A stretch of 56,175 nucleotides of DNA, filler included, from Sphacelaria rigidula (taxonomy: Eukaryota): assembly GCA_964200075.2 (NCBI GenBank). It is 4 parts of 4 records of this genome, joined end to end, with 100 filler letters (N's around TTAATTAATTAA, not from the genome) between each part and the next. Parts side by side here need not be neighbours in the genome. Positions count along the whole stretch, not along the records: positions 42,209 to 56,175 come from CAXNAA020002543.1; 3 more parts are not named here. The stretch is one strand, 5' to 3'. This document shows, piece after piece, positions 1-56,175 of this stretch (position 1 is its first letter; each line of letters opens with the position of its first letter). The notes below the pieces were generated by a model. It saw only the letters and a program-made list of their open reading frames with translations, had not been told where the DNA came from and did not search any database. The translations under genes were made by a program, and so were the position numbers.

Positions 1-469
1 TACTCGAAGGATTGTTTACCGCCTGCCTGCCCTTCGGCTTCATGCACGAGAACGCAGTACCACACTCATGCAAAAATGACCGTCTATGTACAGAACCGTT
101 TCACAAATCTGTGATACTGTACCGTCTGTGCCATAAAATGGCCACCCCAATTTTGAGAACACGAATTTGAGTCCCCCCGACTTTTTCAAAATCGGGGCCC
201 AAATAAATCAGGAGTCGTTTGCCATAAAAGTGGGCCTAAGACCCGTGCGAGTGACGAGTGAAACAAGAGAAGGTTTCCTTTTCACCGATGTGCCGTATCA
301 GACCCTGGAACCCATTGCTGGTTTTGGAATGGAATGTTTCATCGTGTTTTTGCTGATTATTGTAGATGGATACACGCAAGTGTTACAAGCAAAGAAAATC
401 ATACACAGAATGAGAAAGTGGTCAAGTTGAAGCGAACGATCAAACCGATTATCAACGAATGCTCTCCTC

Positions 470-1566
470 TCACTCCCACGAAAACATTGTTCAAAGCGCC
501 GTGCGGAAGGCTGCATACAGGCAACAACAAACACAGCGTCTAAGATTGCTCTTGATTGAGATCATATTGATATGACGCACGCGTATGTTTCACAAGCCAG
601 ACGCCTATGGTGTCAGGAAATATAGTCGCGTTACCGTTTGAATGTGATGTGTTGCACATACACAATAAGCCAGAAAGAGACAAGGAAACAAGAAAAAATG
701 CGACTCAAAAATTCACCGAACTCCGAGAAATCGAAGCAAAGAAAGGCCTGCGAAAAAAGCGCCGGGCGGTAAGCTGCAGTTTTTTATTGCTCTTGCTTAC
801 GCTCTCACTGATTGGATGCCTACGCTGTAAGGAAAAGTAATCGTGTTACCGCTTCAACGTGAGTGTGTTGCACATATACAGCCATGTATGGTCCAAAGAG
901 AACTCCAGCCTGAAGGAAACGTCGACGCTTTTCTTGCGTTTTGGTGTCTTTCGTGTTCATCGTGTATGCCTGTAAGATCGAAGGTTCTGTTTTTCAGAAT
1001 CAAAACGTCAGGATCACCAGTCCGCAAGTTACGAAATTAAATCAGACGGCCAGGAAAGAGACAATAAAATTCGGCTCCAAAATTCACCGAACCGCGGCAA
1101 ATCGACTGTTGAATTCACCGAACCCAGATCCCCAGGAAATCAATGTAAGGAACACAGAAAGGCCGACGAAAAAGCGCCGTGCGGAACGCAGAAAACAGGC
1201 AACAACAAACAGGTGAACGGTGATGGAAAATCATTGCACTACCTGATCAACCCTACGTGATTGTGTGTTTTGTGCAATACAATCACACATTTACAGCGAC
1301 ATGGTCGAAAGAAAACTCTAGCCCGAAGGAAACAGAGACGCTCTTCTTGCGTTCTGGTGTCTCCTGTGTTAATCATCGTGTACCCCAAGAAATTTCCGTT
1401 TTTCAAAGTCAAATTTCCGCTTTTAAGAATCAAAGTGTCAGATCCACCATCAGGGCTCCGCGTGTCGCCTATTACGCGCATACTTTCAGGCACTGACAGC
1501 TTGGGTCGAAGGTCGAATCTCGCCCTCGTCGAAGGTGAACGGTGATGGGAAAACATTGCACTATCT
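470..1566. repeat. Degenerate array of shuffled 30-100 bp direct-repeat blocks
   Basis: AAAGCGCCG(T/G)GCGG at ~493, ~756 and ~1171; AGCC(T/C)GAAGGAAAC..GACGCT(T/C)TTCTTGCGTT(T/C)TGGTGTCT at ~907 and ~1320; GGTGAACGGTGATGG(G)AAAA(T)CATTGCACTA at ~1212 and ~1534; TCG(C/T)GTTACCG..TGTGTTGCACATA at ~626 and ~841. Confidence 0.7.
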
Positions 1567-1794
1567 CAGCAAGCTTTTGAAAATGAAAAATGTCGCAGGG
1601 TGACGTGGAGCTAAAGGGGTTTGTAAAGTGTACCGTTTTAAGAGTAGGTATCATTGTCCCGCTTGCACGGGAGCGTTCACGCGTAGTCTTAGTTAGACAT
1701 ACATATGATTTAAGACCAGTGTGCACGGGGTGGGGCCGGCACGCAGAGAACCCTGCACCAAGCTTGCCCTGTACTCCTGGATACGGGCCTGTTT

Positions 1795-4700
1795 TCAGAG
1801 GTGATAGCTTGTGATGTGTGCTGTGACGGATCTCGTGTGTGATGCGGTGTTCTCCACCACAAGGGTTCGCCCGTGAAGCCAGCTGCCCGTGCCGACTGTG
1901 ACTACCCCTCTTCCCACGATGACCTCCCCTCTGAGCACAAGATAATTGAAGGTGCGGAACATGATTCAATCGACTAGTAGGTACAAATCCTACAACGTCC
2001 CCGATGAAAATGCCTTCATATTATGAAAAAGGGACGACACTGATTCAATGCAGGCTAGTCCCAGCGACAGAGACCAAAAAGTATTAGGGGCAGCAGCACC
2101 AACAGAAAGGAATCCTGAGATATGGAGTGTTCGTAGGCTGGCTCCCGTGCGTCCAAATCAGTACCGTGGGCCAGAGTTACCATGTCCTCCTTGCTCTCAT
2201 GTATTTGTTTGGTGGTGTTCCCGCGCTTATTATAATCAATCAGCACATGCGCAATTTATTATACGTGTTTCTTTACTCCAGCTTCGTGCTCCGCGTCTCG
2301 TGTGTGCTACCCATCTCGCCGTGGTTCGGTGCGCCATCTGATCGGTCATCCGGGCACTCTATTTTAAGGTATCCCGGTACACCCAGTACGGCCTGCTTGT
2401 GGCAATTGGGGAAGTTTTTGGTATACCGTCACCAGAATTTCCTTTGAAATGAAACGTAGCGTGCGCGTTTCTGACATTAATGAAGGCGAGAAGAACAATA
2501 TGTGCTTCGATTCTCCATCGCCAACCGAAAGTCGGAAGTTTTGGCGAAAGCAATCCTGGAGAGGAGCGTCTACAGAAGTGTGTCGGATCTCCAAGTCTTG
2601 AGGAATATACAGTACTGTTATAGAGCTGTGTATTATGGCCAATACACCTTTGTCAATGTTAACACATGTGGCATGTATTTACACTGAAGATAAATCATCA
2701 GTTGCACCAATGAGACAGTGTGCTCCGCATTCTGTAGCATTATCTACTGAACGTGCACATATTTGGGACAAGGGCATTACATCATTGGACTTCGAGGGCC
2801 AAGCCCCCTGGATGCACCGTGACACACCCATAGCTGGATACAGCGCGTGCTTCGACGGGAGGGAGGACGGCCCCAATCAAGACGGAATCGGCTTCGCCGT
2901 TGGACAGGAATGTGATTGGAGAGACAGTGTATCGATTGAGATCAGCGAACGAATGGCGAAGACACGTGTCCAACTGGCAGGCAGATACACGTGACTAACC
3001 TGATTGATGCATGAGCTCTCGCCAAATGGGCGACCATGGGCGTTAATCTGAGTTGGATAAGACTACGGTACAAGAACCACCCACTTCGCGTGCTACTGGA
3101 TGAAAACACCCGCACTGGTGAACGAGAAGATACCAACAGTGCAGGGGTGGTCGCCTACGACCGCAACGTTCAATTCGATAACGCCCTTCTGCTCGAACGA
3201 TCGGCCGAGAATAGAAACGTGTTCACCGTCAACACCTGCTTCATCACACGTCAAGGAGGCCAATTTCACACGCTCGAACGGACGAAACCCCCCGCGATGA
3301 TATCGACTCGACAACCTACTCATGCGCCAAGCAGGTTGCCGCCTCCTACGGACCGCAGGCGTGGATAAAGTGGCGAAGAAGGACTCCGATCATTCAGCCG
3401 TGCACGTGTCGACCTGACTGACGAGCTGAATCATCACCGACCGCAGGAATCGTGATCGCAGCAATGGAGGTAAGAGTAGACGAGCTTCCGACAGCTCACG
3501 AATCGACTCGTCTAAGGGAAAGTGCCCCGCGCCATCAGAGTACAACTCCGCTCCGCAGGCCACCGGAAAAAAACACCCACGGTCAATAGCCAAGTCGACG
3601 TCAAATGCTTGTCACGTAGCTGGAAAACCACGTCAAAGATGCGGAACGCCCCTGAGTCCAAGATGATTACAAAGGCCTGTACGCACATCCCAAGAGGATG
3701 CACTTGGAGGGACCGGCTCAGTGTTTACCTGGACCATGATAAATTCGTCCCCGAGGGGTAAGCTACAGTGCGAATCCTCGGCCGGTTCGCACGCAACAGA
3801 CGTCAGCGCACGCCCGTTGGGCACATATCCGCATAGATGCGAGCAGTGATGTCTGACATTAACAGACGCGAGCAACTATTGTATACAGTTTATCAAAAGC
3901 GAGCTCAAGTAGAGAAAAGTCGGAGACAAGGTTGGTGAAATGACTACCAACTTTGCCCATATACTTCCAAGATCCACCGAGATGGTATCGCCATGTCTGA
4001 TTCAACAGCCCGCTATACGAGGGTGTTGAGAGGGTGGGATGATGCGCGTCGGGTTGGCGATACGAGTAGGGCTGTGAGAAAGCTCCGCATTGATCAGGTA
4101 CCTGCGCATGCGAGGGAACTGGAGGAGTCTATTGGAATTGGAGATATGAAAGGCTGGTACGGGCACTCGGAAGGAAGATGGAGGTACGAGTAAAGACGCT
4201 AGAGAGCGGGCAATATATGAAAGGACGAGCAGGGGAAGTTACTGCGGCACAGGGATTCAATCCGTTACGGATAGAAAACTCACTTTTCTTCTTTGCTTCA
4301 CACAACAGTGCCAGCTATGGATGTAACCGCCATCGAGAGTATGATACCACTGCCGACAGCCGAATCACTTAGAAGATCGCCCATCCTCGATGGGCGATCT
4401 TCGAAACAGAAGAGGGACTGATAGCTATACTTGTAGCTAGAGGCAAAACGGTGGGACTGGATAGGCTACCTGCTCAGCTTCGAACTCTTGGAATTGGTCA
4501 GGGAGCCTTCGAAGATCCTATACCTCGTTCACGGCATCCTCGTTGCTGTTTGGACGTTTGGCGGAGGTGCCGCAGGGGTGGGAGCATGCCAGTAGCAAAG
4601 GGTTGGTTACACAGGAAGAAGGATGGGACCGATTCCGGTACTTTAGGGACATCTTTTTCTTGGCGGTTGCTTGTGAAGTTTTATAACTGTAGCTAATGTG

Positions 4701-6140
4701 CTTGATGGAATCTGCGAGGAGCCAGGGATTTCCCTGGGTGAAGAGTGCGAATTCTGACGCCAGCGATCGACCATCGACATGATCTTCGTAGTACGCCATC
4801 TGCAGGAGTTGGAACGGGCGAGCAGGAGCTCACTGAACATGCGCTCCATTGACCTGCAGAAAAAAAAGCGTACGACTTCTTAGACCGCACGCTCTTGTGT
4901 CTTGTGGGAAGCTTTTGCCCGTTTCGGAGTCCCGTTGCGAATGATCGAGGTCATACGTATTTTCCATGGTGACATGCCAGCTCGGATACAGCCGGATGGG
5001 GGCAAACTATCAGGATAGTTCCACGTCTGCCAAGGACCGAGGCATGGATGCGTCCCGCCCCCGCTGCTGTTTAACGTTCTCGGCGTAGCATTGGTCGATG
5101 TAGAATTACTGCGCGCCACAGTAAACCTGGTGATGCTCTCAAGCTTGGTACATTTAGATGATGCGCCGAAAAACAAGAGTTAAAAAGAAGGGCGGTTACC
5201 CCATAGAAGAAACGCCGCTGGAGAGGGCGCGACCCGCGGTGTGAGGAACGCTGTACGCGGTGTGGGGAGTGCTGTACGCGAATAACTCAGGCACAGTCTC
5301 GAGATCCCCAGGCGAGCTTGCCAGGATGATGGCTGTGGTAGTGGTGATCTGGAAGAAGTTCGCTCTAACGGTATCGGAGAACAATACAGGTCATATGCCT
5401 CTGGTCATCACCAAGCTCCCCAGATATCGCACTGCACATCAGGGCGGCAAGCTAACAGTACGGGCTGATCCCATGACTTGATCCGAGAAGCGTCTCGGGC
5501 GCAAAGAAAACGAATGGCAGCAATAAAATAATAGAACAAATGGGTTCTGTGCAACCGTACAGCCAACCCGGAGTGCGTCAAACGGTCTAATCGATCATAC
5601 AGACGCTTTCCCTATGTCACACTCTCCGGGGGCACTAAGTACGGCCTGGCGGCGACACCCGTCGGTGGTGGTTTGGTGCAGAATTCAAAATGCCTGCATT
5701 CTTACTTAATTGCGCTGAAAGTTGGTGGGTGTGTAGGTGACATCACGGCGAGAACAGCGACACCTGTATCGGCTCCTAAATCGTCGCTGTACAAAAATAC
5801 CGGCCAAAACAGATATTTGAAAATATCTGCCTTGATGTGCGAGATTTCCACGCCCGTACATGTCTTGGATTCCTCACGCAATGTTCGAGAGGGAAGACCT
5901 GAACCTTTGAGGAAAGGTGCGCATCGAAAAATTGAAGGGCATCATTACAGTGGTTCTTGTTTTTCCTTTTGGTTTCGGAGATCAGGCGTTTTTTTTGCCA
6001 GAAGGTATAGTCAATTAGACCGAACTCCGAAAAAAAAAGACCGGTAATGGTGGCCTCTCCTCGAAAAGTCACATACTAACTTTCAAACCTTGCGTGAGGA
6101 ATCGTCGGAGAGACTTTGTTAGCTCAGGTCGTGGGAACAA
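1795..6140 (-). CDS. Tentative hypothetical spliced gene (candidate exons ~6089-6140, ~2428-2596, terminal 1795-1930)
   Basis: Pyrimidine-rich acceptors and phase-compatible GLFPRPELTKSLRRFLTQ|DLEIRHTSVDAPLQDCFRQNFRLSVG...; terminal exon GEVIVGRGVVTVGTGSWLHGRTLVVENTASHTRSVTAHITSYHL*. No domain recognised. Confidence 0.25.
2780..5460 (+). mobile_element. Decayed RTE-like non-LTR retrotransposon (APE endonuclease + RT), many stops and frameshifts
   Basis: APE-like GYSACFDG..GIGFAVG..ISERMAK and DENTRTG..VNTCFITRQGG; linker ELEESIGIGDMKGWYGH; RT-like GLDRLPA..LHRKKD, CEF*RQRSTIDMIFVVRHLQEL, QGPRHGCVPPPLLFNV and LYANN (degenerate YADD). Homologous to the copy at 16256-19322. Confidence 0.88.
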
Positions 6141-7020
6141 TCCTGTGTGCGTAGATATTGCTTGTACTGGTATCTTCCTCTATCCTGGTGCTGCTGTCGC
6201 TTTACTTGCTGTTGCTCGGGGTTTCACAGGACATTGCTCTCACACCTTGTCGTATTAAGGTAAACGGTGCGTTGTTTTACCCACGTTGCTCCATACTTCC
6301 TCTGACTGCAGTCTGGCAACAGTTACATGTCAACCACCAATGATGAATTCATTGTCTCGACTGAGAATGCTGTAGCTGAGCGCTGCGACGTCAGCCACCG
6401 GAACCTTGTATGAGTGTATTGAATTTCGCTCAAAGTGGGCGAGTTTGGACCTACAAATTTGAGGATAGGGGCAAGTCAATTATTTGAAGGCTATCGGTGT
6501 TTTTCACGTTATTTCTGGGTATGAAGGATAATCTGTAGCCGGAAATTTGGACAAATTGACCTAATCCCAGAGAAAATAGAATTGACCCGCTGACCCCCCA
6601 ATGAATAAAAGAACAAGAAAACCGGAAATGACGATGGCAGCCTCCAAATAGTGGGTCCGCTCCTGTCCTCGAAATATCAGGTCGGGAATCACGAACCTCG
6701 AGCGAAGCATCCCTTGACACTCAACCCTTGTAGTCTCGTTAGGACGAGCTGTTGCCTTGAAAGTGGAAACTAAAACGAATGCCCACAGACTCAGAAGCCC
6801 AGTGGCCGATGCAGGATACTCGGGCGGCGTCAGCTGCACTCGTCATATCGCATCGGCTGCTTGGGTTGCTCTTTTGGTTGCGCTCCTGGTTTCAGACGAC
6901 ACTGCCCGCATATCACAGCGTTCTGCCAGAGTTTAGTCTGCTGAGATGCTTTGATTTCGTCGGAGTAACGTGTCCGTTCGCCTACTCGACCTTTCTCGGT
7001 TGTTCAACTTGACGTATCAG

Positions 7021-10000
7021 GATTTGAACATTACTTTAGGGGGCAGCGGTCAGACTTCCGGTGGATCCACAACGTCAGCCGCAGCAGCGAGAGCGACCCC
7101 TCGGATTACGAACCCTTACCTCGATGCTTCCATAGCGAGGGATGCTGGAGGTGTACGACAGATGGAAGGCCGCCTACCTGTGGCGGCCTCAATAAGCGAC
7201 AGCGCTATCGGGGAGCAGATCCACCGACCAACACCAGCTCCTGGTGCATCAACCAAGATCCAGGTTGGCACGAATCCGCTGTTTTGAAGCTTGTACCGAG
7301 TCTATTTGCGCAAGAGTTCTGAGAGGCATACCATGACCCGTCTGGACTCGCTCCGCAAAATCAACCAAACAATCCGGTTGTTTTCTAGTGCTAATGACCG
7401 GGTTGCCCACACTCGATATGCACAGCCTCCACGCAATTGCGCCAACGTGATGGTGACGTTGCAGTGCAATACGCAGGTTCGCGATCTATCGACGGCTTAC
7501 ATCATCTGGCTCACCTTCTCTCTGTGTGAAATAAAAATGACAGGTCCACAAGCGCCAAGAGAAGAATTCGATTCTCAGACATGTGCGGAACGTGCCGTAC
7601 GAAATCACACCGGGAATTCTAGCTGACTTCGTCCTCGGCCCGAAGGCCTGCGCAGTCTTCATCAGCCTGAGATATCATCTCTTATATCCCAACTACCTCA
7701 TCCAGAGAGTAAAGGTATGAGATATGTGCACTACCCTTCAATCGCTCGTTTTTGGCGCAAGTGTGGTGCTGTACATACTATTCTAGAGAGGTCTCGCGGT
7801 TCATGTACCCCATGCCCTGTGCTCGACATCACTCCACCACAGGAGCTCTCGAAGCACTTCACGTTGCGTGTGCTGCTTTGCCACGTAGACGTGGACGACA
7901 GCGAGAAACCCCTGCTCGACATCAACAGGATGGCGGTGTTGAATGACTTCACTCTGATACTGGCGTGGAGCATTCAGGTAAGCTACAGAAGCAAGTGCTC
8001 GACGCGGGCGGGTGTGCTGCCGGCTGCGTCGTTCTCCTCAGTATCCAATCGTTTGAAGGTGGCTTGGAGGATGAAAGTCCATCAGCTATGAAGATGTTTC
8101 CGTATCGGCAGAGATCGCGCGCGGTCCCGGGGGTGTGGTTGCATGTCGTCAGGAAGACGTCCACATTCTTCAGAAGAAACAGATAAAATGAACGTGGCGT
8201 ATTGATGAGATAACAATTGAATGGTGGGAGGACGAGGCGCGATAACCCCCTCCCCCCTCCTCAAAAAAGATGAAAACTGGCGACGTCTATTACAATATTT
8301 GAAACAACCATGTATATATATACATCGGTCAATTTACGTTGAACACGAAGAAAGTTGCAGACGCACGAGCACGCCGACCTCCACTACTCCTCCCAATCGA
8401 CTATATTTGGGTCTTTGTATGCATCAGAGCACACATGAACCTTAGTGGCGTGCGCCTTCAAATTTCAGTACGGCACTCGCGTAGGGGTAAATTATGAGTA
8501 TTTGGAGTAGCTCGCATGCAGCGAAGATCTTGGAACCGGAGAGTAGTAACCATGCCACAACCCAGAAATGATGTAATGACTATACACAACGCTACATATC
8601 GGCATCAATGAAACAGTGTAGCTGCGCAACGCCATGGTCACATTTGCAACAAGGATATAATCTAGACTTGTGAACTGGCTGCCAGTTCAAGTGGTCAGTT
8701 ACAGTCAACTGGTACAACTGTTCGTAACCAGTTGAACCAGATGTTACCCGACATATGTGCCACACTCCCAAGGGTTCTGTGTAAATATGTTATACTCATA
8801 ACAATATTTCCGAAGTATTGTCGTACTACAATGACCGTGGGGATGCTCTTACAGAGGCGACAACATGACCGCACAGCGCATATATCTAGACGTGGACACG
8901 AATATCGCAGATAATGTATTCCAATATGAGAAGCAGGAGTAGCAGCAGCAGCAGCGACAAAGAAAGCGAGGACGACCTGTCAGAGATGGAGCTCACAACT
9001 TCAGGCAGCGGTGCTCTTCCTGTCGATCAGTTCTGAACTGATGAAGTCTCATTGTAAACTGTTATCACGTTGTCGTTCTATTAATATATTATATTATTAA
9101 TAGTAGTTCCTGGCACTTGACTGGTACACGCGGAACGCTGTGTATGGTGTACTACTGTCTCACCGCTTCGTTTTTTTTATTCACGTCCCAAAGTTCAGTG
9201 ACATTTCTTTTTTTAATTAATACTTTTGTGCACTGATTACGTGCTCGAATTGCTAGCGCTAGGCAGGTAGAATTTACCTCGATTTTGAAGAGATGTCAAG
9301 CCAAATGGCGTACTTTTCTCGCCTCCGGTGGGGCCCCCTCACCAGGTGGGGGAGGCCATTTGGGCGACTCCGCCGCGTTACCTCAACAGGCAACGCTGGC
9401 GGAGTCGCGGGGCGGCTTCGCTGCCAGTTATCCAGTTTAACTGATAACTGTAACTGGTTGCGATTTCCTGCAAACTGTCCCATTAAAGGGAGCTAGTCAA
9501 TCGCCACGTAGCAACGCGAAGTATAGAGGTGCATTCCCCATCAGCTTATTGCCGGCGTCTGCGCTGTTTGCCCGTCGTGTACGTGACCCTTCAGCTGCTT
9601 CTGTTTGGTACTTTACAAGAACATCTGTAACTGGATGTCGTGAAGTTATGTACAGATCATTGCGTATTGCTGAGGTCCAGATATTGGATCATTTTTATCC
9701 ACCCATCTGTATCAAGTACTGGTTGTAATGAAGGCCTGGACAACGAACAAAGAATGCTATCCACCCGACCGATTTTGCTTGTATCTCCGACAATAGTCAC
9801 CACCATGGCACACACGTATACACGACTAGCAGAGCGTTGTGATTGTGAAACTCAACACGACGACTGGTGCAGAATGTGTGTTCACAGCCGCAGATTCGTC
9901 GTGCAGGCCGCCTGAACTGCACCCTCGGGTACACATGATATGTTGGAAACTAAAATAGAGAAGTGTCCATGTGGCGACTGTGCCATTCCTTGACATTTCT

Positions 10001-11056
10001 CGGTGTATTCCTCTGCCCATCAACAGGAGGCTGCTAGATACCTGGAGACTTATAAAGCTTACGAGCAGAAGTCTGCTGAGAGCATTCAAGAAAAGGTGAG
10101 ATTTTTCGTTGATCGTGTGTTTGGAGCCTACGCGTGATGCATCGTGAGCAAATATATCGGGAAAACGTAATTATCGAACACTATGTTCCAAGCGGAGGCG
10201 TGGGGATATTTCGGACCGTCGTATTTTGAGCATGTGGCCAAGACATGGCTTAGACGGAAAATGCAGTCACGGATTTGTCGAGCCCTAGAACGTGCGGCTC
10301 TACCTGCACTTGAATACCTCAAGTGTATCCATGTACCCTCATGAATGACGCTTTCGTCACACAGAGTCCTTGAACATCGCTGGAGATGGTCCAGCTCGCT
10401 ATTTGTCGCAGTTCAATGTTGCAATGTGATGACCATAAAACACATGGAACAACGTGTAACACCTCAAGCGTGAAACTGCCCGCAGCGGTATTGCAGGCAC
10501 AGCCGGGCCCAAGAATACCATGAACCGCAATGCAGTAGTGCAATGTAATGACTAAAAAGCTCAATCCAAGACTAGACCGAACATGTATCCGCAGTCGAGT
10601 GGATAAGACAAGATCAATTTCCTAATCCGTGGAACACATGGAGCAACGTGTAAGGTCTCAAGCGTGAAACTACTCGGTATTAAAAGCACACCCGGGCCCG
10701 AGAATACCATCCACAACAAAGCAAGATGCTAGGCACATGAAAACGCCGTCAAAGTGGCGAAAACACAATACCTCGACTCCAACCCCACGGAATATATCCT
10801 TGCTGTGTGACAGGTCAACGACGACTACTTGGCGAAGCTTCAAGACTGCTTGGGAGTAGTACGATCCGTGAACAAGTCGGATGTCCTTACTCTTGCATCA
10901 AATTTTGGATCGCTGAAGGCAATATGCGACGCCTCTGCTGGCGAACTTGCTGTGTGCCCGGGCCTTGGAGACAAGAAAGTTGCGCGAATATATGAGGCTC
11001 TACATGAGCCTCTGTCACATGCTCACAAGGCCAAGCGAAATCGACCGGGTAGTTAG
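7021..11056 (+). CDS. ERCC1: DNA excision repair protein ERCC1 (Rad10); exons 7021-7263, 7544-7714, 7843-7977, 10027-10095, 10814-11056; first exon/ATG unresolved (possibly 6779)
   Basis: All phase-0 GT-AG joins give STKIQ|VHKRQEKNSILRHVRNVPYE..DFVLGPKACAVFISLRYHLLYPNYLIQRVK|ELSKHFTLRVLLCHVDVDD..LILAWSIQ|EAARYLETYKAYEQKSAESIQEK|VNDDYLAKLQDCLGVVRSVNKSD..CPGLGDKKVARIY. This is the Rad10 central domain plus tandem HhH. Confidence 0.95.
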
Positions 11057-11215
11057 ACCTCGACGACTGGAGGGTTCCGATCCTTGGGGTGTAGAACTAT
11101 TTTTACAGGCCTTTTTTTAATCCATTTTGCTGCACAAGTGGATCGCCGCTTTGCACAAAATATTGCAACGCCACGATTCGACAGCGTTTACCGCGCAGGT
11201 GGTGAGGACCAACAT

Positions 11216-13142
11216 CTAGTCTTTAGGGTCCTCCACTCCGACTGGGCCAATGGAGAACTGGCCTTCGCTTTCCGCTAAAGTTGGAGAGTCGAACACTTGG
11301 CATATTCTGTTGTCCCCTCGAGCTTTGCGCAGACGTAGTCTGATATGTCGTCGATAAACAAAGCGGCAATAGTGCAGAACAAACGCAGGGAGACATGGTG
11401 ACAGCTGCATTTAGCAGGGAAAAGTTGTTCCTGTGCGAAAAATGGGGATGAGTTGGATTGCTTGTACTTGGGTGAGCAAACTCAAAACGTTGTTACAACA
11501 GGCGGAGTCCGCGTGGAGTACAGGCTTACCGTGTGGTGGAGGCATGGGCTATGATATTTCCCCCGATAGGCTTTGTGCTGTCCTTCGCGAAGCTCATGCC
11601 ATCCGGGTTTGCAACTACTTGATTGGTGAGAACCACGGCCACTCCAAATTCTTCTGCCATGCGTGTAAGCTGTCGTAAGAACCTGCCGTTGGTCCCCAGA
11701 GAACAAACCCGAACGGTTACACGAGAGTACGCAAAGCGCGGAAGACGATCCGCGATATCAGGAAGTTTGCAGCGATCAGGTTCTCACCAGACGAAAAAAC
11801 GAGCCAAATATACCTCAAGAGCGAATAAGTGCAAGCAATCCACACTCCCTACAAAAATCGCGTGTTTGGCCGTGCCTTGGAGCTATTCTTGAAGTGACGG
11901 TTTCACGTTGGTTCCAAAGCATAAGGCTACTTATAAAGTACTGGAGCGATCTCAGGGTTTGGGCGAGGAGGACACGAGAGCAGCTTCGCTAGCAGCAGAC
12001 AAGGAACTTCAGTGCGGTCTACTCGCAAATGCTGTCAATCCCGCATACCATGCCGAACTGCGAGTGACAGCAGCGTTGCATGCACCATTGCGTATGCATT
12101 TGCCCTCAACAGTACATTACAAGACGCGCCGAGCTGGGGTACGCCATGTATAACTCACTGGGCCAATTGCATCTGTCGTTCTGACAACTCTCCTCGCCCA
12201 CAATAGTCCGTGCGGAACAAGGCCGTCGCGCTGTCAACAACCAACAACGCGTACCTGGAGACCACGGACAAATAAGCGAGCAGTAGAGAAGCAATTCAAG
12301 ATGAGGAAGAATACAACTGCGAGAACGGAACACAACAAAGATGGCTTTGGCTATTGTCGCGTGGTCGAAGGACGACGGATCGCACCTGTCCTCCGCCATC
12401 ATCGCTGATGCCATCTTGAGCAGGTCCATCTGTTGCTCGGAGTTATGCGCCCTGGCATACGCAACATTCTCTAGCACATCCTCCCCTGCGAATAGGACGT
12501 ACAGTGGTACAGTCGGGTCAGCGTGGTAAAACTGACTATCGTACTGGGCATGAGGCCATACATACAATGCGTGAAGGAAGTCTATTAATTCGTTCAGCAC
12601 ATACCGATGAGCAAAAGTAACCGACTCAACACGCACGAAAGGGTGATGTACATATGTGCATGCCAACATGGTACTCCAAAAGATGATCGTGGTACTCCAA
12701 ATTGTAACGTAGAGGACTGTTCATGTAATGGGAAGAATAACAACGACTCACCGTTCAGGCCAAATCGTTCAGCAATTGCCGTGAGTCGTTGCGGTCGGAA
12801 CGTTCCCTCGGTGTCAATGTACATTGCCTTGCCCTCCCCACCTCCAGCATCAAGGGGAAGCTGACAAGAAACGCAAAGCGTGTGGCACAGCTGGGTTTTG
12901 CCAGTTCGAAACTCCCCGAATACCTCCGTCAGCGACCCGGTCTCGATCCCCCCCTCTAGTAATTTGTCCAACTCCTTACTGCCGGTGGTGAGGGTAATTA
13001 GGTCCTGGCGCTGCAGTAGGTGTTGAGTCGCGGTGGTGAATCCTATAGGGACGAGCTTGTACACAGTTTCCTTAAGCTTGGCCGCCTTTTGGTCGCTAAT
13101 TCCCTTCACCTCCACAAGCTTGCGAATTGTGCAGTGTGCGAT
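11216..13142 (-). CDS. RAD51: DNA repair recombinase RAD51, 5'-partial; exons 13142-12752, 12485-12386, 12254-12159, 11682-11530, 11339-11216
   Basis: Walker [19 protein letters not shown], Walker [21 protein letters not shown] and [16 protein letters not shown] (RAD51-type GGNII, not DMC1 GGHI/V). All introns are GT-AG and phase-consistent. Confidence 0.96.
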
Positions 13143-13970
13143 CTGATGTTGGAGAGGAGAATGGCATATCTTAGCGGGTGCGCCCAACTCGGCACGGGCA
13201 CGATTAGTACTTGTTTTTGTTCAAAAACACAAACAAGGCAGATAGATGATCAATTGGGATTCTCGCTGACAAGGAAACAAGGATTCATTCAAGAGGTCGT
13301 CTTGAGGTGTGCGAGCGACCGCGGTTATGAGCACGTGAAACGACATCCTCACAAACTGTATCCAAAATTTTACTTGCGCGACACGCGAGTGGTAACATCT
13401 TGCTCTTGACTGTTTTGCTTCAGCACAGAAACGCCTCTATTCGAACACTCAAAAGTACAGGTGACGAGCTCTGTATGAACCGTCCCCATGCGCCCTCTTC
13501 TGTCTAAAGTTCGCGAGAGCTGCACCATCACTGGAGATGAGTCGCTCTGTAAATCGCGAAGACTGCAAGAGGGAGCTAGCTTCCGTTACGGAGTGTCCTC
13601 CACCCTCCAGAAAGGATCAGACCCGCAAGTGTACGCACACCTGCAGTACACACTATGGACCACCCTACAGGGTACGGTAGAGACAGTTTGACGAGCAGTG
13701 AACCTCTCTCTCGCGCTCCCCAGAATTTGAAATTATGCCTGGACACCTCATAAAAAACGATGAACACTGCGCTTTTAAAGTTGATGGTGGGTCGATCACG
13801 TAAGAAGGGCTACTTAAAAAAAAATCTGTTGAAAAACGTGCTGTTGAAAAAGGGCTTTTCTGATAACGTGGTTTCTATAGATTTTCGAAGATAACTTGAC
13901 CGTTTGTTAAGCCGTTTCCTATAATAGACAAAAATTAAAACCCAGAAAAATGTCTTTTTGGAGCTTTTAC

Positions 13971-14070
13971 NNNNNNNNNNNNNNNNNNNNNNNNNNNNNN
14001 NNNNNNNNNNNNNNTTAATTAATTAANNNNNNNNNNNNNNNNNNNNNNNNNNNNNNNNNNNNNNNNNNNN
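13971..14070. other. Artificial contig-join spacer (N-TTAATTAATTAA-N)
   Basis: 100-nt N run with an all-frame stop linker; the same linker recurs at 28041-28140 and 42109-42208. Contigs are 13970, 13970, 13968 and 13967 nt, i.e. sorted by length. Confidence 0.98.
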
Positions 14071-14253
14071 GCGCCGTGGTGTGTTCGGCGTGTCGCATGA
14101 AGGGTGAGCTGCACCCTGCTAAGATTGTTCTGCCCGAAGCCTACTGATTATCTTGTATGTGGGTGACAGCCTACAACGAGTTGTTTTATTATCTGGTATC
14201 GCCACCTCTAGAGACAGCCATGGCTTATACACTGCCTCATGGGTGTCTCACCA
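14071..14253 (-). mobile_element. SINE-like family X, copy A (cut by the contig edge), inserted in the Ngaro RT
   Basis: Aligns by eye with 23304-23616 and 27810-28040; all three begin TGGTGAG on the element strand. Confidence 0.8.
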
Positions 14254-14354
14254 GTGTGACATTGGTTGGGGGCTGCGTAAAGCTCTGATGCGCATGTTGT
14301 TCTTGCGGTAGAAATGTGGCCCGTCAGCCCGCATTCTGTTGAGTAAACTTGTCA

Positions 14355-14684
14355 GAGCAGTAGACCTAAAGTTTTGGTCGTATATCTATATTTGACAACA
14401 TGGTTACTTGAGTTTAGCCTTGAAAAAGTTTGGAAAAAGAATATGGTTTGGGGCAAGTGGGCTGTGGACCCAGCCCGTCCAGAACGTGTTTTTGTCGAAA
14501 TCGGCACTTGCGGCGTCGATTTCAGGTCTGCCAACGCACACTATGCCTAGGGGAACGTATGCACCCCCCTTGCCCGAGTGTCTCGTACGCCTTGGGTCGG
14601 GGTTAGGGTTAGGGTTAGCGCTATTCTTAGTTTGTTCGGAAAAATCAACCATATATATATACGACCAAAACTTTAGATCACCTC
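14355..14684. mobile_element. MITE (~330 bp) with ~30-bp TIRs and internal (TTAGGG)n
   Basis: Left GAG..GACCTAAAGTTTTGGTCGTATAT versus right ATATACGACCAAAACTTTAGATCACCTC; flanking duplication TGTCA (or GTC). Excision rejoins the RT frame LLSKL-VKEVF. GGGTTAGGGTTAGGGTTAG at ~14600-14618. Confidence 0.85.
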
Positions 14685-16255
14685 TGTCAAAGAGGTGTTT
14701 GGCCGCGTTGGTGGACCCAGCCCGTGCCGCTTATTTTGGATATGTGTTTGATAATATTGTGGGGGCTGATTTGTGTCTAGAATTCGGTTGGCGCAGAAGT
14801 CCCGGCTTTTGGGGCCTGCTAGCGGCGGCTTTGTAACCCTCGCACAACAACACATCCTTTTTCACACGCGCGGTGACGGATATCGGGCGTCGTGATGCCC
14901 ACTCAGTCTATCAAGATGGTACCACGCCGGCAGAAACGCGTTTTAACTCTGCGCCCGGACTGTAAGACCGTTCCGAGAGTTGGTGGCAGGGTGCGCGACC
15001 ATTGTTGTTTCGTGTGCATTTATGTTGACGATAATATATTGGTAGAAGTACAACATTTTCCTGACGGCAGGCGATGTTTGTACGCGTCGAGGTCCTCAAT
15101 ATCATATCATTATCGTTCACTGGGTGCGAGGGGGCCGGATGACCCACCGTTGTTAGATGCCAAAACAAGGTCGGCTTGGGACACCAGCTTGGAAGTGCTG
15201 GGATGGGTGATTAATACTGACTCCCTGCCGATGTCGCGTTCAGAGGCAGAATTCACAAACACTGCAAAGGCTAGTGTTGCAATGGCATCGGAATCGCAAA
15301 TGTGCAACAGTCAGAGACATTTCATCGTTGACCGGTCTCCTGCTACACTTGTCCTATGTTTTCCGTCCGGGGAACTTTTTTGTGCCCCTCATGCTCGCAT
15401 CGGCGGAGGTGCGTCGCCCCTCCTCGTCCTGTGTTGTGACGGGGGATGATTTTCAAACGAGGGCGGCGACGAAGTCGCGAGTGGTGAGAGTTTCACGATG
15501 ATTTAGACGTGTGGCGTTGGCTGGTCAGTGACGGTTTGTCGCAGTGTGGAGCAGTATTATTGTCCCCGGTGTACCGATTGGTGCTACGCCCACCCACGCT
15601 GTCCTTGTTTTCGGACGCATCGGGCGCTGCGGTTAGGGGATATTGTCTGCAGTCGGGCCTGCGGTAGCGGTATGACTTGTCCGATGAGGAACGTTTTCAA
15701 TTTGAATGTGATACGGTGCACTCGGAAGATGATACCTCGATCAACGTCTTGGAACTGTTGGGTATGGTCATGTCGGCGTGGGTATATACGTTCTCGGTGG
15801 GAGACGACCACGACATCGAGCTGATTACGTGCTTTTGCGCGAAGACAACTCATCCGCCGTGACTTGGGTAAATGCGTGCGGAGGGGGTAAGGAGCCCTGA
15901 TCGGGCACTCTGATGCGTATGCTTGGCGTGTTGAAAATAGCATCGGGATGGGTGTTTGAGGCGGAGCACGTGCCAAGGATTCTGAATGATGTTGCTAACG
16001 GCATTTCGCGACGGCCAATCAACTGTATCCCCGCTAACCTCTCGTCCCGCCGTCCCGATGTCCAATGGCATATGCAGAGCATCAGAACAGAGGGGAGGGG
16101 CCTGTGTTCATGCCTTTTGGCCGTGGGCTCGTGCAAAACGCCATTGCGCCGTCATCTGCGAGAACTTACAAGAGATATTTTGGTTCCTGGGTACAGCTCC
16201 GGCGGGAGATGGACCGAGTCGTGTTTTTGAGTGGCAGCGATGATGCGATACATAA

Positions 16256-19200
16256 TTTTGATTTTTTGATTGATTGAGTGTCGCACTTCAAGTGACCCCT
16301 CAGGGGTTCAGCCGTGATCTCATGATAGACGTACCCAAGAGAAACGAAACTGAAACGATCGCTGAAGAGAAGAAGGAACAGAAAAAAAAAATCGAACAGA
16401 ACGACATAGTAGACGAAGACGTGAAGAATGATAAAAAAGGGTCAACAAAAGCAAAGCACAGAAAGAAATGGCCGACCTAAAACCAAACAAAAAAGGAAAA
16501 GAATAGGAAAGTAAAGAGCAAATGAAATTGGATAAAATACAATGATGAAAAAACAAGAAGGAAAAAAGAGAGGAAAAAGCCCAAGGGATTCAGGGCAGCA
16601 GAGTAGATACAGATACACACCATTGGACACCACGGGGTCACCGACTAAGGACATAACCAACAACCGATACGAGAAATCAACAACCAATACGAGCAGATAG
16701 GATTCTTCAATTGGCAGCCTTCGAAGCAGAAGCCTCTCGCATGTGACAACGGTCTGATTCTCGCTACGTGTCCTCAAATCTTCCGCTCTCTTTTCGACTT
16801 CAAGATGCCATTTTCCCACGTTCTTCGCCGCAGTGACCCAATCGAATGCATCGGTAATCTTTACACCGTAAATGAACCACTTCCATCGGGCTCCTCTGTG
16901 CGGGACAGCCCCTGTAGGGTATCCTCCCATTGCGGGGGGGCGGCCGACCCCCGTGTGCCCTCGGACGGCAAGCCGACCTTTCATAACGCGTTCGAGAAGG
17001 CGTGTGTCCTTCTGCCGGACAAGGTCTTCCGCGAACCAGAGTTGACGTTCGCGGATAGTCGTCTTGATACGTTCGCATTTGGTCATTTCCGGCACCGCCC
17101 TGTGAAAAGAGTTTTGTAGCCATTTCGATTGTTCCTGCAAAATCCACCCACTCGCAGCTAGAGCTTGTGATGGGCAGTGCGCAGACTGTCGAAGTCCTCA
17201 AAACGCAGCGTCTATGTGGCACACCCATGCAACAGAGATCCTACCACCCCCGCTATAAGCAGTCGAACTTTCAAGGATAGCTCGGCGTTGGGTCGGTCGT
17301 AGAGTTGGGGGTTATACTTTCGGATACGCGCCCACGCTGCGCTGATACGGCGGTTGATTTCGATGGACATTTTCACATCCGCGCTGATCGCTCCAACAAG
17401 GTAGATGAACTTCCCTGTTTGCTTATACCGTTGACCGGCAGCTTTGATATTCAGGGTGGCCTCCGTGGGACTGGGTACTGACCAAAGGCGCATAGACTCT
17501 GGCTTGTTTTCAGAGACCACCAGACCGAATTCCTGGCCGGTCATCATTATCACGGCCATTCTTCGAGCAAGGTCCTCTGAGGTCTTCGAGGCTATGCAGG
17601 CGTCGCCCGCATAAAGCATTGCCCACACCGCGCGTCGCGCCTTTTCCAGTGGTGTCTCTTCCACGGGTTCACCCCCGACACCTTGTGGCGCATCATCTAG
17701 AAAGACCAAGCCTGAGAAGATGAGTGGATCCGCCGCAAACCGCTGAACGATCACTACCACCAAGCCTGCTCCGAAGATGTTGAACAGCAGCGGGAACGAA
17801 GCGCAACCTTGTCTGAGTCCCTGGCAGACGTCGAACCACGCTGATAGCTCGCCACTATCTAGTACTCGAGCTCGCATGCCGTCGTGCAACGTACGGATGA
17901 TTGTGATCATTCGCGACGGGACTCCGAACCGAGCAAGCACTTCCCACAGGCGCGTGCGGTCTACAGAATCGCAGGCTTTCTGTAGATCGATAAAGCACAT
18001 GTTTGTTGGGATGTTGCTCGCCTGTCCCAACTCCTGGAGTCGGCGTACTACGAACATCATGCCTGTGGTCGATCATTGGCGCCTAAATCCACGCTGCTCT
18101 TCCGGGAAGATATTTGTTTCTTCACAAAAATCACCGAGCCTGTTGGCTATGGTTTTGAGGAGAATTTTTGTAGTATGTGCCACAAGTGAATTGCCTCTGC
18201 AGTTACTACACAGGGTTCTATCTTGTTTTTGTGTGGCACTGTGATGGTGACATCATTCCATTTTTGCGGCACCTTGCCAGATGTCCATACCGCAGAGATA
18301 ATGCCGTGAAAGCGGTACAGAATGTCCGACGCCTCCCCGTGAAGTCTAAGCTACAGGATTTCAGCAGGAATACCATCCGGACCGGTTGCTTTGCCATTCC
18401 ACATGGCTCTCAGAGCCTCCTCAGTTTCACTTGTGCTTGGTGGGTCTCCTAGTGACAGCGCTATTGGTCGTTGAGCAATCTTCTCGATGATAGTGCGGTC
18501 GATAGTTGCCGATACGGCGTTCAGCAATGTCGAAAAGTTCCGTTCCTATCTCCCACTGATCAAACCTCTGTCCCGCAGTAAATTACCGCCTTCATCTCGA
18601 ATGTACTGTTCGGTCTCGATTGGTCGTCCAGACTGTCTCCACCCTTCGTTGGGATGGCTGCACCATCCTCTCATGTCCCCCGCTCGAGTATACTCCTCTT
18701 GTTCTCTAGAATACACATCCATATATTTGTCCACCCCAACTTGGATCACCTCTTCGATATTTTTGCATGCTGCTCGCAATCTGCGCCATCAGACTTTATC
18801 TCGAGATGATCCTAGTCTCACCGTTGATCTCGCCCTTTCCCTCTCCTTCCAGGCATGTTCGCATTCCATTCTGATTTCAGCATCCTTGAACCGCCCCGGT
18901 ATACGTGGTTTTCGGGTCAAACGGGGTACCACCTTTTCACCTTTTCAGCGGCACTCAAGAGTACTTCGGCTAAGTTCGTAGCCAGTGAACTGACTGTATC
19001 ACCAGATATACTCTGTTTGAGCTCGCCGATGATGAGCTGGGTGAGCTGCTCACGCCTGTCGGGGTCAGATACCCGTCTGTCGATCGGTGTACGCCCAATT
19101 GGGATTCGTTCAGGTCTGTTGTGTGCGAAGCGACCAAGGAGCCGCACTGAGATGCACACGATGTTGTGGTCAGAGTTTGGCGAGTTGGGGGGTTGAAGGT

Positions 19201-19322
19201 AGGCGGTGATACTACGAACAAGCCTGCGGTGGTCTTGCCGTGCGATGATGTTGTCAATGCGCTTTCCGTCCGCGGGGCGATTCGCAACACCGTTGAACGT
19301 ACGTGAGGTGTTCCTTGGGGGT
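16256..19322 (-). mobile_element. RTE-like LINE, 5'-truncated within APE, with intact 3' UTR and (AATC)n tail; nested in the YR gene
   Basis: ORF 17212-18060: MMFVVRRLQELG..FIDLQKACDSVDR..QGLRQGC..LYAGD..FIYLVGAI. C-terminal IRERQLWFAEDLVRQ..WVTAAKNVGKWH; T-rich UTR; terminal hairpin and AATC tail at 16256-16312. Confidence 0.92.
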
Positions 19323-20946
19323 GGGCTTCAGGTCGCCGCGTGCTGTGGCTGGACTTGTGTGCATCTTATCTTTTTTTGACGAGATCTTCCGAGATTTTTG
19401 CGGATTCCGCTCATTCTGATCATCCCCTAAACTGTTGCGAAGAAGGAATGTGGCATTTTTCAAGGGACGGACACCATTGCGTCGACTTGAGTGGGGTACA
19501 GTAGATCGGGTGGGAGTACGATGCCGGGCTTCCAGAGGAGATCAGTTACGAGTCGGAGTGGTGGTGACGCGCGTTCGCGAGGGTCCTGCGTTGGCATTTC
19601 AAAGGTCGTGGGGCGGTCGCACCAATGACTGAGTGTACGGTGTGCGAGGCTCCGGGGACTTACTGGTGTGGAATCGGTATGATGCGGTGACTGCGCTACG
19701 GCAAGTGATGGCGTTGGCTGGGCTCCCGCCCGCAGAGTTCGGTTGCACTCTTTGCGGATTGGTGGCGCCATCCACTTGTCTGCAGCAGGAGTGTCTTCAG
19801 AGGTGTTGCAAAAAGAGGGTAGATGGAAAGCGGACGCATTCAAGTCATACATCCGGGCTAACGACGCCAGTTGCGGTTTAGTATCAGGGGTCCTTGCCGA
19901 CAAGCATAGAAGCGGGGATCGGCAGCCTGGGCAGGGCGCCGGGTGGAGGGGTGAGTAATGACAGTACTCGGGGGAGGGCGGCTCATATCGCCAATCTACG
20001 TGGTGTGTGCGCAATTGAGTACGTAATACAAGGTCCCCCTTCGGGAGGTTCATACGGGCCTCCCTGGGGTGACGCAAGTCGAAAATATATATTCAAGAGA
20101 AGCTACTGTTGTATCTCACTGTACAGTAGTGATCGTGGCTGTACAAACCTTTGCACGTGTTATCGGATGTCCATCGGGAATATGGGAATTCGGACAGAGG
20201 CCGACGGCGGAACCGCCGGCGTAGGGCATGTGTGGTATACCCGAGGTGCCAGAGTGCGCAGTAGCTCTCGTGCCACGAAGACATGACAGCGGGAGGCACG
20301 CCCGAAAAATTGGAATGCGTGGAACATTCTTGGCATATTCTTCGTACATCACTGTGGATTCCACATCATCGGGCCTTTTTTTTAAAACAGGGTGATTGTT
20401 TTTGCGGCGAAACATGCCTATGCTGCCGTGCTGCTGTGCCTTGTTCAACTCGCCAACGACCCATTGCACGGTCTTGTGTTTGCTGCCGACTAAGGCTGAG
20501 GCAGTGTTCAAATGTTTTCAACTGCTTTGCTCTAATGTTCTCGTGACATTGACGGCATAACCGGTGTGTTTGTGATCCCAAATGCACGAGAACGCGACAA
20601 AGATAAACACGGAGGAAAAATACCCCGCCAAAAGTAATCCTGCTTGAAGATTTCCATGGTCTTCAACAGGCCTTTTGGGGGGTTCGGGTTCTTGTTCCTA
20701 GTTTTCCATGATCTTGAAAGGGCTTTGTGGGTCGGGATCAACACCCCGCGAAAAAGGGGCAGTTTGAGCGACTTTCGGTGGCCGGAACACGCACCATAGG
20801 TATCAGATGGCACCCAAACCTAAACGATAATGTACCGCTGAGCCTACTCAGTGCGCTGCAAAAGGAAGCGCGTGAAAAAACGCCATGCCGCCAGAGAAAA
20901 CTCGGCAAACACCATGACAAATGTGAAACGATACATGCACATACAT

Positions 20947-20950
20947 GTTG

Positions 20951-20982
<32 letters not shown>

Positions 20983-21003
20983 GGTGGTGGTGGTGGTGGT
21001 GTT
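20947..21003. repeat. Compound (GTT)n(GGT)n microsatellite
   Basis: Directly visible. Confidence 0.95.
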
Positions 21004-21175
21004 ATTTTTGTTGTCATCGCTGCTCCCTTTCTTCTTTCCTTTCTGAGGCCGCTGCTTCTGTCTTTTTCTGCTCCTTTCCTTTTTTTGTCTTTTATTATTC
21101 TGTTCGTTTTTTCGCTGCTCCTGACCACGGGTGGGATTGTTGCAATTAGCCAATGTGAGATAATCAATCAATCAT
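21004..21175 (+). mobile_element. LINE 3' UTR remnant with (AATC)n tail
   Basis: T-rich tract, then CCTGACCACGGG..TGTGAGATAATCAATCAATC; resembles the tails at 16256-16320 and 34798-34860. Confidence 0.65.
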
Positions 21176-21299
21176 ACATCAATACAGATGGGATGGGGTC
21201 GTCAGAGGTAGCGATGAAGGGTACAATAATATACGGTTATCGGCAAGCTGGATTAGGGAAGAGTGGTGTGGTCACGTTTAGATGAAGGAGCTAGGAACC

Positions 21300-22390
21300 G
21301 AGGTGGAATAGTTAGTTACATATGCACAGAAGGGACATGCCCCTACGGGCGGATTGCATTGCGGGGCTTTGGAAACGGGGGAGGTGGGTGGTACCCCCAC
21401 GTCCGCTTGGTTCGTGTGGAGGCTGGTGCGATTGCGCCCGGTGCAATCTCCAGGTGGGAGCCAGCGGTCGGACACGTGAGGAGTCACACTGTTTTTGGAT
21501 GGACGATTCATGAGATTTTCCCTACCCCCCTACGTTCCCCCCACGCCGGGAGGAGGAGGGGCGGGAGCGCATAATGAGACAAAATTCCAAAGCCACCGCA
21601 AAAAAGTTTCGATCCTGTGTTTGAAAAGAATCGAGCTTTTGTGCAGAAGCAGATAAACTTTTCTCAGATCCGGATTGCGGTTGAAGTATCTTGAAGCCAT
21701 TTCTGAACAGATGTGATGTGATCGGTGTGGGTGAGTCAGTTGGGAAGCGAGTAACAGCATCTCGAATCGTTGCTGTAGCTCGTGCGTTCCGTATATTTTC
21801 TCAAGGTTTTCATTCGCCCTTCCGCCACCCCCTCTACGTGGTTGAGGTTTGGGTCATGTGTGGCGCATGGCGCCAATGTCGAGGGCTCTTCCCGCTGGCA
21901 ATCGGATTGTTTCCTCACAGAGGTTTTACCGAGGGCTTGGTTTTCCCACGGCAGCGTTGAGGGTGGTTTGTTTCCGAACATCTTTTCTGACCACCCGCCC
22001 GATGCTTTCGACGGGGGAAGTGGCGCAGAGGAGAGTGTTCGATGACAGGGTCCAGCAGGAGTACGATATGTGATAAGGCTTGCGCTCCCTGCGGTGGATT
22101 GTTCGGGTTTCCCCCCTTCTATTCCGTTTAACCGGACACGGAGGGGATCGTGAGCATGCGATCGTGAGGGAATTCATCCGAGCTTGAGTCGCAGGCGCGG
22201 TCCCCGCGCTATACGCGTAGTGGAACGGAGTAGGCCGTGCGTCGACAGAATCATAGTGCCCCCCTTCTTTTGCCGGGAGACGTTTCTCGTGACTCTTTCC
22301 GATTACAACGTGGGGACGTCAGAGACCGTCCCTCTGCTTGAGCCTTCACACAAGCTTCCATTGCAATGTATTCGTCTGCGTTTAGTTTGA
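21300..22390 (-). mobile_element. Possible highly decayed non-LTR element C-terminal remnant
   Basis: Frameshifted coding-like pieces (LNADEYIAMEACVKA, SDVPTL*SERVTRNV..LSTHGLLRST, LLLASQLTHP); no catalytic motif seen. Confidence 0.25.
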
Positions 22391-22606
22391 AAAGGATTCA
22401 CCCCGACTCATGTTAAGTTACTGTACGGTACCGGCAATTTGACGGCCCACGACTCTCTATCCTTAGTTCTTTGTCCTGCATTGGCTTGTGTCTCGTGTTT
22501 CTTCTTCGTTTTTCTCCTCTACATTCCCCTTTTTTTTCCTTCTTGTTTCCTCTTTTTTACTTTGTTTTTGTTTTATATATATATATATATATGTTTCTCA
22601 GCGCAC

Positions 22607-25156
22607 CTCGCCTACTTCAAGGAGTCGTCCGGAGTGCGGGGCAGCATACTCTCCAGTCTTGAAAACGGTGATCTCCATCCACAGATTGATGTTTTCCTCT
22701 TGGAAGTGCTCGTAGCTGTGCCTGCGCCGAAAGAAAATGCCGCTTATTTTACACTTCTTCCTGTATCCGACAAAACATATACATATACATACATTCATAT
22801 CCAGTAATTTACGGAACAGCTGAAACTCCTACCATATAAAGCTGCAGTGACGATCTTGCTCGTGTGGCGATCCTACCAAACGTAACCTTGTTGTAATAAT
22901 CGCTTGGCCAACCACGCAAATGATCCCTCCACTTTATACGATTTACCCTATACCTCTATATGCCGTCGTGTTTTCGTCCTATCGCAGGGTACTGCTTGTT
23001 ATGGCATGAGAAAACGTACGTCGTTCAATTATGAGCGCAGAGATAATTTTTGGTTCGAAATATTGAGCGGATGACTAGTTTCCCCTGATCTCCAAACTGC
23101 GGCACCAAACGTCCACTGGGATGAACGGCAGCACGCGAAATAACTATCGAAAAATGCCGACTACGACAAAATTACAAAAATATCTTGTTTCAGCTGAAAA
23201 CTACTATATCTCTTTTTGCTCTACAGGGCGCAAACACACCCGCGGGAGCAATGCACAAATATACGCTGGGTGTGTTGGCTGATAGTCAGTATGTGTCTGT
23301 AGTGGGGGAGGGGGTATTTTCATGATCTTGCATGCCATAGTCATATGACCATTGATGTCGCATCCCTTCAAGTCCGGGACGAAGCACGCGGGTTTTCGCC
23401 GGACCAGGCTCGGACTCAATCACCAAGCGCGAAGCACCGTGATGTGTTTGGGGGGTCGCAGGAAGGGTGGGCTGCATCCTGCTACGGTGGTTCGGTCTGA
23501 AGCCTACTGATTATCTTGCAAATGGATGGCAGCCCGCAATGAGTGGCTTTATCTGCTGGTATCACCGCGTCCAGAGACAGCCACGGCTTACACACTGCCT
23601 CGTGGATGTCTCACCAGATTAATACCCCGTTGTACGATCATCCCCTTTGCGCGGAGTTCGAGTTCTCCCACCCCGCACAATATGATCTAGCTCGACCACC
23701 ATCATGGTTACCGCAAGAACCGCAAGCGAAAACCAAAACGGTAACCTGGTGGCCGGCGTAGCTTTTACAGTGAGAGGGGGAGGAGGGGAGAAGTTGAAAA
23801 AACGTTTTTTTTCTGCCAGTAATATGTCGTCGAATGAAGTCGCACAAAAACAAAACAAAACAAAACGGAAAGGTAGGGTGGCATGAAATGAAGGATACTT
23901 AGAACAAGAGTACAATACAACGCTAGTATACTCTATGGCAAAAGATCCAGTGAAAGAGGGGGAACTGTTCTTGGTTGTTCGAAAAGCAAGAGTTTGTGGA
24001 TGCGCCAACTGTACACAATCCCTTGTGGAGTTGTTTACGGGTTATGTTGATGGCGAGAGCGTACATGTATCTATGGCTCGAGTATTCCTCCAATCCTGGA
24101 TATCAGTTCCTATATCTAGGAGAAACCTTTCAAATGCTCTACCTGCGCATGGTTGAGCGATCTGTTCCACTACATGGAAACCATTCTGGATTGAGAGCAA
24201 CTACACACACACAGACACCTTTACCAAAGCCTCGTCGTACAGAATAGCAGTAAAATCTGGGGCATAAGTATTCTGAAAAACGAAACAATCTTAGAGGTAC
24301 ACGTGTATGAATACGTTCAACGTATTGGCACTTTTACCCATGTATTGTCTTGTGTGCCGTGAAAAGAGTAGCAGCAGGTCAAATGACCCGCCCCCTTTCG
24401 ACGTAGGTGGTATTATTTTTTCATGTCACGGCCGCCCAGGCATCAAAAAACGACTCGTCGCCACTTGAGTCAATACACACGGTACCGCATTTCAACTAAC
24501 CCGTTCGAACTGTTCAAATTTCTATGTACGGGCTGCCCTTTCTTTTTGTCTCCGTCTCTGTCTCTCTCTCTGTCTCTGTCTCTGTCTCCGTTTCCGTATC
24601 TGTCTCTGTCTGTCTCCGTCTCCGTCTCCGTCTCTGTCTCTGTCTCCGTCTTCGTCTCTGTCTCTTTTTCTCTGTCTCTCTGCACGCATACCTCATGCTA
24701 ACCCCATTGAACTAGCACCTAAATAATCGGTTAACGTTACGTCAGTGTACTCTACGGTACTACTCGATCCCCGCTGAGGTGTCACCGTACAGTGATTTTG
24801 ATTTTGATTTTGTTTTCATTGTCGCACTTGAACTGACCCCCCCGGGGTCCAGTCAGTGTATCCTATCTTCTTTTCTTCTCCGCTATCCGCTCACCTTTGA
24901 AATAGCGAGAGCCCGAGGGAGTCATCCAGGAGAACCTTCATGCCGATACCGTCTGCATCTGCATCTGCATCTGCATCTGCATCACTATCACCATCACCAT
25001 CACCATCACCATCACCATCATTATCATCGTCGTCCTCCTCGTCACCATGGTGAGGGCCGCAGCTTGACATTCTTGCTAGGCATGATGGTGGTCGGTCTAT
25101 ACGGGACATGCCAGGCTGGGACGAAGATCTTCTTATGTTCTCTTCTATATCTCTGT
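22607..25156 (-). CDS. RGS (regulator of G-protein signalling) domain protein, partial; exons ~25156/25152-24895 and 22721-22607
   Basis: Phase-2 GT-AG splice (AG|GTGAGC ... GCAG|G) gives GMKVLLDDSLGLSLFQR|HSYEHFQEENINLWMEITVFK, which matches the RGS N-terminal consensus (LLxDPxGxxxFxxFLxxEFSEENLxFW) without gaps. Confidence 0.8.
23304..23616 (-). mobile_element. SINE-like family X, full-length copy B (~313 bp) with a LINE-derived 3' end and C-rich tail
   Basis: Element strand reads TGGTGAGACATCC...GTGCTTCGTCCC..AAGGGATGCGACATCAATGGTCATATGACTATGGCATGCAAGATCATGAAAATACCCCC; the 3' ~80 nt resemble the LINE end at 56064-56140. Confidence 0.8.
24548..24680. repeat. (GTCTCT/GTCTCC)n hexamer microsatellite
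   Basis: Directly visible. Confidence 0.93.
24794..24862 (-). mobile_element. Short LINE 3'-end fragment (hairpin plus (AAAATC)n tail)
   Basis: GTCGCACTTGAACTGACCCC..GGGGTCCAGTC resembles GTCGCACTTCAAGTGACCCCTCAGGGGTTCAGCC at ~16279-16312. Confidence 0.75.
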
Positions 25157-25479
25157 CTGTGTTGTAATTATTTTTGTTTCCCCCCCAACAGAAGTCGTGG
25201 TATAACAGAGTATTATTCACAGAGATAGCGTGGCACCAACAGAACAAAAAAGAGCATCACAACATAAATGCAAAACGTGTGTTTCGATGCCTGGACCATC
25301 GGTAATATATATATTTCAGACAAATGCGATGCATCGTATTCTATCGCTAATTGGCATGGTATCGCAAGTTTAGCACAATCGTCTACACAAGTGCGCCATC
25401 TAGGTAAGTGTCTAATTAGATCATGACCCAAGCACACTTGAGCTTGCCCCTTCGTTTGGCATCAAAGGGCGGAAACACC

Positions 25480-26770
25480 GATATTATCTCGATACATTGA
25501 CTTTGCCTAATCCTGGAGAATGACCCTACCATCAGGCGACCCTGGAGGATGTCAAGATACTCAGTCGCACTCTCGACTACCAAACGTCTTGAGGGTGCTG
25601 TAACATGCCGCAACAATTTATGCTTGGTACGAGTGGTTGGATTCTGCAGGAACGATCGCACGGTCTGCAAGACTCTTTTGTACAGAGCTGTGCTCGAGAT
25701 GAACAACTGCGAGCGTTTCGAGGCGACTATCCGCAAGCGTCAACTCTGGTCCGCGCTAGCCCTTGTCCGGCAGGGCGACACAAGCCTTCCCAAACGCACC
25801 ATCCACGGTCGGTTAGCCGCACAAAGGTCCTAGGAGGCTGGCCGCCCCCCCAAACACTGGGGGGTCAACCTCCAGGAGAACCTACGTACACTGGGGTCGC
25901 TTCCGTGCAAAGGAGCGCGGCGGAAATGATTCGTCTATGGTGTAGAGGTGACCGACGTACATGGTTGGAATACTATGTGTGTGTGTTAGCCGTCCCATCT
26001 ATTCTGGACGCCGGTCAACACCTTTCGGCACATGTGGGCGCACCAGCCGGGGTCACACAGGAAGGCCAACACAGGAGTTTTTTTCTTTTTTCGCTCTGTT
26101 TTTAACACTCCACCTTCCTTCTACGGTGCTTGGCTTATTTTTTTTTGCGAGAGGAGTTCAGTAGTCCCTTTCCCTCGTCGACCGTCAAGTCGCAATTTGT
26201 GTACCCACGACATAGTCGCTCTTCACCGTTTGGCATGAGAATAAATCCCAGATCGATCTGAGCTTCGAACCCGCGACCCGAACGTCAAAATATTTCGAGG
26301 TTACCAACCAAGCCACCGGGGCGACCGACAAGATCGCTGCGGCGAAGAATATGACCAAATGGCATCGTGGAGTCGAGAAAGGGGTGGACGAGTTCGAGTA
26401 CGCGTGTGGAGACGCGAAGACAAACGAGAATTGGACCACTGGAGCAGAGGAGGGACTGCTGCACTGAGAGCCGCCAATCGAAGGAGTGCCCTTGCTAGCA
26501 CAACAAAAAACAACAGCTCGCGAGAAATCCAAGATGGAAATGACCGGGAGAATGGCCGGCTTTGTCCCCGACTAGGGGTGAATGCAAGAAAATGGGCTAA
26601 CACGGAAACTCATGTACCCCTGTATTTTCATATCGATTATTGAATATATCTTTGGTCGGTGGCTCTGTGGTGCTCCCTGGTGTGCGTTTATACCTGATCT
26701 ACTGTACCGTGTCCCTTTGGTTTCATCACTTTTGCAGTCTCCTTCTTCTATCTTCTCTTTTTCTTCCCCC
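25480..26770 (+). mobile_element. RTE-like LINE 3' fragment interrupted by a tRNA-SINE
   Basis: CERFEATIRKRQLWSALALVRQGDTSLPKRTIHGRL..VYGVEVTDVHGW|SINE|IAAAKNMTKWHRGVEKG; the frame rejoins across the SINE. Confidence 0.85.
25969..26327 (-). mobile_element. tRNA-derived SINE (~360 bp, (CA)n tail)
   Basis: Head GTCGCCCCGGTGGCTTGGTTGG (A box)...GGGTTCGAAGC (B box); near-collinear copy at 38321-38672 and a partial copy at 42209-42294. Confidence 0.85.
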
Positions 26771-27809
26771 ATCTAGGTCTCTCTCTCTAGTCGTGCGTAA
26801 TTTCTTCCGGCTGCATGCAAGCAGCCATTCGGTACCTCGCCTTCATTGGGTTCATGGACGAGAGTTTTCATACTCAAAATAGTGAGGTCGACATAGATGA
26901 GCCGCAATCTGTTTCCACGGCTGCTTCTTGTTTTTTACGATTGGGTGTATGAACGTGAGTTTTGCGCAAGGCATTTTTCCACCAAAGAAAGATGGGCCCA
27001 CGAGAGAATCGCATCGCGCTCAGACGTAACTCTATCCCAACTGCAGTATTAATACGAATGCCCGAGAGTCTGTGCCTAACTCCAGTACGCCGGCCCAGAA
27101 TACCTCCGTGTATTTCTACCGTAGCATCACGCCCCTGCAGGATACAACGAATGCCCTCTAAAAGCTGTGTGTCGAGACGGGCTAGGGACTGGGCGTCTGT
27201 ACACTTCAAGAACGGGAGCAGTTTTTCCCCCAGGAGGAGCTGACGCCGCGGACATTGAACAGAGCACTCGGCTGCGCACCTTTTATGTAACTACACGTAT
27301 TCGTCCCCTCCCCCCTGACTTTGACAATGGCTGTCGTGCTCCTGAGCAAACGCGGTTGCGTCATGCTTTCGAGTTTTTTCACTATATTCCACCCCAAAAC
27401 ACCGAAGATTCGCATTCAAGCGGGCATCATCCATAGTCTCCCATTGACTGATATGTGCTGATTGGGGACCAATTGAGTCTATACCTGCCAAAACGATTCA
27501 TATTCTGTACGCGACCCGGGTTTTATTGGAAGGTTTGGATGTTGAGACCCCGAGCTCTGTGAAGGTCAATGTGCTCGTAGAAATGAATTAGAAAATGTGA
27601 CGCATGGATGATTCCGAGGTCAGTCCGCAGAGAAGTACTGTTTTGAGGTCTGCAACCTTGATGAAGCCGGGCTACTGGTGGGGATTTCAACGGAATTTTT
27701 CATACACGTCGCTTGGTTTAGTTTCCGTTGGTATCGGGCGATGGCCATACGTAGGAATTTGAATTTTCAAGGTAGGCGGTGTCACCCCCCCCTCCCCCCC
27801 CCCCCTCGA

Positions 27810-28040
27810 TGGTGAGGCAGTGTGTAAGCCGTGGCTGTCTCTGGAAGTGGCGATACCAGACAATAAAGCAACTCATTGGAAGCTGTCATCCTCGTCCAAG
27901 ATAATCAGTAGGCTTCGGGCTGCACAGTCTTAGCAGGATGCCGCTCACCCTTCATACGACTCGCCGATAACACCACGGTGCTTCACACTTGGTGGTTGAG
28001 TGCGAGCCTGGTCCGGCGGAGACCCGGCGTGCTCCGTCCC
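27810..28040 (+). mobile_element. SINE-like family X, copy C (3' end cut by the contig edge)
   Basis: TGGTGAGGCAGTGTGTAAGCCGTGGCTGTCTCTGG...GGCGTGCTCCGTCCC; sits directly after a C-run. A further fragment begins contig 3 (28141-28173). Confidence 0.8.
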
Positions 28041-28140
28041 NNNNNNNNNNNNNNNNNNNNNNNNNNNNNNNNNNNNNNNNNNNNTTAATTAATTAANNNN
28101 NNNNNNNNNNNNNNNNNNNNNNNNNNNNNNNNNNNNNNNN
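28041..28140. other. Artificial contig-join spacer
   Basis: Same N/TTAATTAATTAA linker. Confidence 0.98.
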
Positions 28141-28478
28141 AGCCGGGACGGAGCACGCCGGGTTCTCGCCGGATCAGTTGCTTGGGGGGGGGGGGCGGTG
28201 CAAATTATACCACATAATGCATTCTTTGTCCAAAGCTTGTGGTGTAGTTGTCGCTGTTCACATAACATGTGAAGCACCATGGCGATAGGAGAATGTGCGA
28301 AAACGCTTCACGTATAGCCACCATAGTTGTGAGTTTTTCGACGTTCGCAGTACAAGGGCGAAAGTAGCATACATCTAGTCAACTGATGGTCCCAACATAT
28401 TTAGAAAAGCCGAGCAATTATACCATGGGAAATACAATAATTTCACGGACGCGCGCACGCTCACCGCGAAAATTAAAG

Positions 28479-31400
28479 GGGGCAGCAGCGGCCGCCGCTG
28501 CTGCTGCCGCTGCCGCCGCAGCCGAGTCCGTGCCAACGGAGGCGGAACTGGACCTACAGGCGCTACTAGAGCCTCAGGGCGTCCCCTCAGATCTGCTCAC
28601 AGAGGTACTGCGGTGGCGTTTGGCAAAGCCGGATTGCGACCGGGGAGTGATTGTGGATGGTCTAAATTCTCGCTTTGCTGCGGGGGCGACGACTGCAGCG
28701 GCGGCGGTGGTCGGGGCGCAGGGGGGCCAAGAGACGCAGGGGGGGCAAGAGACACAGGGGGTGCAAGGGAGTTCGGCTGAATTTACCAGGGGGAGGACTG
28801 TCACGGTAGCAAAGGCATTGGCCGCTGCGATGCCTTCCGCTAGGCTGCTGGTTCTCCAGTTCGAGGGCGGCGAACAGGGGTGAGCACTAATTATAGCTAC
28901 GTGGTGGTGACGTGACGTGCTGGGTTTGATATTTCGGTGACCACTTGCATATTCATTGTTTCCTCCTGCCGGTATCATGTTCGAAAAGGACTACCGAAAG
29001 TACATCGCATGCTTGGTTTACTGTTCTCGTTCTAAATATTTCCTTTTCTTGGGACGAATCCGCAGTCTCAAGGGACAAAATAAACCATCTATCACACGAT
29101 ACACGCCTCATTTTTTGGTATCAAAGTGGACGCCCCTGGCGGGGATCAAACCCCCGTTTTCCCGACCCGAATGGTGTCAGTTATGCCCTGAGGCCACCGT
29201 GGTGCGGCGTGTTAGAGGTCTGCACCATGTAGCTCGGGTCAGAATACGTAGTGTGATTTCCATGATGCACGCCTCCTGACCACTCTGCACCAGTGCTGCG
29301 CTGAAGAAAGCATCGGCGATACATATTTCAGTATTGCCCGGAACTTGCTGCGTGCTCCTGAAGCGGAGCGTAAAATATCAAAAATCTACACCCATATCAC
29401 CAGCACAATTACCTCCATTCAGGGTGTAGCAATTGATCGGATCGAACGTACACTGAGGAGTAGAACGTCGCCGTTCATTTTCTACTTCTTTGTCCGGGTT
29501 GGTTGCCAGCTCTATCATTTTTGCACCTTCTGCAGGAGGCATCGCTAGACACACACCGAGTACCATCGTAAGCATCCGTGTTACCGATGAATTCGTCGCG
29601 GAGTACAAACGTGTGGGTTTTTGTTGCACAGCCTTCAGATACAGTCTTCACCGTTTGACAATATCAGCTGGAGGATGATATCGGGCGCTTTTCTGCGAGC
29701 TGAAAGACGGACGCACACACACAATATACCCTCGTCACGCAAAGCAAACGCAATCCACAGATAAGGTATGGTGACGTCAATCACCACGCTGCTTTCCTCA
29801 CTGAATAAGATCAGCCTCGTATCATATTCGTTCGCCGGGGATCCCTGTTTGTGGATACCCCGAATGACGCTGGTTCCACTATCTTTGTACAGAGCGCGAA
29901 ACAGAACAAAATGAAGGCCGTTTAGGCTGAAAATCGCTTCATTCATTCTCCTCGAACCCCAGATAGAACCCGGGCAGAATTCCCACCCCAGTTCAACCCT
30001 AGTTTCAATTGTTACGTTGCGTTCATTAAAATGTGATGCCGTCCCCCTCATATCGAACATCGTGTATGTATAAAATAAAAGGGTGAACCTATTGACGCTC
30101 CGCTTCATTTGTTGGCACTCGGGTCAGATGTTCAGTCGAATTAGTTATACTGTATGTTGTTTGTTTTCGACGAATCCGGTATTTTGGGCAGATACGCCTC
30201 ACGCTTGCACAGACTTCAATCAGACGTCGAATCATCACTCTCGCGTCTGGCGGATGAATTCGAAGGCATCCTCACTCTCGAAGAACTCGGCTTCGTAGAT
30301 CCCTCCACCACCGACAGCTACTCCCCGCAGCACTACCCCAACAGTGATGTCCTGGTCACCGGAAATATCGACGACACCGCCGGTGGATTGGGCAACAACT
30401 CGGACGGTAACATCGCTCCCAATTCGGCCAATGTCAGCACCTTGCCCTCGCGAGAAGGAGAGGTATTGGCAAAACGGAGCAGCACACATGGTAATGGGAG
30501 CGCGTCCGCGGAGTCCGGTGCTGCGAGGGACAAGAATGCACAGGCTAGTTGTCCAACTATAAAGGGGAATTGAGGGCACTACTCTCCAAAGTACCGACAT
30601 CGAGACTGCAGTGGTAAACCCTCTGAAACCTCTTCGGCCTCTTTCGTCGCCTGGGTTTTTCAATCGGTCTTGAACGTCAGCGTTGACACCCCAGCTCCAA
30701 GCGTTCCGAGAGATACCGGGGTTGTTTCACAAACATCTCCCAGGGCGAGCACTTCCATGCACCTTTAATTTTACTCCTAATCCTTCTCCCCCCCCCCCCC
30801 CATCCGGGGCACAACGTACTGCACCCCCAGGCAGGCTTCGGTCCCCGGCTGCGCAACGTCCNNNNNNNNNNGGGTTTTTTCACAAACATCTCCCCGGGGT
30901 AGCACTTCCATGCCCCTTTAATTTTCCCCCTAATCCTTCCCCCCCCCCCCCCCGTATCGTTGAGCGACTCAGGTAGCAGCAGGAGGAGATGTTGACCCCA
31001 GTGTGGCGACGATGCTCCCCGAAGCGCCGAAGCCAAAACCCATGAATATTGTGGAACCGGACTGGGACAAAAACGGGGATTACCTTCCGCTGCCTGCATG
31101 GAAGGTAGTAGCTGATTTCCATCACGTCTTCTTGTCCCACTACAGTAGTCGGCGGTCTAACCATTTAGGAGTATTTTGGGCATTTCCTCGCGTATTGCTC
31201 TTCGATGGAACTCGAAATTGCTTGCGTCGGTAGATTTTGGTACAATAAGCAGATCATCCTCGAAACACAGTGCGCAAGTCAGTGCCAGTTGGTGCTATCG
31301 GGCGAAACGAGTAAAAACTCCGTTCATCAGGAGGGCGTTGTTGACCGTGAAACACAGTTTTTCGGCCTTAATGCAATAAGTAGGCATCATTTCTGAAAAA

Positions 31401-34400
31401 TAAAACTGTACATTTCTTCACAAATATGATCGGGACAGGCTCGATCGACCGAAAATACAGAAGAGTAGGAATCTGGGCTGACACGTGGCAGGACCCACGA
31501 TGACCGGTCAGCCCGTACGTTACTCAATATTGAGTACAGATATTTTTTTCTTCTTGGAATGTGGAACGGATACAAATATCTTCAGATCCCCGATATGATC
31601 AGCGATGACAAGCGAAAATAGTCCGAGAAATCCCCAATTACGAAAAAACCACAAAATGCCATAAAATGAATAGTTAGACCGCCCACTACTGTATATATCA
31701 CCCCCCTCGGGACGACGAGAAAACTCGCCGACACTTCTTCTCCTCGTCCCTCCACATACCCTCCCGATACTGGTTCTCCGCTTCTTCCGTCGTTCCTAAG
31801 TTAACGCAAAGTTGTTGCAATCTATTACTATGCGTCCACGGGAGTGTTCTGACGACAGCCAACGAACACACACCACGACTACAGTATCGCCAAACAAACG
31901 CAAACAGGAACTATCCGAGGCCGAGTTATGGACGCTTGACGATCGTCAGCGCGAAGAACACTTCCGGGTGGGTGAACGACGGCGCAGGGTAGAGTTCAGC
32001 CGCGCCAGGCGAACCCTTGCCCGCGTTCGTATCATTAATACGTCATTGGCGGCGGGAACAGGACGGGGGGGTAAGAAAGCCGGAGCTGAAGGCGCCCTGG
32101 ATGACGGAACGGTTGGGTAAGATTCGCATGTACACGATCTAAGTATTTTGCTGGGATTGTTTTTCCAATTTTCCACAATTCATTTAACTTTTTGTTTGTT
32201 GGTTCGTTTGTTAGCATCTGTATTTTTCATTGAAGGATTGAAAACGAATCTCCGACCTGGGGAGCATATGTTAAACGCCTTCAAATATTTGACAGCGAAG
32301 TAAGCGTGGCCAATAGCTTCAATCGGTATATTGTGTTCAATATGTATTGCTATTTATGCTGTTCATCTTGAACACTGGCTGGTCTACGTACTTACGTGAG
32401 GGCAAGAGGTAAACCCTGTCCTTCCGGGCGCCGGGACGGTTGGTACAAGGAGAAACTACGTTGCGGAATCGTGGTGAAGATACTTTAAGCAGCAGATTCG
32501 GGCCGGAAGTGATCAACACATTTGTGCTGAGGGGTTGGCGAGGCACGGTTTGCGAGGAAGGCACAGACAAGTAGCAATGGCATGTCTTCGACGGTATGGT
32601 TTGAACACATGTCCTGGGAAAGAAACACCAGTCGTGATTGAATAAACATCCGGTGGAAATTAACTGCCACAGATACACCTACAAATATACAAACACATAT
32701 TTCCGCTAGCTTGTGGTTACAATTCCAGGTACCCGGCACCCTACATGCAGTACTTACACTTTTCAAACACCCGACATCTTACATGAAACGCTTTACAGGT
32801 CAACATGCGAGCCAGAAATTGGCGACCAGGCAACCGGGATTCTCGGCGCCCACAAAATTGGCGATGACCCGTACGAAACATTCGTCAGCTATTTGCAGTC
32901 GTTCGTTTTAAAGGCATTCGAGAACCGCGCAAGTACAGCGTCAACGACCACAACCGCCGCCGCCGCGGAAAGCCTGCCGCCTTCCCAGCCCTCTTCGGCC
33001 GAACCCCTGGATACCCCTGTCGAAGACGGAGGTACTCGAAACAATCCACGCGGCAGCCAATCAAATCGTGGATCACGGCCGGTTACGACTTCACGCGTCG
33101 GCGAATCTCGTCGTGGATCGCGATCGGGTGCTACTTCACGCGCCGGCGAATCCCGTCAAGAATCGCGGGCAGCTAGTAGTCAAGAGGGGATAGGTGGCAC
33201 CGCCGTTTTCATTGCTCCTTCAGAAGCGGATGATTTCAGTCCTTCCGAACCCCCACCTATTCATGAAGCAGGCACAATATCACCCATAGCCGGGCAGGCC
33301 GTGATCACAGAGGCTTTGAATCTCGAGATGACGAGCAGCTTAAACCTACATAACGACGTAGAGACGGCCTACGCGTTACTACCCTTACCTGCAGTCCCGG
33401 TCCCGGACCCTAAAATTCTCGCGATCCCTGACGAAAAAGTGAGGCAACTGGTGCGGCGCCCGGTTGTGCGTCGGGGTGAGCGACCCCCCCTTCGAAGAAT
33501 AGAGATATTGCCCTGGCCTGTAGTGCCGTCGCGTGCGCAATCAAGGGGATCTCATGCACCGCAGGGATCGGCGGGAGCGGGGGCAGGAGGGGCAACTGGT
33601 GTGGACGGGAGGGTGAGAGACACGGAAAAGAAGGCAAATATCGATACTATCAAAGCGCACAGTGGTGAGCTAGGTGCTACCGGTACATCTAGCGGTGTGA
33701 TCTTAACAGCGGGGGTTGAGCATACGGTGGAGATGCGGGCGGCGTCAGGTGCTTTGGGAGAGGATGGATATCGTTGGGTGGTGAGTGAAACATCCGAGCG
33801 GCAGTTGGACGGGGTTTTGAACACCGTTGACACCCCTCTCCCTGACACATCGACGAGGCTGTATGCTCTTGCGAGACCTTCCGGAGAGGCTTCAGGAGAT
33901 CTCACGAGAGAATTTGAGACTCCTAAGAGAGAACTTTGTGAGGGTCTTCGCAGAAGCGGTATCTACACGTGCGAAAACTCCATGTCGAGGATAGGGGAGG
34001 CGCTTGTATCGCACCGGAATTTGACTTTTGCAGCAAGCTACGCCGAATCACAGTCCGCAAAAACGACTGTACCGCGTACTGCGCTATATATTTTTTAATA
34101 CGGTGCATAGTCAGGGGGCAGACAGCCTAGTCAACGGTAATTGCAACCGTAAGACTTGAGTGGTGGTTATATTAACACCTACCTAGCCCCGAAGTGAGCG
34201 GGGGAGATTTGCAAGGGCGGGGGGAGGGGTGGGGTTACTAACGTTTTGTATACGCGCGCAAAAATTACGGGCAGGTTGAAGACGTACGTACAACATGGAA
34301 TGCACGTCCTCTGACCAGATATGCGCGGTTCGCTTAGACCATTGGTCTCGAGAGAATAGACTGACCGAAACTGGGGGGGGGGGGGGGGGGAACCAAAACC

Positions 34401-37400
34401 CAACAAAGTTTTTTGGGGGTTTTTGTCCGTTGTTGGCCCCTCCTCCGGTCTTGTGGGGNNNNNNNNNNGGGGATCCTGCCTTTCTGCAACGATGCGGTGG
34501 GGTCGCTTGGCCCTTTGTTCGCGGAGGGATAGCTTGGCTGGGTGGGGGGGGGGGGGGGCGTACTCAGAACCCGATATAGTTTGTATGGTGATTTCTGCCG
34601 CTTGTGCGCCCTACTTCGGACTGTGACGGTGCTTGGGTGAATTCTGTCGCACGAGGTGCCCACGCGTCGCCAATCCGTGGAACGAATATACTTGATAATG
34701 TTTTAGTGGCTCAGTCACATGACTCGCATTCTTCGTCGACTTGGATTTCGGCACGCCAATACTTTGCGTCGTGAGTACTGATGGATGATCGATTCACTTG
34801 TGATTGATTATCGCACACCTACTGATCCCCTTGGGGATCCCGCCGTGGTCGGAGGTTAGGCGTACCCAAAGCGAACAAACACACAACAATAACACTCGCT
34901 GAAGAAAACTCGAGCGAGACCAAGAGAAGAACAATGAACAAACGGAGTTAATGACCAAAAGGGAGAGACGAACAAACAAAAACACAACTATATATATATA
35001 TATATTCAGAAGAAAAAGAACGGAAAGGAGAATACCGTGAGCCGTTTACGAAGATTCTGCGACCAACGTGGCAATTATTTTTTCGTTATCCAATATACTT
35101 GTTCCAAAGCACCCATGTCGCTGTGCTTTCCCCCTGGTCCTCATCGTTTTATTCCCATGCACCACCGCTCGTTGCCGATCATGATACCATATCACCCGGA
35201 GATTCGAGCGGGGGAGTCAGTAAAGTTCGTGGTAAAGTTTACCAGTTCGAATACGGTAACGCTCGAGCTTCCGCTGACCTTCGAGACGGTCGGAACCGGC
35301 AAGCGTCATCAGCTTCACATCTCGGGACATTGTACACTCCCTTCTATCAACGCCGACCCGCGCAACGTGTTCATGAGGCGCGTCAAGCATAGAGCCGAGG
35401 GAAGCATACCGCCAGTCAGTAAGAGATTCGTTATTTCCCGTGGGGAGTACGAGTTCGGGCCGCTGTTGACCTGGAAACGGGCGGAAAAAAGGCGAGATTG
35501 GCGTCCAGAAGTTTGTATATCTCGGAGAATGCCTCGCTTGGAGTTAAAATATGGATTATGTGTAGTAATATCACAATCAACTTGGTCTCGGAGGGAAAAA
35601 TTGTCGTATTCTCTGCGACGTGGGGCGTCTTTTTAACAGCAGTGAGCAGACTGTTCATCGCTGCCCCCATAGCTCGAAACGGCAGCATCATCTTCTCGGC
35701 AGTGGTTGGTGCCGCGGCCGTAAAATTTAGCGGCCACGTATTTATCTTGTGCAATGATGATGACTCCTCTTACTTGTGTGGTAATTAGTCACTCGAATAG
35801 AGTAGATTCCATGCTTGACGTTACACATCGAAGTATCTGCGGCATTGAGTTGTACGTGTACAAAAGATGATGATTTCACTCGTTCCCTGTCCGTCCCCCC
35901 CTGCCCCCCTCAATGCTCCGTCTCGAAAGGGATGCGTGGTCAATGGTCAAATGACTAAGGCAAGCAACAAATGAGTACGCCCCCGCTCCCTCCCCAAACA
36001 CAGACATCTACCGCAGTCTGCAAGTAACGAAAAGGCAAGCCCAGGCGGGGGCGCAAGCGAGGGTGGGCGAAACCTCCTGTCCAAGCACGTCACACGGCAA
36101 GAGGCACACGCCGCTCTGGTGAAGACCAACTCCGATACGTTCCGTCTGTCGAACGACGGTCGATTTCCGGCGAAGGTGTCATTTGCATTCGAGAAGCAGT
36201 CGCATGTAAGTCAGAGGGGTGGACACATACAACGACGGCCCGGGCAGAAATTTTCTCGATTTTCCTGCTGCAGGTTAAGCGCGCCCCGGGGGTTTCCCTG
36301 GTGTGGCAATCGTTGATCAGGGCGGAAGGTGGCGGGTTGACTGACATCCCGGCATATATATATTTTTTTTGTTTCTTGCAAAACTTGGCACTGTCTTTGA
36401 ACGCATGGGGACGCAAGTAATAAAGCAAATTTTCGACGAGCGTCGACGTGGTGCGGCAGTGCTGATGCAACCCGCGGTACTTGATCGTGAGCTAATTACC
36501 CGGGGAGGTATGGGTGGGATCCCTTGGAACCGCGTGCTCCTCCGGAGGAAGGGAAAGGGTTCAAAGCGTCCCCAAGAATAGATGTGAAGCGTGCAGTGTG
36601 TTTTACGTGAGAGATTGCTACGAAGATTAATCCTCCGCGGAGCCGTGTGCAGTTTGACAATACAATACATGAGCGCGAGGAGGTGTTTCGTGTGCCGGCT
36701 TTCGATGTCTATAAGACATGAATAGCAGAAACTGCAGAGTGGATTTCAATATTTAAAAGCGCCTCGACCAACAAAACAGTGGTTTCCCCGACCTAAAACT
36801 AATGATGCCTAATGTCGGTTTTGTCAGCCTAATGCAACCTCGATCACGTGGAAACTATTTCAGCGCCTTTCGCCGATTCTGTGAGTCCACAGCGCTGAGT
36901 GCAAGCGTTATTTTCCCGTCAAATTGATCACCCGAAGTCGGCGCAAAACGATGATTTCGCTCAGCACTGTGGGACTACAGAATCGGTAAAAGACGCTGAA
37001 ATAATTTCCACGTGATCGAGGGACACTAGGCCAACAAAACCGTCATCGGGGATGGTCCGTTCTGGTTTGGGGCACGCTCTGTTTTGAGTTCGAGACATTT
37101 TTCAAGATTGAAAGTCATTCTGCAGCTCGGGCTGTTTATGGTACATGGAAAAAGTGTTACGTTTCTTATGATGAGCATTGAATGGGGGATATTTGAAAGA
37201 GTACTGCTGGACGGATGCAACGACGCCACACGCAAGGGAATGGCACACGAAAACGATGCGACTAGGACTTGTGACCCATTCTAATTGAGGTGCAAAATCT
37301 GTCTTGATAATGGGAAAATTTGTTGCGGTAGGATTTTTTCTGCCTCAGTAAAATTGCATGCGTACATTCGACGATATACATAGTCATACTCCACACGAGG

Positions 37401-38761
37401 GTGAGCACATCCTTGCTCGAGACACGAATTGCTTTCAGCGCATGTAGCACGTGCTCCGCATCAACGGCGGGGTGCAGGATGGGCACAAAAAGGCCACGGA
37501 CAGTCATGATCTCTTGCGCTTACATTGCGTCTTCCGGCGAGCAGCCAACCTTGCCCACTTGTTTCCATTCGGTTGTCCATCCGACACGTCTCTTGGTCGC
37601 CACATGTTTGCTACAACAAGAGCTTTAATATGGTGTGTTTGGGTATGGGGCGCTCACGTTTGGAGTCATTCAGTGGTTTACATGATAACTGAAAACCAAC
37701 TGTAATTCGAGTGCCGTGCGTCGAAGTAAGATATTTAATCTGGGATACACTCATCTCGTGTTGCTCTTCAAACCTCCTCCCAGGAAAGTAAAGTCAGAGG
37801 TTCAATGGATGATTATGCAGCTGCCACGGCGGCCGCGACAGTCGCAACTCCGGTTGGCGGGGAAGCAGGCGGTGATGGCGACATGGCCTCGACCGGCGCT
37901 TCAAGAAAGAAGGTGAGATCATCCTTGTGCCGCCGAGAAACGTTGTCGATACCCTCTTCTTATCGGTATGAACGAATTTCGCCTAAATCGATTTCAAGCT
38001 GAGTCTCGAATACAAACGAACGCAAACGACCTTGCACAAGTGGAGCGCGCCGGCACGTTAGTGTCATCCTGGAGAAAAATCGATCTGCGACGATTCTCGG
38101 GGTAGGAGGGTGCAACTGGTACTCGATCTGTTTTACCCTGACGGCCCTCCAATGCATCGCCTGGCAAGTCGATGCTGACTCATTACTACCGACGTAACTG
38201 GGGGATCTCACAGTTTCGCGTATTTGAGCGTTTTTATTCTTCGCAGGAGTTGGTGCCGTCTCCCCTCCCGCGGCTCAATCGTTCGGGAACTGGTCGAGTA
38301 TCCTTTCTATGTTAGTCACCGTGTGTGTTGTCATCCCATCTATTCTAGACGCCGGTCCACACTTTCCGGTATGTGTGGGCGCATCAGCCGGGGTCACACA
38401 GAAGGAAGGTCAACACGGGAGTTTTTTCGTTTTAATTTTTTTCAAGTACCCCACCTTCCTTCTGCGGTGCTCGCCTTTTTTTTTATCGCGAGACGAGTTC
38501 AGCCGTCCCTTTCCCTCGTCGACCGTTAAGTCGAATTTCGTGTACCCACGACATAGTCGCTCTCCACTGTCGGGCATGGTGTGAGAAAAGATCCCAGATC
38601 GCTCCCAGAACTGAACCCACGACTCAACCGTCAGAAGGTTTCGAGGTTACCAATTGAACTACCGGGGCGACCAGTCCCCATGAATGAAATGATGACAAAG
38701 AAAATAGAAGACCAGTCGAACTGTTAGGTTAGTCTGGCGGTTTTGCGTGAAGGTGGAATCC

Positions 38762-38828
<67 letters not shown>

Positions 38829-39917
38829 CCTTGCTCTACGATCGGAAACTTGCCGCTCGATGTGCAAAAACTATTTCAAATCATACCTATCACGGGCGAT
38901 TGGTTCAAACATCCTAGGCAACCCCGGGTCATGTACTCAGTGAGTACCGCTCTTCATGTACATCGCTAGTTTCTGCTGCCCATCACTCATCTCGCCATAA
39001 TCGTCGCAAAAAACACTGTCGGATCCGGAATCGCAGACGTTCTACGTCGAGCCAGAGACTATAGATCTGGCCATTGGGGAAACGAAGGAGATTCGGGTCT
39101 GGGCCTTTCCAGCGGAGGTCAACACGTACAAGGTCAGGGCGTACTGTATTTCACGGCGTGCCGTGCTAATCAGGGCCCAAACGAAGTGTCTCACGGCTGT
39201 TCTCTACTTTCAGTTACATCTTTTCCAGCGGAGAAGCTTGTGTCTCGAACGCCGATCTCTGCTTCAACAAGTCTCCGCGATAGCGTTCTCCGAAACGAAA
39301 TCCCAGACGGGGTGTTCGGCCCGCAAGTACGAGATCTATTGTTGAGGATAATTTTTTTCTAGTCTTAGTACCCCCCCCGCGTGATCAATGGTCGAACGAC
39401 TAAGGCAAGCAACAAATGAGTACGCCCCCCCCTGCCTCCCTGCTCTGTCTCGAAAAAGATGCGTAGTCGATGGTCGAACGACTGAGGCAAGCAACAGATG
39501 AGTACGCTCCCTCCCTATCGCTATGCACGTACAACATAAGAGTGTGTTTGAACCGTTGAGCGGAAATAATGCAGGCGAGTCGAAGCTCCGTCCCGTATTA
39601 TCCCGCTCTCGGGCACGACGCTAACCGTGTGTCCTTTCGGCCTATCTTCAGTATGTCTTTTTTCCCTGCACTCCTGCAAGCAACCCGCGAGTACAACAAA
39701 CCCCCAATCCCTAGCCAAGCCAATGGGTGCAACCCCAACAATAACCGCACCTCATTTGCAGGACACGCTCATTGCATGTGTGACGGACAACCCCCGCCCA
39801 GTGCTGTTCCCGGTGTCGTGCTCCGGCGCTGCACCGAAGGCGGTCGTGGAAGGGCCTTGGGATGGCGCCTTGTCGAGAGAACGCGCTGCTCTTGAAGAAT
39901 TGCGTGCTAGCCTTGAG
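28479..39917 (+). CDS. HYDIN: HYDIN axonemal central-pair protein, internal part; exons 28479-28879, 30192-30462, 30973-31104, 31908-32116, 32799-33780, 35202-35510, 36017-36205, 37784-37912, 39037-39132, 39762-39917
   Basis: Hydin ADK-like VPSDLLTEVLRWRLAKPDCDRGVIVDGLNSRFA; YRWV|IRAGESVKFVVKF..TFETVGT..GHCTLPSINADPRNVF..KRFVISRGEYEFGPLL; TFYVEPETIDLAIGETKEIRVWAFP; DTLIACVTDNPRPVLFPVSCSG. Phases are consistent throughout. Confidence 0.88.
29010..29207 (-). mobile_element. Possible second tRNA-derived SINE
   Basis: Minus-strand head GCACCACGGTGGCCTCAGGG (A-box-like)...GGGGTTTGATCCCCGCCAGGGGCG (T-arm/B-box-like); single copy in the window. Confidence 0.4.
31143..31691. mobile_element. Tc1/mariner-type MITE (549 bp) in a HYDIN intron
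   Basis: TA|CAGTAGTCGGCGGTCTAAC ... GTTAGACCGCCCACTACTG|TA: 19-bp TIR with 1 mismatch and a TA duplication. Confidence 0.85.
34798..35030 (-). mobile_element. LINE 3' UTR remnant
   Basis: Minus strand: T-rich tract, then CCGACCACGGCGGGATCCCCAAGGGGATCAGTAGGTGTGCGATAATCAATC. Confidence 0.6.
35914..35995 (+). mobile_element. 3'-end fragment of the C-tailed LINE family
   Basis: TGCTCCGTCTCGAAAGGGATGCGTGGTCAATGGTCAAATGACTAAGGCAAGCAACAAATGAGTACGCCCCC, nearly identical to 56065-56140. Confidence 0.85.
36812..37046. repeat. Long intronic foldback (~90-bp arms); MITE or hairpin RNA
   Basis: CCTCGATCACGTGGAAACTATTTCAGCGCCTTTCGCCGATTCTGT (36838-) is inverted against ACAGAATCGGTAAAAGACGCTGAAATAATTTCCACGTGATCGAGG (-37021); pairing extends outward. 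Confidence 0.85.
38321..38672 (-). mobile_element. tRNA-derived SINE (same family as 25969-26327)
   Basis: Collinear along its length; head GGTCGCCCCGGTAGTTCAATTGGTAACCTCGAAACC. Confidence 0.85.
38764..38826. repeat. (TG)n microsatellite
   Basis: About 31 TG units. Confidence 0.97.
39379..39515 (+). mobile_element. Two tandem 3'-end fragments of the C-tailed LINE family
   Basis: ATGGTCGAACGACT(A/G)AGGCAAGCAACA(A/G)ATGAGTACGC occurs twice, each copy followed by a C-rich tail. Confidence 0.85.
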
Positions 39918-40729
39918 GTAATTCGCGGTATTGCTGCAGTCACAATTGGTTGCTTTTATTTCTTTGTTTTCAAGTTGTTTAGCCGTTTTTAATCTCTAAA
40001 ATAATTTTTTGAAAGAGTGATAGTACCATTTTTTGTCTATGTTCTTACCGACTGAATCTCACCTTATTGATTGCTCACTATTGCGACGTGTTTTTGTGAT
40101 GTCCACATATATAAAGTACGCATCGCCCTCCACAATCTGGGCGCTAGCGAGCTAGACGCGGTATACTCTCGATCCTCTGTGTTTTGCTTGTGTCAAATGA
40201 GCATACACCATACATGCACTTTCCTGTATCCTCGCTCGCCGCCCGGCTGGAGATGATTCCGTCGGGTAAACCAAACCCAGCCAGAGACCGAGTGATACAG
40301 CCACGCGCGTAGAGGAGAAAGGTGTGAACCTACAGACTTAGTCTGTGGACTGCGTCGGTGTAAAATGGAGGCGATGGATTTACCAGCGGGTTAGATTGCT
40401 CGTGATGAGCTCCACGCTCAATCCCGAAGTTGTCGAATCCCACCTACTCATGGCCTTTAAGCTCAATCCCAGATTGTGACACCATCGTGTACAACGCGTC
40501 GATGGAGGTGAGATACAAGAGAGTAGGCACCACAACCGGTGGACTGAAGCTCGCGGATGACGTCATCCGGGACGGGCGCACCCTCTTCGTGGGACCAAAA
40601 TGAAGGGCAGTGGGGACATTGACAGACCGAAGAGAAAATCAGAACAATAAAGAGTTATACAGACGAAAGATTGAAAGGAAGGCACGGTCACGAAAGAGAG
40701 CATGACAAAAAGTAGAATATGTAGCTAGA

Positions 40730-41900
40730 ACTGGGTCCCGTAAACGGGAACCCACACTCGCGATCTACCAGGTTCGTACGTTGTACGTCACGGGTCAGAA
40801 CGGGACTGGTCATGCTGAGTTAGTGCGCAAAGATTTGATGAATCGTTATCAGCGTTCAGCAGATGCGTAGACCAAGAAGAGCTCAGCTCGTTTCCCGAGG
40901 GTGTGCCGTCTTCTGCCGCGGAGCGGACGGGAGCAACGGAAGAGTTAGACGAGATCGGTTGGGTTGCCGGTCAAGGAGTCGATCATCCACTGGGCTACGT
41001 GAACACAGGTGTCCATGATCGAGCGCTATGTGGACACAGGTTATCAAGATTGAGCGCTTCGTGCCGATGACTTTCAATCCAGCATCGGAAGCGAACGTTA
41101 TCACGCTTGAAGTCGCCTACGCTCCTACAGCCATTTCCAAGTTTGGTAAAAATATAGATAAGGTCTGGGCTAAGTTGGACAGCGCGGTAAGCGGAGTACC
41201 CAACAACCATCACCTGATTGCTTGGATAGACGCTGACGCTAGGAATCGGGAATGAGGAGGAGGGTTGAGGCCATAAAAAAGTAACGGCATACGGGAAGGA
41301 TTCCCGGGCCAGCGACAGAAATGGAATCGCGTTACTTGGACGTTTAGGTGGAAATGGCTCGCCCAAGTATTGTCTTACCCCGAAGGAGGCACGTCGCGTA
41401 TGCCCGACGGATTACGAGCCGTCTAACGGACAGTGAACGTATCGACTACATCATCACACGGTAATCTCACCGCCGGTTTGTTCAAAATATTGCTGTCCAC
41501 CTGTAACTGCCGAGATCGCCACATTCAGACCACATCGTGTACGCCATAGAACGACTCTTCTTGGCAAAGTCGCACGCAACATACATTGACGTACAAGCGT
41601 GAATAGCTTACACAGCTTAGGATCGCCGAGCTCACATAAAGCAGAACCGGAGGCTCTCTCCGTAAAAAGGCTGCCAATTTTGTGGACACCCTTACACAGC
41701 TTCTCATCACCCAGCTCACACAGGCAGAACCAGAGGTTCACTCGGTAAAAAGGCTGCCAATTTTGTGGATACACTTCTGAGATCCGCCGAGAAGGTGATC
41801 CCGTGTCTGATTCAAAACTCCCGTGTGCAAGGGTGGTTCGTGAACGCTGCGAACGAAACAGACTTCGAAGAGGTCTGGAATCATTCGGAGTGGACGCAAA
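40730..41900 (+). mobile_element. Decayed RTE-like LINE 5' part (APE endonuclease) with an internal 84-bp tandem duplication (41607-41690 / 41691-41775)
   Basis: VRTLYVTGQNGTGHAELV, GCAVFCRGADGSNG..LPVKESII, LEVAYAPT..WAKLDSAVSGVPNNHHLIAWIDADARNRE, RIDYIITR, SDHIV, KAANFVDTLLRSAEKVIP..QGWF. Confidence 0.8.
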
Positions 41901-42108
41901 CAGCCATGCATGCAGAGTCGAGGGATAGCCCCGCCCAGCGTGCCGCGCCCCGGTGGTGTAATGGTCCGACGTTCGCCAGTAGGGTGGAGAGAACGGGGGT
42001 TCGATTTCTGATGCGTTGGGTTTTTCTTCGTAATGTATTATTTCCACCATGGAAAGCGTGAGAACGTGAGTAAACAAAGTAGTCGGCTGGGTTTGTGTGA
42101 CGTGAGTT

Positions 42109-42208
42109 NNNNNNNNNNNNNNNNNNNNNNNNNNNNNNNNNNNNNNNNNNNNTTAATTAATTAANNNNNNNNNNNNNNNNNNNNNNNNNNNNNNNNNNNN
42201 NNNNNNNN
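42109..42208. other. Artificial contig-join spacer
   Basis: Same N/TTAATTAATTAA linker. Confidence 0.98.
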
Positions 42209-42294
42209 CCCCGGCTGATGCGCCCACATATCCCGAAAGGGGTAGACTGGCGTCCAGAATAAATGGGACGACAACACAAAAAACACACACACAC
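42209..42294 (+). mobile_element. 3' end of a tRNA-SINE at the contig edge
   Basis: CCCCGGCTGATGCGCCCACA..GGCGTCCAGAATAAATGGGACGACAACAC(AC)n is the reverse complement of 38321-38394. Confidence 0.8.
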
Positions 42295-42425
42295 CAGGGA
42301 CACATCGCTCACCGACAATCGAACTCAACCAAAAGTAGTGGAATGCAATCTCGGGGCTTGTTGATCACACCTTCGGTATCACGCAGCGCGACAATTAATC
42401 GCTACTTCTAGCCTTTTTCAACCAG

Positions 42426-45400
42426 TGTTCGCCGAAACTGCTCGTGTTGCTACCACCGCCGGCCGACACGTTCGCAGGTGGCCACTGGTGAATCATTTCA
42501 CCATGCAAGACGTGTTGCGGCTAAGCGGCCACCGTTTGGACAACAAATCACTCAAAGAGCCCATGGATGTCCAGGAAGCTATATCGGCACTCCAGCATAC
42601 CCTGCGCCTAGTCGTGCCCGCAACCGACCGCGAGCTCGAGCATGACGTAGCTATGATGCTACTCCAACAGTGGCTCAGGCCAACAACGCTCGATAGCAAT
42701 GGAGACGAATCCAATACAGGCGAGGTGAGCACCGAAGTAGTTGAAAATATACTCGACAGCTTCGGCGTAGCTCTGACCTTTGCGCTGCAGCCACAAAATT
42801 ATTCAGATGCCGCGGGTTGCAACTATGGACCCACCGCTGCCGCAACGCGGAACGTACCCGCACTCCTACCGGAAACGCCTCACCTATGGGACCCCCTGGT
42901 GGCTACCAAAACGACATTCGCCGCGAATACTAATGCCGCAAAGACGATCGAGAGTCATAATCTCCGCAGCAGCGATGATGACAGTGGAGTTGGTCTTAAC
43001 CAGCCAGGTGGTGGCGAGGGTACGGGCGGTGGAGGGCAGTGTGTATTCGCGGCATGCACTGCGGGGCGTGAAGAAGTAATCCCCACCGTGCTCTCCCTGT
43101 ACGTGAGGAGGGGTCGGCTACCGCAACCCGGTGAAATAGTGTTTTGCACATCCAACACTACCGAGGAGGAGTTGGATCTGGTCGTGAGAAGATTCGCCGC
43201 GCGACGATCGCAGACAGCCGCCGCCGTCCGTGCTGGAAGTCGAACATTTACCGGTGTCGCTGCGGAGGACGGGCTTGGGGAGAGGAGTGGGGTGGGGTTG
43301 GGTGCCTGTGATGCCGATGAGGGAGTCTTCGTGATCGCGGATGTACATCGCCTATCGTACAGTACCCAGTTTGAGCTTCTTGGGCACTTGCGGTCTAAGG
43401 TGTTGGAGAATGATGGAGAGGACACATTTACCGGCGGCGGTGGGTTGGGTGAGGGCGGCAAAGGTTCCAGGTAAACATGCTACTTGTTCTTGTTCGATAT
43501 GACTGGAGAGAGCTGGTGGCTGGTAACATTTTCGATGGAATCGTTTGTTAGGATGTTGCCGATCGTGGTTGCTACTTGCAGCAATTGCAGCAGCGTACCC
43601 CAGAGGAACTGAGATGAGTCGTGTGCGAATACCTCAGAACATACCCATTGCCGTCCCACTTTCCGCTAGAGCAACCTGCGAATACATAATCCCTGCCGCC
43701 TGAATCACCAGGCTCGATGAACGTGACAACGGCCCCGATCGGGTGGCGAGAGGAGCGGTGTTGCTGGTGATATCTGGTGAACCCCGACAAGCCCTGTTGA
43801 GCTGGCTGAGCGGGCACATAGTGGAAGTGCCGCCACTGCCTGCGGACGCTTTAAGGAAGGCCGTCTCGTACGCCCTCGAGAAGCACTACCGAGGTAGAGC
43901 GTAGGTTTTGGCGCATTGTAGGGAAAGAAAACGGTATGTTGTTTCGGCGTCATAATGTTGTGCTTCTCTCAGATAATCGGTACTGGATGGGCATATCCGA
44001 AACGTTTTCGCCTTCTAGAGATACTGACGCTCGACGAAGAACACGCGGGTGATCGTAGATACCTCGACGTTAACCTGAGCGTGGACATTGTCATCTCCAC
44101 GTTTGTGGCGAAGTTGGAAGTGTGAAAACAGTATCCTATTCAAAACACCTCACCGCAACGTGGATGTTCAATCATCCATCTCAAGGCACCCTAATGGTCA
44201 CGTATGCAGTCTCGCCGTTCCCCAGTCTGTGAGATATGAAACGGTGTGGAGTCCTGAAGCACTGGGCATAGGTGCAGCGACTAAAATCGAATGTGGGAGG
44301 TATTGATCCTTTCCCACGAAATATTCCGTGCGGTAGAGCTGGTAAGATTGAGTCGCTGCCTGAGAAAACCTGTCATGCGTGCCGGAGCCTTGTATCGCGC
44401 GGGTCCGAGACTTGCATATGCGACTAAGATCTTCGCGGTCGCCCTAACCAATAACACGGCGGCGCTCTCAATATTCGTCCGGGATGGGTGTGGCGCAGGC
44501 GATTCAGACAGCGGCGTTCAAGAGTAGGGTCTGAACGACTTGCGTGTGCCTCTACGTTTCTGTAGGTACGACTATGGCTGTTCGAAGTGACACCAACGGA
44601 GGCGGAAAGACTCACTACATCATGAAGCAGGTGGGGCGTCCCGTAGGTTCGATGAGTGACTCGTGACGTTTTCCGTGAAATGCCTTCTTGACCCTTCTCT
44701 AGACAATGAAGAGATAAGCACGGACTTTCTAACGCGCGTCGTCGCCGACGCTGAAGTTTGATCCTCTACGGTTGACGCGGGTGTACGTTATATCCCACGC
44801 TTGTAATACTTTCAAAGGTCCCGCCTTTTGCAAGATTGACAAGTCGCTTACACAAACTGAAACGAGGTTAATCCTGTGATTGCCAGGTGGGTCATCTGGG
44901 TCATGGCGATATCACATGTAAAATATGGCCCCAATTCAACCGCTGACCTACTCTGACGGTCAAAGGACCCACGAACTGTAATACAGCCTGCGTGCATCTT
45001 TCATGTACGTTTCCAACATGGTGATACCTTGCGACGGTGGGGAATGCGGCTCATGTGGGACAACCTGGACCGACGCTCACCTGTTTTGCTATCGTCTGCC
45101 ACGGATACGGTGCATGGCTGGCGCAGCCAAGGATGCAGTCAGCCGATGCTGCTAGCATCCGCCATCTTCACAAACCGTTTATGTTCATGTTTGAGTGCAT
45201 TGTCCTGTTCGTAAAATTACAAGGGAACGCACACGATACGGACCAGCCGTACCGTGCAAACTGTAGAACGTCTACGATGCATGCCAAAATGGTTCCGATT
45301 CTCCTCCCTATGTGCATGCTCCCACTGTCATTACGTGCGCGCCATTTTTCAGGCAGCAACCTCCGTTGCCCCACAATACGTGCGAATGCCCGTGGGAGAG

Positions 45401-48400
45401 TCGTTCACACCCCGAGACCTTCACCAGGCTTTGGAATCTGGAGCGGCTAATCCCGCGACACCGCGCGCAGTTCATCTCGATTTAGGGCATGTGCCCCCCA
45501 CAGACTGCAACACGTTCCTCTTCCAGCTCCTCATCGAGGGCTGCGTCCGGTGAGGAGCAATGCTACGGTAGGGGTGCAGTTTTTGCGCGCGAAGTCTTCT
45601 CTGGTTCAGGGGCTCCTCAAGATTCTAGATGCACAAGAACATGGGTTAGGGCACCCCCGTTTGCAAATTCATGTGGGACATCCCTAGCAAGAGGGGCTAG
45701 GATTACTAGCGTACTCTCACATATTTTAAAAGCCGTGTTTTGGACGAGATAAAGGGCTCCTAACAATTCTAACCTCAGAAAATATTCGTGCACGCCTACC
45801 GTAGCATCCCTCTGAGACGTAGTATGTATGTGAAGTCAACCAAACATTTTTCGTCAGCCGGCACTTCTCCGATTCATCGGATTTTGGAACAGTTTGGGCG
45901 GTGCACAAGCATCGCGTCAGAGGTTTCGCAGGTGTTGGCACCTATGCATTCCCGACGTTGTTTGCTTTGTGAGATAGTATCTCTCTCACTTCATATCTCG
46001 TCTCACTATCTGGTGTCCTGGTTCTCATGCTCTTGACATCCAAGTATAGAGAGATCCATGCTGCACACGTACTACGATTGTATCCGAAGGCGTTTGCCGG
46101 ATCACATCCGCCTGGACGCCTACTATGGGTACTTGGTGTCACATCGAGGTCCGCCAGGAAGGCTACTCCTCCCTGGGGTCTTTTCTAACCAGCCCGTGTT
46201 TGTAATGATGTGAAGGCATGGTACATCCTTTCTCAGTGAACGCTCGCCAAGGATCGTGCTCATACACCATCGCGTACTCCAACACCTCGCAGCAAGTATT
46301 CAATGCGTGCGGACAAACGATGAGCGTGTTCGAAACATTTACTCGACGATACTCGCTTTCGTGGCAGGGATCCACTTACGCGAGATATTCTGGCACGAGA
46401 ATCTGAGGATCTTTTTTTCGTGGAAGTTCCTAACTCGGAGGGCGACCGCGTTGCTGAGTCTCTACACTTCTGCCACCTTTTGCCGACGGTGATGCTTAAG
46501 GTTCGTGTGACCACATCATAGCAATTATGACATGGACGTTTTCAATTACCACGACTGTGCCGCCTGGCATTAAGATTTTACTATTTCAAAGAAATGTTAG
46601 GGAGTGCTCTACCAGTCATGAGTTCACTATGCTTTCGGTAATGAAACAATATTCTTCCCCGCGATCGGCGTGTCACTCCGGTTCCATGTAAGGTCCCCAC
46701 CGAAAGGGGGCGAGGGCATCTTTTGGAGTCACCCGTTTCCATTTTCATTCCCTTGGGCATTGTCCACGGAGCTTTTTTCTGTATGTGAGTCGTACTTCAT
46801 ACATGCATGAGAACAATTCCCTACCCCGAGTTATGCACTTTAACCGCACAATCGAAAATATCTACGCGCGAAAAAACACGCTAGGGAAAACTCGTGCATA
46901 CTTGCTGTACGTGGACGGCTAACTTCCCGCAGCGAGTGGACATTGTAGCAAGCACCATGTTACGGAGACCCGTCCTGACGCCCGCATTCCATCGTTTGTA
47001 CTCAGATTCGTCCGCAACCCTTTTTGTATTTAACAATCTCGAACAAGAACAGGTGGAACCAAGCACTCTTGATATGGAGGTAGCCGAGATTGTGGAGGAT
47101 TCGGTGCAGCTGTCGCCTGATTGTGACCTGGAGCGGGTGTACCGCTGGCTGAGGTGATAGTTATTAAAGCAAGACACCCCCCTATCGGCTGGCTGCTACG
47201 CCGAATGCCCCGTTGCCTCTTCACTACGCCCTCCTCCCGCCGTGAAAGATCCGTCAAGTCAAGTACACTCAGCGAAACGTTGAAGGCATGACGTGGCGTT
47301 TTCCGGCAGCGAAAGTAGACGGTGACTTCCTAGTAGGGCTGTTGATCCTTCCTCAGCGTACGTTGGCGGATATGGCATGAAGAAGTTCGCGAGAAATGTC
47401 TGCACCCTGCATTGTTGTAATGTGTTTATGACCAGATTCATTGCCGACCACCTGGGCCGTATCACCGAACGTGTTTTTACGTTTAGGGCTGTGAAGAACG
47501 GTGACCTTTTACCGGACAGTCAGGGTCCCGACCCCGCCGCCGGGCAAGAAGAGCACGAAGTTGTCGAAGACGCTTCCCGCAATGTGCCGACAGACGAGTG
47601 CTTCCAGCTGCTGCAACACTGCTGCTGTGTAACGGGCGAGTATGCTGTGTTCCTACTAGACTGCCGTATTATCGACGAATCGGTCGTGTTCCAAGGGCCG
47701 TCTTTGGCGTGATATTTTCCCGATAACCATAATGCATTTGTCAGCGATATGGAGCTTTCTTCCGAATATTTGGACGTCACCGTGTCCCGCCGTTCCCAAC
47801 TTGGTGATAGTTGAGGTTTCCAGGTGTGGTATATCTGACGCCACCGCAGTCGAACATAGCTAAATTGATCCCGAAATCAAGGAAAAAGCAAGAAATATTA
47901 TCAAACGGCCCTCATACGCCTTACAAAGCGATAGTGACCAATTATATATTTCTTGCTGCCTGCGGGTTGGTTGACGCGTGCGCATTGTGTTTGCCTTGGA
48001 ACTCGTACCCATCCTGCGTCATCCTGCGCCTTGCTCGTATATCTCATCGGAAACACGACTTATGAAGTTTGTGAGAGTACGCCAGGATCGCTAGTATATT
48101 ATTATGGGGATATCCCGAATGAGTTTTCAAACGGGGGTGCTCTGACCCGTATTCTTGTGGATCTAGAATCATTAGGAGCCCTTGACTCAGACAAGAGTTT
48201 GCGCAAAAAATGCATCCCTACTGTAGCATTGATCTTCGCTATTTTGCTGCGGTATTGATTCAAGTACCAATACCCATTACTCTGCCTGACAGGCGACTCG
48301 TGCCACCGCCGATCGCTCCACGTGACCCTTACGTTCACCGTGGCGAAGTAACGGTGCGAGTTTCTTTGGCGTGTTCTACCTGACTATCTACAGGGGGGCC

Positions 48401-51400
48401 ATCTGAACGACCAACTTGGGCGATCTTCCGCACTTTTGTAAGACTTCTTTCACACCTATTAGGGAATGTGGAGCGATACCCGCTTCTGGCTGCGGAGGTG
48501 GCCCAAAGAAGTCAGCACGAGCACGGACTTGAGACTTTCAGGTGTGGAAATGCTGACTGTCTCGCAGGCTTCCCCTTCAGTTCGTCCGGGAGTTCAAGTC
48601 TTGACCGACCTGAGATGGCTCATCACCGCAAACCAGACGCTGAAGCTAGGCTATCATTGAACCCGTAAAACTAGATAGGAGCAGTTGTGATACATCAATA
48701 CCAAAATGACTTGGGCGTCATCCATGACTTGTTGACTGGAACCTAACGAGTGGTGGTTGGACAACTCAACGCGTGGATGTCGGCACGGTTACCCCTTTCT
48801 AAATCGACGTAGTCTTGACTGGGTCTTTCCCCGAAGGGGCGTTTACGGAGGAGCCGTTTTACGCTCAAGGTGAACTTCATGGAACACTTTGGACTTTGGT
48901 TGTAGAGGAGAGATGAACCAATTATTTGTTAGAACAAACCGACTGTCCATTCCCCCCAAACCCTTGCCCTGCTCCTCATCTCGTCCCCCCATGCTGCTCC
49001 TGGCTGTTTCATCAGGGATGTATTCGTCAGGATACTGATCGAGTGCGCCAAAGACTTCTCGCTGCGCTCAGTTCCGCAGGTGTCTCTAGTGTCTTGCGAC
49101 GGATCCGAGCAGGACAAGATTGTGGGGGCGTATAGGCAGGCAAGTTCGAGAGAACACCGGGCTGAGACGAGAAGGCCGCGATCATTTTCCCAACTTTCCA
49201 TATTCGCCTCGCCTTCCGGGCAGCCTTCAGATCTATCCATAGATCGAACAACTGGGTACATGGCAAGTGGGACCGAACCGACCAAAACAGTGCACGAAGG
49301 CGATGATCATAAATGCGGTTAAAGCTGGTTTCGTGCTGCACGACGCGACGTATTTGGGCGTAATAGTAAATTTCAAACTGCTCCACGCCTCTCATGTGGG
49401 CGAAATTGCTGGAAACGAGCCCAAAAGTGGGATCGCAGCCGTTTTGTCGCACCGTCTCACGTGCACTTTTTGTGGAGAGGCTATCTCGGCATGAGTCCTC
49501 TGTGGAATATCTGGTGTACTGGATTGACTAAAACCAATGCTTGGAGTGCAGAAATGATGACATAAATCCAGAGTGTATCTCTTCAATCAAAGTCAAACTA
49601 AAGCAGAGTTGCCCGTTTCCCCTGAAAGCATTTTCCATTTTATTTAACAGCTGAACCGACACACGTCGTGCCTGGCGCAATGACAAACTCGTGAAGGTGC
49701 TCCCCGACGTTGAAGCTACTACAAGGGATTGCTATCGCCTTGCCGCACGTTTTCAAGCAATGGCGGGAATGTCAGATCACCCCGTGGTGGTTTTCAAGGC
49801 CGAGCGAAGAAACGGCGTGCGCGAAATCTCGGGCATCGACATCCTCAGCCTAAACATCCACCAGAGGTACTTCATGGTCACAGTATCATGACAGGGCGGT
49901 TCACGCGTTCGCATTGTGCGGACACGTTTTTTTTAGTGAGGTCAGAGATAATACATTTTAATGGAAAGAAAGCTTGTGTTAGTAGTCTGGGGCAGGTATT
50001 TCAAACGTGCGTTGTGAGCAACAAGCATAATACCTTCCATGATAGTGTATAAAGTAGTTTTGGGGGTAGTGGAGCAGTCGACGTATTTGTCCAAATCCCC
50101 GGGGAGAACGAGAGGAGGTAACTGCATCAAGTGTAGTGCGCAACTGATAGCAACAATGACGTCAGCAAGCACACGTAGATCACCCTTGTCGAAAGTCGTC
50201 GAGTGCGAATTGAAGAAGTGCAAATCTACTGGTACTTTCCTACAACAACGCTGAGCGTCTTACTCCCCTGCGACTAATGTTACATATGTTGTTGATCTTG
50301 GTCGCCAGACTCGCGGACACGTTTATCGAGGGCCCCCTCAAGGAAACCCTCCAGATTAACGGCATCGATCTTAGCAAGGACTGGACTTCTATCTCTGGGA
50401 GTGAAGGTGCGATATTTGCGGTTGCGGTCCAGGTGCGAATTGAGTGATTCTACGGTAGGGGTGCACTTTGTAATGCGGAATGTTTCTGAGGCTTCACACT
50501 GCGGTCCAGATGTTTGTCATCGAGAGGCTGCTTAAGTACTGAGCCTCAGAAGAACATCTTGTACCCCCCACCGTAGAACCACTCACTTGTACAAAGGGAG
50601 AACGGGTTCGACCTTTGGTGTCTCGTGCCGTAACCCCGTCGGGCTACCGCTGCTTCCGTTGACCATCGTGGTATCATGTTCACTATATGACCGGACATTC
50701 GCCTAGAGCTGCGCAAGTGCCTTGTTGAGGAATGGTAACTTGCGCGATCCATTGGGCCGTCTACGGTACTGGTTGTGAGGTAGTATGTCGGTATTGACCG
50801 CAGCACTACTATCTTTTCGTTGAAAACTCCGCGCGTTGACGCATACTGTACCAATGCACAGCATACCTCGCGTGTTCGCAAAGTACCACTCTTAAGACTA
50901 ATGATCGAATTATTCGTCGATGTTGCGCACACGGTACCTATCCTATTTTGTCTTCGAAAAGCCGTCAGCTTACTCCGAGATATCGGTGGTGTTGCCGGCA
51001 ACCAGCAAACAAGCCCTGACTCCCAAAAGGGTATGGACTACGTGTTCACTCTGGACAACCTCCTCAAGATGCTCGGTATTACGCTACGTTTACAGGTACG
51101 CCGATGCTTCGAGATAGCTCAACATTATTCAGCAGGCTTCAGCGTTACAACAATGCTTGAAGTTACGAAAGATGTCGCCCCTGACGCTGCACGTCTTCCA
51201 ACGTTGTGGATAGATATACAACTATGCCAAATTGCACTGTAGCGCATTGGACGCCAGATACGCGGAACCCTGTATCTTCGCGAAAACTCCGATTGATGCA
51301 AAAACACTCTTCTTCCTTCCATCTGGTCTATTCATATCATGTGCCAGCTACTCCGACAGCGCCAGGGAGTAGCATCAGTATTTTTTCAAATATATACACA

Positions 51401-54400
51401 CCCACTGGCCCCGGAGTTACTTAGCATTCCCGAGGGTTGCTGTCAATGCGATGTCCGGCTGTCTGACGTACACCGATTCACCACGAATTTGGCTATGTTT
51501 TGAAGACGGACGCACCGAAATTAAACAAACGGATAGTAAAAAAGAGGAAGGCAGAAACAAATAACAGTAACGAAACCGTAACGAAAATGAAACGCGTTGT
51601 TGCCTGCTAAACCCATCAGGCTCGGATGCCCGTGGTGATATCGGGGGAAACTGGCTGCGGGAAGTCTAGCCTGATTTCTTGTATGTGCGACATTCTCGAG
51701 TGGCCATTGGACGTTCTCAACGTGCACAGCGGCTTGTCCTACGCGGATATTGCGGCATGGGTGGAGGAACGCGCGAAGGCTTGCGCTGAAAGGGACTTGA
51801 AGGACGACGAGCGTGTTAGCGTTATTTTACTCGATGAAATCAACGCATGCAGTAGCGTCGGTAAGATCGAGTCGGCGGATGTTTTATGTTTTCGTTGACA
51901 AGAGTGCGTGGCGGAAACCTTGCACGCGGCAGGATTGGTGAATACTCTGAAAGGCTTACATCATTCTCACACAGCAGGTCGCGGACTTGTCATCGACCTC
52001 GGCGTTACCGTAAACCTTGTGGGGGTTGAACAATAACGTTGATCATGTTGTAGCAAAATGGTGTATTGGAGAGTAATCTCGGCAAAAGCAGATGATCTAC
52101 ATCTCGCTCAGATGACAACGTGACTGTAGATATCAATTTCGATACATTTCGCGACTCCCACCACTAGTACGACTACTGTTGCGAGAGATTCACCTCTTCG
52201 GATCACAACGTAGCTTTCCAACGGCGTTTTGGAGCGCTCGCGTTAGACTGCGGGAATGGGTAGCTCATATTTTCCTTCGAAGCGTGCGTGGGATGCGGTA
52301 CTCCTCACAATGTAATGTTTTACCGGCGGGTGTTGGCGTTTCGTCTTCAAGTTGCGTCACATCTACTGTGCCGTGATGTCGAGGCTCCCCACTCAATGGC
52401 TCTTCCGTCCTGATCACAGTCTTAGCACCACCATACCGTTCGCGATTGCTCCACTTACCTCCGTCGATACAGACCTTTTCAAGGAAATTGTCTGCGACGG
52501 CACTGTGCTAGGGAAGCCACTCCCGCGGAAGCTTCGCATTGTGGCCGCGTGCAACCCCTACCGCATGCGGAAACGAGTACATGCTGCTGATGACGAGGCA
52601 AAGGCCAGGGTTGAAGAAGTGGGTGTGGTTGGTCTTGCCAGCGGGGTATGCGACCCACGTCGGGTGAGAAGTAGCAGTCTATCATGTATCGTGCGTTTGT
52701 GTGACGATTCGACCTAGTACATGCTCTCTTGCGGGCTAACCAACCGCTATAGCATTTATTTGTCCCTATTTACTGTACCGCAACGATAATCACCACACCT
52801 TTCAAGGCAGGTGCGATTGTACCCGTACAACAGGTCGGTTGGTCGTGTGTCTGCTGCATTGCGTAGGTGATGCGTGACACTTCCAACTCTGTGCTCTGCC
52901 GCAGAAAACGTTGTAGTAGATAGCAGTTCCTTTCAGGCGTGACGATCGATATCTTTGCAATGATAGATAGCAGTTCCTTGCAGCGTAACAAGAGGTCCAT
53001 TCGCTGTCCCCATCGGCCTATATTAGTCGCCTGTGGAAACGAGTGTAAAAGGACCAGGTGTTTTAGGCTATCCTCTCATTTCGCACGGAATTCCTGTCGA
53101 ATTCACTCACTCATCTATTTTGGCGTTCAGCGGTTCCGCGACATATGACGACTCCATTTATTTGGCTCTTTTGTGTATCTCGCTGTGATCAAAGTGCGGA
53201 GCCATGTGATGTAAGTCATGTCCCTGCACTCTGGATCTCTCTTTCTCACGCACACTCACTGCGATACCGTGCAACCCGTCAGTAAGTACCCAGTCATCAT
53301 GGGCTCACCACCTCTTGAGGACGATCGTGAGCACAAAATTCTACCGCAAAAATGTACTTTTGAATGTCAGGAACTGGTGTATCGCGTGAATCCACTTCAC
53401 GAAAGTCTAGTGGATCACGTTGCGGACTACGGGAGCCTGTCGCGTGAGACGGAAGGGATGTATATCTCGGCCATGCTCAAGAACCTCATGAGGGACGAAG
53501 CCGCCGGTATGCAGTCGATTGACGAACGCGTACAGCGTTTGATGTCGTTGAGATAGTCCTCTATTAAAAGCATGACAGCCGATTATTGAAATTGAGGATG
53601 GAGTTTTTCATTGAAGATGAGAACCCGGACAGTCAAAACCTTGGTATCCACACCAAATCTTCGAAATATGGTCTCACTCCTTCACCTATTGGTGAGTATT
53701 GACAAGTAGTACTTGTCAAACGAATTGTGATTTCGATCACCGAGTCCTAGATGAAAAAGCAATTTGAGGAACTTTAGGTGATCCGATTCACCGTGGACCC
53801 CAATATTTCAGTTATCGAAATCCAAATTTGTAGGGCGTGTAGCAGTTGTCATTAGGTACTAGCAGGTGAAGAAAGGAAACTATAATTCGAAGATTGGGTG
53901 TTGATACGAGGATTTTAATCATCCGAGTTCTCATCCTCAATGAAAAGCTCCATCCTCAATTTCGATGATCGGCTGTTACATCAACACGGGGACTGAGTTA
54001 CGATATGTAAGTGACTAACTGATCCATGTACAGTTTTCCGTTGCATTTGCTGGTGCTGATGGACGGAGGATTATGGATGCCAGCAACGTCTTCAAGTACA
54101 AGTGAGAAGTGCCTACATGAACCCAATATCCTCCTATCGACGTATCAACGAACGACACGTGAGTCATGGCAACAATTGTTGCCTGGGTAGATAACATGTT
54201 CCGGCAAACACCAGCGAAACAACACCAAACCATTCAAGATTATGGTATTCATCTTGAGTGCATGCCAGAACCTGGAAGTATGAGTTCTGAAGCGTTGGCT
54301 TTCCGACATCCCACACAGGAGCCACGGCCTGGGAGTCGGGCAACTCTGGCGAACTACAGAACGTTTTCGCCAAGTGCCTGAGTACAGCGCAGGAGAGTGT

Positions 54401-54464
54401 GCGTGCAATTCACGGGGGCGAGCGCGCCACAGTGTCTCTTCGAGACGTCAATCGTTGCATCAAG
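42426..54464 (+). CDS. RNF213: RNF213/mysterin-like giant AAA+ ATPase, internal part; exons 42426-43470, 43712-43893, 44566-44630, 45353-45549, 46368-46500, 47053-47153, 47487-47635, 48394-48541, 49016-49079, 49697-49866, 50309-50406, 50962-51095, 51620-51860, 52473-52645, (52807-52833), 53371-53506, 54319-54464
   Basis: Collinear RNF213 motifs: LPQPGEIVFCTSNTTEEELDLVVRRF; ADVHRLSY; SDTNGGGKT; VHLDL..FLFQLLI; PTWAIFRTFVRLL; AKDFS; HPVVVF; YVFTLDNLLKML; PVVISGETGCGKS..NVHSG..ILLDEIN; FKEIVCD..IVAACNPYR; LVYRVNPL..DYGSL; VSLRDVNRCIK. All exon phases are consistent. Confidence 0.88.
45566..45801. mobile_element. TA-flanked MITE, family CGGTAGGGGTGCA
   Basis: TA|CGGTAGGGGTGCA ... TGCACGCCTACCG|TA; inverted partial copy at 48050-48223 and a short copy at 50453-50573. 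Confidence 0.82.
48050..48223. mobile_element. Inverted partial copy of the same MITE family
   Basis: Reverse complement aligns to 45566-45740 (GCACCCCCGTTTG, CTAGAT.CACAAGAA, GCGTACTCTCACA). Confidence 0.78.
50453..50573. mobile_element. Short (121 bp) copy of the same MITE family
   Basis: TA|CGGTAGGGGTGCA ... TGTACCCCCCACCG|TA. Confidence 0.72.
53575..53976. repeat. ~400-bp intronic foldback element (arms ~170 bp)
   Basis: ACAGCCGATTATTGAAATTGAGGATGGAGTTTTTCATTGAAGATGAGAAC.. is inverted against ..GTTCTCATCCTCAATGAAAAGCTCCATCCTCAATTTCGATGATCGGCTGT. Confidence 0.88.
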
Positions 54465-54825
54465 GTGAAACGCATGTTGGTAGCCAGCGCAAATGAGGAT
54501 TACCGTGGGTTTTTCCAGGTCAGATCATCAATCGCAACCCCCTCCCCGCGTATTGGCCAGCGCCCGCGAGCTATTCTGCACTTCAGGCCATAGCACTCCC
54601 CCCGCGCCCTCCCGTTCCAAGAGTCAGTACAGCACGATGAACCATTTTTCGTCGACAGGATTCCGAGCATATTCAGAACGAAGTGCAACCCTAAACGCAC
54701 TACTTCCGTTTGAACTGCGGCCACCTACGAAAGCCGTAGCATTTCATGCGAACTTCGATACGGGCGATCAGGCCGCATCGTCAACTTGTGGAGAGTGACG
54801 ATATCCTCCCATCCTCCGCCCCGGC

Positions 54826-54891
54826 TTTGCAGGGATACTAGGTCAACGGTCACATGACTATGGCATGCAAGATCATGAGTACACCCCCCCC
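54826..54891 (+). mobile_element. 3'-end fragment of family X / C-tailed LINE type, directly upstream of the LINE
   Basis: CAACGGTCACATGACTATGGCATGCAAGATCATGAGTACACCCCCCCC matches the 3' end of 23304-23616. Confidence 0.7.
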
Positions 54892-54894
54892 TCG

Positions 54895-56175
54895 AGAGGA
54901 GACAAGCAAATATAGAGACGTCAAAACGGGAAGATAGTGGCTCGAGAGAATTGCAGGAAGAATTTACCATATATGAAGTTAGGGGGTGCATAGCGAAACT
55001 CAAGGACAGAAAGGCAGCAGGGGCAAACAAAATAGTGAAAGAGTTTCCAAAGTACGGGGCAGAAGGAATTGTTACTGTGATGGTTATGCTGTACAACTGG
55101 ATATAGGAAAACGAGTACACATCCAAGAGGTGGAGAGAAAAAGTAGTCGTGGATGGTTTCATGAACGGAGACAGGGCTGACCCAGGGAACTATGAAGAGA
55201 TAGCCGAGCACGGCAGGGAAATCCTTCTGTGAGATTCTGAACGATAGAGGAGCAACGATGCTAGAAAAGGACGATAGAACTAGCGAGGGACAAACAGGTT
55301 TCAGACCAAACCGTAGTTACGTAAAACATTTGTACAAACTAGGTAAGATTATCCAAGGTAGGAAAGACGCCGGGCTGACAACGTACTGTTTCTTTCTGAA
55401 CGTGCAAGAGGCTTATGACACAGTATGGAGAAACGAGATGTGGAGAATGGTGAAGATGACAGAATGTGCCAAAAGTGCGATGATGCTAACCGGGAAAATG
55501 CCAAAATATTTTGAAACCTTGCAAGGAGTTGCGCAAGGATGTATGTTATCATCCACTTTATTCCAGGTTTTAATTAATGACCTGATGATAACAATAGAAG
55601 CAGCAAAGCAAGGGGTCAAGGTGGGGGAAGATTTGATATCAGGTTTGATGTTCGCAGACGATTTTGTGGGGATTTCAGGACCCGCAGAAGGAGTGCGGAC
55701 ACAGATAGAAAAGGCGCTGTAACACACTAGGAAAGGGAGATTGACAGAGGGAATCCGGATGAAAACATATCTGCATGAACCAATGGACGCGCGAAAGGTT
55801 TAAAACTGCGATTCCGGGTGGGGGAATTGGACCTGTCAGAAAGAAGAAAGAGGGGGAAATGCTGGACGTGAACGAAGGTGGCACAAAATCGTTTCATGCA
55901 TTAGACAGTGGCGGGAAAACGATGGTCACGTTAGGAGATAGATGGTGGTCACAGACGGCGAAACAGGACGGGGATAATATAGGTAGAAGGGTTTCGTGCA
56001 ACGAATGGAAGAAACGTATTGAGCACCTAAATGTTGGGTGTGTCTCTGTTAGGAGTAGGAACGGTGCTCCGTCTCCGAAGGGATGCGTGGTCAATGGTCA
56101 AACGACTAAGGCAAGCAACATGTGAGTACGCCCCCCCCTCCCCCCCCCCCACCCCCCGCCCGCCCCCCCCCCACC
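54895..56175 (+). mobile_element. Non-LTR retrotransposon (second LINE family), 5'-truncated and internally deleted, ending in a C-rich tail
   Basis: KLKDRKAAGANKIVKEF, DPGNY, EGQTGFRPNRS, FLNVQEAYDTVWRN, QGVAQGCMLSSTLF, LMFADD; C-terminal LGDRWW..KGCVVNGQTTKASN* followed by poly-C. Confidence 0.9.

Follow-up and report, generated by a model that had tools for sequence, protein, structure and literature searches.

Positions 42209-56175 of the window (the whole 56,175-nt stretch of DNA that was analysed) probably contain the middle section of a gene that is native to the nuclear genome of a brown alga and encodes a giant RNF213-superfamily ATPase, a reading to which we assign a probability of about 0.8 on the basis of sequence comparisons. 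The segment comprises the end of the linker region, a degenerate AAA1, AAA2 and AAA3, equivalent to the first three units of a six-membered, dynein-like AAA ring.

Sequence context

The window consists of four unrelated pieces of ~13,970 nt each, which are joined by N44-TTAATTAATTAA-N44 linkers. The gene is located on the last piece (42209-56175), which begins with a repeat and ends with a LINE. The features surrounding the exons are as follows:

42109-42208: linker N44-TTAATTAATTAA-N44, preceding the gene piece
42209-42278, unstranded: high-copy repeat that opens the gene piece, recognised by read depth, with loose ends at 42278
45552-45751, unstranded: intronic repeat with an inverted copy at 48040-48237 (76.5% identity), both within high-depth bins
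54791-56175, + strand: high-copy LINE-type retroelement (Pfam RVT_1, E 8.6e-13), with a depth of 300,000 to 1.5 million

High-copy retroelement sequence thus adjoins unique sequence at both ends. The depth was ~230,000 in the bin 42209-42674 vs ~30 in unique sequence; it exceeded 1 million at 42241 and 42253 and was 51 at 42449 and 42499. The reverse transcriptase frames of the LINE-type element span 54879-55722, and the element reaches the end of the piece, lying either inside the intron that follows exon 16 or at a point where it truncates the gene. The long introns of the gene piece often contain retroelements. Hydin (28-39 kb) was considered as an upstream neighbour, with a nested or truncated gene, but this reading was dropped because the linkers separate the pieces and show them to be non-contiguous.

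Gene model

The exon model was built by tblastn with gathered relatives in combination with an enumeration of GT and AG sites, so that its splice junctions are predictions. It comprises 16 exons on the + strand (42428-54464) with a total of 3189 nt, corresponding to 1063 codons without a stop, and all 15 introns (241-818 nt) have GT..AG borders. The sequence-only reading had proposed about 17 phase-consistent, stop-free exons; the series is indeed stop-free and spliceable, and the count is corrected to 16. The outer limits proposed there coincide with an AG acceptor (42426) and with the position directly before a GT donor (54464). The exons are:

42428-43470, + strand: exon 1, end of the linker region and start of AAA1; possible acceptor at 42426, frame open from 42365
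43130-43195, + strand: GEIVFCTSNTTEEELDLVVRRF, within exon 1
43712-43893, + strand: exon 2, AAA1
44566-44630, + strand: exon 3, AAA2 P-loop NGGGKT (44595-44612)
45353-45549, + strand: exon 4, AAA2, HLDLGH (45473-45490)
46368-46500, + strand: exon 5
47053-47153, + strand: exon 6, located by gap fitting against the relatives instead of by tblastn
47487-47626, + strand: exon 7
48394-48541, + strand: exon 8
49016-49079, + strand: exon 9
49697-49866, + strand: exon 10, acceptor uncertain (alternatives at 49716 and 49726)
50309-50406, + strand: exon 11
50962-51095, + strand: exon 12, with YVFTLDNLLKML (51039-51074) leading into AAA3
51620-51860, + strand: exon 13, AAA3 Walker A GETGCGKS (51644-51667) and Walker B ILLDE (51824-51838); Pfam AAA_5, E 3.8e-07
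52473-52663, + strand: exon 14, sensor-I AACNPYR (52544-52564) and start of a loop at the position of RNF213 IR3
53371-53506, + strand: exon 15, AAA3, LVYRVNPLHESLVDHVADYGSL
54319-54464, + strand: exon 16, SLRDVNRC

Exon 7 had been placed by tblastn with a start at 47449; this start was replaced by exon 6 (47053-47153) together with an exon 7 beginning at 47487, an arrangement that is gap-free against the relatives. The chosen acceptor of exon 10 (49697) reads AAG, and its pyrimidine tract is weak. A second in-frame donor is located at 54518, up to which exon 16 may extend. Over the initial ~200 codons of exon 1, family likeness is weak (VNHFTMQDVLRL; best E 0.0036 among 34 sequences), and residues 233-283 of the exon-1 frame match residues 1797-1849 of mouse RNF213 (E 0.008).

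In tblastn, all 28 long relatives matched the exon carrying the Walker motifs (exon 13), each relative contributing up to nine collinear + strand pieces within 43040-54479. Because of this agreement, and because scores of up to 516 bits were reached by the spliced protein, the exon series, judged by these sequence matches, is not a product of chance.

Assignment to the RNF213 superfamily

The spliced protein was compared by phmmer with 255 gathered proteins, of which 243 gave a match. Giant proteins of protists scored 332-516 bits and were collinear over ~860 residues (residues ~203-1063), eight named animal RNF213 proteins reached 107-137 bits over 265-545 residues, and three named midasins obtained 27-35 bits, with no single stretch at E < 0.01. 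When a family profile was built from the gene model and 25 relatives (855 positions), all eight named RNF213 proteins scored 328-362 bits; seven of them cover the profile from positions 23-40 to its last position (855), and the eighth begins at position 71. The scores of the midasins (48-98 bits) were confined to positions 599-686. Solved structures were searched with a profile made from ten relatives, excluding the window protein. All nine RNF213 sequences were recovered in one stretch each (E 1.7e-176 to 2.4e-168), with profile positions 33-1481 aligning to residues 1376-2889 of chain 8s24_A. Midasin (3e-21) matched only over 47-residue P-loop stretches, and no dynein was obtained at E up to 0.01 in this search.

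For a comparison of folds, the predicted fold of a 679-aa relative (P0255; mean pLDDT 66.6) served as a stand-in in Foldseek. The first eight ranks went to RNF213 (TMq 0.53-0.55, E 1e-20 to 4e-18), with dyneins following from rank 9; the best dynein had an E-value of 2.7e-7 and a TMq of 0.34, vs 1.2e-20 and 0.54 for RNF213.

Midasin (Rea1) and dynein heavy chains resemble the predicted protein in that a single chain contains several dynein-related AAA units (Pfam AAA_5, AAA_7), and the exons might accordingly be ascribed not to an RNF213-type gene but to one for midasin, MoxR or a dynein heavy chain. In line with this ascription, the Pfam assignments are limited to AAA_5 and generic AAA families (searches with single exon frames returned generic AAA families, and no family for four further frames), and midasin had the best E-value when solved structures were searched with a single exon (7e-14, vs 5e-4 for RNF213). 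This rank was rejected because the score sums repeated P-loop matches, namely six weak ones, the best with an E-value of 0.46. The likeness to midasin is limited to stretches of ~50 residues around the P-loop, whereas RNF213 aligns across all 855 profile positions and across 1450 profile positions in solved RNF213; dynein folds match the P0255 stand-in far worse than RNF213 folds and rank below all eight RNF213 entries. A midasin, MoxR or dynein identity has next to no probability and, as far as sequence and predicted fold can tell, is already refuted. The RNF213-like character proposed from the sequence alone is thus favoured by bit scores, family profile and solved structures over all three alternatives, with RNF213 ranking first in both the profile and the fold searches.

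Catalytic motifs

Both a first P-loop (GGGKT) and a canonical GETGCGKS/ILLDE/AACNPYR unit, noticed in the initial reading, were located in the spliced exons. AAA2 retains the P-loop NGGGKT, has HLDLGH where RNF213 has HIDV, and contains neither an acidic pair nor a Walker B glutamate. RNF213 AAA2 is likewise described, in the available part of PMC7311170, as having a nucleotide-binding P-loop without a catalytic Walker B motif. In AAA3, Walker A (GETGCGKS), Walker B (ILLDE) and sensor-I (AACNPYR) are all present. The lysine of GETGCGKS aligns with K2387 of mouse RNF213 by ungapped counting from the match ranges, which assumes that no gap occurs there; in the accessible text of PMC12075652, K2387 is the Walker A residue of AAA3. 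The proposal that the GETGCGK unit corresponds to an active ATPase of RNF213 therefore agrees with the alignment, if it is ungapped. AAA1 of the predicted protein contains a low-complexity insert of ~30 residues.

Relation to animal RNF213 and protist proteins

A phylogenetic tree was obtained by a quick LG+G4 search with 54 chosen rows and rooted at the midpoint. The gene falls within a clade of 33 protist rows (SH-aLRT 91), and animal RNF213 and Capsaspora form a separate clade (SH-aLRT 94). Its sister is Phaeothamnion (SH-aLRT 98), a grouping in which two long branches meet and which is to be read with that caution. In the tree, the gene thus appears as a member of a protist subfamily and not as an orthologue of animal RNF213.

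The collinear order of linker end, AAA1, AAA2 and AAA3 is common to the gene and animal RNF213 (mouse and human structures, e.g. 6TAX, 7OIK and 8S24), as are the AAA2 P-loop lacking a Walker B glutamate and the Walker A, Walker B and AACNPYR sensor motifs of AAA3. A motif-by-motif alignment with the RNF213 proteins of Jaculus and Nematostella was made, and the motifs YxxTxDNxLKxL, LVYRVxxLPxS and SLRDVxRC are found on both sides. A loop following NPYR occupies the place of the IR3 insertion (as given in the portion of PMC7311170 available), but it comprises ~34 residues in the gene (counted by hand) vs 51 in mouse. The two also differ in that identity to animal RNF213 is ~23-25%, a value taken from the search with the relative P0024 rather than with the window protein, and in that the gene lies outside the animal and Capsaspora clade.

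The best matches, belonging to the same clade, are protist giants that have an RZ finger and in some cases a U-box (Thecamonas AMSG_01915, Amorphochlora, Bigelowiella, a partial Phaeothamnion protein and many metagenome proteins), from which the window copy differs by the low-complexity AAA1 insert. Among 42 relatives of the protist group, Pfam identified an RZ finger in 34, a U-box in 8 and RING families in none. The RZ finger (PF20173) was confirmed in P0024, P0169 and P0020, and in the latter two a U-box lies ~500 residues before it. The relatives also carry the sequence GKPGSSKS, of AAA4 Walker A type, ~250 residues beyond the region of exon 16. The family is already present in databases, and the gene adds a fragment to a known family.

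Host origin

The fragments nearest to the gene come from Sphacelaria, Ascophyllum and Phaeothamnion, and because of this a native brown-algal gene is likely on sequence grounds. Over the Walker exon, identity was 90% to a Sphacelaria rigidula fragment and 63% to an Ascophyllum fragment. A protein word-index search (proteins of at most 2000 residues) returned only one Ascophyllum fragment among longer proteins for the Walker exon, and no match for the exon-1 frame.

It is very unlikely that the piece is an assembly contaminant from a different eukaryote associated with the alga, whether on its surface or inside it. All full-length relatives found are protist proteins or metagenome records, and brown algae are represented among the matches only by short fragments, as might be the case for such a contaminant. 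Against this origin stand the two fragments matching the Walker exon and the sister position to Phaeothamnion, another ochrophyte. An 82-nt repeat (56065-56143) is shared, at 90% identity, with the piece bearing hydin, and the GC3 of the exons (0.62) resembles that of the Rad51 (0.63) and hydin (0.67) exons. Contigs of the DNA run X1 cover the locus evenly at ~30x, with no differences among the eight records listed. The suggestion that dense introns mark a native nuclear gene accords with the 15 GT-AG introns, the brown-algal origin of the closest fragments and the repeat common to the hydin piece.

Completeness of the gene

Full-length relatives comprise ~4000-5500 residues; the piece encodes ~1060, so that roughly a fifth to a quarter of the protein is present. 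Counterparts of the N-arm, AAA4-6, RING, RZ finger and CTD of animal RNF213 lie outside what the piece shows. The gene had been regarded as intact, a view that was not borne out, as the window is made of four joined pieces and the gene is cut at both ends. AAA4-6 would lie beyond exon 16, and no match to the relatives was obtained in 54465-56175.

These findings would also fit a truncated or dead partial duplicate between two retroelement insertions that yields no full protein. The unique sequence is bounded by the repeat (to 42278) and the LINE (from 54791), and the next exon predicted from the relatives was not found between exon 16 and the end of the piece. Moreover, exons 8, 9 and 16 are matched at ~90-93% identity by short contigs of X5 and X7, two presumed RNA runs that bear the same species label. 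Because this identity is only ~90-93%, there must be one or more additional copies or alleles, as judged from the contig sequences. These contigs continue into the introns flanking the three exons and therefore show neither splicing nor expression at the locus; none of the model splice joints was among the 15 joints listed, with 585 further joints beyond that list. A dead copy is nevertheless unlikely, given that the 3189 nt contain no stop or frameshift, that the borders of all 15 introns are preserved and that AAA2 and AAA3 retain all their catalytic motifs. Furthermore, the ends of the piece were set by the cutting of the window into four pieces and not necessarily by the gene, and retroelements are common in its long introns. 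We thus favour a segment from the middle of a longer gene.

Proposed role

By analogy with solved RNF213 and the full-length relatives, AAA2 would probably bind ATP as structural glue, and AAA3, together with an AAA4 located outside the window, would bind and hydrolyse ATP (for the roles of the RNF213 AAA units, see the available parts of PMC7311170 and PMC12075652). The resulting nucleotide switch would probably gate a C-terminal ubiquitin-transfer module built on the RZ finger, possibly with a U-box in place of the animal RING. No E3 module (RZ finger or U-box) is present within the window, and because of this the ubiquitin-immunity reading draws only on the relatives.

A cell-autonomous defence role of the gene is a guess by analogy. 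Brown algae might keep an ATP-gated AAA ring that drives an RZ-finger (perhaps U-box) ubiquitin-transfer module and might employ it, in the way of animal RNF213, as a cell-autonomous sensor and effector coating and ubiquitylating intracellular pathogens or their compartments, a proposal that we consider doubtful. If it were true, ligases of the AAA-RZ type would represent an immune module of ancient eukaryotic origin and not an animal invention.

RNF213 is a Moyamoya disease factor and a ligase that ubiquitylates bacterial LPS, and to our knowledge it has been studied almost exclusively in mammals. In the literature searched, no account of RNF213 in stramenopiles or brown algae was found; the sole co-mention of 'RNF213' and 'brown alga' concerned unrelated work on gerbil ischaemia. 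The gain from the gene fragment alone is modest, the family being in databases, yet undescribed in that literature. Nonetheless, the RNF213 AAA core belongs to a family spread across many protist lineages, some of whose members have a U-box at the place of the animal RING, and the brown-algal copy keeps the AAA2 and AAA3 motifs. Brown algae are an independently multicellular lineage and, because Ectocarpus-type models have known pathogens, would offer a tractable non-animal setting for asking if RZ-finger ligases gated by ATP represent a defence mechanism of old origin.

Gene model

The gene segment is confined to the last piece of the window (42209-56175). With the frame 51611-51898 as query, an exhaustive HMMER search returned 695 proteins at E <=0.001. 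When 28 long relatives were compared by tblastn, the Walker exon (exon 13, 51620-51860) was matched by all 28, with at most nine collinear pieces per relative on the + strand between 43040 and 54479. Exon limits were set by a more sensitive tblastn search and enumeration of phase-compatible GT donors and AG acceptors. The resulting model (42428-54464, +) has 16 exons (3189 nt, 1063 codons, no stops) and 15 introns of 241-818 nt, every one GT-AG, with CAG (11), TAG (2) or AAG (2) acceptors; G+C is 0.571 in exons versus 0.486 in introns. The sequence-only reading had proposed about 17 stop-free exons between 42426 and 54464; the open, phase-consistent frame held, the count became 16, and the limits agree with an acceptor at 42426 and a donor at 54465. 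Two limits are less certain: the exon-10 acceptor, and the end of exon 16, which may extend to 54518. Exon 1 lies in a frame open from 42365, and its first ~200 codons carry a faint family signal centred on VNHFTMQDVLRL (best E 0.0036, 34-sequence set). The related protein P0002 (113 residues) runs past the exon-13 donor into the following intron while still matching window 51626-51952 (78% overall); it was called on unspliced DNA from a close relative, and the intron start after exon 13 is conserved.

Family assignment

Of 255 retrieved proteins, 243 gave a phmmer match to the spliced protein. The top matches were giants of 4000-5500 residues from protists and metagenomes (332-516 bits), collinear with model residues ~203 to 1063. 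Eight proteins named RNF213 or rnf213-alpha by NCBI scored 107-137 bits over single stretches of 265-545 residues, whereas three named midasins scored 27-35 bits, every stretch at E 0.01 or above. With a family profile built from the model and 25 protist relatives (855 positions), the eight RNF213 proteins rose to 328-362 bits, seven spanning positions 23-40 to 855 and the remaining one beginning at 71; midasins reached 48-98 bits, solely via repeated P-loop matches of ~50 residues. A profile of ten relatives, with the window left out, was searched against all solved structures and matched 9/9 RNF213 sequences in one stretch (E 1.7e-176 to 2.4e-168; profile 33-1481 versus 8s24_A residues 1376-2889). 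Midasin followed at 3e-21 over 47-residue stretches and NorQ and CbbQ at ~1e-4, and dynein was absent from the matches listed.

For fold comparison, the relative P0255 (679 residues), which scores 322 bits against the model, served as stand-in; its fold was predicted with a mean pLDDT of 66.6 and a pTM of 0.69. RNF213 filled the first eight places of a Foldseek search with this predicted fold (E 1.2e-20 to 3.6e-18, TMq 0.53-0.55), followed by dynein-1 from rank 9 (E 2.7e-7), with no midasin among the matches listed to rank 50. The proposed RNF213-like core was thus borne out by profile and fold against both midasin and dynein. Midasin or MoxR as best match, which the sequence-only reading had named as evidence against itself, was checked for, and RNF213 came out ahead in the spliced-protein, profile and fold comparisons. 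A midasin identity had also been raised by a single-exon search (midasin E 7e-14 versus RNF213 5e-4) and was rejected, since the midasin value adds up six P-loop matches that are each weak (best E 0.46).

Encoded units of the RNF213-type ring

PMC7311170 places the linker of mouse RNF213 at 1291-1774 and the AAA core at 1775-3405, and describes AAA1 as devoid of Walker motifs, AAA2 as binding ATP but lacking Walker B and sensor I, and AAA3 and AAA4 as the only competent units. According to PMC12075652, K2387 serves as Walker A residue and E2449 as Walker B residue of AAA3. The exon-1 frame aligns to mouse 1797-1849 and the Walker exon to 2374-2464, so that the GETGCGKS lysine, counted from the alignment ranges, equals mouse 2387 if the match is ungapped there. 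All four motifs read from the raw sequence (GGGKT, GETGCGKS, ILLDE, AACNPYR) were found in spliced exons.

Motifs of the window protein and their RNF213 counterparts
44595-44612, +: NGGGKT, AAA2 P-loop (RNF213: GVGRS / GVGKS)
AAA2: HLDLGH, without Walker B glutamate (RNF213: HIDV)
51644-51667, +: GETGCGKS, AAA3 Walker A (RNF213: GETGCGKT)
51824-51838, +: ILLDE, AAA3 Walker B (RNF213: LFFDE)
52544-52564, +: AACNPYR, AAA3 sensor I stretch (window IVAACNPYR, RNF213 IIAACNPYR)

Mouse RNF213 carries the 51-residue IR3 insertion where the window protein has a loop of ~34 residues. The aligned motifs and the mouse coordinates show that the window encodes the linker end followed by AAA1, AAA2 and AAA3, half of an RNF213-type ring in which the AAA3 site is complete. 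In relatives, a GKPGSSKS Walker A lies ~250 residues beyond the window's coding end; this would be AAA4, outside the window.

By analogy with solved RNF213, AAA2 would keep ATP as a tether to AAA3, and AAA3 with AAA4 would form a nucleotide switch rather than a processive motor. To judge from relatives, this switch could govern a transthiolating RZ-finger ligase, possibly assisted by a U-box. According to PMC12075652, RNF213 transfers ubiquitin via a Cys/His pair of the RZ finger, turned on by ATP at AAA3 and AAA4, and the RING is dispensable for transfer. A role against intracellular pathogens is a guess.

Protist relatives and their E3 domains

A query with the corresponding part of the related protein P0024 listed 100 proteins, the best 42 of which (E <=3e-99) constitute the protist group. 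Pfam assigned an RZ finger (PF20173) to 34 of these 42 and a U-box (PF04564) to eight, with RING families in none; UBA, UBA-like or WWE domains occurred in some. Among the 100 matches listed, RING families were confined to proteins named RNF213. In two relatives, P0169 and P0020, the U-box lies ~500 residues ahead of the RZ finger, roughly where the RING sits relative to the RZ finger of mouse RNF213 (RING 3940-3999, RZ catalytic Cys4462). It looks as if the E2-docking domain had been swapped within the family, U-box for RING; this pattern, observed in the protist relatives (the E3 region of the window's own gene would lie outside the window), is the more interesting by-product.

A quick maximum-likelihood tree of 54 proteins picked to represent the groups (716 alignment columns, LG+G4 model, midpoint-rooted, SH-aLRT as the sole support measure) paired the window with a Phaeothamnion protein (support 98) inside a 33-member protist clade (91). 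Animal RNF213 and Capsaspora formed another clade (94), as did proteins of Glomeromycota, Branchiostoma and Dendronephthya (100). The sister pairing is not secure, because the program flags the window and Phaeothamnion as meeting long branches. P0191, a protein of 5630 residues labelled 'ATP-binding protein [bacterium]', has an RZ finger and nests in the protist clade; either its contig is eukaryotic and was misassigned to a bacterial genome bin, or the gene has been transferred.

Protist and fungal members are already in public databases under uninformative names, and a literature search found no paper on genes of the RNF213 type from brown algae or other stramenopiles. A preprint (10.1101/2025.10.14.682297) traces the RZ domain of ZNFX1 to unicellular eukaryotes.

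Origin and integrity of the locus

Linkers (44 N, TTAATTAATTAA, 44 N) at 13971-14070, 28041-28140 and 42109-42208 split the window into four pieces of ~13,970 bases each, and the Rad51 and hydin genes are therefore not neighbours of the gene at 42209-56175.

Genes in the other pieces
12597-13220, -: Rad51 exon (Pfam Rad51, E 8.4e-48)
~28.4-39.3 kb (28368-39342), +: exons of hydin, a flagellar central-pair protein
28368-28880, +: weak Hydin_ADK match, hydin gene
34938-35633, +: frame matching Chlamydomonas hydin 2515-2607 (E 5e-11)
39001-39342, +: frame matching 9ijj_4G residues 2909-2951, hydrocephalus-inducing protein (E 9e-4)

An 82-base repeat at 56065-56143 recurs with 90% identity at 35914-35995 in the hydin piece, and exon GC3 is 0.62 (RNF213-type gene), 0.63 (Rad51) and 0.67 (hydin); by these measures the pieces seem to share one genome. 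The closest proteins to the window frame are short fragments: one from Sphacelaria rigidula (87% across the whole frame, rising to 90% within the Walker exon and falling to 72% within exon 12), a further one at 88% identity and one from Ascophyllum nodosum at 59-63%. Phaeothamnion belongs to a class neighbouring the brown algae. Since fragment matches, Phaeothamnion, common repeat and codon composition agree, the source is likely a brown alga near Sphacelaria, and the earlier view of a native gene rather than contamination is likely right. In contigs of DNA sequencing run X1 the locus has a depth of ~30-fold, and the eight records listed do not differ from it.

Unique sequence begins at ~42279, right after a repeat, and stops at ~54790, at the start of a LINE-type element that reaches the piece end (reverse-transcriptase frame 54879-55722, +; RVT_1 E 8.6e-13; depth at least 300,000). 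A truncated gene copy bounded by these repeats is possible, although the frame is open throughout; a working gene is favoured by the absence of stops and frameshifts and by the retained splice sites and catalytic motifs. The term 'intact' was too strong for a segment with such bounds and with AAA4 onward outside the window. Read-depth bins place high-copy repeats in introns 4, 6, 8 and 14. An inverted 200-base pair in introns 4 and 7 (45552-45751 / 48040-48237, 76.5% identity) is a dispersed element, as both copies fall in high-depth bins.

Contigs from two small runs that bear the same species label match exons 8, 9 and 16, together with a few bases of intron, at ~90-93% identity (48418-48557, 48985-49093, 54309-54442); a further gene copy, a diverged allele or a different strain could account for this. 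Elsewhere, a single repeat family occurs at several piece ends (14071-14254, 27813-28040, 23376-23617), piece 2 ends and piece 3 begins with sequences that share a 19-base inverted match, and a LINE-type reverse-transcriptase frame was identified by eye at 17215-18072 (-).
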